A stretch of 64,000 nt of DNA. It comes from an uncultured candidate division Zixibacteria bacterium. GTDB taxonomy: Bacteria > Zixibacteria > MSB-5A5 > UBA10806 > 4484-95. The stretch covers positions 768,001 through 832,000 of the forward strand of contig CAXXKA010000008.1 in the NCBI GenBank assembly GCA_963668625.2, given 5' to 3'. The notes under the pieces were generated by a model. The model made no database searches. It saw only the letters and a list, made by a program, of their open reading frames with translations, and was not told the DNA's origin. Positions 1 through 64,000 of this stretch are shown here, one piece after another. The position numbers and the translations under genes were made by a program. The stretch's first letter is position 1. Every line of letters starts with the position of its first letter.

Positions 1-261
1 ACGGCTATGCCGGCGCAGTTGCCGTTTTTCGTAGCCGCTTGCGACTATACCTTAATAGGCGAGGAGCTATTCGCCGCCTCGGCCTATCTATCTGGTGAGC
101 CTCGTCAATTAGGCAGTCTTAAAGGCCAGGATGTTGGCAAGGTTATCGCCATGATAGCTATTATTATTGGGGTACTGGCTGCAACTTTGCATTCGGCTAC
201 CGGGCTGGAGTTTTTCGGTGATTTTCATCAAATTGTGAAAGATTTGTTTACCACCAACTGA
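1..261 (+). CDS. Module 1 subunit A, DUF6754-like membrane protein (3' part only, starts upstream of window)
   Basis: Frame open from base 1; QLPFFVAACDYTLIGEELFAASAYLS...QLGSLKGQD is nearly identical to the C-termini of 3401-4657 and 6857-8044. Confidence 0.85.
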   Translation, partial: TAMPAQLPFFVAACDYTLIGEELFAASAYLSGEPRQLGSLKGQDVGKVIAMIAIIIGVLAATLHSATGLEFFGDFHQIVKDLFTTN

Positions 262-271
262 TGGATAGGAT

Positions 272-1033
272 ATGGTAGGGATAATAATCACAGCGATAGT
301 AGTAGCGATTCTGATGGCCACCATAATCATAGCGGCGACGAAAGCCAGTGTTCGCCGCCAGGTACCTCTTCTGATTACAGCCATTGTCGGTACGGTACTG
401 GTGGTATCGGTATTTATCCCGCATGATCCTTTCGGCAGGCTGGGTGAGGACTTTTCGGTATTTTTCGATATTATCGCCGTATTCGCATTCATTTTAGGCG
501 GCGGTAACCTGATACGCGTTCATGGCGACCGTATCTATCGTTTGAAAAAAGACTGGATATTCTCGATCGTTACTGTCGCCGGCTTTTTGGTTACGCTCAT
601 AGCCGGCGCTTTAAAAATCGGCAACCCGGATGGTATCCGTGGGGATGTGGCCGCGCCCGGTTCGCTTTTCACGTTGATTTACGATAATATTTTCACGCCG
701 CTTCAAGCCACGATGTTCTCCATCCTGGCGTTTTTCGTAGCCTCGGCCTCGTACAGGGCTTTCCGCGCGAAAAATAAGGAAGCTACTATCCTTCTGATTA
801 CGGCTTTTATCATTCTTCTGGGTAGAACACCGGTCGGGGATTATATCACGTTCTGGTTGCCCTCCTGGTTGAGTTTCTTCCATGTGCCGAATCTGGCCAA
901 CTGGATCATGGCTATACCTAATCTTGCGGGTCAACGAGCTATTATGATAGGAATTTCACTTGGCGTCGTCTCGATGTCGCTTCGCGTTATTCTGGGTATC
1001 GAGCGTGGTTATATCGGTTCGGAGGGCGAATAA
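272..1033 (+). CDS. Module 1 subunit B, polytopic membrane protein (extra N-terminal TM helix)
   Basis: Hydrophobic; shares R(Q/E)(V/I)P, ATxFSxLAFFxASAxYRAFR and ILG(I/V)ER motifs with 4674-5291 and 8059-8703. Confidence 0.85.
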   Translation: MVGIIITAIVVAILMATIIIAATKASVRRQVPLLITAIVGTVLVVSVFIPHDPFGRLGEDFSVFFDIIAVFAFILGGGNLIRVHGDRIYRLKKDWIFSIVTVAGFLVTLIAGALKIGNPDGIRGDVAAPGSLFTLIYDNIFTPLQATMFSILAFFVASASYRAFRAKNKEATILLITAFIILLGRTPVGDYITFWLPSWLSFFHVPNLANWIMAIPNLAGQRAIMIGISLGVVSMSLRVILGIERGYIGSEGE

Positions 1034-1034
1034 A

Positions 1035-1634
1035 GTGAAAGCGGTTATCCTGACAGTTATAACGCTTATGCTAAGCCTCAGCGCATATGGCGCCGATTTT
1101 TCGGATTACCGGCGCATAGCGATAGCCGCACCGCTTATCAATCAGATATTTACAAATCCCGAGATATCAGAAGCCGAAGATTTACAGCTTCAACCGGAAA
1201 CACAAATCATGTTGTACGAGGAGCTGGCGGGACGGTTCTGCGATGCGTTGGCCGGTCATTATGATGATGAAATCGAGTTTATCTGTTTTAACGATATTAA
1301 AGGCAAGCTCGATAACGATAGTTGGAATGAGTTCAATAAATCTTTCACCGGGCAAAATGATGTCACCCCGGAGACGGCCACGAAGTTTGCCGGGCAACTT
1401 CAGGCAGACGGCGTACTGAGCACGTACCTGATGTTCAGCTATTATGAAAGCGATGACAGGAAAAGAAATTTAGAACTTCATTTCGAATGGTACCTGGTTG
1501 AATTAGAGAGCGGCAAGGTTACACTTTCCGATCAATTCGATTGCAAGGATGATTTTGGTATTGATGAGGTATCCGAAAAAGAGGTGAAGTGTTTCAATAA
1601 GGTAGTCAAAAGTTTGGCGGATTCAGGACAATAA
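1035..1634 (+). CDS. Secreted protein, possible CsgG/LpoB/TolB-N-like alpha/beta fold, present only in module 1
   Basis: In-frame GTG at 1035 after GGAGGG; signal peptide VKAVILTVITLMLSLSAYG; RRIAIA...FAGQLQADGVL...YLVELESGKV pattern. Confidence 0.65.
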   Translation: MKAVILTVITLMLSLSAYGADFSDYRRIAIAAPLINQIFTNPEISEAEDLQLQPETQIMLYEELAGRFCDALAGHYDDEIEFICFNDIKGKLDNDSWNEFNKSFTGQNDVTPETATKFAGQLQADGVLSTYLMFSYYESDDRKRNLELHFEWYLVELESGKVTLSDQFDCKDDFGIDEVSEKEVKCFNKVVKSLADSGQ

Positions 1635-1637
1635 ATT

Positions 1638-2516
1638 ATGGCTGGTACTTTTTTCGACAAGATCAAGAATATCGACCGGCGGATCATATTCACGTTTATC
1701 TCACTTTCGGTGATAATTCCGCTTCTGTTGAATATCCGTTTCGCCGAGAAAGGCAGCCCGATTGTCACCAGTATATTCGACAAGGTGGAATCGCTGCCGG
1801 CCGGTTCGAGAGTGCTTATCTCGATGGACTACGGGCCATCTACGGTACCAGAAATTCAGCCGATGGTGAACGCTATCGTCCGTCACTGCAACGAACGCGA
1901 CCTGAAAATTTACTACATGTGTCTCTGGGCTACCGGGCAAAACCTAACTACGTTAACGGTCGATTCGGTTCAGGTAACCGAATTCCCCGATAAAGTTTAC
2001 GGTGTAGACTACGTGAATTTAGGCTATAAAGCGGGTAACGAGGGGCTTATCAATGTCCTGCTGACTGATATGAAGAAGATGTATACTACGGATGTTTCGG
2101 GCACGCACGTGGATGATATCGAGGCTATGCGGGCGATTAAAAACCTCACCAGTTTCGATCTCATATTCGGGCTCGGCGGTGGTACTCCGGGAATCAAGGA
2201 GTGGATACTGTTCGCCGGTGATCCGGGGCGTATTCCGGTAGCCGGTGGTTCGACCGCGGTTCAGGCGCCGCTTCTGTACCCCTACTGGCCCAATCAGCTT
2301 CTGGGCTTGATGGGCGGCATAAAAGGCGCTGCCGAATACGAGTCTCTTCTGAGAAACAACTACCCGAAATACAAGCAAATGAGCAGTCCGGCTTTACAGA
2401 TGATGGGGCCGCAAGCTATCGCGCATATCGTGATTATGCTTTTTATCATTATCGGCAATATCACTTTCTTCATCGAAAAGTCTCGTGATGCCAAACGCAA
2501 AGCGGGGGTGAGTTGA
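1638..2516 (+). CDS. Module 1 subunit C, two-TM protein with predicted extracytoplasmic alpha/beta domain
   Basis: IDRR-TM start, DY(G/D)P, YG.DY..LGY, GxKGAAEYE, QxIAH-TM; paralogue of 5305-6144 and 8703-9545. Confidence 0.85.
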   Translation: MAGTFFDKIKNIDRRIIFTFISLSVIIPLLLNIRFAEKGSPIVTSIFDKVESLPAGSRVLISMDYGPSTVPEIQPMVNAIVRHCNERDLKIYYMCLWATGQNLTTLTVDSVQVTEFPDKVYGVDYVNLGYKAGNEGLINVLLTDMKKMYTTDVSGTHVDDIEAMRAIKNLTSFDLIFGLGGGTPGIKEWILFAGDPGRIPVAGGSTAVQAPLLYPYWPNQLLGLMGGIKGAAEYESLLRNNYPKYKQMSSPALQMMGPQAIAHIVIMLFIIIGNITFFIEKSRDAKRKAGVS

Positions 2517-2517
2517 T

Positions 2518-3201
2518 ATGAGTATATCACCTGATATCTGGACCTGGTTCGGAGCTTTTCTGACCATATCGATTCTCTCGTTTCTGTATAAAGATAACGC
2601 TTTTTATAAATTCGCCGAACACCTTTTCGTCGGTGTTTCGGCTGCATACTGGATGGTGATCGGTATATGGGGAACGCTTTTCCCTAACCTTATCGCCAAG
2701 ATACATCCCGGGGCAGTCAGGTTCGTTCTGCCCTCGTTGGCCGATAGGGAACCCGAGTACTGGTATATCATCCCGGCAGTTTTTGGCCTTCTGATGCTAA
2801 TGCGTCTTTCGAGCAAACTGGGCTGGATGTCACGTTGGCCGCTGGCTTTTATCGTGGGAACCACCGCCGGTCTGAACTTGATCAGGTATCTTCGTTCAGA
2901 TTTTATCGGGCAGGTTCAGAATACGATGATACCCTTGATCGCTTTCAAGGATGGCTCGTTCAGTTTCCTCGATAGTTTCTCGAATATCGTGATTTTCGTT
3001 GGCGTATTTTGCGGATTAATTTATTTCTTCTTTTCCAAAGAGCATAAAGGTGGTTTCGGAGTCGCCAGCCGGATAGGTGTCTGGATACTCATGATAACAT
3101 TCGGCGCAGGTTTCGGTTATACCGTTATGGCCAGAATTTCTTTATTGGTTGGGCGGATGCAATTTTTACTGGGGGATTGGCTGGGAATGATTAATCGGTG
3201 A
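2518..3201 (+). CDS. Module 1 subunit D, polytopic membrane protein
   Basis: SFLYKDNxFYKFAE and FGAGFGYTVMxRISLL motifs; paralogue of 6144-6797 and 9546-10238. Confidence 0.85.
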   Translation: MSISPDIWTWFGAFLTISILSFLYKDNAFYKFAEHLFVGVSAAYWMVIGIWGTLFPNLIAKIHPGAVRFVLPSLADREPEYWYIIPAVFGLLMLMRLSSKLGWMSRWPLAFIVGTTAGLNLIRYLRSDFIGQVQNTMIPLIAFKDGSFSFLDSFSNIVIFVGVFCGLIYFFFSKEHKGGFGVASRIGVWILMITFGAGFGYTVMARISLLVGRMQFLLGDWLGMINR

Positions 3202-3400
3202 GCAATGTAGTTGTGAAAAAAAACATTAACGCTAACAACATTAAGATACCCAAAAGGTTAGCTTATTACTTTTACCATCAATTAACCGCCATAAATTTAT
3301 TTAAACTGGAAGTATGAAGCTTTAGATAAGTAAGTATGATGAGTGTAAAAATTATCATATGATATTAGTAAAAATAAATAAAAATAAACGGAGGTAGCGT
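3202..3400 (+). promoter_or_regulatory. AT-rich intergenic spacer, probable promoter region of module 2
   Basis: Sharp AT enrichment; strong SD GGAGGT just before ATG 3401; exact -35/-10 not assignable. Confidence 0.45.
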
Positions 3401-4657
3401 ATGAGAAAAATTAATGGGTTATTCGTAACCTTAATTTTCTTAATGTCATTGGGAGGAATAGCGCTCGCCCAGGGTGATATACCCGTTGAGGGTGAGATGG
3501 CCGTGGAAGCTGCGGATGCGCAAAGTCCACCGGCCCCTCAACCGCCAACCAATGTGATCATTACGGACAGACCGAATGATGCCGGCCATGGGTTGATGAT
3601 TGTATGGGACCTTTCGCCCGATGACGGCGCCGGAATGAATAGCGTACAAATGTACGAAATATTCCGTGCCGGTTCCCCTGACGGCGAATTCATATCCCGC
3701 GGCATTATTCCCGCCGGCGATAATGAGTTCGAGGATCAGGATGACCAGGAGAGCGGCGGCAGGGGGCCAAATCCCAATTATATGCCGTCTAACAGTACCT
3801 GGTATTACAAAATAACGGCGGTTTCAGAGGATGGTATTCACTCCGAGGGAACCCCGGTCGTTTCCGGTACTACCAAAGCTAACATTTTCCACTGGGGCAA
3901 ATTGCCGATATTGTTCGGCGTATTGATATTCGGTGGATTCTTGCTGGCTTTTATCTCTCAGGCCAAAAGTGGTAAAGAATTGTATGTCCGACCCTTATCC
4001 GGTATCAATGCCGTTGATGACGCTATCGGTCGTGCCACCGAGATGGGCAAACCGATCCTGTTTATTTTAGGATTGGGAACCGCCGGCGATATCGCGACTA
4101 TCGCGGGATTTACGATCCTGGCACGCGTGGCCAGGAGAACCGCCGAATACCAGACCAAGGTGCTGGTACCGGTGCAGGATCCTGTCGTGCTGGCCGTTGC
4201 CCAGGAAACCGTGAGAACGGCTTATCTGGAGGCCGGTCGTCCCGATCAGTACAATCCCGATAACGTATTTTACGTGACTGCTTTGCAGTTCCCATATGTA
4301 GCCGCGGTAAACGGTATCATGCTTCGTGAAAAACCGGCCACCAATTTCTATTGTGGCAAGTTTTACGCCGAATCGCTGATTCTGGCGGAGACCGGCAATA
4401 TCGCCGGTTCGATTCAGATATCCGGTACCGACGAGATCGGCCAGTTGCCGTTTTTCGTAGCGGCCACCGACTATACTTTGATCGGTGAGGAGCTTTACGC
4501 CGCCTCGGCATACCTGTCGCAGGAGCCGGTTCAGCTCGGCACATTGAAAGCCCAGGACTATACTAAGGCCGTGGTTATGGTCATAATTCTGATCGGCACG
4601 ATTTTGATAACCGCCGGAGCGACTTTCTTTTTAAATATGGTAACTGTAAACCTGTAA
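3401..4657 (+). CDS. Module 2 subunit A: signal peptide + FN3-like domain + TM + DUF6754-like domain + TM
   Basis: DRPNDAG..L.I.W...YEIFR...WYYKITAV FN3 pattern; RPLSGINAVDDAIGRATEMGKP, YAESLILAETG, GEELYAASAYL. Confidence 0.85.
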   Translation: MRKINGLFVTLIFLMSLGGIALAQGDIPVEGEMAVEAADAQSPPAPQPPTNVIITDRPNDAGHGLMIVWDLSPDDGAGMNSVQMYEIFRAGSPDGEFISRGIIPAGDNEFEDQDDQESGGRGPNPNYMPSNSTWYYKITAVSEDGIHSEGTPVVSGTTKANIFHWGKLPILFGVLIFGGFLLAFISQAKSGKELYVRPLSGINAVDDAIGRATEMGKPILFILGLGTAGDIATIAGFTILARVARRTAEYQTKVLVPVQDPVVLAVAQETVRTAYLEAGRPDQYNPDNVFYVTALQFPYVAAVNGIMLREKPATNFYCGKFYAESLILAETGNIAGSIQISGTDEIGQLPFFVAATDYTLIGEELYAASAYLSQEPVQLGTLKAQDYTKAVVMVIILIGTILITAGATFFLNMVTVNL

Positions 4658-4673
4658 CCCGGAGATTGTATTA

Positions 4674-5291
4674 ATGAAAAGAGAAATTCCAATTCTGATC
4701 GTCGGGATTACCGGTTTTGCTATGCTTATCCAGTATTTCATCCCGACCGATTGGTCACAAACTATTTTCACCTATTCCCAGGACTGGATTATCGTGATCG
4801 GTATTATCTCGATGCCCCTGGGCATTTGGAGTTTGGTGAAAGCTAATGTCTTGAAACTTAAAGTGCCCGGTGAGAGATTCTATTCGGCAGTTTTGCTGGC
4901 TGGTTTTCTTATCATGGTATTAACCTGTCTCAAGGACGAGAATCGTGTCATGGGCAGTTTCCATATGGATCTGTTCAGTTACGTTCTCGTGCCGATTCAG
5001 GCTACTATCTTCTCGCTGCTGGCGTTTTTTATCGCCTCGGCTGCTTACAGGGCATTCAGGGCGAGATCGGTTTTGGCCACGGTGTTGCTTGTAACGGCAT
5101 TTATCATAATGCTGCGCTTTATCCCCCTCGGCCCGATATCGACTCTCAACCTTACTGCCGTATCCTGGATACTTCAGGTGCCGAATATGGCGGCTAACCG
5201 TGCTATTATGATGGGAATTGGCCTGGGCGCTACAGCGACGGCCATGAAGATAATTTTGGGCGTTGAACGAACCTATATGGGTCATGATTGA
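4674..5291 (+). CDS. Module 2 subunit B, polytopic membrane protein
   Basis: MKREIP, ATIFSLLAFFIASAAYRAFR, IILGVER. Confidence 0.85.
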   Translation: MKREIPILIVGITGFAMLIQYFIPTDWSQTIFTYSQDWIIVIGIISMPLGIWSLVKANVLKLKVPGERFYSAVLLAGFLIMVLTCLKDENRVMGSFHMDLFSYVLVPIQATIFSLLAFFIASAAYRAFRARSVLATVLLVTAFIIMLRFIPLGPISTLNLTAVSWILQVPNMAANRAIMMGIGLGATATAMKIILGVERTYMGHD

Positions 5292-5304
5292 GAGGCGGTA
5301 AGAT

Positions 5305-6144
5305 ATGGATTTTATGCAAAAAATGATGTCGATCGACCGCCGTTGGGTATATCTGGCTATAGGATTAGCGGTAATTATCCCCGCTATCTGGTCGTTCGAT
5401 GTTCCGGTAGCTGTTTCGCCCGAGGTTAAAAGGATTTACGATTTCGTGGAAAATATGGAAGCCGGTGAGCATCTGTTTATCTGCGTCGATTACGATCCCT
5501 CCTCGATGGCCGAGCTAAACCCGATGGCTGTTGCTATCGTCAACCAGGCTTTCGAGAAAGATATCAAGATTATCTTCGTTACCCTTTCGCAGTTCGGTCC
5601 CGGACTGGTCGAGCAGATCACCTCGGGGCTGGCCGCCGATCACGGTAAGGTAAACGGGGAGGATTACGCTTTTCTGGGATATCGTCCCTACCCGGCTATC
5701 GTTATTCTGGCGATGGGCGTGGATTTCCGCGTACCGTTCCCTCAGGATTATTACGGTACACCGCTGGATTCGCTGCCGGTTCTGGAAGGTATCAAGAATT
5801 TCGATGACTGCAAAGGCGTGATCGAGATTACCTCCGGTAATACCGCCGAGTTCTGGTTGATCTACGGCAACGGCCGCTATGGTTTCCCACTGGCTATCGG
5901 TATCACCGGCGTTATGTCCGCCAACTACTATCAGTACCTCTCCTCGGGTCAGCTTTTCGGAATCATTCCCGGTGTCAAAGGCGCCGCCGAGTACGAGGAA
6001 TTAGTAGGTTATCCCGGCGAGGGTAAAGCCCAGATGGCCTATCAGGTGATTGCTCACGGGGTGATTATCTTGTTTATAATCATTTCGAATATTGCCTTTT
6101 TCACTACGAAAAAACGTAGAGGCGGAATAGAAGGAGGTCGCTGA
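5305..6144 (+). CDS. Module 2 subunit C
   Basis: IDRRW-TM, DYDP, GVKGAAEYE, QVIAH-TM, basic tail. Confidence 0.85.
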   Translation: MDFMQKMMSIDRRWVYLAIGLAVIIPAIWSFDVPVAVSPEVKRIYDFVENMEAGEHLFICVDYDPSSMAELNPMAVAIVNQAFEKDIKIIFVTLSQFGPGLVEQITSGLAADHGKVNGEDYAFLGYRPYPAIVILAMGVDFRVPFPQDYYGTPLDSLPVLEGIKNFDDCKGVIEITSGNTAEFWLIYGNGRYGFPLAIGITGVMSANYYQYLSSGQLFGIIPGVKGAAEYEELVGYPGEGKAQMAYQVIAHGVIILFIIISNIAFFTTKKRRGGIEGGR

Positions 6145-6797
6145 TGGTACCGGAAAATATGACAACTTATGAGTTGATTTTCAACGGAATTGCGGTTTTC
6201 CTTACACTCTGCATTTTCAGTTTCCTGTACAAGGATAACCCGTTTTACAAGTTCGCCGAACGTCTGGTGGCGGGTGTGGCGACCGGCTATTTTACCATGT
6301 TGTTGTTCTGGACGAATTTCATGGATAAAGTGGTCGAGCCGATTTTCTACAATGGCCAATACCTGTATATCTTACCGGCCCTTCTCGGAGTTTTGATGTG
6401 GACGCGTTTCTCACAGAAATGGACATGGGTGTCGCGTTACTCGATAGCTATCTATATCGGTGTCGGTTCTGGTGTATCGGTTACTATTTACCTTTACACT
6501 TACCTGTTCAAACAGCTTCAGGCCACTATCGCTTACCCGATAGGATTCGATCTGGCCGGTGTCAACCAGCTACTGGTCGTTATCTGCGTACTGGCATCGC
6601 TGGTTTATTTCTTCTTCTCCACTCCGCATAAAGGCGTGGTGGGCGCTGTTTCCCGGATAGGTATCTATGTTATCATGATCGGTTTCGGCGCAGGTTTCGG
6701 CCTGACCGTAATGGGTCGTGTAGCTCTTTTGGTCAACAGGGTGATATTCCTGAAAAGTTACCTCTTAGGAGTATCCAATTTCTTTTTTGGCGGCTAG
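6144..6797 (+). CDS. Module 2 subunit D
   Basis: TGATG overlap with subunit C; SFLYKDNPFYKFAE, FGAGFGLTVMGR. Confidence 0.85.
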   Translation: MVPENMTTYELIFNGIAVFLTLCIFSFLYKDNPFYKFAERLVAGVATGYFTMLLFWTNFMDKVVEPIFYNGQYLYILPALLGVLMWTRFSQKWTWVSRYSIAIYIGVGSGVSVTIYLYTYLFKQLQATIAYPIGFDLAGVNQLLVVICVLASLVYFFFSTPHKGVVGAVSRIGIYVIMIGFGAGFGLTVMGRVALLVNRVIFLKSYLLGVSNFFFGG

Positions 6798-6811
6798 GTA
6801 TTTAAATAGAT

Positions 6812-6842
6812 GGTGGGTCGATTCGTTCGACCCGCCTTTTTC
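6812..6842 (+). terminator. Rho-independent terminator between modules 2 and 3
   Basis: GGTGGGTCGA-ttcgt-TCGACCCGCC followed by T run. Confidence 0.7.
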
Positions 6843-6856
6843 CCAGGGGGATATTC

Positions 6857-8044
6857 ATGCGCGGGTGTAGAGTCCCGTTCCTCACGATTTTCACTCTGTT
6901 GACGCTGGTAACGCTGGTAACGCTGGTTTCGGCACAGGCCGATATGGATACGCTTACAGCGCCGGCTTTACCGCAGGTTGAAAATATCAAAGTATATGAT
7001 AAGCCCAACGATCCCGGCCGGACACTGGTGATCGAATGGGATATTCCGCTTTCTTATGATAAGACAACTGTCGCCATTGATGGTTTTAAGATTTATAATG
7101 CTGAAAGTCCGGAGGGGCCGTTCGAGCTTCTGGCTACACTGGCCGCCGGATCGAATCGATACGAATGTTCCGGCCTTACCGATGGCCACGATTATTTTTT
7201 CAATATCACTAGTTTTTCCAATTCTCACGAATCCGAGATAGCAACAGCCGGACCGGCCTCACCCAGCGGTCAATGGTTTAATACCGATCGTGTCCCGATC
7301 ATGCTTATGGTGATACTCTTTTCAGCTACAGCAATCGCTTTCATCACAAAAGCCAGGATGGGTTATAGCTTTTACGTGCGACCTATCGCGGGGATCAGGG
7401 CGGTTGATGACGCTATCGGCCGGGCCACCGAGATGGGACGACCGATACTGTACGTGCCGGGTCTGGGCACTGCCGCCGATGTCGCTACGATCGCGGCTTT
7501 CACCATACTCGGGCGAGTTGCCCGAAAGGTGGTCGAGTATAACACCCGGGTGATCGTACCCAATTACGATCCCGTGGTGATGGCCGTTTGCCAGGAGGTC
7601 GTAAAGGAGGCTTACTCCTCGGCCGGAAAACCGGAGCTGTACGACCCGAAAGATATTTACTTTATCACCCAGGATCAATTCCCCTATACGGCGGCTGTCA
7701 ACGGGGTAATGCTTCGCGAACGACCGGCGACTAATTTCTATATGGGGATGTTCTATGCCGAATCACTGGTACTGGCCGAAACCGGTTTCGTCTCCGGTTC
7801 GATACAGATCGCCGGAACCGATCAACTCGTGCAGATACCGTTTTTCGTGTCAGTTTGCGATTTCGTACTGATGGGCGAGGAGCTTTACGCCGCCAGCGCT
7901 TACCTTTCCAAAGAGCCTCAGCAGCTCGGTACTTTAAAAGCCCAGGACTGGGGCAAGGTTCTGGTTGTTTTGCTTATGATTTTAGGTGTAATATTCTCAA
8001 CGATTGGCTGGGAGGCATTCGCCGCCTGGTTCGATGTTGGTTAA
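6857..8044 (+). CDS. Module 3 subunit A: signal peptide + FN3-like + TM + DUF6754-like + TM
   Basis: DKPNDPG..LVIEW; RPIAGIRAVDDAIGRATEMGRP; GEELYAASAYL. Confidence 0.85.
   Translation: MRGCRVPFLTIFTLLTLVTLVTLVSAQADMDTLTAPALPQVENIKVYDKPNDPGRTLVIEWDIPLSYDKTTVAIDGFKIYNAESPEGPFELLATLAAGSNRYECSGLTDGHDYFFNITSFSNSHESEIATAGPASPSGQWFNTDRVPIMLMVILFSATAIAFITKARMGYSFYVRPIAGIRAVDDAIGRATEMGRPILYVPGLGTAADVATIAAFTILGRVARKVVEYNTRVIVPNYDPVVMAVCQEVVKEAYSSAGKPELYDPKDIYFITQDQFPYTAAVNGVMLRERPATNFYMGMFYAESLVLAETGFVSGSIQIAGTDQLVQIPFFVSVCDFVLMGEELYAASAYLSKEPQQLGTLKAQDWGKVLVVLLMILGVIFSTIGWEAFAAWFDVG
6902..6928 (+). repeat. In-frame 9-bp tandem repeat x3 (TLV-TLV-TLV) in signal peptide
   Basis: ACGCTGGTA ACGCTGGTA ACGCTGGTT. 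Confidence 0.7.
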
Positions 8045-8058
8045 GATGAGAGTTTGCG

Positions 8059-8703
8059 ATGCGTAGAGAGGTTCCGCTTCTTATAGTATTCCTATTCGGG
8101 ATATTCATGATCGTGCAGTATTTTATTCCCCATCGCTATATGGCGAATATTTATCAGGAGTTCAACAACTGGACTATCATTATAGGCATATTCACGATGA
8201 TCGTGGGCATCGGTTCGCTTACCACGGTTCATTACAGTCGGATAAAGTTCAGGAAAGAAGGCTGGTGGTATTCGGTGGTTACCATAATATCGCTTTTCGG
8301 GATGGCCGGAATCGGTATTTTCGGAGGAACCGAGAATGATCTTTTCCTCAACCTGTATCGTTATGGGCTTTCGCCCGTTACCGCTACCATGTTTTCTCTT
8401 CTGGCGTTTTTTATCGCCTCGGCGGCTTATCGGGCGTTCCGCGTGCGTAACATTATCGCCACCCTGCTTTTGTTGGCGGCGGTTATCGTAATGCTGGGGC
8501 GGGTGCCCGTAGGTGAAATAATCACGAGTTGGCTGCCCGAGTGGTCGCGGTTACCCAGCCTCGCTAATTTTCTTCTGACCGTACCGAATGTTGCCGCCAA
8601 GCGCGCCATATATATCGGAGTCGGTTTGGGCGTGGCGGCCGTTTCATTGAAAATCATTTTAGGTATCGAGCGCACCTGGCTCGGTGGGGATGGCGGTAAG
8701 TGA
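8059..8703 (+). CDS. Module 3 subunit B
   Basis: MRREVP, ATMFSLLAFFIASAAYRAFR, IILGIER. Confidence 0.85.
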   Translation: MRREVPLLIVFLFGIFMIVQYFIPHRYMANIYQEFNNWTIIIGIFTMIVGIGSLTTVHYSRIKFRKEGWWYSVVTIISLFGMAGIGIFGGTENDLFLNLYRYGLSPVTATMFSLLAFFIASAAYRAFRVRNIIATLLLLAAVIVMLGRVPVGEIITSWLPEWSRLPSLANFLLTVPNVAAKRAIYIGVGLGVAAVSLKIILGIERTWLGGDGGK

Positions 8704-9545
8704 TGGCCGAGAACACGAAAACATTCTGGGAAAAGATGCTACAGATCGATCGACGCTGGATATACCTGGCGATGGGCATCGCCGTATTCGTACCGCTCAT
8801 GTTCACTATGGGATTACCGGTTTATGTTACCGAGGAGGTCGAGTCGGTTTACGATTATGTCGAAAATTTGCCGCCCGGTACTGTCGTGATGATTCCCTGC
8901 GAGTACGATCCGGCCACGATGGCGGAGCTAAGACCGATGGCTCATGCTATATTCCGTCACTGTTTCTCGCGTGATCTTAAAATAGTCTCCACCTCCCTGC
9001 AAATCGAGGGTGTTACCCTGGTGAAAGAGGATCTGGCCTTGATTGCCTCTGAATATGACAAGAATTATGGCGAGGATTACGTATTCTTGGGCTACAAGCC
9101 TTACCCGGCTATCGTGATATTGAATATGGGGGAGAATTTCAGAAAACCGTTCCCCAAAGATTATTACGGTACCGAACTCGATGAATTGCCCATGATGAAG
9201 GGCGTGATGAATTATTCGAGCTGTGCCTGTATAATAAATATCAACGCCACCTCGGGGGCCGATTACTGGATTAACTATGCCAACGGGCGTTACAAGGCGC
9301 CGCTGGCGTTGGGAGTGACCGCAGTCATGGCTACGGACTACTACACGTTTTTATCCTCGGGACAGATATTCGGTTTGATGGGCGGTTTGAAAGGCGCCGC
9401 CGAATACGAGAAGCTGATCGGTAAAAGCGCCAGGGCTACAAAGGCTATGGATGTTCAATCGATAGCGCATTCTGTGATCGTGGTATTTATCATACTGGGT
9501 AATATCGCGTTTTTCGCCTCTCGCAAAAAACGGAGGGGGATGTAG
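8703..9545 (+). CDS. Module 3 subunit C
   Basis: TGATG overlap; IDRRW-TM, EYDP, GLKGAAEYE, QSIAH-TM. Confidence 0.85.
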   Translation: MAENTKTFWEKMLQIDRRWIYLAMGIAVFVPLMFTMGLPVYVTEEVESVYDYVENLPPGTVVMIPCEYDPATMAELRPMAHAIFRHCFSRDLKIVSTSLQIEGVTLVKEDLALIASEYDKNYGEDYVFLGYKPYPAIVILNMGENFRKPFPKDYYGTELDELPMMKGVMNYSSCACIININATSGADYWINYANGRYKAPLALGVTAVMATDYYTFLSSGQIFGLMGGLKGAAEYEKLIGKSARATKAMDVQSIAHSVIVVFIILGNIAFFASRKKRRGM

Positions 9546-10238
9546 ATGGAAAACCCGACTATATTTTCGGTATTCTGGTATACTCTGGCAGCATTTCTGA
9601 CATTATCTATCTTTTCATTCCTCTACAAAGATAATCCATTCTATCGTTTTGCCGAGCATCTTATCGTGGGAATTTCGGCCGGGTACTGGATAGCGATATT
9701 ATATCATACCTCTTTAAAGGATCTGTGGATAGAGCCGATGACCGTCAATTTTCAAGCCCTGTTTACCCCCGGAGGTTCGGTGTTTTACGAACTGGGCATG
9801 GTGAGCGTGAATATTTTACCCGGTATACTCGGTTTGATGATGTTTTCCCGGTTTACCGAAAAATTCTCCTGGCTCTCTCGCTGGCCGATCGCGTTCTACC
9901 TGGCGATAACCGCCGGTGTCGCCCTGCCGTTGTACCTTCAGAGCTTTACCGTGCGCCAGATGCAGGCTTGCATGATTGCCCTGGGCGGTTCACCCTATGA
10001 CATAATTGCCGATATAATCGTAATAGTAGGAACAATTTGCGGCCTGGCTTATTTCTATTTTTCGTTGGAGCATAAAGGAGCAATTGGCGGGATGGCCAAA
10101 TTCGGTATCTGGGTACTTATGATCGGGTTCGGTTCGACTTTCGGTTACACGGTTATGTCGCGTATCTCATTATTGATCGGCCGATTCAATTTCCTGATCG
10201 AATGGTTTAATGTTGTAAAAAATTACCTGATATCATAA
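9546..10238 (+). CDS. Module 3 subunit D
   Basis: SFLYKDNPFYRFAEH, FGSTFGYTVMSRISLL. Confidence 0.85.
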   Translation: MENPTIFSVFWYTLAAFLTLSIFSFLYKDNPFYRFAEHLIVGISAGYWIAILYHTSLKDLWIEPMTVNFQALFTPGGSVFYELGMVSVNILPGILGLMMFSRFTEKFSWLSRWPIAFYLAITAGVALPLYLQSFTVRQMQACMIALGGSPYDIIADIIVIVGTICGLAYFYFSLEHKGAIGGMAKFGIWVLMIGFGSTFGYTVMSRISLLIGRFNFLIEWFNVVKNYLIS

Positions 10239-10246
10239 TAATAGTT

Positions 10247-12103
10247 ATGTTTAAAAATGTTGCTAGCCCTATAAGCCTGGCTTATTTGTGTGCTTTATTT
10301 ATATTATTTCCAGAATGCCTGTTCGGGCAGACCACGCCGGCGGCGGAATATCTGTACGATTCCGTGATGGTGGAAATCCATCCCGATTACACCGCCGATA
10401 TTACCTACAAGAAATGCATACGATTCAACCGGGCCGGAGCCGATAAGTATTCGATTCTCAGGGTACCGGTTAATCAGCATATAGATTTCTCGCCGATTAA
10501 TTTCTCGACTCGCTTACCCGATGGCAGGGAACTGACTCTAGAACGGGGTGATATCGAGACTATCTCGGATTTCTCACCTCGTTACTACCCTGAAAGCAAA
10601 ACCAAGGTAATCTATATTCCCTCTCCCAGAGCCGGCGCCGTAGCCGAAATAGCCTATCGTCTGAAATTCGAAAGCCTGCTTTACCTGCCTCGATTTTTCC
10701 GTCAATATGATATACCCTCTAATAATTCTTATTTCGAGGTTAAATCGGGAATCCCCTACGCGTACTATATATCCGAATCATTAGAAATTGGTTTTTTACC
10801 CGATTCCATCCTGGCGGTATTCGCGCCGAGCATACCGGCCAGGATAGTAGAGCCGCATATGCCGGCTCATGATGACTACCAGATTCTGATCAAGCCTGAT
10901 TCCGTGGATTATATGGAAGGCAGGTATGGTTTTTCGCGCTGGCCGGATGTCGCTAATTTCTATAACGATATTTCACCAATGCATGATACGAACGATCTAC
11001 CAATCGTAATAAGAAACCTGGCTGACAGCCTGGTCTCAGGAAGAAATTCGCGAGCTGATTCGCTGGAGTCATTGCTGGGCTATGTATTGAATAATATCCG
11101 CTATATTTCCATGGATATAGGACGGGGCGAGTTCAAACCACTCGAGGCGGTCGAGGTTCTGAGCAAACGTTATGGTGATTGTAAAGACCAGTCGGCGCTT
11201 TTAGTCTCGTTATGTCGGGCTGTCGGGTTCAAGGCTGACCCGGCTTTAATGACCACCAGAGAGAAACCGGATGTTATCATCGAGATGCCCTGGCCGGGGT
11301 TTTTCAATCATGTAATTACCGCGGTCGATACGGGTAACGGCTATCTTTTCCTCGATGCCAGCCAGGCGACCTGTTGTTTCGGTAACCTCCCTTTCAGCCT
11401 GCGTAACCGCCGGGCATTGATATGTGGCGATTCCCCGTTTTTGGAATTCACTCTCACCTCGCCGTACGGACGAAACAATGATATCGATATCGATATGACT
11501 TATAACCTCAACGGCGGTAGTGATATGCGGGTGGATGTGCAAATAGAGATATTCCGCGACCCGGCGCATGTTTTCCATTCACCGAACGACAGGCAAACGC
11601 TTTCTAACGTTATTTACACTTTATTCAGCGAGGATATACTTGGCAGGTACAGCAATAATTTTCGTGCTGAAACTAACAGTCCCGATTATATCAAGATTAT
11701 AGGTGTTTTTTACGAGAATCTGACCGAGAGTAAGCCCGGATCCAGGATGCTCGTTACTACACAATCTCCTTATGTAAAAACATTACGGAATTTCTTCGTG
11801 CTCTCCGGGCGAACCAATCCCTATGAATTCGATTATTCTTTTAACGTGAATGAAACGGTTAATTTCAATATCGGTAACGATTACGAGGCGGAAAATGATT
11901 CACTCGTTATTTCTTTCAATGAACGTGGATTGAACGCCGAGTTAAGCGTACTCACGAATGATAATAACTGCCGGATTAGTAAAAGTTTCCAGTTGTTTAA
12001 CTATACACTTTCGGCGGATAGATATAACAGGTTCGCTGATTTTCTTTTAATTGCCTCACAAATTGGTTATAATTCGATAGAGTTAACCAAGGGGAAAAGA
12101 TAA
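10247..12103 (+). CDS. Secreted DUF3857 + transglutaminase-like protein, catalytic triad intact
   Basis: Signal peptide; NIRY, YGDCKDQS (Cys), FNHVI (His), FLDA (Asp). Confidence 0.8.
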   Translation: MFKNVASPISLAYLCALFILFPECLFGQTTPAAEYLYDSVMVEIHPDYTADITYKKCIRFNRAGADKYSILRVPVNQHIDFSPINFSTRLPDGRELTLERGDIETISDFSPRYYPESKTKVIYIPSPRAGAVAEIAYRLKFESLLYLPRFFRQYDIPSNNSYFEVKSGIPYAYYISESLEIGFLPDSILAVFAPSIPARIVEPHMPAHDDYQILIKPDSVDYMEGRYGFSRWPDVANFYNDISPMHDTNDLPIVIRNLADSLVSGRNSRADSLESLLGYVLNNIRYISMDIGRGEFKPLEAVEVLSKRYGDCKDQSALLVSLCRAVGFKADPALMTTREKPDVIIEMPWPGFFNHVITAVDTGNGYLFLDASQATCCFGNLPFSLRNRRALICGDSPFLEFTLTSPYGRNNDIDIDMTYNLNGGSDMRVDVQIEIFRDPAHVFHSPNDRQTLSNVIYTLFSEDILGRYSNNFRAETNSPDYIKIIGVFYENLTESKPGSRMLVTTQSPYVKTLRNFFVLSGRTNPYEFDYSFNVNETVNFNIGNDYEAENDSLVISFNERGLNAELSVLTNDNNCRISKSFQLFNYTLSADRYNRFADFLLIASQIGYNSIELTKGKR

Positions 12104-12116
12104 TCGGAGGGCCTGG

Positions 12117-14009
12117 TTGATAAAGCGATTCTTATTCATCATAGCGCTCTTTTTAACGTATAACGGGCCTGCTGTCTGCCAGGATTCGCCCCTGTTGTTG
12201 GGAACACTGGCAACTTATCCGGGGCAGGAGGCGGTATACCTGAATATCACCGACAGCACCGGCGTTAATTTTCAGGAGGGCGTATATATCTACAACCGCT
12301 TTTTCAAGTCGGAGGCGATAGTACTTCGCAAAGGTGGAGGAGGTATAGCCAGCGCCGCCACGCCTATCATATCGGACAAGGATAAAATAGAGGTTACGGC
12401 TTATACGATAACTCCCGAAAACGACACCATCCGGGTAGCCGACGATGAGATAACCACGCTGGAGCTTTTCGGTGACAAGAAACGGTATCTGGTGTCATTC
12501 CCCGATGCCCGTGCCGGAGCTATTTTCGTCATGCAATGGCGCATTGTCTCTATCGAGCCTGTGTTTTCCGGCCGGCGTTTTCTGGGAAGAACATATCCTG
12601 TTATATTGAGCCGAACAATTATAAGCGCGCCGACGAGCTGGGTATTTCGTTTCCTGGTTAAACCCTCGTTTATTTGCCGACGGGATCGCTCGCGGGAATA
12701 TATCCGGGATGAGGAATTGTGGATTAACTACGGTTGGGAGGCGAATTCTCTGCCGGGTTTGATTTTCGAGGAGGACAGCCCGCCAGCCTCTGATTTGATA
12801 CCCTGCCTGTACTACGCTTTCTCACACGATAAACGCTGGCCGAATATCGAGGATAACAAAATTGATTGGCCGCTCATATCGAATTCTTACGGCAGGCATG
12901 TTTTCGAAATAGGCAGGCCTAAAAACGAGATTAAAGATGAGGTCAAGTATCTTGTCGAGGGCGTATCCGAAAAACGCGAGAAACTCGCCAAGATAGTGAG
13001 TTTCGTGACGACGAATTTCCAATCGGTTTATTCCGATATCGATATCTCGGACGCTCCCTGGAATTTACTAACGCGTGGTTACGGCTCTCAGGCGGAGGCG
13101 GCAGTACTGGTGGGATCTTTTCTACAGGCCGCTGATATTCCGTTCGGTTACGTGCTTATCTCCACCCGGGGTAACGGCGATCCGATCAAGACGTTGCCGG
13201 CGCTTTTCTATTTTAATCGTTTATTGCTGGCAACTTATATCGATTCAGATACGTTATGGATTGATCCGAACTATCGCGGCGCGCCAATCGGGGTGCTGCC
13301 TTTCGAGGATCAGGCGGTGGAGGGATTAGTGGTTGGCCACAAATCCGGTGAATTCATAACAACCCCGATATCCGATTACCGGGAGAACGGCCATGCGACA
13401 AGGCTTACTATCAAGTTCAACGATAATGAACTGATCGCCGATGGGGTAGAGTTGCTCTCCGGAGCGCTCAATATAGAGGAGAAACATATCCTTCAGAATA
13501 TGACCGAGCAGGAGCGCTATGAACGCTGGGCAAGGCTGACCTCGGAGGGTATACCCGGGGCTGTTCTGGATGAGTTGGAGTTTCATGATATTTTTACCGA
13601 TGTCAACCCGTTCAAAATCAGTTACCGTCTTAAGGCGCCCGGTTACATCAAGTCGGCCGATCAACGACTGTATATCCCGATGGATATACTCGGGCGCTGG
13701 CAGATGAGCACCAACTACGATAATAGGAAACTGCCGATCGAACTGGGAAGACCACTATCGCAGCAGGAGCGGATTACTATCGAGATACCACCGGGATACA
13801 AGGTGGAGAACCTTCCCGAAAACTTCACGCTTAATACCTACCTGGGGGAGATACTTTCGGTCGCGGTTGTCACCGCCAATGCCATAACGGTTACTCGTGG
13901 ACTTGGCTTGAAACCGTATACGTTAAAACCAAGCGAGGCGGGAAGCTTGAACGGTTTTTTCAATACCGCCAGCGATCAAGCCGGGAAATACATAATACTC
14001 AGGAGATAA
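12117..14009 (+). CDS. Secreted DUF3857/transglutaminase-like paralogue, catalytic Cys and His absent
   Basis: GYGSQAE in place of YGDCKD, FNRL in place of FNHV, WIDP; C-terminal ITIEIPPGYKVENLP. Confidence 0.75.
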   Translation: MIKRFLFIIALFLTYNGPAVCQDSPLLLGTLATYPGQEAVYLNITDSTGVNFQEGVYIYNRFFKSEAIVLRKGGGGIASAATPIISDKDKIEVTAYTITPENDTIRVADDEITTLELFGDKKRYLVSFPDARAGAIFVMQWRIVSIEPVFSGRRFLGRTYPVILSRTIISAPTSWVFRFLVKPSFICRRDRSREYIRDEELWINYGWEANSLPGLIFEEDSPPASDLIPCLYYAFSHDKRWPNIEDNKIDWPLISNSYGRHVFEIGRPKNEIKDEVKYLVEGVSEKREKLAKIVSFVTTNFQSVYSDIDISDAPWNLLTRGYGSQAEAAVLVGSFLQAADIPFGYVLISTRGNGDPIKTLPALFYFNRLLLATYIDSDTLWIDPNYRGAPIGVLPFEDQAVEGLVVGHKSGEFITTPISDYRENGHATRLTIKFNDNELIADGVELLSGALNIEEKHILQNMTEQERYERWARLTSEGIPGAVLDELEFHDIFTDVNPFKISYRLKAPGYIKSADQRLYIPMDILGRWQMSTNYDNRKLPIELGRPLSQQERITIEIPPGYKVENLPENFTLNTYLGEILSVAVVTANAITVTRGLGLKPYTLKPSEAGSLNGFFNTASDQAGKYIILRR

Positions 14010-14010
14010 G

Positions 14011-14823
14011 ATGCCGGAATTACCGGAGGTAGAAACAATAGCGCGAGATTTGAACGCCGCTTTAAAAGGCCAGAGCGTTATCGAGGCTGAATTTCTCAAT
14101 ACCGCTATTCGCGAAAATTGCAATCTGTATGATCCCTCGCGGCTCTCAAGACACAGTCTGGAAAATATAAGCCGCCGTGGCAAAAACCTGATCTTCCATT
14201 TTAGCGGCGGCCTGGCAATGGTTTGCCATCTTAAAATGACCGGCCGGCTTATCGTGGATGCCGATTTACGGGAGAATAAAAAACACCTCCATTTCAGGAT
14301 AAAATTCGATAAATCTGATTTGAGTTTTTTCGATGTGCGCAAGTTCGGCCGGATTTGCATTACCTCGGAGAATTTGTTAGATAAACATCCCCGATTGGGC
14401 AAACTCGGGCCGGAACCCTTTGATATCGAGCCGGAGGAGTTTGTCGCGCTCGTAAAAAGACGTCACAAAGCGATAAAGCTGGTGTTACTCGATCAACAGA
14501 TATTAGCCGGGATGGGAAATATCTACACTGATGAGGCGCTTTTCGACGCCGGTATCCGTCCGACGTTAAAGCCGGATAGAATCTCGAAAGCGAAATTGAT
14601 TGAACTGCATGGTTCGATTATCAAAGTTCTTAATATCGCTATCAACAATCGCGGTTCCTCCATAGATGATTACCTGGACGGTCGCGGTCAGAAAGGTAAT
14701 TTCCAAAAACTAATAAAAGTGTATGGAAAAACCGATAAAAACTGTGTGAACTGCGATACTAAATACAAACGAATAATAATCGGTGGGCGTTCGACTCACT
14801 ATTGTCCCAAATGCCAAAAATGA
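14011..14823 (+). CDS. mutM: Formamidopyrimidine-DNA glycosylase
   Basis: MPELPEVE, RRGK, HLKMTG, LLDQ..AGMGNIY, C-terminal C4 zinc finger. Confidence 0.97.
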   Translation: MPELPEVETIARDLNAALKGQSVIEAEFLNTAIRENCNLYDPSRLSRHSLENISRRGKNLIFHFSGGLAMVCHLKMTGRLIVDADLRENKKHLHFRIKFDKSDLSFFDVRKFGRICITSENLLDKHPRLGKLGPEPFDIEPEEFVALVKRRHKAIKLVLLDQQILAGMGNIYTDEALFDAGIRPTLKPDRISKAKLIELHGSIIKVLNIAINNRGSSIDDYLDGRGQKGNFQKLIKVYGKTDKNCVNCDTKYKRIIIGGRSTHYCPKCQK

Positions 14824-15767
14824 ATAAAACATACAACCTGGCGTTCGCGCTCGGCGGCGGCGGCGCTCGCGGTGTCGCTCATATAGGTGTGCTTAAGGTT
14901 TTGGAGCGCGAAGGCATCGTGCCCGATTTAATCGTCGGGACTTCCATGGGTTCGATAATAGGCGGGATGTATGCGCAGCTCGCCGACGCTAAAGCTGTCG
15001 AGGAGAAAGCGCTGGGATTTATCGATAAATTCGTTAAAGAACAGCGCTGGGCAAGCGTGTTGAGTACACAGAAAAAGGAAAGCGAAAAATCTCTGTTAGC
15101 CGAACTTTCCGAGTACGTGCAGAAAAGATTCATCGGTTATAAAGCGCTTACCCAGATTTCCATAGAGCCTAAAGAATCTCTTTTCGAGCCGCTCAAGGAT
15201 ATTCTGATAGACAACAATATTGAGGATTGTAAAATACCATTCGCGGCGGTCAGTCTCGATCTTGTCACCGGCGATACTATAGTGATGCGCGAAGGATCTA
15301 TGCTGGATGCTATCTATGCCTCCTCGGCTATCGAGGGCGTGTTTCCCCCGCTTGAATATAACGGTGGTCTTCTGGGGGATGGCGGCCCGGTAAGTATCAC
15401 GCCTATAGAGGTAGCTAAAAAGCTCGAGTCGCGCTATGTAGTCGGCAGCGATGTTCATCACCGCATTCAGAAAGTGCAGAAATTCGCCAGCGGGCTGGAG
15501 GTGATGCTGCGTGCCGATAACGTCGGCTTGAATCGCCTGAGGCAGATTGAACTATCTTACGCCGATGTCGTTATCGGGCCGAAAGTCGGCTCCATCCACT
15601 GGGCTAATTTCAATAAAGCCAGAGAGTGTATAAGAAGAGGCGAACAGGCCGCCGAGATGATGTTGCCGCGAATAATGGAAATGCAGAAGAGGAGAGGATT
15701 TTTCAAACAGCTTAAACAAGGCGTTCAGCTTTTGTTCAAGGATCTCTCCGAGGGCGATTATCGCTGA
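14820..15767 (+). CDS. Patatin-like phospholipase (RssA/NTE family)
   Basis: GGGGARG, GTSMG, DGG; ATGA overlap with mutM stop. Confidence 0.92.
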   Translation: MNKTYNLAFALGGGGARGVAHIGVLKVLEREGIVPDLIVGTSMGSIIGGMYAQLADAKAVEEKALGFIDKFVKEQRWASVLSTQKKESEKSLLAELSEYVQKRFIGYKALTQISIEPKESLFEPLKDILIDNNIEDCKIPFAAVSLDLVTGDTIVMREGSMLDAIYASSAIEGVFPPLEYNGGLLGDGGPVSITPIEVAKKLESRYVVGSDVHHRIQKVQKFASGLEVMLRADNVGLNRLRQIELSYADVVIGPKVGSIHWANFNKARECIRRGEQAAEMMLPRIMEMQKRRGFFKQLKQGVQLLFKDLSEGDYR

Positions 15768-16134
15768 GCAATCTCGAAAATTTATATCTATGATGCCCGA
15801 ATATCTTATAAGCTAAACCGACTGATTGTTTTATCATTGGTATGGAAATTATATATCCTAGAATTTTATGCGCGCCGTTCATGCTTTTTAATATCATGAT
15901 GATAGCATTAGCTCCCGTGTAAACATTGTTACCCTCGATATATACTATTGACTTTTTGAAGCTTTCCCGATTGATATTCGATTGACCGGTGTTATTTCGA
16001 TAATCTTTCGACTGCTTGTATACGATGTTGGAATCGTTCAACCTGTTGCGCGTTTTATCGACAGCAGTCCGGCAAACCAGGCAATCGCCATCATAGATGA
16101 TCTCTTTCGTTCGAGTTTTCGAATTACCGGCCAT
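15736..16134 (-). CDS. DCC1-like (DUF393) thiol-disulfide oxidoreductase
   Basis: IYDGDCLVC motif, YTGANAI, YKIFGHHRY; SD AAGGA before ATG 16134. Confidence 0.8.
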   Translation of the reverse strand: MAGNSKTRTKEIIYDGDCLVCRTAVDKTRNRLNDSNIVYKQSKDYRNNTGQSNINRESFKKSIVYIEGNNVYTGANAIIMILKSMNGAHKILGYIISIPMIKQSVGLAYKIFGHHRYKFSRLLSDNRPRRDP

Positions 16135-16233
16135 AATTATCCTTACCGAAGTAAGCTCCCCTCCGCATATCAACGGAGGGGAACCCGAGGAGGATGCTAA
16201 ATTTCCATAATAGTAACTTTATTGAAGCAGCCA

Positions 16234-16866
16234 TCAAGACCGCTTGACGAGCTTTTTGTAACGTTCGTTTATTCTCTCCCAATTCAAGTTGGCGAAGAAA
16301 TTATCGATGTATTTCGCGCGGGCAGGGCCATCCTTATGGTAATAAGCATGCTCGAAAACATCACAGGATATAAGCGGAATTCCTCCCCAGATAGCGCCGT
16401 AATGATGCTCATCCACGAGCACGTTCAGCAACCTTCCGGAGTACAAAGAATCGAACGCCAGCACGCCCCAGCCGGAAAGTTTGGCCGAGAACGCGGTAGC
16501 TTTAAAATCCTCTTTCCATTTTTCGATACTGCCGAACTCACTCTCGATGGCGGCTTTTATTTCTGGGCCTTTAGACGGGTTGCCATCTCCACCCAGAACT
16601 TCCCAGTAGACATCATGTAAAAGCGCGCCGGCGTGGTTCCATGTCTGGCGCCTCTTCAACTCGCCGAAATCCGACCAGTTGCCGTTAGCTGTCGATTTAT
16701 CGGCATCCCTAAGTTTCTCCTCGATTTTATTCAAGAAGGTAACATAACCTTTGTGATGCGTGTTGTAATGCCAATCTGAGGTCTCCGGGGAGACAACATC
16801 CTTTAAAAGCTCTTTAGCTTTATCATCATCGTAAGGACGTGGATTGAATTTCCATTCGTAAGCCAT
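16234..16866 (-). CDS. sod: Fe/Mn superoxide dismutase
   Basis: HYNTHHKGYV, LHDVYW, FGS, SGW, DVFEHAYY. Confidence 0.93.
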   Translation of the reverse strand: MAYEWKFNPRPYDDDKAKELLKDVVSPETSDWHYNTHHKGYVTFLNKIEEKLRDADKSTANGNWSDFGELKRRQTWNHAGALLHDVYWEVLGGDGNPSKGPEIKAAIESEFGSIEKWKEDFKATAFSAKLSGWGVLAFDSLYSGRLLNVLVDEHHYGAIWGGIPLISCDVFEHAYYHKDGPARAKYIDNFFANLNWERINERYKKLVKRS

Positions 16867-16983
16867 ATTAAAACTCCCAAAGTTTTAAATTAGAGGTTTC
16901 GGCCGGGTCATTTTCGGGCCCGGCCAGTGTTGTCAAACCAACATGGGCTACAACCATACCTTTGTTTATTATGTTCCTGATTC

Positions 16984-16998
16984 TGATAATTATTATCA
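16984..16998. promoter_or_regulatory. Fur-family box (7-1-7)
   Basis: TGATAAT-T-ATTATCA, exact match to the 7-1-7 Fur consensus, upstream of sod. Confidence 0.75.
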
Positions 16999-17159
16999 AT
17001 ATATACGTATTGTTTTCATGCGAATAGTTTGCCTATAGATATATTTCTGTTTCAACGGGGTGTAACATCTTCGTTAATAGCTCAAATGACCCGACTATTG
17101 AGCCGATTTAGAGAACAGTAATAGAAAGGGTAAATGTAACATCCAAGTGGAGGTTTATA

Positions 17160-18437
17160 ATGAATGCAAGCCGGGCAACCATGGTTATGATTTATATGGG
17201 CACGCTGCTGATATCTGTATTATCGTTTTTTACCACGTATAAAGGTATGAATATTATACTTTCGTGGGAACTGGCGCTTCTGGGTTCGCTGGGTTTGCAA
17301 ACCGCGATGCTGGGGATTGCCTGGAGCCTTATAAAGATTAAGGATAATCGGAGTAGCTACATTATGGCTTTTACGGTAGCGGCTTCTTTTTCGATATTTT
17401 TCTCCTACGCCAGTTTCGATACTAATCTTAAGGAAAACACCCGCCCACGGGAAATGCGTAACGCATATTACGAAACCTCCATGCCGGTAATGGCCGACTA
17501 TTCTCGTCTGGCAAAAAACGCTGGTTTAATCAGCCAGTATCAGGTTGACCGCTTGAAACGTATAATCGAGATGGAGCAGGAGAAAGGCTGGGCGACTATA
17601 ATCGATGAGGGCAGCCAGGACAAATTCATCCAGTCGATAATCGAGGGCGCGCGTGTCACGGTAGATTCGTGGCGTAGATCGACAGGCACGGATTACCGTC
17701 AAGGTAAAGGCAAGGGAATAATAACCAACTACCTGGAAAGCCGTCAGGACCAGGCCCGAAATAATTATATTAAGATACGCGAGTACTCCGATTATGTCGA
17801 TTCGCTGGCATTGAAATTGAACGCCGATATGATGGTCGAGAGGCAACATGAGTTGGTGAATAAAGCCTATGTGAGTTTCCCGGTGAGCGTGGTAAATATG
17901 ATCAAGTATGACTCCGAGACGATCAATCTTCCGGCCCCGCCGATGCCGACCGAATTCGCGGAAGCTCCGGCCAATACTCAGCAAGCGCTCATGATGGTCA
18001 TTGGCGATTTGTATGAGATGGATAAACTCACATTGCTGGCGCTTCTACTGGCAATCGCCATAGATTTCATTGTCATCGCCATCGCATTCGCCGGCTCGCA
18101 CATTATGGCCAAGGCGGATGTGCTACTGGATCGTATCGAGGGCGAATCGCTGAGACGCATGAAAAATATCGAGGTCGATGATGTGGAGAATTTCAACAAG
18201 TTCCTCGACACTAACCTGAACGCCTACAAGAAAGCCGCCCAGTACGGTAAGGATATCGACAAGATACTGGACGATTACCAGAATGCCAAGAACCGCTTAC
18301 AGGAGCTTAACAAGCGCAACTTATCGCCCCAGCACGAGGATTCAGGTATTCAACCGTTGATCGTTAAAGATCGCTCCCGTCTGGATAAATGGCTTAGCTC
18401 TAGCAAGCAGGCGAAAAAGGAACGTAACAGCGCCTAG
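17160..18437 (+). CDS. Uncharacterised membrane protein (3 TM, large helical domain, TM, coiled-coil tail)
   Basis: Long ORF with GGAGG SD; hydrophobic segments at the N-terminus and near aa 290-315. Confidence 0.75.
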   Translation: MNASRATMVMIYMGTLLISVLSFFTTYKGMNIILSWELALLGSLGLQTAMLGIAWSLIKIKDNRSSYIMAFTVAASFSIFFSYASFDTNLKENTRPREMRNAYYETSMPVMADYSRLAKNAGLISQYQVDRLKRIIEMEQEKGWATIIDEGSQDKFIQSIIEGARVTVDSWRRSTGTDYRQGKGKGIITNYLESRQDQARNNYIKIREYSDYVDSLALKLNADMMVERQHELVNKAYVSFPVSVVNMIKYDSETINLPAPPMPTEFAEAPANTQQALMMVIGDLYEMDKLTLLALLLAIAIDFIVIAIAFAGSHIMAKADVLLDRIEGESLRRMKNIEVDDVENFNKFLDTNLNAYKKAAQYGKDIDKILDDYQNAKNRLQELNKRNLSPQHEDSGIQPLIVKDRSRLDKWLSSSKQAKKERNSA

Positions 18438-18490
18438 AACGTAAACCACCGTCTCATGTTGATGAGCGGATTTACATATACCCTTTCTCT

Positions 18491-18515
18491 GCCGGGCATG
18501 ATGCCTGGCTTTTTT
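18491..18515 (+). terminator. Rho-independent terminator
   Basis: GCCGGGCAT-g-ATGCCTGGC then T run. Confidence 0.6.
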
Positions 18516-18743
18516 GTTGAGAAATATATTGTGATGCCTTTCAAACACAGCTTAACACCTCGAAGGTTGGAGAGCCGCGGCTCTCGACTGACCTTCGCTG
18601 GAAATCAAAAATATAACTTTCATGTACAAACAGGTGTTCTGCATTTCAACGCGGGGAAACGAACAGGTCAAATTAGTGTGTATAGCGAATAGATAGAATG
18701 TCTGTTCCCAAAAGTAAAAGCATGCAGGAAGGACTCTGCTTGC

Positions 18744-21700
18744 CTATTTCCCATTCCCCCCGGCTTTACCGCTAAACTCTATAATCTGGCAGTTCTCTCT
18801 ATTAGGAGTGGGATTCAAACCCCTGAAATAATTAACGAGGTAAGAGACATCCGCGCCATGTAAGGCGCAATCGGCGTTGGCGTCACCGGCATACACCGGA
18901 TCAGGGGGGGCGCCGACGCCCCTGAAATAATTAACCAGGAAAGTTACATCCGAGCCTACTACCAGCCCGTCGGTGTTGGCATCCCCGGCCGGGAATATAT
19001 TTAGCTTTCTGACCTCAGGCCGAGGTAAGCCGCCGAAACGAATCAGGCTGTCGTCATCCTCGGCGAACACCCTCCAGTATAAATTGCCACCGGCGAGAGC
19101 CAGCGTATCCGTAATCATCGTCCTGAACGTATCGGTCAAACCCTCGCGGGTCAACACGAACAGGCTAAACAGGCTGTCAGGGGAAACCTGCAGGGTGTAC
19201 TCGATCTCGGCCAACGGGTCGTCATCCAATGACTTACCCCAGCTAAAATGAGTATAGTAGTCCACCCATTTGATATCCGGTTCGGGAATGTTAAGCGCAA
19301 AAGGTTCGGGCGGGTAATTATAATGATTAGTCCAGAAATGCTGCATTTCCGACCATTCGGATTCCAGCCCACCGTCATCTACAGATTTAACGAGATATAT
19401 CCACAGGCAGTTGTCGGGCATGGAGTCGGCTACGGTTACCTGGTTTATACCATCATTGGTGGTGAACCAGTACTCGAAATCACAGCCGGTGGATGTATCG
19501 GAAAACAGGTGAAATATATAGTGAAGATTATCGGCGTGATCGTCGGGATCAGGATCGGTGGCGCTGTTCCAGGTAATGGTAGGCGTAAGCGATATGACCT
19601 CCTCGTAATCCGCCGGAGAGAAACCTGACACGGGAGCATCAGGCGGCAGATTGGAGGTATTTACCTCGAATGTTTGAATCTCGGTCCAACTCGATTGAGC
19701 CGCGAAATCGTCCAGTGTGCTGATCCTATAGTACCAGATATCATCCGTTAAGGAATCGGTTACCATGTGATTGTTAATTCCTGCCGGAGTTGTGTATTGA
19801 AAGGCAGGATCATCATCGAACTCACCGTCGGAGTCGATCTGTATCAGGTATGATAAAACGCTCGGGTCATCAGATGGATCGGGATCCGAGGCATGATTCC
19901 AGTGAATCTCAGGCCATGAGGAATTCACCAGTTGCCCTCCTGATGGATACATCTCACCGGGAGGCGCAAACGGAGACTGGTTATCGTGGTTAACCCAGAA
20001 AGTTTGCACGAGAGACCACGGCGATGATAATCCGCCGTTATCGGTAGTACGGATACGGTAATACCAGCGGTTATCCTCAGTCAGCAAATGGCTTACCGTT
20101 ACGAAATTGATTCCTTCGGGCGTATCGTATTCAAAAGCATAATCCTCATCGAACTCGCCGTCAAAATCCAGTTGGATCGTGTATCTCAAGGTTGTGCTGT
20201 CATCTTCGGTATCGGCATCGAGAGCGTGATCCCAGGTTATTCGGGGTGTCTCGGTAGTCACCTCGGAATCATCCGAGGGTGAGTAGCCGCCCAGTGGCGG
20301 ATATGGAGCGTTATTGGGGCCGGTCTGCGCATCCCCGTAAAAGAAATAGCATTCGTCGGCTGTAAACGTCGAATGCAATCCAAAAGCATCCTGACTTTTT
20401 ATACGCCAATAATAAGTCGTATTCCAGTCGAGATTATCGATATCTATCAAATCTCCAAGCCGGATAGCAAACGCCTCATCTACCAATAAACTATGATCCG
20501 ATATTCTGGCTTGCACTATCTCAGGAGAGCTGAAATCTGAATTATCATCGATTTGAATGAGGTAAAACACGGTGTCGAAATCATCCGGGTCGGTTGCCGC
20601 CAGCCAGGAAAGGTAAGAATCATCATTTATGGTCGAGCCGTTAATCGGGGAGATAATCGTTGGCATGGTAGGGTAACCATCCAGGTAGAATTCCCACGAT
20701 TGGTTGCTGAGTCTGGGCTGGGAGTAATCGTTGGATGCCAGAACTTTCCAATAGTAACGGTCAGATCGAATTAATGAATCGGGATATATATAGAGAGTAT
20801 CGTATATCAGTTCGCTGGTATCGGGCGATTCGAACTGCGGATTATCATCCATAATGATATTGTAGTTCGCAGTGTATCCCGAATCGATGGTTACGGTTCC
20901 ATGCCAGGTAAAAACAGGAATCGCATCGATTTTAACCGCTTTATCCGCAGGCTGAATCAAGCTGAATGAATAGAACCAGGATTGGCCGTCATAGTAATAA
21001 GCGCCTATATCGGCTCTGGAGCCGTCAGGATCTAAAGGAGTCGAGGGATTGCCCCCGTCTATGCACGGCGATGACGGTAATAAATGAAAGTAATCAACTG
21101 TTGTATCGATAAACATCGGGTCCAGCTCGAAACACCCAATGCCGGGACCGATATTGTAATATTCGCCATTCTGGTTGCCAAACACGCAGCAATATCTGAA
21201 ATCCAAATCAGTTGAGGAAAAAGCGTAGATTCCATATGAGGTATTGAATGCAATGATATTATTGAGGATCTCGGTATTAGTGCTGCCGCCAATAGATATT
21301 CCGCCGACTCCCTGACTTGGGACAGTGTTTTTAACGACAGTATTATTGGTGAAGCTCGTTGAGGTAGCTTCCAGGATCAGGATGGTTGCCTCACTGTTCG
21401 TGCTGACATTATTATGAATCACATTTCTGGAAATATTTGCCGAACTTCGGAATACCTCAATACCGGGGCCGCCGTTCGAGGTATTTCCCTGTATGATATT
21501 CGAATTAATTTCCGCATCGGCATAGTACAGGAGTATTCCGCCTCCGTAACCGTCAGTTCTGGTATTGAATCGAATAATGTTATCCCTGATGATTGGCTTC
21601 GAGGATTCCTGGTTAACCATTATTCCACCTTTGGAATTGTATTCGATGATACATTGTTCGATAATGGGAGAGCTATTGGTGATTAAGATACCGGATTCGG

Positions 21701-22019
21701 TTGCCTCCCGAATGGTAAAACCTCTCAGTATCGATAATGTATCCTCTCCCGAACTAAAAGTAACGATTGGAGTGTTGTCAGAATATTTTTCGATGATAGT
21801 CGAATCAGTACTGAACTCGCGTTCGACCAGTATGGATTTTCCCAGAAAATTTATGTGTTCCTGATATATGCCCTCGGAAACGTAAATAGTATCTCCCGAT
21901 ACAGCCGCAGCTATGCCGCTTTGAATAGTAGGCTGATCCGCCGGTACGTTAATAATGGTTGCGTATGATGGCGCTATCAAAAGAGAAACCACGATTAGAA
22001 TATAAAATATTTTTCTCAT
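18744..22019 (-). CDS. Large secreted protein: right-handed beta-helix, multiple FN3/Ig-like repeats, C-terminal dockerin-like domain
   Basis: INVPADQPTIQSGI, SPCIDGG...ADIGAY, repeated TP.ITW..A.DPD...WYYRI units, GDAN...DVTFLVNYFRG twice. Confidence 0.85.
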   Translation of the reverse strand: MRKIFYILIVVSLLIAPSYATIINVPADQPTIQSGIAAAVSGDTIYVSEGIYQEHINFLGKSILVEREFSTDSTIIEKYSDNTPIVTFSSGEDTLSILRGFTIREATESGILITNSSPIIEQCIIEYNSKGGIMVNQESSKPIIRDNIIRFNTRTDGYGGGILLYYADAEINSNIIQGNTSNGGPGIEVFRSSANISRNVIHNNVSTNSEATILILEATSTSFTNNTVVKNTVPSQGVGGISIGGSTNTEILNNIIAFNTSYGIYAFSSTDLDFRYCCVFGNQNGEYYNIGPGIGCFELDPMFIDTTVDYFHLLPSSPCIDGGNPSTPLDPDGSRADIGAYYYDGQSWFYSFSLIQPADKAVKIDAIPVFTWHGTVTIDSGYTANYNIIMDDNPQFESPDTSELIYDTLYIYPDSLIRSDRYYWKVLASNDYSQPRLSNQSWEFYLDGYPTMPTIISPINGSTINDDSYLSWLAATDPDDFDTVFYLIQIDDNSDFSSPEIVQARISDHSLLVDEAFAIRLGDLIDIDNLDWNTTYYWRIKSQDAFGLHSTFTADECYFFYGDAQTGPNNAPYPPLGGYSPSDDSEVTTETPRITWDHALDADTEDDSTTLRYTIQLDFDGEFDEDYAFEYDTPEGINFVTVSHLLTEDNRWYYRIRTTDNGGLSSPWSLVQTFWVNHDNQSPFAPPGEMYPSGGQLVNSSWPEIHWNHASDPDPSDDPSVLSYLIQIDSDGEFDDDPAFQYTTPAGINNHMVTDSLTDDIWYYRISTLDDFAAQSSWTEIQTFEVNTSNLPPDAPVSGFSPADYEEVISLTPTITWNSATDPDPDDHADNLHYIFHLFSDTSTGCDFEYWFTTNDGINQVTVADSMPDNCLWIYLVKSVDDGGLESEWSEMQHFWTNHYNYPPEPFALNIPEPDIKWVDYYTHFSWGKSLDDDPLAEIEYTLQVSPDSLFSLFVLTREGLTDTFRTMITDTLALAGGNLYWRVFAEDDDSLIRFGGLPRPEVRKLNIFPAGDANTDGLVVGSDVTFLVNYFRGVGAPPDPVYAGDANADCALHGADVSYLVNYFRGLNPTPNRENCQIIEFSGKAGGNGK

Positions 22020-22485
22020 TTTCCTCTCCTTATTCCGGACCGTTTGAAGTGTTTAGCTGCTCGCGCAGGGAGGTAGATCAGTACTCACACCCATTATAAA
22101 ATAAAGCAGGAAATCAGATTATGTCAACATATAACTTGATTTCTATTTCAGGTATTTTTAACATTAGAAAATCCTTTCCGGATAATTATATCGGGTATTC
22201 ATGTGACAGAAATGAGAATCAGGCTGTTGTTATAATAATCGCTTTATCCCTATCATTATAAAGCGTGAAGTTTCGCGGCTTTATAGATACAGGCTTGCAA
22301 ACAAGTATCACCACGAAATTCGTTCCAATTATCAGTTTATTAATGCCATGATGTGTTTAAATTGTATTATAGTATAATTTAAAAAGTCCCAGATATCTCA
22401 ATAATATTACCAACTTTACTTATTGATACCATTTTCCTTAAAATTCCGCTTGAACTTTCCCGATGTTTTCCGATAGAATAGACAT

Positions 22486-23727
22486 ATGAGATATCTTACT
22501 GTAATACTTTCGTTTATGGCGCTACTGCTGACCGCCTGCAAAACCAGCGGTCCAACCGATCCTGAAGATACTGCTCCGATATATATTACGCAACCGGCTA
22601 ATGGAGCCTCGGTTAGCGATACGGTTACGGTGCGGGCAGGAACTGGCAGTGATTACGATATCGAAAGTGTCGTTTTTTATATTGATGATGACTCTGTATA
22701 TACCGATAACGTCTCGCCATATCTTTACCAGTGGGATGTCACGGGCTACCAGGCTAACTCCGAGCATGATATCGTCTTGTATGGCTATACCTCAGACAGC
22801 GTCTATATCTCTCAGACTGTTACCGTAACCGTAACTCTACCCTCAACCAACGAGTTCAGCCATGTATACAGTTACTCTCTCACGGGTCCTGCCTACCGGG
22901 TGGATGCCCAGGATGATTTCGTATACGCAGCTTTAGGCGCCAATGGCCTTAAGGTTATCGATGTCAACGTGCCTACCAGCCCCGGTGAGGTTTATGAATT
23001 CCAGCAGGGAACGAATATTTACGGTCTGGATGCCTCGGGAGCTTATCTGGTAACTGCCGAGCGCGATAACGGAGTCCGTTCTTTCGATATCTCCGCCAGT
23101 GATACCGTTATTGCCAAGTATATTTACAGCACACCGGGTAGTTCATGGAACGTGAAAATATCAGGCAACCTTGCTTATATAGCAGATAACGATCGTCTGA
23201 CAATTGTCTCTATGGCCAATTACGGATTTACATTTGTCGGGCAGGTTGTGATCTCGACCGGTATCGTTAAGGATGTTGATGTATCCGGTTCAACGGTATA
23301 CGTTCTCGATCAGAATGGTGTTTCGCGTTACAATGTCTCCAATCCGGCTAATCCTATCTATCAGGGCAGATACCAGGCGTTTACCGGCCAATGCCAGTGT
23401 ATTTTCGCTTATGGCAACTACGTGTTTGTCGGTACCACCGGCGAGCTTCGGATGCTTTCAAACACACTGGTTTCCCTGGCCTATTCCGCCAATCAGCAGG
23501 GATACACTGGCGTGTGTGCCATTGATGATGTGGTTTTCGTCTCGCAGGGAGGCTCCTCCGGCGGCGCCAGAGCGTTTGAATATTCGAACAGCAGTACGCT
23601 GGTGCAACTCGATTCTTACATGATTAACGAGATTTGCAATGATATCGCATACTTAGATAGTTATGTGATTTTAGCAGGCACGAATCAACTCGAGATACTA
23701 CGTTTTAATTATTCCCCAACTTATTGA
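22486..23727 (+). CDS. Lipoprotein with Ig-like domain and LVIVD repeats
   Basis: Lipobox LLTAC; ITQPANGASVS..VVFYID..PY.YQWD; GLKVIDV, AYIAD repeats. Confidence 0.8.
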   Translation: MRYLTVILSFMALLLTACKTSGPTDPEDTAPIYITQPANGASVSDTVTVRAGTGSDYDIESVVFYIDDDSVYTDNVSPYLYQWDVTGYQANSEHDIVLYGYTSDSVYISQTVTVTVTLPSTNEFSHVYSYSLTGPAYRVDAQDDFVYAALGANGLKVIDVNVPTSPGEVYEFQQGTNIYGLDASGAYLVTAERDNGVRSFDISASDTVIAKYIYSTPGSSWNVKISGNLAYIADNDRLTIVSMANYGFTFVGQVVISTGIVKDVDVSGSTVYVLDQNGVSRYNVSNPANPIYQGRYQAFTGQCQCIFAYGNYVFVGTTGELRMLSNTLVSLAYSANQQGYTGVCAIDDVVFVSQGGSSGGARAFEYSNSSTLVQLDSYMINEICNDIAYLDSYVILAGTNQLEILRFNYSPTY

Positions 23728-23906
23728 TTCATAAGTAGTTGTAATCGCCATTCCAAAGCTATAATTAGCCTTATTATTTCCTAAAAAGCGCTTGCCCCGG
23801 CTCGAATCAACCGATATATTCCAAATCTTGAAGAGCCGGTCAGAGGGAAGGATAAAAAAATCCCGGTTGCCAGGCTTGCCTGATAGGAATAATTACGGAG
23901 GTTTTG

Positions 23907-24626
23907 ATGTTACTCACCGAGGAAAAAATAAAAGCTTTGAGAGAAAGATGGGAAGGCGAGACAGAACGCCTTAACAAAATCGCCGATTCGATAGTGAAAG
24001 GCGAGGACTGGACGGAACACCTGGAGGGTTTGCCTTATATCGAAGAGGTCGAGAAAATCCATGGTGATGCTTTCCCGCGAGATTTACGTGGCTCCAATCT
24101 CAGACGGTACCTGCAGCCGACTACCATAATCGAGCCTGCTACTCCTGAAGATGCTCCTAATATCTCTTACATTATCAAAGAGGCTATGCTTAACGATACT
24201 CCTCTGCGTGGCGTATCACCGTTTCCGGTTCCGCATATCAATGCCGAGGATATAGGACTGGCTATGGAACGCGGTAGTCGTTTCTTCATGGCTATTCAGC
24301 TCGGTAAAGTTATAGGTACTCTGCAACTCGATAGCCACATGGACTACAGGCATTGCACCAATGATGAACCGTACTACGAGATATCCAATCTATCCACCCT
24401 GCCTGCCTACCGTCACCAGGGCATAGGTGGCGCTATTATCAGGGCTACCGAGGCCGTCTGCCGTCAGGAAGCGCAGCACGATTGGATTTTGATGCGTATT
24501 AACGCCGAATTGGGTTTCGAATCTTATTACGAGCGTACCGGCTACAAGCGTTTCGAGGTTTACCAGCGTCGCCACCCCATAGGCTCTCCTGCCCATCTCG
24601 AATGCGTTCTGGTCAAGAAATTATAA
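23907..24626 (+). CDS. GNAT-family acetyltransferase with N-terminal extension
   Basis: LSTLPAYRHQGIGG acetyl-CoA motif, YYERTGY; SD GGAGG. Confidence 0.85.
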   Translation: MLLTEEKIKALRERWEGETERLNKIADSIVKGEDWTEHLEGLPYIEEVEKIHGDAFPRDLRGSNLRRYLQPTTIIEPATPEDAPNISYIIKEAMLNDTPLRGVSPFPVPHINAEDIGLAMERGSRFFMAIQLGKVIGTLQLDSHMDYRHCTNDEPYYEISNLSTLPAYRHQGIGGAIIRATEAVCRQEAQHDWILMRINAELGFESYYERTGYKRFEVYQRRHPIGSPAHLECVLVKKL

Positions 24627-24648
24627 ATTTTTATCGGATAAAAATCAC

Positions 24649-24679
24649 AAGGAGCATTCACTTGGATGCTCCTTTTTTT
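24649..24679 (+). terminator. Rho-independent terminator
   Basis: AAGGAGCATT...GATGCTCCTT then T run. Confidence 0.75.
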
Positions 24680-24789
24680 GTTAGGCTAAAAGCCACCTGC
24701 CCTGTGGCCGATGGTAGTTTACAATAGATGATAATATTTCACTGAGCAGGAAGGAATTTCTTCCTGCTTACTTTTTGCATGCAGTATTT

Positions 24790-24860
24790 TCATCAGGAAA
24801 GAATGAATAAAGGACTTCGTCCGCCTGATGACTCGTGGGGTGGACTTTTACAACAGCCTC
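24790..24860 (-). repeat. Dispersed repeat, inverted copy of the left part of 31154-31332
   Basis: 20/21 identical core CGGACGAAGTCCTTT(A/G)TTCAT plus GAGTC and GG(C/T)TGTTG(T/A)AAAAG at matching spacing. Confidence 0.7.
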
Positions 24861-24963
24861 GAAGTTTTAGAACAAGTAGTAGCCGACCTAAATCGGTAAA
24901 ATAATGACCAGCTGTCCTCTTGAAATATACTTGCTCTGGATTTCTAAAAATTGAATAAAATTA

Positions 24964-24992
24964 TTGCAAGCGATGATAATTGCAATTATAAT
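24964..24992 (+). promoter_or_regulatory. Sigma70 promoter
   Basis: TTGCAA-N17-TATAAT, ending 9 nt before ATG 25002; overlaps palindrome ATAATTGCAATTAT. Confidence 0.65.
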
Positions 24993-25001
24993 AATTACAC
25001 C

Positions 25002-25898
25002 ATGTTGAAAGGTTTGCATTTTTTACTCACTTACCAGTGCCCATTCGAGTGCGATCATTGTTTTTTGTATTGCGGGCCGAATCTCGAGGGTACCTTCACT
25101 ATCGATCAGGTGGAGAAAGCCCTGGTGCAAGGGCTAGAGGCCGGCATAGATAATATCTATGTGGAGGGCGGCGAACCGTTTTTATATTATCCACTGATGG
25201 TCGAGACATTGAGGCTGGCTAAGAAATTAAACTTAAAGCGTGGCATAGTCACGAACTGTTACTGGGCCACCTCGGAGCGTGATGCCGAGATCTGGCTGGC
25301 CCCGATAGTCGAAATAGGCGTGGATGATTTTTCGGTCTCGGATGATGAGTTCCACGGAAGTGACTACGAGGACAGCCCGGCCAGGATAGCTGTCAAAGCG
25401 GCGAAGAAACTAGGAATGCCATCGAGCTCAATATGTATCGAGAAACCATTGGTAAAAAGTGATGACAGCCAGTCTAAAGGCGAACCGGTAGTCGGTGGCA
25501 ATGTTATTTTCAAAGGTCGTGCGGTCGAAAAGTTAATAGGCGATCTACCTCGCAAAAAATTCGATTGTTTCACCGAATGCACCGGCGAGGAGTTGGAAAA
25601 ACCCGGTCGAATTCATCTCGATCCGTTCGGTAATGTTTTCGTCTGCCAGGGATTGTCGATCGGTAATATCTGGGAAAAACCGCTTGTCGATATAATGTCA
25701 GGCTACGAACCTATGAAACACCCCATTATCGGCCCGTTGATAAAGGGAGGCCCCGCCGAACTGGCTCGTGAATATGGCTTACCCGAGGGCGAACGGTATG
25801 TCAGCGATTGCCATCTCTGCTACCTGATCCGGAAGAAACTGACCGATAAATTCCCCGAGTATCTCACCCCGAAACAGGTCTACGGAATAAAAGAGTAG
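25002..25898 (+). CDS. Radical SAM protein
   Basis: CPFECDHC, EGGEPF, TNCYW; C-terminal Cys cluster. Confidence 0.9.
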   Translation: MLKGLHFLLTYQCPFECDHCFLYCGPNLEGTFTIDQVEKALVQGLEAGIDNIYVEGGEPFLYYPLMVETLRLAKKLNLKRGIVTNCYWATSERDAEIWLAPIVEIGVDDFSVSDDEFHGSDYEDSPARIAVKAAKKLGMPSSSICIEKPLVKSDDSQSKGEPVVGGNVIFKGRAVEKLIGDLPRKKFDCFTECTGEELEKPGRIHLDPFGNVFVCQGLSIGNIWEKPLVDIMSGYEPMKHPIIGPLIKGGPAELAREYGLPEGERYVSDCHLCYLIRKKLTDKFPEYLTPKQVYGIKE

Positions 25899-25983
25899 TT
25901 TCAGTCAGAATGTTTGTTGCTTTCCAATAATAATTCCATATAATTCCTTATCTTGATAACTAAACATTACTATGGAGAATATC

Positions 25984-27204
25984 ATGCTCGATAGAATCAA
26001 ACAGCTTAGCGATAAATATTCGAAGCAGATGATCAACCTCAGACGTCATTTGCACCAGATACCGGAGACCGCGCTTCTGGAGTTCGAAACGAAGAAATCG
26101 ATGGCCGAGCAGTTGAAAAAGCTGGGATTGAACGTCAACACCGGTCTTTGGCGAACCTCTATCGTGGCTATGCTCGAGGGTACCCGCCCAACTCCCTGCG
26201 TGGCCTTGAGAGCCGATATGGACGCCCTGCCGGTAACGGAGAAAACCGGATTGTTTTACGCCTCAAAAAACAAGGGTTTCATGCATGCTTGCGGACACGA
26301 CTCGCATATGGCGATGGTCTGGGGAGCGGCCAAGATATTAAGCCAGTTTAAAGATAAATTGCCGGGGTCGGTCAAATTTATTTTCCAGCCCTCGGAGGAG
26401 GTTCCGCCCGGTGGGGCCGCCCCGATGATAGCCGCCGGCGCGTTGGAAAAGCCCCGGGTCGATGCTGTTTTCGGGTTACATGTCGATCCAGTTATCAAGG
26501 CGGGTAGGATTGGCCTGAAAACAGGGCCGTTGATGGCTCATGTGGATGATTTCAATATAACGATTCTGGGGAAATCGGGACATGCCGCCAGACCGCATGA
26601 AACGATTGATACAGTGATGATAGCCGCCGAGCTGATCAGCGCTCTTCACCAGATACCCTCGCGCAAAGTCAATCCGCTGGAACCGGTCGTTATCACAATC
26701 GGCAAAATCGAGGGTGGTACGGCTCGTAATATCATAGCCGATAAAGTTACTCTTCATGGCACTGTCAGGGTGCTCAATCAGAAGCTGGCGCAGAAGCTGC
26801 CGGGCATTATCAGGAAAACCACCGATGGTATCTGTAAGGCTCATGGAGCGAAAAATGTCTTGGACTATCGCGTGGGTTACCCGGTTCTGGATAATCACCC
26901 CGACATAATCGATATTTACGATCATGTGATAACGAATATGCATGGCAAGAATGCAGTACAATATAGGGAACGCCCAGGCATGGGAGCTGAGGATTTCGCC
27001 TGCTACATTCAGGATATACCCGGCGCGATGATGTTACTGGGGATACGCAACAAAAGTATAGGCGCAGACAAACCCTGGCATCACCCCGAATTCAAAATCG
27101 ATGAGTCGGTTATTCCACTTGGCGCCTCGGTGCTGGCGGGCGCAGTGATGGAGTATTTCGACAGGAATAAGCTGAAAATTAAGATAGTTGAAAATAAATA
27201 CTAG
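25984..27204 (+). CDS. M20D-family amidohydrolase
   Basis: RRHLHQIPE, LRADMDALP, MHACGHD, FQPSEE, AEDF, HHPEF. Confidence 0.93.
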   Translation: MLDRIKQLSDKYSKQMINLRRHLHQIPETALLEFETKKSMAEQLKKLGLNVNTGLWRTSIVAMLEGTRPTPCVALRADMDALPVTEKTGLFYASKNKGFMHACGHDSHMAMVWGAAKILSQFKDKLPGSVKFIFQPSEEVPPGGAAPMIAAGALEKPRVDAVFGLHVDPVIKAGRIGLKTGPLMAHVDDFNITILGKSGHAARPHETIDTVMIAAELISALHQIPSRKVNPLEPVVITIGKIEGGTARNIIADKVTLHGTVRVLNQKLAQKLPGIIRKTTDGICKAHGAKNVLDYRVGYPVLDNHPDIIDIYDHVITNMHGKNAVQYRERPGMGAEDFACYIQDIPGAMMLLGIRNKSIGADKPWHHPEFKIDESVIPLGASVLAGAVMEYFDRNKLKIKIVENKY

Positions 27205-27273
27205 TAATATTCCGAGACGATAGGTAACCGTTTTATTGTGAAATATATTATATGAGGTTTCTTGTAGGTCGGA

Positions 27274-28272
27274 TTATTTCAGAGAAAAATAAACCATCGG
27301 CCTGATTAAAAACGAATCCCAGACAGTATCGCCATCCGAATTAATCTCCAGAGTGATATATGATATCTTTCGATTGTCACCCAGTGTGGGGATTGATTCG
27401 TGATAAAAACGTCCGTTTGAGTTGTGCTCCACTTTCTGCCAGTCGATCAATATGGGAATATCTCCTGAAATGGTTTCGCCCACCATTCTGAACCTTACCG
27501 ATCCCTCGGCAGCATCGGATGGGAATTTCGGGAAGCCGTACACGGCAACTATGGAATCGATATCGGCGTTGGCCGGCAGTCCCAGAGGTACACTGATATA
27601 GACCTCGCGTCCATTCTCGGGCGCCTCCTCCGGTCCCTGCGTGAATATCCATAGCTTATTGTCATAGATACATCTGCGGGCGGCCGTGTCGTAATATTTA
27701 GAGGATGGTCCCGGGAAATAACCCTCGTATAACCTGGCCTTACCGAACTGAGTATCGGATGTTCTGACTTTTCGCAACTCCCAGGCCAGGCCGTCTGAGG
27801 ACTCTATCTCGAATTTTGATATGAAATCCTTATCGGCCAAAAGCAATACCTTGGTACCGCCGGCATAGATAGGATCCACGAAGTCCTGCTCTTTTTTAGG
27901 TTTGGGTTTCGGAGTTGGTTTCTTTTCGACTGCCGGTGGTGGTGGCGGCGGAGCCAGCTTTATCTCGATATCTTTTTGTATTTTAATTCCGGCCTCGATA
28001 AAACCGATATTGACCAGGGTTGAGTCATCCCCCAGCTTTGCCAGAAGCGAATACTGGCCTGATTCTATGCCCTCGATTTTATAATTACCCAGAGTATCGG
28101 ATAATGTGCTATATCTTTGCGGAACCGAGAATACTGCTGCTCCAGCCAGTGGATTACCGTCCTCATCAATGATTTTGCCCTCGATACTGGATGGTTTCTG
28201 GGCACAGGAAAGCATTAAAGATATTCCAGCTATTACAAAAAAGTATATTTTCCAATTAGTTTTATTCATCAT
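27274..28272 (-). CDS. Lipoprotein with carboxypeptidase-regulatory-like domain, Pro/Lys linker and beta-sandwich
   Basis: Lipobox MLSC; IEGKIIDEDGNPLAGA; PPPPPP linker. Confidence 0.75.
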   Translation of the reverse strand: MMNKTNWKIYFFVIAGISLMLSCAQKPSSIEGKIIDEDGNPLAGAAVFSVPQRYSTLSDTLGNYKIEGIESGQYSLLAKLGDDSTLVNIGFIEAGIKIQKDIEIKLAPPPPPPAVEKKPTPKPKPKKEQDFVDPIYAGGTKVLLLADKDFISKFEIESSDGLAWELRKVRTSDTQFGKARLYEGYFPGPSSKYYDTAARRCIYDNKLWIFTQGPEEAPENGREVYISVPLGLPANADIDSIVAVYGFPKFPSDAAEGSVRFRMVGETISGDIPILIDWQKVEHNSNGRFYHESIPTLGDNRKISYITLEINSDGDTVWDSFLIRPMVYFSLK

Positions 28273-28613
28273 AACTTCTCCAACCGCACCTCTTTTTGAT
28301 ATTACAGCAAAATGCCAAACCATTAAGCGGTATGATTATACTATTGCGAACATCCGATGTAAAGTCAAAAATGAGATACAATGATATACAAGTATAATAT
28401 CCGAATTAACTTATTACCTTTAATTCACTCATCTGTACCCCGAATACTAAACGCAGCAAGTAATTAGTATGTGGAAGATAAAACCTTTTAATAGCATAAT
28501 ATTATTTGCCTTACCGGGAACCAGTACGCGATCAAACATGTTTTTATATTAAGATAATGAGAATGATTATCGAAACCATATCAAATTTACCTAAATATCT
28601 CATGGAGGACCAA

Positions 28614-29450
28614 ATGAAAAAGATGGTAATGATTTTCACCTTTATACTTATGGCATCACTAGCGCATGCATATTCCGGCGGCCCGCCCGATCAGAAAACT
28701 AGCGCACCCGGTGAGGGAAGCTGCACTGATTGTCATTCATCATTCCCGATTAACAGTGGGGACGGTTCGTTTGCTATCGATGCCCCGGCCGGCTATACTC
28801 CCGGTGATACTTACACCATTACGGTTACCCTGTCGGATAACGGCCAGTCACGCTGGGGATTCGAGCTTACTCCGCTCGATCAGGGTACTGTCACGATAAC
28901 CGATGCTGCTAACACTCAGCAGTCCAGTGCCGGGGGTAATACTTATGTAAAGCAGACCTCAACCGGTACTTATAACGGTTCCAGCGATGGTCCTGTCACC
29001 TGGCAGTTCGATTGGACCGCGCCAACTACCGATCCTCCGGAATCGATTACGCTTTACGCCAACGGTAATGCAACCGACGCCAGTTTCGGTACCTCCGGTG
29101 ATTATGTTTATTCCACCTCCGTGACCCTTGGCAGGCTTACCGCTATCGATGATTTCGGCGATGGCGCATTGCCGAGCTTGCTGTCTATGGAGAGCTATCC
29201 GAATCCTTTTAACGCAGTTACCACTATTAACTATAATTTGCCATCCGATGGGAAGGTGAATGTCAGTATATATGATATTCGCGGACGCCTGATAACCGAG
29301 CTCGAAGACAGCTACAAGAGCGCCGGAGCTTACAGTGTCACCTGGGCAGGCAGAGATAGGAACGGCGGTAATGTTGTCAGCGGTATCTATTTCGTTAGGC
29401 TGGCGGTCGATGCCAATTCGACTACGAATAAGCTGGTGCTGCTCAAATAG
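28614..29450 (+). CDS. Secreted Reeler-like (choice-of-anchor V type) protein with FlgD/T9SS-like CTD
   Basis: YSGGPP..APGEGSCTDCH, YTPG.TY.I, WTAP, YPNPFN...SGIYF. Confidence 0.8.
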   Translation: MKKMVMIFTFILMASLAHAYSGGPPDQKTSAPGEGSCTDCHSSFPINSGDGSFAIDAPAGYTPGDTYTITVTLSDNGQSRWGFELTPLDQGTVTITDAANTQQSSAGGNTYVKQTSTGTYNGSSDGPVTWQFDWTAPTTDPPESITLYANGNATDASFGTSGDYVYSTSVTLGRLTAIDDFGDGALPSLLSMESYPNPFNAVTTINYNLPSDGKVNVSIYDIRGRLITELEDSYKSAGAYSVTWAGRDRNGGNVVSGIYFVRLAVDANSTTNKLVLLK

Positions 29451-29668
29451 TAGCGCCGAAATAATGTTACTGAGGGAGATTGTTACCATGTGAGATATTC
29501 GTCTTTTGAATTGTCAACAGGCGTGATACGAAAAATCGAACAAACGATAATTACTTTCGCCGATATGGCCGGATTGTTACTTGATGATCGTCATATCGGC
29601 GTTTTTTATTCGTATGATTTACGATTTTTCCTTTGACTTTCGTTAACATTCTTTTAATAATCCTTTTC

Positions 29669-29965
29669 ATGCCGATAACTATCAACGATGTTGAGAGAAT
29701 AGCATCTTTAGCTAAGCTGAAATTGAATGAGAATGACAAAAAACGTCTGCTTATTGACCTTAATGATGTATTGGGTTACATGGAGATAATAACCGAGGTC
29801 GATACCAGGGGAGTAGATGCGTTTTCTTATTCGGACGATAGCGGCACAGCTTTAAGGGATGATACATTAACTCCGGGGGTTAAAAGCGAGAGCGCACTGA
29901 AAAACGCCCCGGCATCAAAGGATAGTTTAATTAGCGTACCCAGAGTAATTAATCCTCGCAAATAA
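29669..29965 (+). CDS. gatC: Asp/Glu-tRNA amidotransferase subunit C
   Basis: DVERIASLAKL, LRDD, ALKNAP, VPRV. Confidence 0.88.
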   Translation: MPITINDVERIASLAKLKLNENDKKRLLIDLNDVLGYMEIITEVDTRGVDAFSYSDDSGTALRDDTLTPGVKSESALKNAPASKDSLISVPRVINPRK

Positions 29966-30116
29966 TCTGTTTTTGAATCATTGCTTTAATCTGCCCGCCT
30001 GAAGGGCGACCTCGGCCGGTCAGCAAATTGATGATGGACTAATGTGAAATTAGTTGTGCTTTTATGCGTAAATTAAACCTAACTTTTAACGTTTAAACAG
30101 TTTTCAAGGAGGACAA

Positions 30117-30959
30117 ATGAAAAAACTGTTAATGATTTTACTTTTTGCCTCGCTCAGCATGATGTTCGTTATTACCGGCTGCAGCGATGATGATGGTGTA
30201 GCCAGCCTGTCTGATGAAGATATCGAAGCTATCGAGGGCCAGGCTACGATGGTGGTTTATGACATGCAGGAGAGTATTATCTCCGGCTTGACTTACGCTG
30301 ATCCCACGTCATTAGCTAAACCAGCTGATATGTCTGATTCAACATTTGAAGAGTATGATGCCGCGACCGGTTGGTTGTATCATTTCTATTCGCATAGTAC
30401 ATTCCTGGGCGATATTGATGGCGCTTATATGTCTATAAGTGGCGAGGAAAGCGATAGTGTTCGTATTGTCAGTAATGTTGGTCAGTATATGGAAACTCCT
30501 GATGAGACAACCGACACGCTTCAATTAAGGGGATATTACGAATTTGTTATAGGAATGTCGGATGATACGACGACCATTAACATGGAGATGATCTCTGGTG
30601 TCAATGGCGATTACAGCGGTTTGTCGGGCGCAATCATTACCGTAGATGGCGATTATGATAACTCCACGACCATGGAAGATGGCGAATCGACTTTGATATT
30701 CGATACCGAGGGTGACTACGACCAGGTTCAGATTACAAGCTCATCTGATTATGCAGGGGTGTACCCTCATGCCGGCTCCATGTCATCGAGCATGCATATC
30801 GAGGATTCCGTCTCAGATGACGTTATCGATGTCAATATGATTTTCACATTCAGCGCCACCGGTTACCATGGCGAAATGACTATCAACGGCGAAACCTTTA
30901 CCTGGGATGCTACCTGGGATGAGGTGGAAGCTATGGGTGTTATGTACGGCGGTATGTAA
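30117..30959 (+). CDS. Acidic uncharacterised lipoprotein, paralogue 1
   Basis: Lipobox ITGC; shares KPAD, DSVR, PDETTD and GY.G.MTI.G..(F/Y)TWD..W with 31445-32269. Confidence 0.8.
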   Translation: MKKLLMILLFASLSMMFVITGCSDDDGVASLSDEDIEAIEGQATMVVYDMQESIISGLTYADPTSLAKPADMSDSTFEEYDAATGWLYHFYSHSTFLGDIDGAYMSISGEESDSVRIVSNVGQYMETPDETTDTLQLRGYYEFVIGMSDDTTTINMEMISGVNGDYSGLSGAIITVDGDYDNSTTMEDGESTLIFDTEGDYDQVQITSSSDYAGVYPHAGSMSSSMHIEDSVSDDVIDVNMIFTFSATGYHGEMTINGETFTWDATWDEVEAMGVMYGGM

Positions 30960-30993
30960 ACCGTTGTAACAATCATGTGATACAACTTTTAAA

Positions 30994-31020
30994 GCTCGGC
31001 AATCGCCGGGCTTTTTTATT
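30994..31020 (+). terminator. Rho-independent terminator
   Basis: GCTCGGC-aatc-GCCGGGC then T run. Confidence 0.7.
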
Positions 31021-31153
31021 GATGCTAAAAAACACCGGTTTATCCGGTGTGTATGTTTAAAGCGAAGCATTCTCAAAAAGGAGGCAGGTTATCAGTAGCA
31101 ACGACTAATGCTCCTAATAGCAGTACTATCGTATATCTTTCATTGCTACGTAG

Positions 31154-31332
31154 GGGGTTGTTGAAAAAGCCATTTGTATGAGTCGCTGGACGGACGAAGT
31201 CCTTTGTTCATCTTTTTCCGGCGATATGCCGCCTATTCCAGGCGGGGGTTCGGACAGATCAGCGATCTGTCCTTACGAAAAGTTAGAATACCAATTGGAT
31301 CATAGATTCAAAATGGCTTTGGGGACAGCTTC
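31154..31332. mobile_element. MITE-like element with imperfect terminal inverted repeats and internal REP-like hairpin
   Basis: Left GTTGTTGAAAAAGCCATTT versus right (rev. comp.) GCTGTCCCCAAAGCCATTT; hairpin GGACAGATC-agc-GATCTGTCC; partial second copy at 24790-24860. Confidence 0.55.
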
Positions 31333-31382
31333 AGGATGTCTGCCAGACATGTAATTATTACTGAACAGTTTATACCTGTTTT

Positions 31383-31409
31383 TTAAGTCTGCCTTTTTTC
31401 ATCCGATAA
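31383..31409 (+). promoter_or_regulatory. Sigma28 (FliA)-like promoter
   Basis: TTAAGTCT-N11-TCCGATAA versus consensus TAAAGTTT-N11-GCCGATAA. Confidence 0.5.
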
Positions 31410-31444
31410 ATAAAATAAAAATATCAAATTGATAGGGAGGAAAA

Positions 31445-32269
31445 ATGCGCAAGACGTTAATTTCAAGTGGGATGCTTATACTGGGTATTATTATAGCTTT
31501 ATCTGGATGTAGCAGTACCACTGAAAGCACAATAGACTCGGAACAACTTGCCGAGAGCCTTCAAGCCCAGACAGATATGATGGTATATAGTATGAGTGGT
31601 TTTATGGATGATGGTATTGACTATGTGAATTACGGCGCAGGCTATACCAAACCTGCCGATACCTCGTATTTTACATTCGATAACCAGACCTACTGGTGGA
31701 CATACACCCGCGAGTGGACGCTGGCCTCTGAAAGTATGGATTGGACTATTGATGAACTCGATAGCGTCAGATTCAGGGCCGGTGATACTTATCAGGTATC
31801 TCCCGATGAGACCACTGACGGGCTCGAGGTACGTATAATCGGTGAGGATTTGATGTCGTTCACGATTGACTCCACCATGGGCGCTCAGTACGATATAGAT
31901 TTCGATTTCGACAATGCCGATAGCGATACAGTCGATGTAGACGGTACTTTCGATTATATCCTGGAGATAGTTATGGGCGATTTCGAATTCGCTTATGATT
32001 TCGATTGTGCTTACGATGAAATACGAATTGTAAATGATCCGACGGAATTCTCCTCCTACCCAGTATCCGGTACGATGACACTGAATGTCACCATATCCTC
32101 CAATGGCGACCAGGCAAGCGGAATACCCGAGGGAACCTGGACAGCCTCCGTGACCCTGACATTTACAGATGATGGCTATAGCGGTACGATGACTATCGAG
32201 GGCGATAATTATACCTGGGATTCCGACTGGAGCGATCTTAGCGGTGTACTACCTGTTAGCAGGCCATAG
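31445..32269 (+). CDS. Acidic uncharacterised lipoprotein, paralogue 2
   Basis: Lipobox LSGC; SD GGAGG; homologous to 30117-30959. Confidence 0.8.
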   Translation: MRKTLISSGMLILGIIIALSGCSSTTESTIDSEQLAESLQAQTDMMVYSMSGFMDDGIDYVNYGAGYTKPADTSYFTFDNQTYWWTYTREWTLASESMDWTIDELDSVRFRAGDTYQVSPDETTDGLEVRIIGEDLMSFTIDSTMGAQYDIDFDFDNADSDTVDVDGTFDYILEIVMGDFEFAYDFDCAYDEIRIVNDPTEFSSYPVSGTMTLNVTISSNGDQASGIPEGTWTASVTLTFTDDGYSGTMTIEGDNYTWDSDWSDLSGVLPVSRP

Positions 32270-32293
32270 TCTTTATAAGATGAATGCAAAAAA

Positions 32294-32347
32294 AGGCCGG
32301 TATCATACCGGCCAGGCTGTTGACAGATTAAGTCAACAGCCTTTTTG
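32294..32347 (+). terminator. Tandem hairpins / terminator
   Basis: GGCCGGTAT-c-ATACCGGCC then AGGCTGTTGAC...GTCAACAGCCT with T run. Confidence 0.6.
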
Positions 32348-32687
32348 TTTTTGATCATATTTTCGTTATCCCTTATATCAAGATTATCATTGTCCCAATA
32401 CGAGAAACGGGTAATCACTCGTCATGCTTGGCAGGATTGTAAAGAACTGATTAGAAAGAATATCCTTACGCCTCTGGGCAAGTATCTTCGGCATAGACGT
32501 CGAGAGACAGTTGAAGGTCACCTGGCAATGCTTGATGACCGCCATTGCTATGAACATTAAGAAGATAGCCTGCTTTCTTCATTATGTTATCTATTATTGG
32601 TTGGAAATTCGGTTAAATCCGGCGTTTTGACTTCAATAACTCGATTATACGCAATCTAAATTAATGATCCTTAAAAATACTACAAAA

Positions 32688-32720
32688 ACAAAAGGGAGTC
32701 TCGAAAAACTCCCTTTTGTC
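32688..32720 (-). terminator. Terminator of the FG-GAP gene (bidirectional)
   Basis: ACAAAAGGGAG...CTCCCTTTTGT. Confidence 0.65.
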
Positions 32721-32776
32721 ATCAGTCTTGGGCGATCAAAGACCGCTTGTTGGTAATTTAAACTGATTTAATTTTA

Positions 32777-34189
32777 TCATTTAATCAACACCATCCGTCT
32801 GGATTGGGAAATATCCCCAACATTCAAACGGTAATAATATACTCCACTGGATAATCCCAGGGCATTAAATGATACGGAATGCAATCCTGCCTGCCTGTCT
32901 TCCTCTATAAGTGTCAGGATTTTTCTACCAAGCAAGTCGTAGATATCCAGCGTTACGAAATGAGATCGTTCTATCGTAAATGAAATCGTCGTTGTCGGAT
33001 TGAAAGGGTTTGGGTAATTGGGCGAAAGGCGAATATTTTCCGGCAGGACTTTATCGGAAGATTCGCCGATTCCGGTTTGTATAAGATTTATTAATATCGA
33101 AACATCACCTGAATTGGTATTAGCAACAGCCAGATCGCTACTGCCATCGCTATTTAGATCCGCCGCAAACAACGAATTGGGTCTGGTCCCGACTTCGCAA
33201 TTTATCTCCTCCGGAAATGTGCCAAAACCGGTATTGAGCAGCACTGATATATTATTGGAAAATTTGTTAGCCACCGCTATATCATTATTACCATCGCTAT
33301 CAAAATCCGCAGTAACTACTGAAACCGGTCTATTCCCAACATCATAGTTGACCGCTGCCTGAAATGTCCCATTGCCGTTATTGATAAACACCGAGATATT
33401 ATTAGAGCCGGTATTAGCTACGATCAGGTCGTTATAGCTATCTCCATCAAGATCATCCGCGCAAACTGAATTAGGACCGTTTCCGGCCTCGTAATTAACC
33501 GCTGTCTGGAATGTTCCATCACCGTCATTATGCAGCACTGAGACATCATCCGAATACTTATTAGCTATAGCCAGATCATTATCGTTGTCTCCATCAAGGT
33601 CAATCGCGAAAACCGAATAAGGACCATCCCCGGTCTCGAATATTCCCACGGCCTGAAATATACCGTCACCGCTATTACGAAACACTGAGATAGAATCAGA
33701 GAACTCATCAGTCACGGCCAGATCGATATCACCATCGCCGTCTAAATCAACCGCAGCCACTGAATTAGGATCCTGCCCCGCCTCATAATTGACCGGCGTC
33801 TGAAATGATCCATCACCGTTATTGAAAAGCACCGAGACGTTGTTCGAAATAATATTGCATACGGCTAAATCATTGGAATTATTACCATCCAAATCCGCTG
33901 CAAATACCGAAACAGGACGATCCCCGACAGCATAATTAACCGCTGCCTGAAATGTACCATCACTGTTATTGTGAAGTATCGAAACGTCATCGGAATCCCA
34001 ATTAGCCACAGCCAGATCATTGTCACCATCTCCATCCAGGTCATTTGCGAACACTGAATAAGGAGAAGTTCCTGCTCCATAATTAACGGGTGAGGCAAAA
34101 AGTGAATCTTGCGCGGCAGCCTGATTTATTGGGACTACTATCATTGAAAGTAGTATTAAGGCAAATGTAAAACTCTTTGAAATATGCAT
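32777..34189 (-). CDS. Secreted FG-GAP/VCBS repeat protein with T9SS-like CTD
   Basis: Seven DLDGDGDxDLAVAN-type repeats; NYPNPFNPTT...LSSGVYYY. Confidence 0.9.
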   Translation of the reverse strand: MHISKSFTFALILLSMIVVPINQAAAQDSLFASPVNYGAGTSPYSVFANDLDGDGDNDLAVANWDSDDVSILHNNSDGTFQAAVNYAVGDRPVSVFAADLDGNNSNDLAVCNIISNNVSVLFNNGDGSFQTPVNYEAGQDPNSVAAVDLDGDGDIDLAVTDEFSDSISVFRNSGDGIFQAVGIFETGDGPYSVFAIDLDGDNDNDLAIANKYSDDVSVLHNDGDGTFQTAVNYEAGNGPNSVCADDLDGDSYNDLIVANTGSNNISVFINNGNGTFQAAVNYDVGNRPVSVVTADFDSDGNNDIAVANKFSNNISVLLNTGFGTFPEEINCEVGTRPNSLFAADLNSDGSSDLAVANTNSGDVSILINLIQTGIGESSDKVLPENIRLSPNYPNPFNPTTTISFTIERSHFVTLDIYDLLGRKILTLIEEDRQAGLHSVSFNALGLSSGVYYYRLNVGDISQSRRMVLIK

Positions 34190-34518
34190 ACATCCTCCCG
34201 GTATTTTTAAATTTATTAATCCCTGTGATTGAAAATTATTATGGATATCTTCTATTAAGGCTGCAGATAAAACTTATGTCAGTGCATACGCTCAATATAA
34301 TAGTATATCAAACAAGTTCAAGAGAATTATAAAAATTGATAAAATGTTTCAATAGATTTCGCTGATGTTAATCTTTCATTCGTTGGATTGTTTTCGCCAG
34401 ATATTCGTTTATCAAATAAGGGTTTTATCTTTTCATCTTTGAATTAATTATTTTAAATCATCATATTAACATCAATGTTAGGGATAACTATTGTTAGCTT
34501 TTACAATCAGGAGACACG

Positions 34519-34720
34519 GTGAGAATTGCTCATGTATTGGTTTTGCTTACTACAATTTTTATGTTTCCGTATGATATCTTGGCCTTTGATCCTCTCTTTA
34601 TACCAGAATCGATTATACGGTAAGACGGTCTTCCTGCTCAATAGAGTCAGCCGATTATGATAACAACCTGATAGTGTCTAATTTAAATTTCGCAAACATC
34701 TCTATCCTGGGAAAAAATCC
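34519..34720 (+). pseudogene. Decayed FG-GAP-repeat gene remnant
   Basis: AGGAGA SD + GTG + signal peptide ...ILAFDPLF; after a frameshift TRIDY...SIESADYDNNLIVSNLNFANISIL resembles one degenerate FG-GAP repeat. Confidence 0.5.
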
Positions 34721-34839
34721 ATTTCCGAGCGTTAATATATGCGTGTTTTTTCCCTTTTTGTTGACAATCCACATAAAATCATTAACTTAATATCAGTTGT
34801 GATTACCCGGATACCTCATCGATAAAGTGAGAATATTAA

Positions 34840-36066
34840 ATGAATAGATTAACAAAACTTATATTAACATCAGCATTGATATTGATAATTGCCTCGTTGA
34901 GCTGGTCATACGATACCGAGCATGTCGTAGTGGTGCTCATCGATGGCGTGAGATATACCGAAAGCTTCGGTGATACCACCGGAACCTATTGCCCGCGCTT
35001 GACCGCTTTGCAATCGCAGGGAGTCGTGCACGATTCGGCTTTCAATGATGTGGCAACTTATACCTCAATGGCCGTACCCGCTACCTTCATGGGCAGATTC
35101 TATGCGCTTCAGGATACATCGTACCTGGGCGAGGATGTTCAATTCTGCAGATACCCGACATTCTGGGAATACGCTCGCGCCGATTTAGGCCTTTCGGATA
35201 TCGATGCTATTTACATCACCCCCGACTATGGCTCCGGCACCTGGTTACCATCGTTTTACCCCGGATATGGCCCTGACTACTGGCCGTCATTTCATCAATC
35301 GGCCAACAGCGATGCCGCCGTATTCGATTCGGCACTAGCAGTAATAACGCGAGACCATCCGGTGATTAGCTATGTATATTTTCCGGAAACCGATCATGCC
35401 GGTCACACCGCTGATTGGAATTACTATATCTCCGCAATCAGGGAGGCGGACTCCTTGACTGCCTGTTTATGGGATTCCATTCAAGCCGATCCTGTCATGG
35501 CCGGCAAAACGACAATGATAGTGACAAACGATCATGGCCGTCACGATGATGCGCACGGTGGTTTTCAGGGTCATGGATGTGATTGTTTCGGATGCAGGCA
35601 CGTAATGTTGTTTGCCATAGGTCCTGATTTCAAACGAGGTGATCATGTCGATAGCCCCCGGGCCTCGATTACTGATATAGCAACCACTATCGGTGAGCTT
35701 CTGGAGTTCAATACGACATTCTGCACCGGAAGAGTACTACTCGAGATTTTCGGCGATTCCTACGATTATCTGCCCGGCGATTGCAACATGTACGCCGGTT
35801 CATGGCCGCCAGTCACGATCGGCGCGGATGTTACCTATCTGGTGAACTATTTCAGGGGTATTTCAACGCCCTGTTTGCAGGATGGTTTCTATGCATCGGG
35901 GGATGCTAATGGGGATTGCACTATTATCGGCAGTGATGTTACCTACCTGGTGAACTATTTCAGGGGCATCAACCCGGTTAATTACTGCCCCGATTATCCT
36001 CCCACCTGGTTATCTCCCGAGGATTTACCCGGTGAGGCGCCAAATACCTGGCCGGGATGCGAGTAG
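34840..36066 (+). CDS. Secreted alkaline-phosphatase/sulfatase-superfamily hydrolase with dockerin-like CTD
   Basis: VVVLIDGVR, DHAGH, TNDHGRH; YLPGDCNM...DVTYLVNYFRG twice...WPGCE. Confidence 0.82.
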   Translation: MNRLTKLILTSALILIIASLSWSYDTEHVVVVLIDGVRYTESFGDTTGTYCPRLTALQSQGVVHDSAFNDVATYTSMAVPATFMGRFYALQDTSYLGEDVQFCRYPTFWEYARADLGLSDIDAIYITPDYGSGTWLPSFYPGYGPDYWPSFHQSANSDAAVFDSALAVITRDHPVISYVYFPETDHAGHTADWNYYISAIREADSLTACLWDSIQADPVMAGKTTMIVTNDHGRHDDAHGGFQGHGCDCFGCRHVMLFAIGPDFKRGDHVDSPRASITDIATTIGELLEFNTTFCTGRVLLEIFGDSYDYLPGDCNMYAGSWPPVTIGADVTYLVNYFRGISTPCLQDGFYASGDANGDCTIIGSDVTYLVNYFRGINPVNYCPDYPPTWLSPEDLPGEAPNTWPGCE

Positions 36067-36183
36067 CCGATCGAGAAGTATATCCAGCGGACGAGTTGCA
36101 TGAATTAGAATAGTTCGAAATTACGCGACTATACGCTGTTTCCAGTATCTACCAGGATTTCAGTACTGTAACCAATATAGTAA

Positions 36184-37477
36184 TTAGTGTAAATTCAATT
36201 GTGTAAATTTGTATTTATTGATGTATTAAAGAATTACGGGTATATCCAGCAGAAAACGCTAATCTTCAAGGAGGATATACCCGTGAAACCACTTAGGTTT
36301 GCTGATGAAAATGTAGGTTATGTATTTGCCGGAGTCAAGAGTTATTGGGAGGAGGATGTTCGGGGTGTGGTGTTGAAGCATGCTCGCCGTCATTTGGAAC
36401 GGATGTTGAATGTTGAGTTTAGGATAGCGGTTGGCTGCGGAAAGTATGAGCGGAGTGAGGAGCGGGCGGATTATCGGAATGGTTATTACCGTCGGGGTTT
36501 GCTGAGTTTATACGGCTGGTTAGAGGAGGTAAAGGTTCCCCGGCTGCGTTATGGCAGCTTTGAGTCGAGTGTCTTGCGGAAGCACAAACGGCGTTCGCAG
36601 CTATTGGATCGGCTGATTTTAGAGGGCTTTCTGCTTGGTCATTCTACCCGCAAGACAGCACGGATGTTCAAGCGGGCCTATGGTGAAAGCATCAGCGCCC
36701 AGGCTGTCTCGAACGTAGTTAAGGCATTAAACGATGAGGTTGGCAGCTTCCACTGTCGGGCTTTGGGCGATGATTATCGTTTTATTCATCTGGATGGTTT
36801 ATGGGTGAAGATAACCTCTCCGGTTAAGGTGAAGAAGGTGTTGCTTGTGGCCTACGGTGTCCGTCACGATGGCAGCCGTGAGCTTATCGACTTCATGCTG
36901 GCTGGCTCTGAGAGCGAGGCCTACTGGTGGGGCTTTCTGTCGGATCTCAAGCAGCGAGGTCTGCGCGGTCATTTGTTGGAGGTTGTTGTTCACGATGGTG
37001 GTAAGGGGCTGATTAAAGCTCTGGCCGGGTTATATCCGCGGGTGAAATCACAGCAATGTGTCTTCCACAAGCTGTCGAATATCAGCCAGAATCTGGATGA
37101 ACGTAAAAACCGCAGCCGAATCACCAGGGATGCTGCTGCGGTCTATCAGGCCGAGACGGAGAAAGAGTTGAAGGCACGATTGAAAGCTTTCAAGGCCAAA
37201 TGGCGATTGAAAGAACCTAAAGCTGTTCGATCATTTATTCGCGGCTTTGATCGAACACTGATTTATCGAGAATATGCTGAACCTGAAAGAACTCAAATAA
37301 AGACCAATAATCCTCTGGAGCGATATCTGGAGGAATTGCAAAGGAGGATAAAACCGTTCAGGAAATTTGTTAATGCCAAAAGTGTTGATCGAATCGTTTA
37401 TGGAATAGTCGCTTATGTGCTGGATAACCGAAAATCTGAAAATCATTACAAATTTACACAATTCCCTTGATAAGATC
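36184..37477 (+). mobile_element. IS256-family insertion sequence
   Basis: TIR core AATTGTGTAAATTTGTA at 36197-36213 and its reverse complement at 37447-37463; direct repeat ATATAGTAA at 36175-36183 and 37478-37486. Confidence 0.88.
36283..37470 (+). CDS. IS256-family transposase
   Basis: YRNGYYRR, VPRLR, LDG, DGGKG, QQCVFHK, TNNPLER; AGGAGG SD before GTG 36283. Confidence 0.92.
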   Translation: MKPLRFADENVGYVFAGVKSYWEEDVRGVVLKHARRHLERMLNVEFRIAVGCGKYERSEERADYRNGYYRRGLLSLYGWLEEVKVPRLRYGSFESSVLRKHKRRSQLLDRLILEGFLLGHSTRKTARMFKRAYGESISAQAVSNVVKALNDEVGSFHCRALGDDYRFIHLDGLWVKITSPVKVKKVLLVAYGVRHDGSRELIDFMLAGSESEAYWWGFLSDLKQRGLRGHLLEVVVHDGGKGLIKALAGLYPRVKSQQCVFHKLSNISQNLDERKNRSRITRDAAAVYQAETEKELKARLKAFKAKWRLKEPKAVRSFIRGFDRTLIYREYAEPERTQIKTNNPLERYLEELQRRIKPFRKFVNAKSVDRIVYGIVAYVLDNRKSENHYKFTQFP

Positions 37478-37617
37478 ATATAGTAACTAATCCAAATTTA
37501 AGCTTGACATAATCGTCTATATCCATAACTTAAAATAGTAATACTTCAGTTTTAGAAATAGTGGAGTTTTTAATCAAAATGCTGTTAATATTGTAACAAC
37601 CTCATTCAGGTGGATGT

Positions 37618-39768
37618 ATGAATAATATAATTATATATCAGAAAATGCTCGGTATGGCGGTAATTATAGTAACTATTTTATTTTCATTTTCTGATGCCAG
37701 AAGCGATGATCTGAAAAACTCTTTTCAATTCCTCTCGCCATCACCGGGGGCTGAATTAGTATCAAAGGAAACTAATATTATTATCAAACCCGGTAGTTCA
37801 CTGACCTGTAATAAAAACGAACTGGAAAACCTCGCCCTGATTCAGGGGTCGATATCCGGTATCCACACGTACTCTATTTACATTTCGGATGATAACCGTA
37901 CAATAACGCTAACACCGGATGTCCCATTCGTCCCTTCCGAGACGGTCACTGTCGATATCAATAATCCGATACCGGTCTCCGGTGATAAATTAACTAGAAC
38001 CGGCCAATTCATGTTTTACATCTCTGCCAAATCCTCCCCGCTAATATCCGAGGAGGAATACCGGGAGATGTCATATGAGGGAATGCTTGATCTTGAGGGT
38101 GATGACTTGGATGACCCTGTAACTCCTCAAAATACGGATATCGAAATGGTTTTGCCGGCTGACTTTCCCGGCCTGACCATCAGCGCCTTGGACAAACCTG
38201 CGAGTGGTTATGTTTTCATCGCTAAACATCGCCCGATTGGGAAAACCTACATGATGATTTTGGACAACATGGGGAAACCCATTTACTATTACAGGCAGCC
38301 CAATGTCGTAACCGATTTTAAGGTACAACTGGACACCTTGCTGTCTTTCTATGTTTATAACCGTCACAAGTTTTGCGTTATGGATACCACTTATACGGTG
38401 ATAGACTCTTTCGCCTGCGGTAATGGTTATTTCGCCGATCATCACGAATTCCAACTTCTGCCTAACGGTCACGCTATTCTGATCGCTTACGATACACAGA
38501 GTATTGATATGAGTAGAATCACCGAGGAAGGGCAAACCGATTGCCGGGTAACGGGATTGATAATACAGGAACTCGATCCGAGTAAACAGGTGGTATTTCA
38601 GTGGCGAAGCTGGGATCATATTCCTATCACGGATGTTACCCATGCTGACCTTTCCAGCCGATCGATCGACTATATACATGGTAATGCTGTTGAGTTGGAT
38701 GATGACGGCAATTACTTACTCTCCAGTCGTCACCTGGATGAGATTACGAAAATTAACCGTCAAACCGGTGAAATTATCTGGCGTCTCGGTGGCAAAAACA
38801 ACATGTTCGAGATTGTAAACGATAGCTCCGGCTTCAGCCGTCAACATGATATACGAAGAACCGATAGCGGTACTATAACCTTTTTCGATAACGGTAATTG
38901 GCATTCACCACAATTTTCCAGGGCCGTAGAATACTCGCTCGATACGGTGAACATGGTATGTGAGTTAGTATGGGATTACAGGTACCAGCCTGATATATGG
39001 AACGGCGTAAACGGTAGCGTTCAACGCCTGCCCAACGGCAATACGATGATAGGCTGGGGAGGGCCCTCGGAGATAACCCTGACAGAGGTAAACGATCGAA
39101 ACGAGAAGCAATTCGAGCTATCGTACGTAGAGGGGCCCGATACCTGGTCGTACAGGTCGTTTCGTTTTCCCTGGAGCGGAACCGCTAAAACCCCGTATCT
39201 TATAGCCGAGAAAACCGCACAGAAAAATATTAAACTTATATTTTACAAATTCGGCGATGATGATGTTTCCAAGTATTATCTGTACCTGAAGCACAAAAAC
39301 GGCTCATTCGAACTCGCGGACTCGACGACGAATAATTATTACATCCTGAATGACTACCCCGCCGGTAGAACTTACACCGCGAAAGTTACGGCTATAAATA
39401 GCAATGGTGATGAAAGCCATAGCTCTAATAGCGTCAGTTTCGTCATATCGGGGTTGGTATATAAATACCGTCCTGGCGATATAAATATGACAGCCGGATC
39501 ATGGCCTCCTCGTGTCTATGGCAGCGATGTCACCTACCTGGTGAATAATTTCAGGGGTAAAAATTCCCCCTGTTTGATAAACGGTTTCTTCTGTGCCGCT
39601 GATATTAACGGTGATTGCAGAATCACCGAAGCGGATATAACCGGAATGGTATCCTATTTGAGAGGCCAAAGCGATATATTATGGTGCAAGGATCATCAAC
39701 CGTTCTGGGAGCCGGAAGAGGATTACCCCGTTACAATCCCACCGGATTGGCCAAGTTGCGATGAGTAA
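37618..39768 (+). CDS. Secreted aryl-sulfate sulfotransferase with Ig/FN3 and dockerin-like CTD
   Basis: DHHEF, DYIHGNAV, SSRH, QHD, FDNG, QRLPNGNT.IGWG; YRPGDINM...WPSCDE; upstream TTGACA promoter. Confidence 0.85.
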   Translation: MNNIIIYQKMLGMAVIIVTILFSFSDARSDDLKNSFQFLSPSPGAELVSKETNIIIKPGSSLTCNKNELENLALIQGSISGIHTYSIYISDDNRTITLTPDVPFVPSETVTVDINNPIPVSGDKLTRTGQFMFYISAKSSPLISEEEYREMSYEGMLDLEGDDLDDPVTPQNTDIEMVLPADFPGLTISALDKPASGYVFIAKHRPIGKTYMMILDNMGKPIYYYRQPNVVTDFKVQLDTLLSFYVYNRHKFCVMDTTYTVIDSFACGNGYFADHHEFQLLPNGHAILIAYDTQSIDMSRITEEGQTDCRVTGLIIQELDPSKQVVFQWRSWDHIPITDVTHADLSSRSIDYIHGNAVELDDDGNYLLSSRHLDEITKINRQTGEIIWRLGGKNNMFEIVNDSSGFSRQHDIRRTDSGTITFFDNGNWHSPQFSRAVEYSLDTVNMVCELVWDYRYQPDIWNGVNGSVQRLPNGNTMIGWGGPSEITLTEVNDRNEKQFELSYVEGPDTWSYRSFRFPWSGTAKTPYLIAEKTAQKNIKLIFYKFGDDDVSKYYLYLKHKNGSFELADSTTNNYYILNDYPAGRTYTAKVTAINSNGDESHSSNSVSFVISGLVYKYRPGDINMTAGSWPPRVYGSDVTYLVNNFRGKNSPCLINGFFCAADINGDCRITEADITGMVSYLRGQSDILWCKDHQPFWEPEEDYPVTIPPDWPSCDE

Positions 39769-40096
39769 TGAAAATAGTTGCGCTAATACCGGAAATAGTG
39801 GTTCGACTATAAACAGGCTGTAGCAATCTGATGGACAAAATTAGTGTTATATAATAAGTATCTGCCAACTGGCGTAGCTCGAGGATATCTTTAATACCAC
39901 ACTATTAAACCAGCCCGGCTGTTAATGATGCTTTATTAGGCTTAAAATTCTTGATATTGTAATAATAAAGTCAAGCTCGTTCCCTTCTTCAAAGACTTTA
40001 CTTGGCATCTTTAAAATATGCTTTAATAGCAATGATATAGCGCGCTAATTCTAATAAAAAGCTTGCACAAAATTCGATTTATCGTATATTTAACAT

Positions 40097-40201
40097 GACC
40101 AAAACGAGAGATGGGATGTTACTATCAGATATTCCCCCCAATCTTTGGACATCCCATTATAGGGGTGCCAGGGAGCCCTTCCCAGCGCCCCGCTTTTTTT
40201 T
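40097..40201 (+). ncRNA. Putative small RNA, copy 1
   Basis: TTGCAC-N16-TATATT promoter; stem ATGGGATGT/ACATCCCAT with C6 loop; GC hairpin + T8 terminator. Confidence 0.6.
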
Positions 40202-40379
40202 GCCTAATTTTCCAGACAATTCAATATAATCAGCAATTAATGAATCTATAGTGGTTGCCTGTAATGTAATACCGGAAATAGAATAGCGTGGCCGGCAGAT
40301 TCCCATATCTACCGGCGATACTACTAAATTGAACGGATTAAAGAAAGCGATATACTCCAGCCAAAGAAATAGCCAGGTA

Positions 40380-42695
40380 TTAGAACTCGTACTCGATCCC
40401 GAATATAGGCAAGGTCGACCACTGTTCGACCTCTCGTTGCTCGTTGGCGATCTCGTTCCACTCGTAAGTGCCGATATTTTTCCTGCCGTATACGTTCCAG
40501 ACACTCAGATAGAATATCAAGTTGGAGCCGGTGAAATTGAATCGCCTATCGAATCGGATGTTCATCGAATGATAATCCGGCAGTCGTTCGGCGTTGATTC
40601 GGTCGGAATCGTATATCCCCCGGCCGGCTGTCTCCGAGGCTGCGATATCAAATGGTGTGTAGGGGGCGCCGCCGGCATAAATCCACCTGGTGCTGAACTC
40701 CCATTTATTATTCGGCTTATATCCGCCCTCGATACTGAAATTAAACTGGTTGTCATAAGCCCTGTCATACCAGATACCATCATAGCCTTTATAACGCGTG
40801 CGCGAATAAGCTCCGCTGATCATCCCGTAGAACTGCTTGGCCAATTTTTTCTGCACCATGAACTCAATCCCCCGGGCATATGCCTCTCCCGAGGATACGA
40901 GCGGGTTTCCGGCCAGGTACACGCTTTTACCGGCTATGTCATCAACGATGAATATCTGTTGCTTGAGCGAATCGAGCGGAAAATCGCGGTATTCTTTATC
41001 GAATACCTCGATTGTCAGGCGAGTATTTTCGGTTAGCATGTGATTAATTCCGAATACGTAATGATATGCCTTCGGGTCTTTCAGGTCTTTGTTAGCCTCA
41101 TTTTGCGCCAGTATCGGCATCGGCAGGTTCTGATAGTAAATACCGGCCGCAGCGTTTAGGGTGGTCAGGCTTGAAAGTATGTAGTTGACCGATAAGCGAG
41201 GGGAGATACTGGAGTTCTCGTTATAGGTGAAATAAGAAAACCTCGTTCCGGCGGTGACTGACAAACGATCGAATGGATTTACCGTATAGCTGAAAAATCC
41301 ATGCAATTTAGTCTCGTTAATATTGTCATCAACGGAATATGCCGGGGTTACGTTACCCAGTTCATCGTAATATTCTCCATAGTAATTATTGTAATCGATC
41401 AGCGAGTATTTAGCCTCTACACCTAATTCTAACTTGTGAGCGTTGTTTAATTTGATGAAATTAACATTCCTCAGCTTGAATTCGTTCTCAGTCGAGTTAA
41501 AATCGAACGACATCAGTTCGGCGCCGTGATCGTAATAATATTTCGTGTCATAACCCGTGTAGTTATAGTCGTATAACGTATGAGATATGGAGGTGTTGGA
41601 ATAACCATTCGCTCCCCACAGGTATCGCCAGTTGATTCCGGCGGTATTGGCTGTCATATTGAAACTATCGTAATATTTCTCCTCCTCCTCGATAGCATCC
41701 TCGATCTCGTCTGCTATATCATCGATAGAGAGAATATTGAGCAAAGTAATCTGGTTATTGCCGTTAAGATCGTAAGTCACCTTGCCGTGAATATCGCCAT
41801 AATTCGGTACCGAACCGTCATCTTCGCCAATAGCTTTGACTATCAAATCGAGGAAGCTTTTTCGTCCGGCTAATATCCATGAGCCTTTATCGCCAATAGG
41901 CCCCTCGGCGCCGCCACCGAAACCGGCAAACCCCAGATCTAACTGGGCGTCGAACTCCTCCCGGTTACCATCCCGGAAATCGATATCCATCACCGAGGAG
42001 AGACGGTCGCCGTAACGAGCCGGGAATGCCCCCGAATGGAATTCGACATCCGAGACCAGATCGACATTGATTAGGCCAACCGGCCCGCCAGAGGAACTTT
42101 GTTCGGGGAAATGGTTGATATTGGGTATCTCTATATTATCTACATAAAAGCCGTTCTCGAATGAGGCGCCGCCTCGTACGTAGAGTGTGTTTTGGGTATT
42201 ATCGTACTTGGCGATACTCGGCAATCCCATTATCATCCGGCTGACATCCCCGGCGGTCCCCGGCATGCGACGGATTTCCTCGTTGGAGAAACTCACATTG
42301 CTGGCAGGCGCATCCTGACGCTCGGCGAAATAGCCGGTGGTTATCACTACCTCATCAACCTCGATAGCCGATTCATTCAACTCAGCTTTAACGAACGTGA
42401 TTCTTTTAGGACGTACGATAATATCAGCTTTAAGCATTACCTCGTATCCCAGTAGCCTGAATTTCAGCGAGTAATTCCCCACCGGTACGTTCTCGATCGT
42501 AAATTCGCCGTCGCTAGAGCTAACCGCGCCTTTTTCCGTGCCAAGCAGGATTACGCTTACACCGGGAAGCGCAGATCTTGTTTCCGAATCTATCACCGTA
42601 CCGCTGATACTACCCTTTTTGATCTCATCAGCAGAGGCTATCGTGAATAAAATCGCTATCATTATCAATGCTAAAATTATCTTACTCATTTTCAA
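40380..42695 (-). CDS. TonB-dependent receptor with carboxypeptidase-regulatory-like N-domain
   Basis: ISGTVID..LPGVSV, YVRGG..EN, NHF, GAFPARYGDRLSSV, terminal F. Confidence 0.9.
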   Translation of the reverse strand: MKMSKIILALIMIAILFTIASADEIKKGSISGTVIDSETRSALPGVSVILLGTEKGAVSSSDGEFTIENVPVGNYSLKFRLLGYEVMLKADIIVRPKRITFVKAELNESAIEVDEVVITTGYFAERQDAPASNVSFSNEEIRRMPGTAGDVSRMIMGLPSIAKYDNTQNTLYVRGGASFENGFYVDNIEIPNINHFPEQSSSGGPVGLINVDLVSDVEFHSGAFPARYGDRLSSVMDIDFRDGNREEFDAQLDLGFAGFGGGAEGPIGDKGSWILAGRKSFLDLIVKAIGEDDGSVPNYGDIHGKVTYDLNGNNQITLLNILSIDDIADEIEDAIEEEEKYYDSFNMTANTAGINWRYLWGANGYSNTSISHTLYDYNYTGYDTKYYYDHGAELMSFDFNSTENEFKLRNVNFIKLNNAHKLELGVEAKYSLIDYNNYYGEYYDELGNVTPAYSVDDNINETKLHGFFSYTVNPFDRLSVTAGTRFSYFTYNENSSISPRLSVNYILSSLTTLNAAAGIYYQNLPMPILAQNEANKDLKDPKAYHYVFGINHMLTENTRLTIEVFDKEYRDFPLDSLKQQIFIVDDIAGKSVYLAGNPLVSSGEAYARGIEFMVQKKLAKQFYGMISGAYSRTRYKGYDGIWYDRAYDNQFNFSIEGGYKPNNKWEFSTRWIYAGGAPYTPFDIAASETAGRGIYDSDRINAERLPDYHSMNIRFDRRFNFTGSNLIFYLSVWNVYGRKNIGTYEWNEIANEQREVEQWSTLPIFGIEYEF

Positions 42696-42698
42696 TCC

Positions 42699-43268
42699 TT
42701 ATGCATTTCTATATTTTTTTATCTCAGTATCAATTACCGCCATTCCCATCTCGGTTAGAACACCACCGATATATTCTATGCTGTCATCTTTTACCACCCC
42801 GGCGCAAATCATAGTGGCCAGGCCATGCGTAAACAGCCAGCTTTTCTGAAGAATCGAGCGGCGCGCGTCATCATTCAGACCGTCGAAACGACTATCAGTC
42901 CTCATTGAATCGAAAGCCTGATCAATAAATTCATTAATGACATCCTTAAAATCATGATTTTCCATAAACAGCGAGCGAAACAGCATTTTCTCATCCCGGG
43001 CAAATAGCACAATACCGATACCGATATTTCTAAACGGGTACTTCGTATATGTGCGTTTCGTATACTCGAGTAACAGGTCTTTAGACTCCTTATATATCTC
43101 TTTTTCTACTTCCGGCATGTTTTTAAACTGACTGTAAACCGGCGCAGTGGAGGACTTCAACACTCCAGCGATTTTCCTGGCGGTTAAACCCTTTATCCCC
43201 TGTATTCGAGCTAATTCAAATGCGGCAGCGATAATACCCTTTCTGGTATATTTATTTTTAGGTGGCAT
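42699..43268 (-). CDS. TetR/AcrR-family regulator
   Basis: IIAAAFEL..GLTARKIA..STAPVYSQFKN. Confidence 0.9.
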   Translation of the reverse strand: MPPKNKYTRKGIIAAAFELARIQGIKGLTARKIAGVLKSSTAPVYSQFKNMPEVEKEIYKESKDLLLEYTKRTYTKYPFRNIGIGIVLFARDEKMLFRSLFMENHDFKDVINEFIDQAFDSMRTDSRFDGLNDDARRSILQKSWLFTHGLATMICAGVVKDDSIEYIGGVLTEMGMAVIDTEIKKYRNA

Positions 43269-43283
43269 AGCAACAAACCTTCC

Positions 43284-43317
43284 TATAACACACGTAATAT
43301 AACATAGGTTATATTAC
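43284..43317. promoter_or_regulatory. Probable TetR operator(s)
   Basis: Perfect palindrome GTAATATAAC-N4-GTTATATTAC (43294-43317) plus overlapping TATAAC-N4-GTAATA, just upstream of tetR. Confidence 0.7.
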
Positions 43318-43403
43318 ACATTATTGATAGAATTGTTTCGCTTATTTTTTTGATATCTAAGAATTTTAATTGATTTTTATAAACAATGTGTTATAAATTA
43401 GAG

Positions 43404-43507
43404 TATAAAATAAAAGAGATGGGAATAAGCAGAAAGGCTCAGCCCCTTGTCTTTTTGAATATCCCATTTATTGGGACGCCAGGCTTTGCCGGGTGTCCTT
43501 TTTTTTT
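43404..43507 (+). ncRNA. Putative small RNA, copy 2
   Basis: TTGATT-N16-TATAAA promoter with TG extension; stem ATGGGA.TA/TATCCCAT with AGCCCCT loop; GGACGCC/GGTGTCC + T9. Confidence 0.6.
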
Positions 43508-43553
43508 ATAAATTGATTTTGCATTTGCCCATGCTATTAAGTATAATAGAAAC

Positions 43554-43644
43554 CTGGGATGTAACTTGAAGGACGAAGCCCCTGGTCACTTCGACATCCC
43601 GTTTTATAGGCCGTCAGACTTAGATGTTTGACGGCCGCTTTATT
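43554..43644 (+). ncRNA. Putative small RNA, copy 3
   Basis: TTGCAT-N17-TATAAT promoter; stem GGGATGT/ACATCCC with AGCCCCT loop; 11-bp terminator stem GGCCGTCAGAC/GTTTGACGGCC. Confidence 0.6.
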
Positions 43645-43670
43645 AACATAGCTAGACATCTATACTATAT

Positions 43671-45677
43671 TCAGGAAATGCGATCTTTCGACTCATTATT
43701 ATTATGGATTTTCTGCATTTCCTTCTTCATACAATCCGGGCAGATACTATGGGTAAATTCTGCGCCGGAATGATCGGAGACATAGGCCTCCACCTCAGTC
43801 CAGTATCCTTTGTCATCCCTGACGTTTTTACAATATGAACAAATAGGCAACAATCCGCTGAGGGTTTTCACTTTGGTAAGGGCTTGTTTAAGTTCAAGGA
43901 TTAATCGCTCTCGTTCGTCCTCGGCGGCTTTGCGGCGGGTTATATCGCGCAGAGTTGTTACGATTTTTAATGGTTTACCGTTTTCGCCGTATAGAAGTTT
44001 GGAGTTTATCGAGCAGATAATATCCTCGCCGTTTTTTGAGCGCATCCCCACCTCGTAATCGTTGAGCCATCCATGTTTTAATAGATGGTTGATTAGCTCT
44101 GGTCTTCTTCCCGGATCCATATATACGATTTCACTGGAATTGCCGACTAAATCATAACGTGTATATCCAAGTATTTTTTCCATTGATGGGCTTGCTTCAA
44201 GGATGATTCCATTCATACTGGTCTCTATATAACCATCATGAATATTCTCGAATATCCTTCTATATTTGGCCTCGCTCTCTTTTAAAGCCTGTTGTGTTGT
44301 TTTGCTTTCTGTGATATCACGAACAACGGCATATATTAATTCTTTCTCCGGAACAGGAATCGAGTTCCATGATAGCCACCGGTAAGAACCATCCTTGCAT
44401 TTGTACCTATTCTCGAATTCCAATACGCTATGTCCCTGCTGTAGTTGATCACAAGCCATTTTGGTTTTTTCGACATCTTCCGGGTGCACGAAATTAATCC
44501 AGGGTTTGCTGGTTATTTCTTCGGTAGTCCAACCGAGTATCCTTTTAACCGCCGGGTTTGTTTGCTTGAAATAACCATCCGTAGAAGCAACGCACTGGAA
44601 ATCCGGGGATAGGTTGAATAAGCGGGATCGCTCCTCCTCGGCTCGGATTCTCTGAACCAAACCCCAGATATTTTCAGCTAACAGGGCTAACTGATTGATA
44701 TCGAAATCATCATAGTTTTCATTCTTGTTGCCCATGCCGATTATGGCTACTATTTTATCGTTCTCAAAAACAGGTACCGTAAGATCGCGCATCAAGTTGA
44801 TATGGCCCTCGGGTAATCCTTTCTTATGCGGCAGGCCTGCGTAGTCGTTATGTATAACTGGTTTTCTTTGATGAACACAGTCAACCCAGACACCGGCTTT
44901 TTCGATCGAGTAATGAGATTCACTACTATCCGCCAGGCAGTTTTTCAAAGTACTATCCGACCATCTGAAAAGATTGATAGATTTTTGATCGTCGCTGACG
45001 AAATGAAGAAAACCGATCTTGCTACCGGTCAAACGTTGCCCCTCTTCTATGCCGGTTTTTATTATATCATCCACCGTGGCTTGTCCGAGCATACGGGCAA
45101 TTTTTATTATTGATTTAAGCGTATTCTCGGCTATTTTCTGAGGTTTAATATTCTGCAGCATACAAAAATAAGCGTTGTTTCGACTATGTTCCACACAATA
45201 AAGGTTCACATAAATAGGGGTGCCGTTCTTATGTAAAAATGTGAACTCTTGTTTATGTATTCCTGCTGATCCATCGTATACGATAGAGCATTCTTTGATT
45301 TTCGCTAAACTATCTTCCGAAATGAATTTATCGATTTTCTGGCCTATTACATCATGACTTTCATAACCGAACATATTTAACCAGGCACTATTAACGTCGA
45401 CTATAATTAGTTCTTTAGTGATTGAATGTATAGGAATGGGAACGTTTTCCAGAAAATTAGCTGTTTCGATATTATCATCCCTAATTCTATTCACGTAATC
45501 ATATATCGAGCTTTCAAAATCGCTGTTTTTAGCTTTCGCTAATTTTCCGATAGGTGCAGTTGCTGTCTGACCGGGATTGGTTAATTTGATACTTCTACGT
45601 TCCCGGCCGTAATTTCGGTTTTTACTTTCTGGCAATCTGCGAGAATTATTTAGCCTACGAATGAAGGCCGGTCTCAT
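43671..45677 (-). CDS. PAS-GAF-PAS-PAS sensor with C-terminal Cys4 domain, no kinase domain
   Basis: PAS S-box motifs (DIT, HPED), GAF (IHNDY...NK..YD..D), LPICSYCK..RDD.GYW...HSICPDC. Confidence 0.82.
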   Translation of the reverse strand: MRPAFIRRLNNSRRLPESKNRNYGRERRSIKLTNPGQTATAPIGKLAKAKNSDFESSIYDYVNRIRDDNIETANFLENVPIPIHSITKELIIVDVNSAWLNMFGYESHDVIGQKIDKFISEDSLAKIKECSIVYDGSAGIHKQEFTFLHKNGTPIYVNLYCVEHSRNNAYFCMLQNIKPQKIAENTLKSIIKIARMLGQATVDDIIKTGIEEGQRLTGSKIGFLHFVSDDQKSINLFRWSDSTLKNCLADSSESHYSIEKAGVWVDCVHQRKPVIHNDYAGLPHKKGLPEGHINLMRDLTVPVFENDKIVAIIGMGNKNENYDDFDINQLALLAENIWGLVQRIRAEEERSRLFNLSPDFQCVASTDGYFKQTNPAVKRILGWTTEEITSKPWINFVHPEDVEKTKMACDQLQQGHSVLEFENRYKCKDGSYRWLSWNSIPVPEKELIYAVVRDITESKTTQQALKESEAKYRRIFENIHDGYIETSMNGIILEASPSMEKILGYTRYDLVGNSSEIVYMDPGRRPELINHLLKHGWLNDYEVGMRSKNGEDIICSINSKLLYGENGKPLKIVTTLRDITRRKAAEDERERLILELKQALTKVKTLSGLLPICSYCKNVRDDKGYWTEVEAYVSDHSGAEFTHSICPDCMKKEMQKIHNNNESKDRIS

Positions 45678-45942
45678 GTACCCCCCTATACATAAAATGC
45701 CGTTAATATATTATCGGATTGATGTTAAGCTCAATCCGTTAATAATTACCGGAACGTAAATAATGTTACACTCACTAAACAAAATCTGGTTGTCTGTTTT
45801 TATTATTAATCCTTCACTTCAGATATCTCAAAGTAATCGATTACATATTAATGCATTTCAACTCAGATATTAACATTTTCAGGGAGGCTAAAATTAAATA
45901 TTCCCCTTGCCCGAACTCCACAATATCCATATCTTTGCCCCA

Positions 45943-46815
45943 ATGAAAAAAACCGATAAATTATATCTCGGCGCGCATATGTCGATCGCCGGCGGGGTGT
46001 ATAACGCTTTACTTCACGGTGAAAAAGCCGGTTGTGACACGATACAGATATTCGTAAAATCCTCCAACCAGTGGAAAGCCAAGCCGTTCAAATTGCAGGA
46101 GTTGGAACGCTATCACCAGGAACGGAAAAGAACGGAAATTGAGCCTGTAATTGCCCACGCCTCCTATCTCATCAACCTGGGTTCTCCTGATATGGAGCTA
46201 CTGCAGAAATCGCGCGAGGCGTTTTTGGTAGAGATGGACAGGTGCGAAAAGTTGGAGATCCCTTACCTGGTGATTCATCCGGGAGCGCCTAAAGATTTCG
46301 GCGAGGAATATGGTATTAAAACAATCGCCGAATCGATTAACTGGCTTTCCGAACGAACTCCGGATCATCAAGTTAAAATTACCCTGGAGACAACTGCAGG
46401 TCAGGGGTCCTCACTGGGACATTCGTTCGAGCAGCTTGCAGCGATTTTGGATGGTGTGGATAATCCCGGCCGGGTTTTCATATGTTTCGATACTTGCCAC
46501 GCTCACGTAGCCGGGTACGATATTTCGACTCGCAAGGGATTCGAGCAAACCTGGGAAGATTTCGAGCGTATAATCGGTATCGATAAGCTGGCGGTAATGC
46601 ATCTTAATGACGCTAAGAAAGAGATCGGCTCAAAAATAGACCGCCACGAGCACATAGGTAAAGGCAAACTGGGTGAACGTGCGTTTAGCTACATCATGAC
46701 TGATAAGAGATTTAAAAGAGTACCCAAAATATTGGAAACTGCCAAAGGTGATGATAACCGCATGGATGAGGTAAACCTGAATTTGTTAAGAAAACTGGCA
46801 TTTAAAAAGAAATAA
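45943..46815 (+). CDS. nfo: Endonuclease IV
   Basis: LGAHMSIAGG, HASYLINL, HPG, LETTAGQG, DTCH, HLND, DRHEHIG, ILET. Confidence 0.96.
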   Translation: MKKTDKLYLGAHMSIAGGVYNALLHGEKAGCDTIQIFVKSSNQWKAKPFKLQELERYHQERKRTEIEPVIAHASYLINLGSPDMELLQKSREAFLVEMDRCEKLEIPYLVIHPGAPKDFGEEYGIKTIAESINWLSERTPDHQVKITLETTAGQGSSLGHSFEQLAAILDGVDNPGRVFICFDTCHAHVAGYDISTRKGFEQTWEDFERIIGIDKLAVMHLNDAKKEIGSKIDRHEHIGKGKLGERAFSYIMTDKRFKRVPKILETAKGDDNRMDEVNLNLLRKLAFKKK

Positions 46816-46845
46816 ATCCGGTTTTGATCGATATATATAAATGGG

Positions 46846-48678
46846 ATGGAAGGAATAGGTTTGAAAACTAAACAAATAGCGATAAGCATATTGATCGTTA
46901 TCTTTCTCTCGGCTATACCTGTACAGGCCGACAATTTCATTCGGGCTTATACCACGTATAGCGGCACCTCGGATACGGTTGGAATGGCCGAGCATTTTCT
47001 TATTTTCGGTACCAAAATACCGATATTTTTACCTCCGTATACGTTTCACGTAGATATTCACCCTCTCACCGAGGGTAAATATAAAGCCAGGATCGACTGC
47101 TATGAATTGGCTCCCGGCTATAGAGATCATCATGAGGAAAAAGAGATAGAACCGGAGAAATGGCAGACAATCGAAGGACTGGAATCAAAAGGCCTCGAAT
47201 TCGATTTTCATTACATAATATTTAAAGATACCGTTGAAATATTCAACTATCTTGCCAAAGACAGCCTTACCACTTTCGAGTCGATCCATTATAAAGCCCG
47301 GATATGGAGAGGTACTTACGCCGATTATAAATGGGAGATGCGTAAAGGGTATCTCGAAAACACCTATAATTTCTATCGCAAGGATCATAAGGTAAAACGA
47401 GCGGGCAAGATGGATTTCTATGTTTACCCGAGTAGTTATAGCTCGCCGTTTATCAACAACCTGACAGGTTACGGCCTGGATATCCCCGGTAATTCGATTT
47501 TTACCGTATTCAACGAGGGATTCGATACCGCTCTGCCGCAATACGCACAGCTTTTCGTGATATATGAGAATCTGGGTTATTCCTCGCGAGCGCTGGCCGT
47601 TGGCTATTCGCGGTATTTCCTCGATGATATTTATCGCGCCAGGGCCTTCGTGTCCGGACTATCTCCGGCCGAGCTGAAAGCTCTACTCAATGATGAGTAC
47701 CCGTCAAACAGGCTGGATGCCGATATTGTGAGCGGTGCGTTCGTAAGGTTCCTGATCGAACTAAAAGGCGTGCCTACTTTCAAAACGCTGTATGAGAAAT
47801 CAAGGCCGGGCAATATCGCTACAAAAGATGTTTACGATATCAGTTTCGATGATATCGTTTCGATGTTTATCGAATATCAGCGAAACCTTCGTATGGATGA
47901 GCCAAACGCCGCTTATTTCAGCAATATCTATAACAGCCAGATGTGGTTCGATCAAGCATTGGAATATGATATCTGGCTCGGTTCGCAGCCGGTAAAAAAG
48001 GATTACCATCTCAAGAGCCTGGGCGCGACGCTGTTTCATGTAGGCGACTACGATGAATCTAAAAAAGCCTATACGGCATTCAACCAGAGAAACCCGGATA
48101 AGGATTTACCGAAATATCTTCTGGGGCTGGCTCTTTTGCGTACCGGTAAAACAAAACAGGCCATGCGTATGCTGGAACAAGCCTCCGATAGTATCTCGGA
48201 GGCCACCCTGATGCTGGGAGAAATCTACCTGGATAAAGGCGAAATCGATAAAGCGGAGACTTACATCCTGAAAGTATCCGAATATCCCGATTATTGGACC
48301 TCGCTCTTGAAAGCTCGCTTGGCATTCGCCGAGGGCAAAAATTCCATAGCCGTTGCGATTTTGAGAAAAGCTTTAGCTCAGAGCGAATCTATCACCTCCA
48401 ACCTGCCCGGTGAGGCGCGCGGATATATTTCAGCCGCCTATGGCTTCATGTTCAGCGGCAAATTCGAGGAGGCGGAATCGGAGCTTAACGTAGCCGTGTT
48501 CGTGGAAAACCGACCGTATTACCTGGGCTCATGCTACCTGGCTTTCGGCAGGCTTTACGACCTGGAGGGGCAGCGCGATAAAGCTAAGGCCTTCTACAAA
48601 AAAGTATCCGAGATCAAATCCAGCAAGTATGATATCTCGCTGGCCAAACAGTACATGAAGAAAGCATTCAAACTCTAA
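46846..48678 (+). CDS. Secreted TPR-repeat protein
   Basis: Signal peptide; C-terminal TPR helices (YLLGLAL, LGEIYL, FGRLYDLEG). Confidence 0.75.
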   Translation: MEGIGLKTKQIAISILIVIFLSAIPVQADNFIRAYTTYSGTSDTVGMAEHFLIFGTKIPIFLPPYTFHVDIHPLTEGKYKARIDCYELAPGYRDHHEEKEIEPEKWQTIEGLESKGLEFDFHYIIFKDTVEIFNYLAKDSLTTFESIHYKARIWRGTYADYKWEMRKGYLENTYNFYRKDHKVKRAGKMDFYVYPSSYSSPFINNLTGYGLDIPGNSIFTVFNEGFDTALPQYAQLFVIYENLGYSSRALAVGYSRYFLDDIYRARAFVSGLSPAELKALLNDEYPSNRLDADIVSGAFVRFLIELKGVPTFKTLYEKSRPGNIATKDVYDISFDDIVSMFIEYQRNLRMDEPNAAYFSNIYNSQMWFDQALEYDIWLGSQPVKKDYHLKSLGATLFHVGDYDESKKAYTAFNQRNPDKDLPKYLLGLALLRTGKTKQAMRMLEQASDSISEATLMLGEIYLDKGEIDKAETYILKVSEYPDYWTSLLKARLAFAEGKNSIAVAILRKALAQSESITSNLPGEARGYISAAYGFMFSGKFEEAESELNVAVFVENRPYYLGSCYLAFGRLYDLEGQRDKAKAFYKKVSEIKSSKYDISLAKQYMKKAFKL

Positions 48679-50759
48679 TGACATTTTTAAACTCGGTGTT
48701 TTTGGCGGCGCTGGCCGCCGTTGCCATCCCCCTATTAATACATTTTCTTTCCCGTAGACGGATAAAGATAGTTGATTTTTCCTCGCTTAAATTCCTGATG
48801 ACAATGCAGAAATCCAAGCTCAGATGGCTGAAAATCCTCGAGCTTCTGCTGCTCATTATCAGGATGATGATTATCGCACTGATTGCCCTGGCGTTCTCCC
48901 GTCCCGCACTTACCGGCAGGCATACAGCCAGTCATGCGCCGGCCTCGGTGGTGATACTCATTGATGATTCGCCGTCTCTCGATCGCCTTTCCGCGGGCGG
49001 CACTTTATTCGAGGATATCAAGCGGGGTGTTATCGAAATAGTCGATATGCTTAAGCCGGGGGATGAAGTCACGCTGATCGGCCTCTCGGGAGAGACCATC
49101 CAATATGGCCCCTACTCCGATTTCGATCGTGCCCATGAAACAATCAATGCCATGCAATCGGGTTTTTCGCCTGCCGACTATCGAGCGGGATTGACCAGGG
49201 TTAAAGAGATATTAGATAACAGCCATAACTTGAATCGTGAAGTGTATATATTTTCTGATTTCCAGAAAACACCGGACTGGGAAAACGATTTCAGCGATGT
49301 CATAGATAAAAACTATCGCTATTTCGCCTTGAAATATACAAGCGATAATAACGATAATATCGGCATAGATAATATCGAGTTTCCATCGCAATTACTTGCT
49401 CCGGGTGAGGAATTCGAGATAAAGGCTCGGTTAAAAAACTATAACGATAAGGCCGTAAAGGGACGGCTGGTAGAGATATTCATCGATGGTGAAAAGCGCG
49501 CCCAGACCAGTATAGACTTAAAACCTTACGGCAACATCGAAACGGCTTTCTCGATTATCCCCGAGCAGCCCGGCGACCATCATGGCTATTTCCAATTGGA
49601 GGATGACGAGTATGGCCCGGATAACAGATTCTTTTTCAATTTCAACATCCCCAGGAAAATAAACGTACTGGGCGTGGCCGAATCTCCTGCCGATGCCAGG
49701 ATGCTGTATAATATTCTGGGACGAACCGAGACCGGTTATATCGAATTTTCCGGGGTTAACATGTCGGGATTCAGCCAGAAAAACCTCGATCTCTACGATG
49801 TTATCATCCTTAACGATATCTCATCTCTTTCACCCGGTAATATCAATAATCTCTCGGCTTTCATGAAATCGGGCAAGGGATTGTTTATTCTTCTGGGGAG
49901 AAATAGCAATATAGATTCTTATCGTCAATTCTTAGAGGAAACAACCGGGATACTGGTCGAGAATCCTGTATTAAATCAACCGACAGGCTCGGAGTTGTCG
50001 TATTATCCTTTGAAACAGTTCGATTTGACCCATCCCATTTTTAGTATTTACTCCCCACAGCATCTGGAGACATCCGAAATACCCTCGCTTAAGCTGTATT
50101 CATACTATCCGCTTTCAGGAGGTAAGTCACTGGCTGATATCGACCGTTCCGGCTCGGTTCTGAATCTCTCGGACAATAGAGCGGTTATAGTCGCCGGCTT
50201 CAGCCTGGACATAAATAGCTCGGATATATCCGTACACTCTTTTATCGTGCCGTTCATGATAAGAACTACGGAGTATTTAGCCTCATCTCCCAATGCCGGG
50301 CAGGAATATTATCTATCCGGACAATCGGTCAATCTTAACCTGCCTGCCGACCTGGCAGCATCCTCGCTGAATTTAAATCGTCTACAAAATAAAAGTGAAT
50401 TGAACGATCATACCAATAGTGTCGATAATATCACCATTGAGGCGCTACGCGGAGCTTACGGAAGTTTCGTCAGTATACCACATGCAGGCTATCCCGGTTT
50501 CTACGTGCTATCGACTAAAACCGATACGGTTGCCATTTACTCGGTCAATCATGACAGCAGGGAGTCCGTGGCGGAAACACTTGATAGTAAGGGTATCAAA
50601 AACAGGCTGGGCGAGGATTTAGTATTTATCGAAAACCAGACTGATATATCGGAGACCGTCATGCAAGCAAAATTCGGATTCGAGTTATGGAAATATTGCA
50701 TTCTATTGGCTCTACTTTTACTGATTGCGGAATCGATTTTGGTACGTAAAGCCAGATAA
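48678..50759 (+). CDS. BatA-domain / vWA membrane protein
   Basis: MTFLN..FL..L..IPLLIH, LA..RP, DDSPS MIDAS, FSDFQ, ELWKY..ESIL. Confidence 0.88.
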   Translation: MTFLNSVFLAALAAVAIPLLIHFLSRRRIKIVDFSSLKFLMTMQKSKLRWLKILELLLLIIRMMIIALIALAFSRPALTGRHTASHAPASVVILIDDSPSLDRLSAGGTLFEDIKRGVIEIVDMLKPGDEVTLIGLSGETIQYGPYSDFDRAHETINAMQSGFSPADYRAGLTRVKEILDNSHNLNREVYIFSDFQKTPDWENDFSDVIDKNYRYFALKYTSDNNDNIGIDNIEFPSQLLAPGEEFEIKARLKNYNDKAVKGRLVEIFIDGEKRAQTSIDLKPYGNIETAFSIIPEQPGDHHGYFQLEDDEYGPDNRFFFNFNIPRKINVLGVAESPADARMLYNILGRTETGYIEFSGVNMSGFSQKNLDLYDVIILNDISSLSPGNINNLSAFMKSGKGLFILLGRNSNIDSYRQFLEETTGILVENPVLNQPTGSELSYYPLKQFDLTHPIFSIYSPQHLETSEIPSLKLYSYYPLSGGKSLADIDRSGSVLNLSDNRAVIVAGFSLDINSSDISVHSFIVPFMIRTTEYLASSPNAGQEYYLSGQSVNLNLPADLAASSLNLNRLQNKSELNDHTNSVDNITIEALRGAYGSFVSIPHAGYPGFYVLSTKTDTVAIYSVNHDSRESVAETLDSKGIKNRLGEDLVFIENQTDISETVMQAKFGFELWKYCILLALLLLIAESILVRKAR

Positions 50760-50922
50760 TACATTTAAATCATTAACCTATCAAGCAACCTCTAGTTTAT
50801 ATCTAACCATTTAATAGCTATAGTATTTTCGCCTTTCTACCGATTCAATAATAGTAGCTTGGGTTTGCTCCCCATGCTTCGTTGTTGGTATGGAAAAATG
50901 GTTTTGAAATAACGGGAGTACT

Positions 50923-53292
50923 ATGAAAAAAGTTATATTGGCACTGGTATTAATCACATGCACAGCCTCACCTGTCATGGCGCAGCTTACGCCCAATCAA
51001 CAGGAGCTACTCGATAAATATAAATCCCGATTTCAAAAAACAGGGGGCTCGAATGTCGAATCTTATAAAAGTCCTGAAATGTACGAGAATGATAACGATT
51101 CGCTTGATATTTTAGATAAGAAATACCATGACGAAAATCGATGGAAAAACAAATACGATCATCAACGAACCGATATAGCTCTCGATAGCCTTCGAAGAAT
51201 CGATAAGTTCGATCGAACCGATGAGGAGCAGCTAAAGCTGTTCGGTCATGATATTTTCGAAACCGATGATGAGGCTTTCAGGCCGGATATTCATAACATG
51301 CCGCCCGATGGATATAAGTTCGGACCGGGCGATAACATACTGGTAAATATCTGGGGACGGGTAGATCTGGAACTAACGTTGACAGTTGACCGCGAAGGAA
51401 AAGTATTCATTCCTAAGGTCGGCGATATTATCGCCGCCGGTATCACGCTCGATCAATTCGAAGATCGCCTCAATAAAAAGCTCAGCAAAGTATACTCCGA
51501 TTACAGTTTATCGGTAACCTACGGTAAACTTCGCCAGATAACGATATATGTTTTCGGCGAGGTGCAAAAACCCGGAGGATACACCGTTTCCTCATTAGCT
51601 AATCTTTTGAACGCTCTTTATTTGGCGGGAGGAACAACCGAAAAAGGCAGCCTGAGAAATATTCAGATAGTCCGCAATACCAGAGTCGCCGGTAGTTACG
51701 ATTTGTATGATTTGCTGTTGAGAGGCGATAACTCGGATGATCTAAAACTTCATAGCGGGGATGTGGTTTATGTGCCGATAGTCGGCCCGCTGGTTGCGAT
51801 CTCGGGAGAGGTACGCAGGCCGGCCATATACGAGCTTACCGGAGAGGAAATCGCAACCGAGGCTATAGAGCTTGCCGGTGGTTCGACCCCGGAGGCGTTT
51901 CTCCAGTCAATCAGCCTCGATCGCGTAAGTGTCAGCGATTCACGTATGTTGATGGATTTGAATTTGTCCGATTCATCCGCGTACGAGCAAAACAATATTC
52001 AGCTTCAGGACGGCGACAAGCTGACGGTATTTTCAATTTACGATTTTCATGAAAACCTGGTGCATCTCACCGGGCACGTTAAACATCCGGGATTGTTCGG
52101 TATCTCCGATAGCATGAGGGTATCCGATATACTGGATAACGGTGATCAGTTAAAAGAGAACGCCTATATCAAGCGAGCAGATCTTTATCGTTTCAATGAG
52201 GATGCCACTAAAACATTGATTCCCGTAGAGCTGGAAAAAATATTCAACGGCGATGACAAATGCGATATATTTTTAGAACCCCTAGACAGCCTGGTGGTTT
52301 ATTCGTACGATCATATCACCCGAAAGAAATATGTTTACATAAACGGCGAGATAAAAAATCCCGGTGAATACAACCTGTACAACACCATGCATCTCTCGGA
52401 CTTGATATTCCTGGCAGGCAATCTCACCAAACAGGCATATATGGTCAGATGTGAGATTGCCAGAGTCAACCTGAACTACAAGACAGATATTATAGAGATA
52501 AACCTGGAGGATATGTTTTTAAAAGGGGATTTTTCAAAAGATATCCTGCTGATCGAGGATGACCACGTATTCATACGTCAGGTACCAGATTGGCGGCCGG
52601 TACAGACTATCACTATCGAGGGCGAGGTAATGTTCCCCGGTGAATACGCCATACGCCACAAAGGCGAAAAACTTTCCGAGATGCTGGCGCGCGCCGGGGG
52701 CTTAACGCCGACCGCATTTCCCGAGGGCACTATCTATACCCGGAAAAGTATCGAGGGCCAGGTCGAACAGAGGAATATCAGGCAGATAATTCTTAACACA
52801 CAGGAATATCGACGCGATTCCCTGGGAAACGTCTCCTCGGACTATATGATAAAATTCAATCCCGAATTGCTCAACAGAATCGTCATCGATTTGCCCGAGG
52901 TTATCACTAATCCGAATTGTGTCGAGGATATCGCTGTGTCGGATTCGGACTATATCTACGTTCCCACATACCCCTCCGGTGTGCAGGTAATAGGCGCGGT
53001 AGCTTTCAACGGCACTATATCTTATATCGAGGGGGAAAAAGCGAAATACTACCTTAACCAGGCGGGAGGCTTGACACCGGATGGCGATAATAACGGGCTG
53101 AGGTTGGTTAAACCTAACGGCAAAACGTTTTATGGTCGCAAAGCTAAAAGTCAGAAAATTGAACTGGGGGATGCGCTGGTGGTACCATCCAAACTAAGGC
53201 AAAGAACCGATTGGGGTAAGGTACTGACGACTACAGCCACGATAATAAGCTCTATGGCGACGACAATCCTGGTCGTGGATCGTTTGAAGTGA
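50923..53292 (+). CDS. SLBB-repeat polysaccharide export protein (Wza/KpsD-like)
   Basis: Y.FGPGD, VDREG.V.IPKVG, repeated GEV..PG.Y...AGG SLBB units. Confidence 0.9.
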   Translation: MKKVILALVLITCTASPVMAQLTPNQQELLDKYKSRFQKTGGSNVESYKSPEMYENDNDSLDILDKKYHDENRWKNKYDHQRTDIALDSLRRIDKFDRTDEEQLKLFGHDIFETDDEAFRPDIHNMPPDGYKFGPGDNILVNIWGRVDLELTLTVDREGKVFIPKVGDIIAAGITLDQFEDRLNKKLSKVYSDYSLSVTYGKLRQITIYVFGEVQKPGGYTVSSLANLLNALYLAGGTTEKGSLRNIQIVRNTRVAGSYDLYDLLLRGDNSDDLKLHSGDVVYVPIVGPLVAISGEVRRPAIYELTGEEIATEAIELAGGSTPEAFLQSISLDRVSVSDSRMLMDLNLSDSSAYEQNNIQLQDGDKLTVFSIYDFHENLVHLTGHVKHPGLFGISDSMRVSDILDNGDQLKENAYIKRADLYRFNEDATKTLIPVELEKIFNGDDKCDIFLEPLDSLVVYSYDHITRKKYVYINGEIKNPGEYNLYNTMHLSDLIFLAGNLTKQAYMVRCEIARVNLNYKTDIIEINLEDMFLKGDFSKDILLIEDDHVFIRQVPDWRPVQTITIEGEVMFPGEYAIRHKGEKLSEMLARAGGLTPTAFPEGTIYTRKSIEGQVEQRNIRQIILNTQEYRRDSLGNVSSDYMIKFNPELLNRIVIDLPEVITNPNCVEDIAVSDSDYIYVPTYPSGVQVIGAVAFNGTISYIEGEKAKYYLNQAGGLTPDGDNNGLRLVKPNGKTFYGRKAKSQKIELGDALVVPSKLRQRTDWGKVLTTTATIISSMATTILVVDRLK

Positions 53293-53325
53293 TTAGCAAT
53301 CATCAAATTTAAAAACGAGGTAACA

Positions 53326-54477
53326 ATGGACAAAAAGCTGGTAAAAGTGTGTCCGCAGGTGATCGAACTTAAAGACCCGGAATTAAATTATTATGATATC
53401 ATATTATCCGGTGAAAATAGAACGCTTCTAAAACTGGATAATAACGAATCGACGCTTCCTCCCTCGGAGAAAGTTTTGAACTCTCTGAAGAAAACTATCG
53501 AGGGCGAAACACTGAACCATCACCCGGATTACAATATCGGTAAATTAAAAAGGAAACTATCTCACTACGCCGGTGTCAGCTTCAATTCGATAACCTGTTT
53601 CGGTAATGAGGCCTCGATGATCGAATCGATTGGCCATACTTACTTGAAACAAGGTCTGGACGCGCTCGCGACCTGGCCTAATGAAGGGCTGGTTTCACAT
53701 TATCTCTGTTCAACCGGCGCCCGGGTCATAAACTCCCAATTCGAGGATCCATTCAAACCACGCATAGAGGAGTTAATCTCCGGGATATCGAATAAAACAA
53801 GACTTATATATATCGGTAATCCCAACCCGATAACGGGATCATTATTTTCCGAGGCGGAACTCGTATTTTTACTTTCCTATGCCGAGAATATCATGATTGT
53901 CGTGGATGAAACCTATTTCGAGTATTCGGGATGCACCATTGCGGATATGATCGAAAGCTATCCTAACCTGATAGTAGTCAGATCGCTTTCCCGGGCATTC
54001 GCACTAGCCGGTATGGATATAAGCTATATAATGACCGATCCTGAAAATCTTAAATTTATCAATCGCTTGGCGATCGGGAAATATCCTAATATGCTTGCCA
54101 GAAACGCCGCTATGGCCGCGCTGGAGGATTCGAGACACCTGGAAAATACGATATACCAGATAAACGAGTCGAAAAAGATGCTTTACAGCGGACTTAATAT
54201 GCTGGGCTATGATTTTACGATCTCGCCGGCGAATTTCATTACATTGAAAGTAACCGAACCCGAAAAATTCACCCTGGCGATGGCCGAAAAAAATATATAT
54301 GTAAAACATCTGATAAAATATCACGGTTTCGAGAACCATATCAGGATTACTATCGGCACTCCTGACCAAACAGGTATTCTATTAGATATTCTCAGCCAAA
54401 TACGAACCGGGCCGGTTAAGAGTTCTCATAACAGGCTAAACAGGCTGACAGAACATCGGGCATTATCTAAAAGCTAA
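53326..54477 (+). CDS. HisC-like class I/II aminotransferase homologue lacking the PLP lysine
   Basis: KLDNNE, NPN..TG, VDETY, RITIG retained; RSLSRAFALAGMDIS replaces RTFSKA.GLAGLRIG. Confidence 0.8.
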   Translation: MDKKLVKVCPQVIELKDPELNYYDIILSGENRTLLKLDNNESTLPPSEKVLNSLKKTIEGETLNHHPDYNIGKLKRKLSHYAGVSFNSITCFGNEASMIESIGHTYLKQGLDALATWPNEGLVSHYLCSTGARVINSQFEDPFKPRIEELISGISNKTRLIYIGNPNPITGSLFSEAELVFLLSYAENIMIVVDETYFEYSGCTIADMIESYPNLIVVRSLSRAFALAGMDISYIMTDPENLKFINRLAIGKYPNMLARNAAMAALEDSRHLENTIYQINESKKMLYSGLNMLGYDFTISPANFITLKVTEPEKFTLAMAEKNIYVKHLIKYHGFENHIRITIGTPDQTGILLDILSQIRTGPVKSSHNRLNRLTEHRALSKS

Positions 54478-54642
54478 TTAGCTAAATAGCATATATGGAA
54501 AATGGAATCGAAAGCTGAAGCTTTAATGGATCGTTCATGCTTGTTAAACTAAGGAGTTATTTTAAAACATAATCTATCGGGATGATTAACTGTACCGAGA
54601 TAAGAATTACTGAAGTCAAGTTGACCGCATAGAGGAGAATTA

Positions 54643-56055
54643 GTGTTAAGAGAGCATCTTGATAGTTTGAGACGATTGTTGTTCGTTGCTTACATTTCCC
54701 TGGTGGTATTTTGCTACCATACTGCTCTATACATAGAATCGCAAATCCAATCCAATCCGTTTAATTATGATCGATTCGATGAGTTTTTACCCATCATCCT
54801 CATTATCTGGGGCTTCGTATTATATAACGCCAGAGACTGTTACTCGTTCAGATCAAAATCAATATTTCAGGTCGCCCGGACTGCTATACGGGCCTCATTA
54901 TTTGCCTCCTCGGTATATGTTTTGTACATATTTTTTATTGGATACTCGCAGTATAGCAAATTACAGACAGCCACTTTTCTTATTCTCTCGATGTTTTCCA
55001 TCCTGGCTATGAGGCTTTCGATTCATATGTTACTCGAATATATCCGTAGTCGGGGGTTCAACTACCAGACCGTCATAGTTGTAGGCCGGGGCAGGCGGGC
55101 CAAAGCATTCGCCGACAGGATATTCACGAATCAGCAATGGGGTTATAAAATCACTGGATTTCTATTCAGCGGCGTTAACAACCCGAGCGCATTATGGAGT
55201 TATCGTGATGTTCCGGCTATCGGTAACCTGAGCAACCTTCCCGAGATAATCAAATCCCAGCAGGTTGACTGGATCGTATTCGCGGTGGAAAATGCCGAGC
55301 TAAGTAAAATCGAACAGGCGGTGAAAGTATGCGATGAGATGGGTACCAGGGCGGCGGTTTTGACAGATCTATATCCCTCACGTTACGCAGATAAACGTAT
55401 CGAGGAATTTTTCGATTCACCGGTTCTGTTATTCGACTCACTACCAAATAGGGGCTTTTCCCTTGTAGTTAAAGAAGTTATAGATAAGGTTTTGGCCTTG
55501 TCGGGAATTGTCATTGTTTCACCATTACTCGTTATTACTTCAATAATAATAAAAGTTTTCTCGAAAGGGTCGATTTTATATAAACAGGAGCGGTTGGGTA
55601 TTAACGGCAGGAAATTTGAAATGTACAAATTCCGCACGATGATTCCCGATGCTGATTCGATTAAAGACGACTTATCGGAAAAAAACGAAATGGATGGGCC
55701 GGTGTTTAAGCTTAAGGAGGATCCTAGGGTTACGCCCGTTGGACGTTTATTAAGGAAAACCTCGATTGATGAGTTACCACAACTAATAAACGTTCTGAAA
55801 GGGGATATGTCTTTGGTCGGACCGCGACCACCGCTATCCAACGAGGTTGTACAATACGATCCCTGGCAGAGACGTCGTCTCTCCATGAAACCCGGGATCA
55901 CCTGCCTATGGCAAATCGGGGGGCGTAACAATATTAGTTTCAAGAAATGGATGGAGTTGGACTTGAAATATATTGATAATTGGTCGCTCTGGCTGGATAC
56001 TAAGATACTCGCCAAGACCATCCCCGCGGTACTCAGTCGCAAAGGCGCCAGATAG
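54643..56055 (+). CDS. Polyprenyl-phosphate sugar phosphotransferase (WcaJ/WbaP family)
   Basis: KFRTM, DPRVT.VG..LRKTSIDELPQL.NV.KGDMSLVGPRP, KPGIT. Confidence 0.95.
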   Translation: MLREHLDSLRRLLFVAYISLVVFCYHTALYIESQIQSNPFNYDRFDEFLPIILIIWGFVLYNARDCYSFRSKSIFQVARTAIRASLFASSVYVLYIFFIGYSQYSKLQTATFLILSMFSILAMRLSIHMLLEYIRSRGFNYQTVIVVGRGRRAKAFADRIFTNQQWGYKITGFLFSGVNNPSALWSYRDVPAIGNLSNLPEIIKSQQVDWIVFAVENAELSKIEQAVKVCDEMGTRAAVLTDLYPSRYADKRIEEFFDSPVLLFDSLPNRGFSLVVKEVIDKVLALSGIVIVSPLLVITSIIIKVFSKGSILYKQERLGINGRKFEMYKFRTMIPDADSIKDDLSEKNEMDGPVFKLKEDPRVTPVGRLLRKTSIDELPQLINVLKGDMSLVGPRPPLSNEVVQYDPWQRRRLSMKPGITCLWQIGGRNNISFKKWMELDLKYIDNWSLWLDTKILAKTIPAVLSRKGAR

Positions 56056-56064
56056 GAAATTTAA

Positions 56065-57138
56065 ATGAGCCAAATCCTGGTCGTAGATAACAATGAGCAT
56101 ATCACACGGATGTTTCAGGAGGTATTGTCTCGCGCCGGTAATGATATTACGGTGGCTGAAACAGGCCGGGAGGCGATGAGGTTAATCGATAACAATCGAT
56201 TCGATATCGCTTACGTGGACTTAGCCCTGGATGACACCAGTGGCTTGAATATCCTCTGCTACCTCAATAATAGAACGCCCGAAACGGTATCGGTGGTGAT
56301 ATCAGGTAAAACCAACATCGATTACGCTATCGAATCTATAAAAGCGGGCGCTTTTCGTTATATGAAAAAGCCTTTTGATGTGGACGATATTTTGGACGTT
56401 ACCGCCCAGGCTCGGGCGGAATACGAAAGACGAATTACATCTCTTTCCAGGGAAAGCGAACCCCTGGAGCCTCAACACTACGTGAAACTTCTTGGCGACC
56501 TGGTATTGATGATTCCAGCTATGCTGTTAGGTTTTTTAGTACAGCAGGAAATTTACTACTACCGTGAAATCCCGATATTTTGGGGCACGAAAGAGGTGAT
56601 CTATATCCTGGCTTCTTTCGCGTTCTGCTATTCGTTCATTTTTACCGCCTCATACGGCAAAGCCCTCAGATCGAACACATTTCATATTAATGAAATGATT
56701 AAATCGTACGGTTCCGTTTTTATATTGTTTGCCGCCATACTATTTTTCGTAACCGATTTCATTTACGGACGGCTGGTGCTGGTAACAGGTTTCGCTCTTG
56801 GCCTGCCTGCCCTATGGATAAGCAGGAAGGTACTGAGCAAACATCTCGGCAATTGGCTACTGGCCAGCAAGGAAGGCCCCAGAACGCTCAAGTTAAAGAG
56901 TATTCCACTTACGGAACCCTCCGAGGAAACCGAAACCCCGACTATATCCACGACTCTAAACAGCCCGAAGACAGAGCTGCCGGAGAATATCGAAAAGCAA
57001 CCGGCGGTCGATAAAAGAACCCCGCCCCCTACCGAAACGAGCGGTGATTGGGGAAGCCGTCTGATACGGGAATTCCGGGATAACAGGTTGAAAAAATTCG
57101 AAAAGCAGGAAAAACGTAAACCTGAAAAAGTGAAATAG
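56065..57138 (+). CDS. Receiver domain fused to a WcaJ-N-like 4-TM domain
   Basis: ILVVD, YVDL (phospho-Asp), ISG, KPF; then four TM helices with the D..(Y/F)...R.V pattern. Confidence 0.75.
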   Translation: MSQILVVDNNEHITRMFQEVLSRAGNDITVAETGREAMRLIDNNRFDIAYVDLALDDTSGLNILCYLNNRTPETVSVVISGKTNIDYAIESIKAGAFRYMKKPFDVDDILDVTAQARAEYERRITSLSRESEPLEPQHYVKLLGDLVLMIPAMLLGFLVQQEIYYYREIPIFWGTKEVIYILASFAFCYSFIFTASYGKALRSNTFHINEMIKSYGSVFILFAAILFFVTDFIYGRLVLVTGFALGLPALWISRKVLSKHLGNWLLASKEGPRTLKLKSIPLTEPSEETETPTISTTLNSPKTELPENIEKQPAVDKRTPPPTETSGDWGSRLIREFRDNRLKKFEKQEKRKPEKVK

Positions 57139-57147
57139 AAGTATTCG

Positions 57148-58656
57148 ATGTATGCTGTAAAAACCGCCGTGTTTATGGCTATATTTAACCTGGCAGTATA
57201 TGCCGGCGGCATAATCCCATTCAATGGATCGGATTCCGATATTTACTATAATTTCCACAGGGAATTATATCTCAGGGGACAAATCGAAACTATATCCTCG
57301 ATATATTCCCCCTCTGTCGATGGTGTTTCGGATGATATCGGTTCCGGATACCGATACCTGTTAACGCCATTGCATAACCTGGAAAGCCGATACCTCGCGG
57401 AAAATAACAATCTAGCCCTGGATATTAACCTGATGCCCCATAGTGTTATCACCAATGAGGATGAAAACGCATATATGGCCCTGGCGCCTTATTTAAACTA
57501 TGGTTTTTCGGATAGATTAACGATGGCCGTTGCCTATCGTGTGGATGGTGCATTGGTGGATGACCATCGCTACCAGGGCAAGAAATGGGATAATTTCGCC
57601 GGCTACGCCGACCTGGCAGTGATAAGCTACCGTACCCAAAAACTCAGGCTCGATATCGGCAGACGGCAATCATGCTGGGGAGCGGCCTCAGGCGGTAATT
57701 CGCTTATGCTTTCATCCTCGGCCATGCCTATGGATGGCGTATTTTTCGACTACTTTTTCGGCAAGCACCTGTCATTCCACTCGATAACAGCCTATCTTTC
57801 ACCACTCCCCCAAAACTCGCCGTATAGCGATATCGGTCAAACCGATAATCGTTACTTCTCGGCTCATGCTCTTCGAATATCGCCCCTCTCCTGGTGGGAG
57901 ATCGTCCTGAAAGAGTCGGTAATCTACGGCGGGATCGGCCGCCGCCTCGAACCAGGATACATCATTCCCGCGATCTGGTATCACGCCGAGCAATTGAATG
58001 ATAAAGTTGATGATAACACGTTTTTCGGTTTCGAGACTATCATACGTTCCCCGAACAGATATGCCGCCTTCCTCGAAATTCTTTTAGATGATATCCAGAT
58101 CGAAAACGAAACCGAGGCGGACAACGAGCCCACTGAAATCGGCATAATTATTGGCGCCGATCTGTTCGATTGGCCGATCGCAAAAGGAGCGTTGGAGTTC
58201 CAATATACGCGTGTCAATAATTATACGTACAATCAGATAAAACCTCGTAATGTATATATTAACCAAAATTATCCTATCGGGCACCCGCTTGGTCCCGATC
58301 ATGAAAGTTACGAAATATCATACACTTATCATGCCACAAAGGAATTTACAGCGATATTAAAAGGCAGCCTTACCAATAACGGCGAGGGCGCTTTAGGCGA
58401 TCCCTGGACCGAGCCCTGGCTGGATAATCCTGAATATTCGGAGAAGTTCCCCTCGGGCATCGTAGAGAGAAGATTAGAGGGTAAAATCAGCATTCACTAT
58501 GTTAAAAATGATTGGCTTAGAGGTAAGTTGAGCGCGGATCTGGCCGATATTAAAAATAATGAGAATTACTCCGCAGTCAATGAAACTGACTGGGGTATTA
58601 ATATTCAAATTATGGTTCATTTGCCAAAATTAAGCTGGAGGTTCAGTGATGACTAA
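57148..58656 (+). CDS. Capsule assembly Wzi-family outer-membrane protein
   Basis: GR..WG...SLMLS, HAL.I, E.VIY, YTRV..YTY, PIGHPLGPD; EPS gene context. Confidence 0.7.
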   Translation: MYAVKTAVFMAIFNLAVYAGGIIPFNGSDSDIYYNFHRELYLRGQIETISSIYSPSVDGVSDDIGSGYRYLLTPLHNLESRYLAENNNLALDINLMPHSVITNEDENAYMALAPYLNYGFSDRLTMAVAYRVDGALVDDHRYQGKKWDNFAGYADLAVISYRTQKLRLDIGRRQSCWGAASGGNSLMLSSSAMPMDGVFFDYFFGKHLSFHSITAYLSPLPQNSPYSDIGQTDNRYFSAHALRISPLSWWEIVLKESVIYGGIGRRLEPGYIIPAIWYHAEQLNDKVDDNTFFGFETIIRSPNRYAAFLEILLDDIQIENETEADNEPTEIGIIIGADLFDWPIAKGALEFQYTRVNNYTYNQIKPRNVYINQNYPIGHPLGPDHESYEISYTYHATKEFTAILKGSLTNNGEGALGDPWTEPWLDNPEYSEKFPSGIVERRLEGKISIHYVKNDWLRGKLSADLADIKNNENYSAVNETDWGINIQIMVHLPKLSWRFSDD

Positions 58657-60652
58657 GAATATTAAATCAGCAATCGTGTTCACGATTATATTTGCCCTGG
58701 CGGCATTTGGGATATCGTCGGCCGATAGCGATTATCAGGTAGGCACGCGCGGCGAGGCTATCGGATTCGCGTTTTCGGTTTTGGCGGATGAGCCATTCGG
58801 TTCACTCTACAATCCGGCCGGCCCGGCATTCAGCCATGGATACCAGGCCCAGGTCGGCTACCAGATGCCGACCGAATACGGCCTTTCGCCTATCGAGGAA
58901 TCACCATATGGCGCTATGATGGGAGTTAACTACAGCACCGCCAATATGGGTACGGTCTCTTTCAACTCCCACAGGTACGGTTCATTTTCCGATCCATCAT
59001 ATGTAACCACGACCAACGCCATAAATCTTTCTTATGCCCACCCGTTCGGACAATCGCTTTCGGCAGGTATAGGGATCAAATACCTGTTCGAGTCCGATTT
59101 CGAGAAACGCAACGCCTTCGATTTCGATTTGGGCGTGAAATATCGCATAAACGAAAATATCAGTGTCGGCGGTGTTCTGGAAAACGCTACCCGCGCGAAT
59201 TTCAATTCCGATCTGCTCAGTGCCCATCTGGATAGAAAAGTTCGAGTAGCCGGAGCATACCATCTTCAGTTGAACCAGCATATCGCCTCATTTTTATTGG
59301 GTACCCAGTTTACCCAAAACGAGGGCGAGGATGTCGAGTTCACGAATTTGTTGAATGTCGGCACCGAATGGTGGTTGGCCGCGTACAGCGATATTTCTCT
59401 GGGCGCGAGAGGCGGCTACACTTTCGGCAAGTACAAACCCTCCGTTCTGGATGAACAGGACTACAGTCGTTGGAGCCTCGGTTTCTCGCTCAATTTCAAT
59501 ATGCAGGGTAACGACCTTCGCATTGACTATGCCATAAGATCATATCCTTACGAGTCGGATGAATCGCTCACCGCCGATCAATTTTTGTCAGTCAGTTATG
59601 GCTGGGGCGGCGTACCCGATTATTTCGCCGGCAAAGAAATCAAGGATGATAAATACGACCTGACCAAATATCAGCAATCGCAGGATTGGCAAACACCGGA
59701 AAGCGTGGAAAAGTTACGTGAACCGGTAACGGTCGTCGAAACGCCGATTGCCGAGCCTGGAACTCAGGTTGAACTCCCGGTTGAGGTTGCCTCGAAACCA
59801 CAAACACCGGTTGCAGCTCCTGGCGAAATCGCCCCGAAACCGAAACCGGCCGAGGAGCCGGCAATAAACACTCCGGTTGGTATTCCGCCTACCCAAACAC
59901 AGGCGCCTCCAGAGGTCACGCAAACTCAAGAACCAGTCAGCTTGACGATCGTAGATAACACCATTTTAGTGAATGAACAGCCGATAGAGTCACCGGTTTC
60001 GATAAGCGAGCCCAAACCGGTGGTCGAAACACCCATAGAGCCTACCGACGAGACAACGCCGGTCAGCCTGAAAATAATCGAATTGCCTGAGCCGGAAAAA
60101 GCTCCGGTGAGTTTAACGCCTGCGCCGGTAGCGGTTCCCACACCTACTCAAAACCAGGTTGAACAACCCCAAAGCCAAATGCCCGAAGTTGTGGCCACGG
60201 AGCCTCCGATGCAGTCAGAGCCTCCCGTGATTGCCCAGATACCCGAGGAAGAACCGGCCATCGTTCCGGTAATAAATAAGCCTAAAAGAGCGCCGCAACC
60301 GGAAGAAATAGAGTACGAGAAACTGGAGCTTAGCCTGGATGCCAACCAGATGAGCGCGCTGGGTATGAATAAAGTTATTTTCACGATGAGGCCGAATGCG
60401 ATTCTTCATCTTGAATCGTGGAAACTTTACGTTTTCGCCAAGAAACCCAAAAAATGGAACCCGGCTGTTATTGATGATTACGCGATGGCTATTATACGGG
60501 GTAAAGGTGTTACGCCACTTACCATTGTTTGGGACGGCACGCTGGCGCGCGGCGGCACGATCGCTAAAGGCAAGTACTATTTCATAGTGGTGGGACAGGA
60601 TAGCTACGGCACTCATTACAAAACGAAATGGCGCAAATTTAAAGTCCAATAG
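58649..60652 (+). CDS. PorV/PorP-like beta-barrel + Pro-rich linker + FlgD-like Ig domain
   Basis: GTR..AIG.AF...ADE..SLYNPAG; P/E/V/T-rich aa ~345-555; IVWDG...GKYYF. Confidence 0.65.
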   Translation: MTKNIKSAIVFTIIFALAAFGISSADSDYQVGTRGEAIGFAFSVLADEPFGSLYNPAGPAFSHGYQAQVGYQMPTEYGLSPIEESPYGAMMGVNYSTANMGTVSFNSHRYGSFSDPSYVTTTNAINLSYAHPFGQSLSAGIGIKYLFESDFEKRNAFDFDLGVKYRINENISVGGVLENATRANFNSDLLSAHLDRKVRVAGAYHLQLNQHIASFLLGTQFTQNEGEDVEFTNLLNVGTEWWLAAYSDISLGARGGYTFGKYKPSVLDEQDYSRWSLGFSLNFNMQGNDLRIDYAIRSYPYESDESLTADQFLSVSYGWGGVPDYFAGKEIKDDKYDLTKYQQSQDWQTPESVEKLREPVTVVETPIAEPGTQVELPVEVASKPQTPVAAPGEIAPKPKPAEEPAINTPVGIPPTQTQAPPEVTQTQEPVSLTIVDNTILVNEQPIESPVSISEPKPVVETPIEPTDETTPVSLKIIELPEPEKAPVSLTPAPVAVPTPTQNQVEQPQSQMPEVVATEPPMQSEPPVIAQIPEEEPAIVPVINKPKRAPQPEEIEYEKLELSLDANQMSALGMNKVIFTMRPNAILHLESWKLYVFAKKPKKWNPAVIDDYAMAIIRGKGVTPLTIVWDGTLARGGTIAKGKYYFIVVGQDSYGTHYKTKWRKFKVQ

Positions 60653-60679
60653 AAAATTGCAATATCATGATGATACGAG

Positions 60680-60711
60680 AAAGCAGCGGCTGGAGGAGGG
60701 CGCTGCTTTTT
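60680..60711. terminator. Bidirectional terminator
   Basis: AAAGCAGCG...CGCTGCTTTT between convergent genes. Confidence 0.6.
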
Positions 60712-62003
60712 CTATTTAAGCAATGTCATTTTCACGACCTCGGTAACACCATCAACCTGCAACCGGGCGAAATACATGCCCGAGGCTATCGTGGCATCCC
60801 CCCAGCGATACTTATGCTCGCCGGTTCGTAATTCGCTATTGACTATGGTACATACCCGGCTGCCCAGGATATCGTAAATTTCCAGTTTCACCTGACCGGC
60901 GTTGCCCAGGTTAAAGCTGATCTCGGTTGATATGTTAAACGGGTTGGGATAACTGCCCAGGCTTAACCGATAATCACCGGGTATCTCAACAGGCTCATCG
61001 ATACCCGTAAGGTAGTTCAACTCCTCCAGGTAAACATCATGGTTATCCGGGTAATTGACCGCGTGCGCATATGTGATATACTCATCATGCCCCTCGATAT
61101 ACAGATGCGGCTGGGTGTTATTAACATTATCCTCGGTAATGATATATTCCTCGCCCCAGTCGATAGCATCATAGGAGAAACGGCAACAGATATTGTACAC
61201 GCCGGCGGTGTTTTTTGCATAAGAGAGCATATAGGCGCTATCGAACATCTCGCATACGAAAGGATCGTGCGAGTTCATGTTGTCGGTCATACGCATGTGT
61301 TCGCTCCAGTCATCGAGATTGCCGGAGGTGGTAATGAAAACATCATACTCGTACGTTGTGCCTGTGCGTTTATGATAAGCGTACAGGTAAGTGCCGCCAC
61401 TATGGCGCATAATACGGGGACGGTATCCCGAATTGGATATCTGCCTTTTAAGCGTATCCCACTGGCCGCCGGCCGGGCAATGCGCTACATACACGCCGTT
61501 ACTCATCACCACATAGCTCATGGCTAACGAACCATCGGGTGACTGAGTCACCGTAGGATCGTAATATTGTGTGCCGCCGGTCCAGCCTAAATCAACCACC
61601 CCCTCGGCAGTCCAGTCGATACCATCAAGAGAACAGGCGGAGTAGATTTTATAGCCGCCATCCTCGTTTTCGAGGCATAATACAGCCGGATAGTATCAGA
61701 TGGTGTCTGCACGAACGACAATGTCGCCTGATCACCCGCGCCGGTTATGATAGCCTCGGGATCGCTCCAGGTCAGGCCGTCATCATCGGAGAACGCAACA
61801 TACAGGTCGCCCGATTGCCAGTCGGGGTTGCGGCAGAACACGGTCATCAACCGGCCGGTGTGTATCCTGGCAATCCACGACTCGTAATCGTTACCAGGCC
61901 CTCCGGAGATGATAACCGGGTCGGCGAAGGCCGCGCATGAAATCGTTAATACCATCATAAGCTGCAAAACTATTCTTGTGATATAGTTGCTCGAATAATT
62001 CAT
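60712..62003 (-). pseudogene. Secreted BNR/sialidase-like beta-propeller with T9SS-like CTD, split by a frameshift near 61667-61670
   Basis: AAGGAG SD + signal peptide + SDDDGLTWS; a 1-nt frameshift joins YYAS to NEDGGYKIYSACSLDGIDW and on to YPNPFN. Confidence 0.75.
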
Positions 62004-62251
62004 AAACAATCTCCTTGTGAATCGTACCCAATATGATAAATATAAAAGAGAATGTCGAATATACAAGAACTAATATTTGCCGCTAGCGGTAAGTTCAAGC
62101 TAGCTTCCTGATCTCCCGGACCATTCGGCAATTCCGATAGATGATCGTAATTGCTAGATATATAAGAGATTATTCCGCAGTACACAGCTATCAAAACCAA
62201 TAGTATTCCGTTTTCTTAAACCACAGGGAAATTCTGGAAACATTCCATTAG

Positions 62252-62277
62252 AATATACGTAAGCACTTACATATATT
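62252..62277. promoter_or_regulatory. Probable MarR operator
   Basis: AATATACGTAAG-ca-CTTACATATATT inverted repeat ~25 bp upstream of the MarR-GNAT gene. Confidence 0.65.
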
Positions 62278-62301
62278 TATTGTTAGAAGGGTGATTAAAA
62301 T

Positions 62302-63267
62302 ATGGATTTAATTCAGAATCTCGGCCCCCTGGCTTTTGCCAGTCGGCTCAAGCGATTAGCGGATATCCTTCAGAGGGATGTATCACGAATATATAAAGAT
62401 CAACATCTGGATTTCGAGGCGCGCTGGTTTCCTGTTATGTACGCTCTTACGCAGAAACAATCTATGGCAATCACCGAGCTTGCCAGAAAACTGAATATGA
62501 CTCACCCGGCAATCAACCAGATATCCATGGCAATGGGGAAAAAGGGCTTGATCGATTCCAGGCGCGGTAAGGCGGATGAACGTCAGAGATTCATCAGTTT
62601 GAGTGCCAAAGGCGTGAAACTTGCCCGAGAGCTGAAACCCATCTGGCGGGAGATAAAAATCGCTACGGATGATTTAGTAAAATCTATCGGCGGCGATTTT
62701 TTCGATGCATTGTCCGGGATCGAAAAACAATTGGATAATAACAGCATGTATGCGAGAATCAATTCCAAATTTAAAGCTATTAATTATGAGAATATTGAGA
62801 TTGTCGGTTATAAACCGGCTTACAAAAAATATTTCAAGCAACTTAACTATCAATGGCTGAACGAGTATTTTAACATCGAGAGTCATGATGAAGAGATTCT
62901 CTCCAATCCTCATACTAATATTATCAAGCCAGGAGGCGTTATACTTTTCGCCCGACTCGAAAAGAAAGTGATCGGGACGGTAGCGGCCAAACCCATAAAT
63001 GCCGACATATTCGAGTTGAGCAAGCTCGCAGTCAGCGCTAAGTTCAGACGTATTCAAGCGGGCAGGAAACTGGTAGAGAGTATTATCGAAACGGTTAAAT
63101 CCGGGGGCGCACGGAAAATTATATTGGTAACCAGCCCCAAACTGACTGCGGCCAATAGTCTCTATTCGAGTCTGGGGTTCAATTTGGCAGAAGATGAATT
63201 CGACCTTTTGACGAATTTAAAGAGAAAATCATATTGTATGGAATTAGTATTTAAACCCGGGAGGTGA
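62302..63267 (+). CDS. Bifunctional MarR-family HTH / GNAT acetyltransferase
   Basis: SRLKRL, ITELA...THPAI.Q, DERQR..LS.KG; FELSKLAV, LY..LGF. Confidence 0.9.
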   Translation: MDLIQNLGPLAFASRLKRLADILQRDVSRIYKDQHLDFEARWFPVMYALTQKQSMAITELARKLNMTHPAINQISMAMGKKGLIDSRRGKADERQRFISLSAKGVKLARELKPIWREIKIATDDLVKSIGGDFFDALSGIEKQLDNNSMYARINSKFKAINYENIEIVGYKPAYKKYFKQLNYQWLNEYFNIESHDEEILSNPHTNIIKPGGVILFARLEKKVIGTVAAKPINADIFELSKLAVSAKFRRIQAGRKLVESIIETVKSGGARKIILVTSPKLTAANSLYSSLGFNLAEDEFDLLTNLKRKSYCMELVFKPGR

Positions 63268-63268
63268 A

Positions 63269-64000
63269 ATGAATTCTATTCTTGAAAGTGTTCAAATTCC
63301 GAAACTGGTATTTCGGGTGTTAGTTTTCAGCTTGTTGGTTATGAGTAGCTCGGCGATGGGTCAAGCGGCAAAAATCGATGATAAAACAATCGATTCCGGT
63401 TGGCAATCCGAGTTGATAGACAGTATCGAAACGGCATTGAACGAAATATATGTTTTTCCCGATATCGCCAAGAAAATGGGAAAGCATTTGAGAAAGCAAT
63501 TCAAACAGAAGAAATATGCCGAACTAACCAGCCTTCGTGATTTTACGGCAAAACTCACCGAGGACATGCATGAGATAAACCACGATAAACACTTAGCCAT
63601 AAGGTATATTTCCGATGAAATGATCGCTCAATATGAGGGCGATACCCTCACTGATCAAGCGGAGATCGAGGAACTTAAAAATGCCCAACGCGATAATTTC
63701 GGATTCAAAGAGGTCAAAATTCTGAATGGTAATATCGGCTACATTGATTTTAGATATTTCGCCGATGCGAGCAAAGCGGGTGCTACGGCAATCGCAGCTA
63801 TGAATTTCCTGGCTTATACGGATGCCATCATTTTCGATCTTCGTGAAAACGGTGGCGGCAGCCCCTCGATGATACAGCTTATATCGAGTTATTTGTTCGA
63901 GGAGCCGGTTCACCTTAATAGTTTTTATGTGCGGGAAACCGATTCGGTTCAGCAGTTCTGGACCCAGTCGTTTGTCTCTGGCCCCAGGATGTCCGATGCG
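63269..64000 (+). CDS. S41-family (IRBP-like) peptidase, truncated by window end, not in ORF track
   Basis: Translated by hand: signal peptide, YVFPD, DKHL, NFGFKEV.ILNGNIGYI, IIFDLRENGGG. Confidence 0.88.
   Translation, partial: MNSILESVQIPKLVFRVLVFSLLVMSSSAMGQAAKIDDKTIDSGWQSELIDSIETALNEIYVFPDIAKKMGKHLRKQFKQKKYAELTSLRDFTAKLTEDMHEINHDKHLAIRYISDEMIAQYEGDTLTDQAEIEELKNAQRDNFGFKEVKILNGNIGYIDFRYFADASKAGATAIAAMNFLAYTDAIIFDLRENGGGSPSMIQLISSYLFEEPVHLNSFYVRETDSVQQFWTQSFVSGPRMSDA

Follow-up and report, generated by a model that had tools for sequence, protein, structure and literature searches.

Tandem four-gene modules encoding DUF6754 proteins and three further membrane proteins in an uncultured Zixibacteria bacterium

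The TRAP (DctQM-P) and TTT (TctABC) transporters combine small and large membrane subunits, encoded in one operon, with a periplasmic alpha/beta part; they have no ATPase and occur as paralogous operons. SecDF and the RND systems, which are PMF-driven, also lack an ATPase and carry periplasmic alpha/beta domains between the transmembrane (TM) helices of their polytopic membrane parts. ExbBD-TonB, TolQRA and GldLM/PorLM are ion-driven and span the periplasm; FCB-group bacteria have several copies of them per genome.

The window analysed here is a 64,000-nucleotide stretch of the metagenome-assembled genome of an uncultured Zixibacteria bacterium. In positions 1..10238, four genes occur three times in tandem, always in the order A-B-C-D and on the + strand (Table 1), and their open reading frames bear out the three copies described in a first-pass annotation. 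The A-B-C-D system is real, old, widespread and uncharacterised. The lineages carrying it are abundant and uncultured, being common in sediments, aquifers and anaerobic digesters, and a core multi-copy membrane system with predicted domains on both sides and no recognisable energy source represents a gap in the understanding of their physiology.

Organization of the modules and their subunits

Table 1. Features of the tandem array and the genes that follow it (window coordinates)
Feature	Position	Strand	Description
A1	1..261 (5' end outside window)	+	C-terminal 86 aa of DUF6754 protein
B1	272..1033	+	Polytopic membrane protein, 253 aa
X1	1035..1634	+	Extra gene between B1 and C1; 199 aa, GTG start
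C1	1638..2516	+	292 aa; TM helix, alpha/beta domain, TM helix
D1	2518..3201	+	Polytopic membrane protein, 227 aa
A2	3401..4657	+	DUF6754 protein, 418 aa
B2	4674..5291	+	205 aa, about 6 TM helices
C2	5305..6144	+	279 aa
D2	6144..6797	+	217 aa, about 6 TM helices
Terminator-like hairpin	6812..6836	+	10 pairs, 7 of them G-C, then a T run; gap between modules 2 and 3
A3	6857..8044	+	DUF6754 protein, 395 aa
B3	8059..8703	+	214 aa
C3	8700..9545	+	281 aa from GTG 8700; 280 aa from ATG 8703
D3	9546..10238	+	230 aa
DUF3857 / transglutaminase-core protein	10247..12103	+	Secreted; 8 bp after D3
Second DUF3857 protein	12117..14009	+	

The full A1 gene begins outside the window, about 978 bp upstream (L097:11023), and its product of about 412 aa has a signal peptide and an FN3 domain. 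B1 is longer than B2 and B3 at the N terminus, by about 26 aa, and the alternative ATG of C3 overlaps the B3 stop codon. The tight spacing reported earlier within modules holds for the other gaps (-4 to 16 bp) but not for B1-C1, which spans 604 bp and contains X1; the modules themselves are separated by 199 bp (D1-A2) and 59 bp (D2-A3). All five signature motifs pointed out previously were seen in each copy covering the site.

X1 encodes a protein with a signal peptide and no family match, and a GGAGG lies 8-9 nt upstream of its GTG start. Within this genome it is found in module 1 only, and in three close Zixibacteria loci (L018, L022 and L025) its homologues likewise lie between B and C. The first-pass annotation had overlooked X1 and the conserved transglutaminase-like gene that comes after the last module, as well as three more modules located elsewhere in the genome.

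Subunit A, likened previously to DUF6754, was assigned to this family by its Pfam HMM (PF20539), which A2 matches at 383 bits (E 6.7e-115, model positions 2-255). Proteins were counted as members of the family when they exceeded the gathering score (27 bits) and covered the greater part of the model's 257 positions. All six A copies of the genome lie well above this limit and match the whole model (355-410 bits, E 7e-115 to 6.5e-123), and the model is matched by 58 of the 58 aligned A proteins. PF20539 covers one of the four subunits and is a catalogue family without an assigned function; a full-text literature search for 'DUF6754' or 'PF20539' found no publication.

A2 consists of a signal peptide (about 1-24), an FN3 domain (about 43-163), a TM helix (166-188), the DUF6754 alpha/beta domain (about 190-385) and a second TM helix (386-412). 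The FN3 domain was recognised both by sequence, with the A profile matching titin FN3 repeats at E 6.4e-22, and by fold (VIA Z 13.4, rmsd 2.1, 102 residues aligned for residues 43-163 of the A model), while Pfam fn3 itself reaches E <= 0.01 in just 4 of 58 A proteins. This domain is predicted to be periplasmic, and the DUF6754 domain cytoplasmic. The latter is strongly conserved: 58 sequences have 39 positions invariant, many of which are G, E, D, T or Q, and identity across phyla is 54-62%. The variable part of A is its ectodomain, which is reduced to a short linker in A forms of 336 aa and reaches about 700 aa of FN3-like sequence in the 920-1080 aa forms of Cloacimonadota.

Judging from hydropathy and charge on the alignments, all four subunits are membrane proteins, their topology being predicted by a crude hydropathy script rather than a trained predictor. 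B, C and D matched no Pfam, NCBIfam, PADLOC or PDB sequence, leaving three of the four subunits without a family entry in the Pfam and NCBIfam copies used. Invariant residues include P6, F113, S122, A123, F128, R129, R176, G196 and E198 in B2, and N32, E39, Y155, F156, S159, G164 and R192 in D2, whose family comprises 2839 cluster representatives at 50% identity. In C2, a TM helix (12-28) precedes a Rossmann-like alpha/beta domain (39-234), predicted to be periplasmic, and a second TM helix (239-276) with the invariant H251. The C model (pLDDT 90.8) shows a layout of TM helix, six-stranded alpha/beta domain and TM helix. In a comparison directed at NAD(P)/RCK/KTN-type Rossmann domains, the best VIA match of the soluble domain was 1kjn (Z 10.1, rmsd 3.2, 138 residues aligned), and numerous unrelated Rossmann-like chains came next at Z 8-9.4; the top Foldseek TM-score was 0.32, and no GxGxxG motif is conserved.

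Distribution, co-inheritance and paralogy

Six A-B-C-D modules, including the three in the window, were detected in this genome by tblastn. Among the 101 A genes of 80 public loci, 87 have B, C and D after them in the same order and on the same strand; of the remaining 14, 12 are cut at the locus end and 2 are odd. Given the six modules of this genome and the order kept in those 87 genes elsewhere, the repeat lies far beyond chance. The loci belong to at least nine candidate phyla (Zixibacteria, Eisenbacteria, Cloacimonadota, WOR-3, Coatesbacteria, TA06, Fermentibacteria, Stahlbacteria and Edwardsbacteria). In the window's own class, each of the 41 genomes searched, this one included, contains 3-6 DUF6754 matches, and 1-4 matches were found in 56 of 61 sampled Cloacimonadota genomes. 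The system is carried by almost all members of several uncultured bacterial phyla. The five Cloacimonadota genomes without A gave no match to B, C or D (0/5 for each), whereas all five A-bearing genomes used as a positive control have B, C and D adjoining A. Moreover, C and D are naturally fused in P0189, a protein of 598 aa with 44% identity to C1 in its C part (E 7e-81) and a match to the D profile in its D part.

Across phyla, co-occurrence of the four families is strict and their order fixed; they are lost together, and C and D may be fused, which supports the first-pass annotation in treating the four as an obligate set. Most likely, we infer, the four products assemble into one hetero-oligomeric inner-membrane complex.

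Local alignments of full-length pairs gave identities of 38-48% for B, 36-50% for C, 42-49% for D and 51% for A2/A3; the partial A1 is 60-67% identical to the other A copies over about 60 residues. Pairs within a family scored 342-902 when full-length and 196-197 when involving the partial A1, against 33-46 for unrelated pairs such as A and B. In a quick ML tree of C (63 rows), each window copy clusters with orthologues of other Zixibacteria (SH-aLRT 99-100). The copies are, on sequence grounds, old and maintained paralogues under selection; an earlier proposal to this effect, as opposed to recent amplification, is upheld by their grouping with orthologues from other genomes.

Possible functions of the A-B-C-D system

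Profile searches identified no ATPase, kinase or cofactor family in A-D or X1, which agrees with the reported lack of Walker A, kinase, heme and Fe-S motifs in A-D, and none matched the subunits to a characterised complex. No ABC_tran or P-loop subunit was found in A-D, X1 or the scanned flanks of the six modules of this genome, and an ABC transporter or primary pump of known type was rejected for lack of a nucleotide-binding subunit in or beside the operon. A stator of the MotA/ExbB/TolQ type was likewise rejected, since PF01618 (MotA_ExbB) was matched neither by the scanned B and D copies nor, at E <= 1, by 26 B and 23 D proteins. Against Pfam, B gave weak TMD0_ABC matches in 6 of 26 proteins (best E 1e-05), and the other B and D matches were isolated ones, for instance to TauE and FtsX, with none common to most members. 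At the sequence and profile level, B and D did not match TRAP DctQ/DctM, TctA/TctB, MFS or other Pfam transporter HMMs. PADLOC-DB anti-phage models detected no family for A2, B2, C2, D2 or X1 at E <= 0.01.

Considering that no ATPase, kinase or cofactor family was found and that the flanking genes scanned include no neighbour common to the genome's six modules, the four genes look self-sufficient. The best explanation, which we hold tentatively, is an ATP-independent hetero-oligomeric inner-membrane translocase whose paralogues are specialised through the variable ectodomain of A. Each A+B+C+D set would contribute about 16 TM helices (A 2, B about 6, C 2, D about 6), with the alpha/beta domain of A facing the cytoplasm and that of C the periplasm. 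B and D would together provide the membrane pathway, through which a substrate may move between the cytoplasm and the cell envelope, probably coupled to an ion gradient via invariant polar membrane residues (H251 of C; E39 and R192 of D; R129, R176 and E198 of B), while the ectodomain of A would set the specificity or partner of each paralogue. Against this reading, no homology or fold match was found between any transporter family and B, D or the DUF6754 domain, which may instead share a known non-transport fold; such neighbours as are conserved are envelope-related, and neither a substrate-binding protein nor a metabolic neighbour points to a solute; no riboswitch was found either. Furthermore, the very high conservation of the cytoplasmic domain of A, with many acidic and glycine invariants, fits an enzyme or energy-coupling core better than a passive component of a carrier.

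The neighbouring genes bear on a different possibility. In 15 relatives, the last module is likewise followed directly by a DUF3857/transglutaminase-core homologue. T9SS-cargo genes lie upstream of the window's array, an AsmA-family gene and a D-Ala-D-Ala carboxypeptidase lie near other modules of the genome, and in Cloacimonadota the modules adjoin genes for M23 peptidase, RseP, GT4, a TagF-like enzyme, Psd and SecDF. Conserved neighbours, where present, are envelope-related and not metabolic, the transglutaminase-like gene being the one in Zixibacteria. All of these genes but SecDF speak for a membrane-bound enzyme or envelope-biogenesis complex, in which DUF6754 would catalyse a reaction, for instance on a lipid-linked or nucleotide-activated precursor, whose product would be passed to the periplasm by B, C and D. 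The degree of conservation of DUF6754 also favours it, as does the name 'FlaA1/EpsC-like NDP-sugar epimerase' carried by two JGI B homologues; yet these are just two among the 120 listed, most of which are unnamed or 'hypothetical', and the name probably reflects a membrane-domain resemblance. Since neighbours differ among phyla and among the six modules of this genome, their association outside the transglutaminase-like gene is weak, and no enzyme family was found in any subunit. We regard such a complex as a rather doubtful alternative, and equally so the corollary that its paralogues serve different envelope or surface products.

The ectodomain of A, extending from a short linker to about 700 aa, is what would be expected of a periplasm-spanning arm, and could be moved by ion flow through B, D and C to reach outer-membrane or surface partners. 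The invariant polar and charged residues in or near TM helices, the 2-6 modules per genome, comparable to multiple TonB systems, and the T9SS cargo and a TonB-dependent receptor in the surroundings would all suit such a trans-envelope energy transducer or motor. It is unlikely, however, given that B and D match no stator family, that no outer-membrane partner is conserved beside the modules and that five MotA/ExbB-family genes elsewhere in the genome are already available for its 11 Plug-domain receptors, so that no energiser is missing. A role as functional analogue of ExbBD-TonB, TolQRA or GldLM, in which each partner set has its own module, would be just as unlikely.

The succession of ectodomain, TM helix and cytoplasmic domain in A is also receptor-like, and one module is followed, about 2.3 kb downstream, by two PAS histidine kinases. 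A transmembrane receptor complex, in which the ectodomain senses an external ligand and DUF6754 signals in the cytoplasm, is nevertheless highly improbable: A-D contain no output domain (kinase, cyclase or HTH), no conserved regulator was seen among the genes flanking the modules, the ectodomain is almost absent from some A forms, and three more strictly co-inherited membrane proteins would be unexpected for a sensor.

Returning to translocation, a bolder version would make DUF6754 a new catalytic or energy-coupling module that drives B, C and D, which would move either a substrate or the periplasm-spanning ectodomain of A. We think it improbable that the complex is such a new energy-transducing machine, that is, a new primary transporter or trans-envelope motor. 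Such a machine, close to universal in Zixibacteria and Cloacimonadota as well as in allied FCB candidate phyla, would be unrelated to ABC, P-type, Sec, RND and MotA/ExbB systems, a claim to which the same doubt applies.

Comparison with known systems

A-B-C-D is probably a new kind of membrane machine. Should it prove to be a transporter or energiser belonging to a new class, membrane biology would gain a new family; an envelope-biogenesis enzyme complex would bear on what sets the envelopes of these phyla apart from those of model diderms. Like TRAP and TTT systems, it is encoded by a multi-subunit operon without an ATPase gene, has a predicted periplasm-facing alpha/beta domain and occurs as several paralogous operons. 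However, no A-D subunit matches those families by sequence or profile, C has one Rossmann-like lobe between two TM helices instead of a free two-lobed binding protein, and nothing in those systems resembles the conserved cytoplasmic domain of A. With SecDF and RND it shares polytopic subunits, a putative periplasmic alpha/beta domain between TM helices and the lack of an ATPase, but A-D do not match Pfam SecD_SecF or ACR_tran, the subunit make-up is different, and SecDF lacks a cytoplasmic counterpart of the DUF6754 domain. ExbBD-TonB, TolQRA and GldLM/PorLM differ in that B, C and D do not match MotA_ExbB or ExbD, canonical ExbB-family genes being present elsewhere in the same genome, and in that A-B-C-D has four subunits and about 16 predicted TM helices; the likeness to them lies in the inferred inner-membrane complex, the putative periplasmic arm of Ig/FN3-like domains and the multiple copies.

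Tandem modules in the window and in the genome

The ORF list and a script recovered the three tandem four-gene sets on the + strand where the first-pass annotation had placed them, together with all five signature motifs that it had quoted. The four membrane-protein families are called A, B, C and D, with a suffix for the module copy (A2 is A of module 2). The tight spacing described within modules holds, with gaps of -4 to 16 bp, except between B1 and C1, which are separated by 604 bp containing a fifth gene, X1. The GTG start of X1 at 1035 lies one base past the B1 stop, with GGAGG 8-9 nt upstream. X1 matched no family in Pfam, NCBIfam or PADLOC, and PDB sequence and profile searches returned noise only. 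Its homologues occupy the same B-C slot (A-B-X-C-D) in three close Zixibacteria loci (L018, L022 and L025) and are found in no other module.

According to an alignment script, identity between the window copies is 38-48% for B, 36-50% for C, 42-49% for D and 51% for A2 versus A3; the partial A1 is 60-67% identical to A2 and A3 over only about 60 residues. Alignment scores were 342-902 for full-length pairs of the same family, 196-197 for partial A1 within its family and 33-46 between families. A quick ML tree was built from 63 C proteins, with SH-aLRT as the sole support measure; in it, each of the three window copies clusters with orthologues from other Zixibacteria (SH-aLRT 99-100), and two of the three clades include or adjoin Eisenbacteria sequences. 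Given that each copy groups with orthologues from other genomes, the array is old, with every copy kept, in agreement with the earlier reading of the modules as old, retained paralogues. The strong terminator-like hairpin between modules 2 and 3 suggests that these two are probably transcribed separately. Among sequencing runs listed as containing this stretch, two are of DNA type, both from one study, and none is of RNA.

The count of three applies to the window (G000:C8:768001-832000), as tblastn searches with the window proteins raised the total to six complete A-B-C-D modules in this 4.3 Mb genome (95.9% complete). One of the additional modules lies about 70 kb upstream, another is on contig C6, and a third, about 370 kb downstream, encodes a short A of 336 aa that keeps the signal peptide, with the fibronectin-like FN3 domain reduced to a linker of about 40 residues.

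Coordinates of the module genes and associated features (L0xx and L1xx, loci from this genome or relatives; C8 and C6, contigs of the window's genome G000)
Feature	Location	Strand	Description
B1	window 272..1033	+	B of module 1
X1	window 1035..1634	+	199 aa, GTG start, signal peptide, between B1 and C1
C1	window 1638..2516	+	C of module 1
A2	window 3401..4657	+	A of module 2
B2	window 4674..5291	+	B of module 2
C2	window 5305..6144	+	C of module 2
D2	window 6144..6797	+	D of module 2
Terminator-like hairpin	window 6812..6836		10-pair, G+C-rich, with T run, between D2 and A3
D3	window 9546..10238	+	D of module 3
Two secreted DUF3857 proteins	window 10247..14009		after D3; first with transglutaminase-core domain, 8 bp past D3
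Plug-domain TonB-dependent receptor	window 40380..42695	-	771-aa ORF, Plug match C8:810003-810320; one of 11 in genome
Por_Secre_tail (T9SS C-terminal sorting domain) genes, n=4	L097:2548-10473 = G000:C8:758548-766473		precede array; with Omp28, beta-helix, HYDIN/VesB-like Ig and NIDO domains
DDE transposase	L098:4672-5841		about 2 kb upstream of C8:695k module
IS110-family transposase	L100:13771-14886		about 2.5 kb downstream of C6 module
PF13941 'MutL' (ASKHA-type ATPase-like) gene and unannotated 374-aa gene	L038:2820-5804		immediately 5' to A in 10-11 loci, Eisenbacteria-type
A-B-C-D-A' variant	L102:3059-11084 (Cloacimonadota genome G082)		one B-C-D set between two DUF6754 proteins, each about 950 aa; then phosphatidylserine decarboxylase gene

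Co-occurrence and distribution of the four families

Gene order was surveyed in the best 80 of 195 related loci. In these, B, C and D follow A in order and on the same strand for 87 of 101 A genes, so the four families do co-occur in other genomes. The remaining 14 comprise 12 truncated by the locus end and two odd cases, namely an orphan A (L043) and a locus in which no D was detected (L056). In five Cloacimonadota genomes without A (G047, G050, G053, G062 and G068, all of 1.5-1.6 Mb), B, C and D are each absent from all five, whereas in five A-bearing Cloacimonadota genomes they adjoin A; these five small genomes, which lack all four families, would offer phyletic profiling a natural contrast. 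A protein of the representative library, P0189 (598 aa), is a natural C-D fusion with an extra TM helix joining the two parts. Multimer predictions of A (residues 159-418) with B, C and D, taking D as the partner, gave ipSAE values of 0.79, 0.78 and 0.79, against 0.00 for both partner-replaced controls and 0.75 for the C-replaced control, and are counted neither for nor against assembly. The genetic evidence for a four-subunit membrane machine is good, and from these gene-level data we infer the complex itself.

Among named relatives, those nearest to A2 belong to Zixibacteria MAGs. The best 80 of 195 loci represent MAGs of Zixibacteria, Eisenbacteria, Cloacimonadota, WOR-3, Coatesbacteria, TA06, Fermentibacteria, Stahlbacteria and Edwardsbacteria, along with single MAGs labelled Planctomycetota and Acidobacteriota. 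Matches to DUF6754, the domain carried by A, number 3-6 per genome in all 41 genomes of the window's class (its own genome counted), 1-4 in 56 of 61 sampled Cloacimonadota and 2-6 in single WOR-3, Eisenbacteria, Coatesbacteria and Fermentibacteria genomes, with none in 14 control model genomes. When 1.84 billion cluster representatives were searched with a D profile, 2839 matched at E <= 0.001, P0189 among them.

Predicted architecture and topology

The resemblance of A to DUF6754 was confirmed by a PF20539 match with an E value of 6.7e-115. The A profile also matched titin FN3 repeats (E 6.4e-22), and residues 43-163 of the AF2 model are confidently folded as FN3 (VIA Z of 13.4, with 102 residues aligned at an rmsd of 2.1), followed by a TM helix, a beta-alpha-beta DUF6754 core with six predicted strands and a final TM helix. 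The whole-A model has a pLDDT of 68, with block means of 43-88 across the DUF6754 domain, and its Foldseek and VIA lists are filled by FN3 and so say nothing on the DUF6754 fold. This domain, at about residues 190-385 of A2, has 39 invariant positions in 58 sequences (the invariant residues include R197, G210-G216, E269, E324, E330, Q339-T343, D357 and G362-E364) and 54-62% identity between phyla, and it found no usable match among the named clusters of the Protein Atlas.

The A forms of Cloacimonadota are longer (920-1080 aa), with about 700 N-terminal residues that, apart from a weak fn3, have no Pfam match; sequence and profile searches with a 973-aa form found no PDB match. An A-B-C-D-A' variant also occurs in Cloacimonadota. 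Many genomes of this phylum carry long A genes in pairs with a spacing of about 5.3 kb.

B and D are polytopic, with about six helices each. C is modelled (pLDDT 90.8) as a six-stranded Rossmann-like alpha/beta domain between two TM helices, and this model gave only generic structural matches: in VIA, 1kjn leads with a Z of 10.1 and RCK/KTN and SDR chains come next with Z values of 8-9.4, and the Foldseek TM-scores reach 0.32 at most. No model in Pfam, NCBIfam or PADLOC matched B, C or D. Against the PDB, neither B nor D had any match by sequence or profile and C gave noise only; for C, the Protein Atlas returned 'hypothetical' clusters only. Profile-profile comparisons of B versus D and A versus C detected no homology (probability under 1%). 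Some D forms are long, being extended at the N-terminus or carrying a coiled-coil insert; ten of these contained no Pfam domain at E <= 0.01 except one weak RGI_lyase match under its cut-off.

Topology was predicted with a simple script from the charge distribution on alignments. The FN3 domain of A would lie outside and its DUF6754 domain inside, and C would have both ends inside and its alpha/beta domain outside. The extra TM helix of P0189 implies that the N-terminus of D faces the periplasm.

Genomic neighbours, possible function and novelty

Among the flanking genes scanned, no neighbour is common to all six modules of the genome. Besides the Por_Secre_tail genes and the two transposases in the table, they encode a pentapeptide-repeat protein, PAS histidine kinases, a D-Ala-D-Ala carboxypeptidase and proteins of the AsmA and DUF72 families. 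Across the best 80 of 195 loci, flanking ORFs form clusters within lineages only, and Pfam searches of ten representatives (M23 peptidase, RseP, GT4, SpoU, Band_7, GcvP and a PF13941 MutL-like protein) revealed no neighbour common to all phyla. The PF13941 and 374-aa genes may form an accessory pair particular to one lineage, or may simply reflect synteny. The window and four other loci of this genome together cover 130 kb around the six modules; Rfam had no match there, and so gives no riboswitch clue.

The one conserved link is with the first DUF3857 gene after D3. Comparing the coordinates of DUF6754 matches with those of its homologues, we found, among the matches listed, a DUF3857/transglutaminase-core homologue on the same strand 2.3-2.5 kb past the last module's DUF6754 match, just enough room for B, C and D, in at least 15 of 24 homologue-bearing relatives; the other nine had no same-contig DUF6754 match among the matches listed, and many contigs are short. 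These relatives include order-level ones at 24-30% identity, and the persistence of the gene right after the last module to this distance suggests a functional link with the array. Envelope-related neighbours, like the conservation pattern of DUF6754, would fit a membrane-bound enzyme complex for envelope biogenesis, a reading that we nevertheless regard as somewhat unlikely.

Homology searches of Pfam, NCBIfam, PADLOC and the PDB assign no function to A-D, and no ATPase or cofactor family was found among them. Of the readings considered, we tentatively favour A-B-C-D as an ATP-independent translocase whose paralogues would differ in substrate or partner. This proposal draws on the approximately 16 helices, the strictly co-inherited subunits, the soluble domains on both membrane faces and the lack of an ATPase or cofactor family, as well as on the presence of several specialised paralogues, on an ectodomain that is hyper-variable and on the extreme conservation of the cytoplasmic domain. 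A trans-envelope energiser or motor-like platform is decidedly less probable, since the genome already has five canonical MotA/ExbB genes beside 11 Plug-domain receptors; the same five MotA/ExbB-family and 11 Plug matches led us to reject a 'missing TonB energiser'. A transmembrane receptor complex, with no output domain in its support, is very improbable. A defence system was rejected given that there was no PADLOC match.

Only A belongs to a catalogued family, itself a DUF. Homologues of A and B are named 'hypothetical protein' or 'DUF6754 domain-containing protein' in their sources; the exceptions, two JGI labels given to B homologues, are probably spurious. No paper naming DUF6754 or PF20539 was found in the full-text literature (supplementary gene lists lay outside the search), and the accessible portions of the literature on Zixibacteria and Cloacimonadota membrane complexes held nothing on an A-B-C-D system. 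By every test run, A-B-C-D appears unrelated to ABC, TRAP/TTT, RND/SecDF and MotA/ExbB systems and to known defence systems. On this basis we rate it as a new kind of system, with the caveat that B, D or DUF6754 on its own could still prove related by fold to a known superfamily.

Follow-up and report, generated by a model that had tools for sequence, protein, structure and literature searches.

The LhrC1-5 RNAs of Listeria are sibling small RNAs (sRNAs), some of them arranged in tandem, each of which is equipped with a promoter and a terminator of its own and displays a C-rich loop presumed to cover Shine-Dalgarno (SD) regions. The copies carry several UCCC motifs each, and their regulators and targets have been mapped. 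The 6C sRNA of Actinobacteria is a single-copy RNA with two C-rich loops on separate hairpins and is conserved throughout the phylum. Mai et al. 2019 (PMC6486639) describe its C-rich loops as binding mRNA directly and independently of a chaperone, through multiple G-C pairs between single strands. RsaE/RoxS and the other Rsa sRNAs with a UCCC motif, from Staphylococcus and Bacillus, are characterised by Geissmann et al. 2009 (PMC2790875) as small and Hfq-independent RNAs whose unpaired C-rich loop motif, common to several unrelated RNAs of one genome, binds the RBS region of the mRNA such that no initiation complex is formed. The phylum Zixibacteria is known from metagenomes only, and a full-text literature search for Zixibacteria in combination with small RNA brought up no account of regulatory RNAs from this phylum.

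The window analysed here, a stretch of 64,000 nucleotides from a Zixibacteria genome, contains three + strand units at 40063-40201 (c1), 43370-43507 (c2) and 43518-43644 (c3). Like LhrC, they are paralogous copies, some of them in tandem, each with a putative promoter, a terminator and a C-rich loop; unlike LhrC, they show no homology to these RNAs and have one loop each. As with the Rsa set, several hairpins of one genome (at least six) have a C-run in the loop, and no hfq gene was found. In contrast to the Rsa RNAs, the window RNAs belong to a different phylum, display no sequence or covariance-model similarity to them even at E<=10, consist of one long hairpin with just one C-rich loop rather than two motifs, have (A)GCCCCU or C6 in the loop instead of UCCC, and are known from sequence alone. 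The 6C sRNA, for which no Rfam match was obtained in the window, is resembled more by a core RNA of the Zixibacteria (see below) than by the window family.

Architecture and folding of the three units

All three units share one layout, in which promoter-like hexamers are followed by a long hairpin, rich in C at its apical loop, an A/U linker and a terminator (mean column identity 69-75%). This architecture had been proposed in an earlier note, made by a model from the letters, and the units were indeed present at the positions given there. The c1 unit, as read from the sequence, comprises a -35 hexamer TTGCAC (40063-40068) and, after a spacer of 16 nt, a -10 hexamer TATATT (40085-40090), both read from the letters, an A-rich leader of ~14 nt and a hairpin (40110-40158). 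The latter is made up of an outer stem P1 (40110-40119/40149-40158), an inner stem P2 (AGAU/AUCU) and the loop AUUCCCCCCA (40131-40140), and is followed by the linker AUA and a terminator (40162-40191) with a U8 tail. The c2 unit, likewise read from the sequence, starts with a -35 hexamer TTGATT (43370-43375) and an extended -10 element TGtTATAAA (43389-43397), again read from the letters. Its hairpin (43418-43468) consists of P1 (43418-43427/43460-43468), P2 (CAGAAAGGC/GUCUUUUUG) and the loop UCAGCCCCUU (43439-43448), with the linker UAUU and a terminator (43473-43499) plus U-run downstream. Immediately 3' of this terminator, and thus in tandem with c2 as the note had stated, lies c3. Its promoter (TTTGCA-18-TATAAT, 43518-43547) was identified both in the sequence and by a consensus scanner. 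The hairpin (43555-43601) contains P1 (43555-43562/43594-43601), P2 (UGAAGGAC/GUCaCUUCG) and the loop GAAGCCCCUG (43575-43584), followed by the linker UUUUAUA and a terminator (43609-43636) with the tail GCUUUAUU.

Among the three units, only the c3 promoter and terminator were flagged by the scanner. The claim that each copy has its own sigma70-like promoter therefore holds for c3 on both grounds, whereas the c1 and c2 promoters are the author's reading of the letters and lack scanner support. With the same scanner, neither promoter-like sites (14 vs 11.3+-3.8 in shuffled sequences) nor terminator-like sites (3 vs 4.2+-1.8) were in excess in the region.

Minimum free energies were -35.9 (c1), -38.5 (c2) and -40.2 kcal/mol (c3), with fold z scores of -3.6, -4.3 and -6.4, respectively, and none of 200 shuffles of each unit folded as well. 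The C-run was located in the apical loop in both the minimum free energy and the centroid folds of c1-c3 and of two orthologues from other genomes, and each of six related sequences adopted a one-hairpin fold in which the loop contained the C-run. Across the 4.3 Mb of the genome, a model built of the hairpin plus linker (R1) matched strongly at exactly three places, namely c1 (63.8 bits), c2 (69.7 bits) and c3 (58.6 bits), with the next-best match at 18.4 bits (E 0.78).

The stems stay paired despite changes in their letters, among the paralogues, for which the note had reported it, as well as in the two orthologues from other species. Pairing in P1 was maintained through UA<->AU, UA<->CG and GC->GU changes; P2 could not be aligned between copies, yet was paired in every one of them. 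In an alignment (A6) of c1, c2, c3 and the copies from genomes G001 and G009, from which the G002 sequence was left out, 84% of the cells paired and both sides had changed in four of the ten P1 pairs. When the partner was slid by one to three columns, pairing fell to just 40-56%. The values for paired cells, two-sided changes and the covariation score were each reached by 7 to 13 of 500 shuffles, and those of two weaker measures by 38 and 132 of 500, statistics that are weak given a depth of 5-6 sequences and the fact that three of the five known members are paralogues. The search for covariation in homologues suggested in the note thus yielded compensatory stem changes within a shallow alignment of 5-6 sequences.

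Distribution and relation to known RNA families

The two further genomes of the genus each yielded one orthologue with compensatory stem changes. The G001 copy (contig C106; R1 30.7 bits, E 3e-4) is intergenic, with TGtTATAAT upstream and a terminator downstream, and the G002 copy (contig C118; R1 23 bits) is 87% identical to it over 82 nt. The genes flanking the RNA differ between these two genomes, and therefore it is the RNA that is conserved. TATAAT-like hexamers were read from the letters 7-22 nt 5' of the hairpin in all five members. No comparable RNAs were found beyond the genus among 285 Zixibacteria genomes. A look-alike in genome G009 (contig C47) carries the exact 17-mer loop of the core RNA on a hairpin-linker-terminator body like that of c1-c3. 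Since orthologues are confined to the genus and show compensatory changes, with nothing else found in the 285 genomes, c1-c3 are, as judged by these comparisons, a real, genus-restricted and undescribed family of predicted sRNAs that is triplicated in this genome. Three copies were found where two or more homologous sRNA genes per genome define siblings.

Searches against Rfam 15 gave no matches at gathering scores in the whole window, including families such as RsaE, 6C, csRNA and the cuckoo type, in agreement with the claim of an undescribed family. At E<=10, the region 39800-44000 produced five weak matches, none of which came from families with C-rich loops. The best, to ncr1241 (43431-43504; 32.1 bits vs a cut-off of 60), runs from the 5' half of the c2 hairpin through the terminator, where most of the matched letters lie; another, to atoC, reached 18 bits (E 10).

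The core sRNA (G000:C1:381594-381683, minus strand) is encoded by a single-copy gene that is widespread among Zixibacteria. Its design is that of the window units insofar as a sigma-70-type promoter precedes a long hairpin with an unpaired, AGCCCC-containing loop. The loop, UUCCWGCCCCCCU, is 13 nt long, invariant and closed by AG/CU, and in the core RNA the hairpin itself is the terminator. Its covariation is strong, with compensatory changes in 10 of the 13 predicted pairs. A model of this RNA built from 31 sequences (R2) matched nothing but the core copy in this genome (86 bits). When R2 was run with filters off over 39000-45000, it matched none of the window hairpins; the best score (13.9 bits, E 0.1) fell on the TetR operator region, and the c1 and c2 terminators scored 12.5 and 11.3 bits. 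The G001 and G002 members were unmatched by R2 at E<=1, and R1 in turn gave no score on the core RNAs. The window loops AUUCCCCCCA, UCAGCCCCUU and GAAGCCCCUG share just AGCCCC or the C-run with the core loop. Neither the models R1 and R2 nor the loop sequences thus join the window family to the core sRNA.

In 7 of 12 genomes of family f2, the leader of a helicase operon contains, always at the same position, a site complementary to the core loop. The exact complement spans 8-15 nt, reaching 14-15 nt in three of these genomes, and predicted duplexes range from -27.6 to -34.5 kcal/mol. Judging from this leader complementarity, base-pairing is probably what such loops are used for in this lineage. 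We tentatively consider, at somewhat less than even confidence, a phylum-wide post-transcriptional layer of AGCCCC(CC)U-loop hairpins, in which an ancient core RNA and fast-evolving lineage satellites would tune mRNAs with G-run RBSs in a chaperone-free manner, the window family being a diverged offshoot of the core and not an independent invention. The satellites would then comprise c1-c3, the paralogues on G001:C49 and G009:C47, and the remaining C-loop hairpins encoded here.

Proposed mode of action and alternative explanations

GGAGG was counted 662 times at -18 to -5 of the 3285 predicted starts (42 expected) and the G-run variant GGGG 450 times (95 expected), figures based on crude gene starts and a start-picking rule that favours G-runs, and the 3' end of the 16S rRNA carries CCUCC. 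The organism is thereby predicted to rely on strong SD sites. Both G-runs pointed out in the note exist. CAGGGGG (6844-6850) is located 6 nt 5' of an ATG at 6857, and GGGGGG (45681-45686, minus strand) forms the RBS, 3 nt 5' of the ATG, of a gene for a PAS/GAF sensor protein (43671..45677, minus strand; identified by Pfam and sequence) that is convergent with c3. A G6 run within the 22 nt before the start is found in 12 of the 3285 predicted genes, the PAS/GAF gene among them, and AGGGGCT in five genes, two of which have mis-called starts. The PAS/GAF mRNA is a candidate target of the CCCCCC loop of c1. In duplex predictions with crude gene starts, it ranked 137th of 3285 for c1 and 126th for c2. 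Target prediction over the 3285 genes gave no standout, with the best duplexes no better than the number of sites tried predicts. No gene for Hfq or ProQ was found in this genome (95.9% complete), which fits chaperone-free G-C pairing.

We lean slightly towards the reading that c1-c3 are paralogous sRNA genes whose products would act as anti-SD translational repressors. Each unit would have a sigma-70-type promoter of its own and give rise to a transcript of ~90-105 nt, composed of a short A-rich 5' tail (missing in c3), a single long hairpin (17-22 base pairs, imperfect) whose apical loop is unpaired and C-rich (CCCCCC in c1, (A)GCCCCU in the other two), the A/U linker and the intrinsic terminator. 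The exposed C-run may pair with G-runs in or beside the SD of some mRNAs and block ribosome loading, and Hfq or ProQ would not be needed, since single strands that form several G-C pairs with each other can do without them. The earlier note's proposal of trans-acting translational repressors is, by analogy, a reasonable one. If expressed, c1-c3 would show that the C-rich-loop strategy, so far studied in Firmicutes and Actinobacteria, is also used by a distantly related Gram-negative lineage, and they would offer a natural series of core gene, paralogues and triplicated satellites in which to see how sibling sRNAs arise and drift. With an uncultured organism, practical use is limited.

Alternatively, the RNAs could be real and bind protein instead of mRNA, with the C-rich loops docking a KH or cold-shock-type poly(C)-binding protein that the RNAs titrate or recruit, as GGA loops do for CsrA. 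C-runs in the loops of several unrelated hairpins of this genome, a 13-nt core loop that is invariant well beyond the need of a short seed and the lack of a convincing mRNA target for the window copies would all suit such a role. We nevertheless hold it to be unlikely, given that the loops differ among c1-c3 (CCCCCC vs AGCCCCU) and that the core loop matches its fixed mRNA-leader site in 7 of the 12 f2 genomes, as in RNA-RNA pairing. Only marginally better are the prospects of a cis-acting function, in which the units are ends of neighbouring transcripts, whether as 3'-UTR modules that stabilise or terminate the mRNA and insulate convergent genes from each other or as 3'-UTR-derived RNAs cut from the mRNA upstream. 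A secreted-protein gene is found on the same strand just 5' of c1, of the G001 copy and of the G009 look-alike. Moreover, c1 is opposed to the 3' end of a TonB-dependent receptor gene and c3 to that of the PAS gene, and at C8:352436 a pyrophosphatase-like gene is followed, from 15 nt past its stop codon, by a similar C-loop hairpin and terminator. However, c2 has no same-strand gene upstream, the TetR-like gene there being divergent, c1 begins 340 nt past the preceding stop codon, the c3 terminator provides no minus-strand U-run for the PAS gene, and the TATAAT-like hexamers in five of five members also speak against a cis-acting role.

It appears quite improbable that the units are only what is left, in decay and without present function, of a small DNA element that was once inserted or duplicated; their hairpins would then matter for DNA or not at all. 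An exact 15-nt direct repeat, TAATACCGGAAATAG, brackets c1 on the + strand (39784..39798 and 40267..40281) and, according to the repeat search, is found nowhere else in the genome even at one mismatch; in addition, the orthologous locus of G001 and G002 is free of copies, and the genomic context of the RNA differs between the two. Against this stand the presence of only three copies, diverged past blastn detection of each other, the compensatory changes that kept the stems paired, the 87% identity of the G001 and G002 copies in unrelated contexts, and inner stems that vary in letters but pair, which is not required of a double-stranded DNA site; terminal inverted repeats were not noticed at the unit ends on reading the letters. 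The units thus do not form the many near-identical dispersed copies, with terminal repeats or target-site duplications, of a mobile repeat, which the note had listed as a refutation; blastn linked none of the three to each other or to the rest of the genome, and the 15-nt direct repeat around c1 is the one oddity. Least probable is the translation of small proteins from the shared ATGGGA, even though an ATG occupies the same place in four of five members and the c1 and c2 peptides show a short likeness (PIIGVPG vs PFIGTPG). The peptides from ATGGGA would measure 46, 30, 17 and >=30 aa, c3 has CTG in place of ATG, the frame slips and is then restored between G001 and G002, the frames continue through the terminators, and a purine-rich stretch abuts the ATG without spacing. 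The units accordingly lack a conserved frame, start codon and spaced SD, and the varying peptide lengths, the CTG in c3 and the frame slip bear out the statement that there is no conserved ORF. The anti-SD repressor reading remains the one we prefer.

Neighbouring genes and local DNA features

The tetR-TBDR pair reported between copies 1 and 2 was borne out for the TonB-dependent receptor (40380..42695, minus strand, convergent with c1; CarboxypepD_reg, Plug and barrel by Pfam), which likely starts at the ATG at 42689, after AAGGA, whereas its partner (42699..43268, minus strand, 189 aa) is just weakly TetR-like, with an N-terminal NCBIfam TetR/AcrR HTH match at E 0.004-0.016 and no Pfam match. 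The TetR-like gene is divergent from c2 and the first of a two-gene unit with the receptor gene. By position, its product is a candidate local regulator of the RNAs. The orthologous TetR-TBDR loci in G001 and G002 (45-46% identity for the TetR-like protein) have no such RNA upstream, and therefore the link to these neighbours is not conserved. The c1 unit, given its bracketing repeat, could have arrived by insertion rather than having been selected at its place. The repeat search also revealed a perfect 10-4-10 palindrome (GTAATATAAC-atag-GTTATATTAC, 43294..43317), located 26 nt 5' of the TetR-like start codon and ~50 nt upstream of the c2 -35 hexamer, which is probably the operator of the TetR-like regulator.

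Anatomy and setting of the three units

The earlier note had read three plus-strand units of one architecture, and the sequence of both regions agrees: c1 (40063-40201), c2 (43370-43507) and c3 (43518-43644, directly behind the c2 terminator) were each delimited by sequence reading. Each unit carries a -10-like hexamer (TATATT in c1, TGtTATAAA in c2 and TATAAT in c3) and, 16-18 nt ahead of it, a weaker -35 hexamer. The outer stem of the hairpin (P1) is formed by (GA)UGGGAUGU, which pairs with ACAUCCCAUU, with a bulged A in c2 and an internal loop after P1. The letters of the inner stem (P2) are wholly different among the units yet remain paired (in order, AGAU/AUCU; CAGAAAGGC/GUCUUUUUG; UGAAGGAC/GUCaCUUCG), as had been claimed. 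The apical loops of 10 nt read AUUCCCCCCA in c1, UCAGCCCCUU in c2 and GAAGCCCCUG in c3, and the 3' parts are alike, consisting of an A/U linker followed by a G+C-rich terminator hairpin and a U-run, which lies at 40194-40201 in c1, 43499-43507 in c2 and 43639-43644 in c3. The RNA folding energies of c1, c2 and c3 were -35.9, -38.5 and -40.2 kcal/mol (z = -3.6, -4.3 and -6.4), and none of 200 shuffles folded as well in any of the three cases. The proposal that every copy has its own promoter was upheld in part: hexamers are readable in all three units, but a consensus scanner listed a promoter and a terminator for c3 only and gave no excess of promoter- or terminator-like sites in the region over shuffles. 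The promoters of c1 and c2 are therefore read from the letters. A search for sequencing runs that cover the locus listed none of RNA.

An arylsulfotransferase-like gene (716 aa, plus strand) ends at 39768. Between c1 and c2 lie two minus-strand genes, encoding a TonB-dependent receptor (TBDR; 40380-42695) and a 189-aa protein (42699-43268), and the minus-strand gene of a 668-aa PAS/GAF protein (43671-45677) converges on c3. Since no plus-strand gene lies downstream of any unit, c1-c3 are not leaders or riboswitches. The 189-aa protein was without a Pfam match and matched TetR/AcrR helix-turn-helix models weakly (E 0.004-0.016); a perfect 10-4-10 palindrome (43294-43317), situated 26 nt ahead of its start codon, is probably the operator of this TetR-like protein. 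Within the receptor gene, a Hammerhead_HH9 match (42584-42649, minus strand; score 18.7 bits, cut-off 52 bits; E 0.5) is most likely due to chance. An exact 15-nt direct repeat, TAATACCGGAAATAG, flanks c1 at 39784-39798 and 40267-40281 (spacing 483 nt) and has no further occurrence in the source genome (G000); an insertion or duplication may have left it as a scar.

Distinctness and conservation of the window family

Several other identities were considered for the units. Searched against Rfam 15, the whole window gave no match at gathering scores, in keeping with the earlier note; at E<=10 only weak matches appeared, namely ncr1241 (score 32 bits, cut-off 60 bits), with most of its matched letters within the c2 terminator, and atoC (18 bits, E 10). 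A mobile repeat was another outcome against which the family had been set. Blastn found no similarity among c1-c3 or to the rest of the G000 genome, so the copies are neither a recent repeat nor a multi-copy one, and R1, a covariance model of the hairpin and linker, scored 63.8, 69.7 and 58.6 bits on c1, c2 and c3, with 18.4 bits at the best other place in the genome. A regular expression for the hairpin matched five places in the 4.3 Mb, which were c1-c3 and two unrelated sites. A conserved small protein starting at the shared ATGGGA was excluded, confirming that there is no conserved ORF: the peptides read from this point have 46, 30, 17 and at least 30 residues, CTG replaces ATG in c3, and the reading frame slips between the orthologues in G001 and G002, the other genomes of the genus (g1).

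Each of the six sequences compared gives one hairpin of 17-22 pairs on folding, and the C-run occupies its apical loop. P1 pairing, indexed on the GGG core, is kept despite changes from UA to AU at +4, UA to CG at +6 and GC to GU at +1. Pairs were counted from single-sequence folds and from a five-sequence alignment (A6; c1, c2, c3 and the G001 and G009 copies, with G002 left out), because the 3' stem of c3 never came into register in MAFFT alignments; for the same reason, R1 was trained on a partly mis-registered row. In A6, pairing holds in 84% of the cells, and both sides change in 4 of the 10 pairs. The observed values for paired cells, both-sided pair changes and covariation score were reached by 7-13 of 500 shuffles and those of two weaker measures by 38 and 132 of 500, and only 40-56% of the cells paired when the partner columns were slid by 1-3 positions. 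As the sequences are few and include three paralogues, the covariation is supportive but not strong.

The search of related genomes with a covariance model, proposed in the earlier note, returned a member of the family in G001, and BLAST with that copy as query added one in G002. R1 gave matches at E<=1 in 8 of 41 relatives, at E<=0.5 in 4 of 10 genomes of the family and at E<=0.3 in 11 of 151 phylum genomes, none of the latter exceeding 24.3 bits outside G000. On inspection of 11 weak matches, the full architecture was present in G001 and G009 alone, while G133 was ambiguous. The G001 copy (contig C106; R1 30.7 bits) lies between genes, preceded by TGtTATAAT and followed by a terminator. The G002 copy, located at the end of contig C118, is 87% identical to it over 82 nt (BLAST) and scored 23 bits when its locus was supplied directly; it had been missed by the prefilter, so weak members may be lost from the 151-genome search. 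G009, a genome of the same family (f1), holds a look-alike on contig C47 (R1 21 bits). A family-specific pattern run on 285 phylum genomes matched in all three genomes of the genus; its roughly 10 matches outside g1 were treated as chance, as the reversed-pattern control gave 13. Matches of a looser pattern, found in 27 of 41 relatives, were likewise chance-like. A metagenome scan, whose set may omit records near the source genome, yielded at least 119 stretches; 12 of the 119 listed passed the hairpin filter, and among the matches listed none had the hairpin-linker-terminator arrangement, several lying in coding-like context.

Members of the family are thus known in a single genus, with three copies in G000 and one in each of two further species. 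Its loci are not syntenic across the genus: the RNA itself is the sole part shared between the G001 and G002 loci, and the orthologues of the TetR-TBDR pair in these genomes (45-46% identity) have no RNA copy upstream.

Dozens of secreted-protein genes in G000 close with a C-terminal domain of about 103 aa, which occurs in the window at 39442-39762 and at more than 60 other places in the genome (for example C8:803617-804063), with 45-64% identity among copies; the C-terminal stretches of two such genes gave no NCBIfam match. Genes with such a domain stand immediately 5' of the c1 unit, the G001 copy and the G009 look-alike, the domain upstream of the look-alike being a T9SS sorting domain.

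Proposed mode of action and candidate targets

Strong Shine-Dalgarno sites of the canonical type are used by the organism: among 3285 crude gene starts, GGAGG was counted 662 times at -18 to -5 (42 expected), and the 16S 3' end is CCUCC. Counts of G-run variants are upper bounds, since the rule for picking starts favours G-runs. GGGGGG stands within 22 nt before 12 of the 3285 starts, including that of the PAS/GAF gene adjoining c3, with which the CCCCCC loop of c1 could make six G-C pairs. The G-run noted earlier before this gene does exist, but the c1 duplex, at -14.6 kcal/mol, comes no higher than rank 137 among 3285, and the proposed local targets are weak. Words complementary to the AGCCCCU loop precede five starts (1.6 expected), two of which are mis-called; the remaining genes encode a large repeat protein, a STAND-TPR protein and a SulP permease, the last of which starts at C6:701313 on the minus strand. 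Overall, searches by duplex energy and seed words over the 3285 predicted starts gave no decisive target.

With no compelling target, the mechanism is best read by analogy. Neither Hfq nor ProQ was found in the G000 genome (95.9% complete). RsaE-type sRNAs of Staphylococcus block ribosome loading through unpaired UCCC motifs, without Hfq (PMC2790875), and the 6C sRNA acts through C-rich loops with no need of a chaperone (PMC6486639). The window family resembles the former in its C-rich unpaired motif and the lack of a detected Hfq gene and the latter in its C-rich loops, 6C acting chaperone-free; by this likeness, the proposed repressor function of c1-c3 is plausible. The designation as an undescribed sibling sRNA family holds on sequence, structure and conservation and, judged from sequence, the units form a family that is new, though of a known kind, and is restricted to a single genus within an uncultured phylum.

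A separate C-loop sRNA of the phylum

The G009 look-alike has an exact 17-mer, AGUUCCAGCCCCCCUCU, in common with another RNA gene, termed core sRNA, which is widespread in the phylum and arguably the more important object. At up to two mismatches, a level that includes chance matches according to the reversed control, this word occurs in 110 of 285 genomes (9/9 in f1, 14/14 in f2, 5/5 in f4, 3/3 in f3, 19/20 in f18 and 8/9 in f8); exact or one-mismatch occurrences are mostly one per genome. The G000 copy (C1:381594-381683, corresponding to L218:994-1084, minus strand) has the promoter TTGACA-N17-TTATTAT upstream. The RNA forms one hairpin of about 75 nt, which serves as its own terminator and ends directly in a U-run. 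Across 31 aligned copies, the 13-nt loop UUCCWGCCCCCCU is invariant save for A/U at one position, and compensatory changes are seen at 10 of the 13 predicted pairs. Eight loci gave no Rfam match; identity with SRP RNA was ruled out by a normal SRP RNA on C7 (64 bits). The exact word occurred 76 times across one genome for each of ~185,000 prokaryote species, 49 times in a hairpin loop. By title, these 49 records comprise 24 Zixibacteria, 16 'uncultured Ignavibacteria', 5 'uncultured bacterium' and 4 others, almost all from Zixibacteria-type MAGs. Some genomes hold second, diverged copies, such as G001:C49 (30 bits with R2, the covariance model of the 31 sequences). In several genera (for example at L218, L220, L221, L175, L222 and L223), a conserved stretch, TGATTGGAAtAAATCCAnCC, follows ~15-25 nt after the U-run of the core sRNA.

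A candidate conserved target, proposed from sequence complementarity of the kind expected of an sRNA-target pair, is a leader site in f2, GUAGAGGG(G/A)GGCUGGAA, in the operon of a 64-aa zinc-ribbon protein and an 847-aa DEAD-box helicase. It was found in 7 of the 12 f2 genomes with enough upstream sequence (L314:140-300 in G012:C8; matching places in G010, G015, G016, G017, G018 and G020), at a fixed position of -285 to -318 from the helicase start. Exact complementarity to the core loop extends over 8-15 nt (14-15 nt in three genomes; -27.6 to -34.5 kcal/mol), which lends credibility to base-pairing through C-rich loops in the lineage. The site was found in none of nine f1 genomes, and the G000 orthologue of the operon lacks it. 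An 11-nt complement over the rimP Shine-Dalgarno site of G000 was rejected as a conserved target, since just 1 of the 29 genomes examined has it. A conserved hairpin, GGGAGTGGGTTGACAnnCCCACTCTTTT, situated about 40-70 nt before rimP and preceding the rimP-nusA operon (L264 and relatives; families f1, f2, f7 and f12), looks like a terminator or attenuator. A 411-nt tandem repeat without an ORF of at least 100 aa (G000:C10:183516-184815, L315:516-1815; 3.2 copies, 99% identity) holds in each unit GGAGAGGGGGGCCAGGG, complementary to part of the core loop.

By the tests run, the window family is not part of the core family. R2 scored 86 bits on the core copy and at most 13.9 bits within 39000-45000, where the places matched were the operator region and the terminators of c1 and c2; it missed the G001 and G002 members, and R1 missed all core RNAs. 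The two have their design and the AGCCCC motif in common and, by reading, c1 and G001:C49 share an AUGGGAU..UAC stretch; common descent is possible.

Further C-loop modules occur in G000. One on C5 (~97,400-97,520, minus strand) has the layout of the window copies, with a long hairpin (loop ACCCCCUCC), linker and strong terminator. Another (C8:352436-352510, plus strand; hairpin loop UUGACCCCCCUCG and terminator) starts 15 nt beyond the stop codon that ends a pyrophosphatase-like gene. A 451-aa gene follows 200 nt downstream of this module, and its ribosome-binding site, CCGGGGGGAG, is one of the 12 G6 sites. In addition, at least six stretches, identical over the ~106 nt printed, contain the hairpin CUUCCGAG-UUCCCCCC-UCGGAAG (C4:74090, C4:86052, C6:806782, C8:213203, C10:304174 and C10:393639) and are probably part of an insertion sequence.
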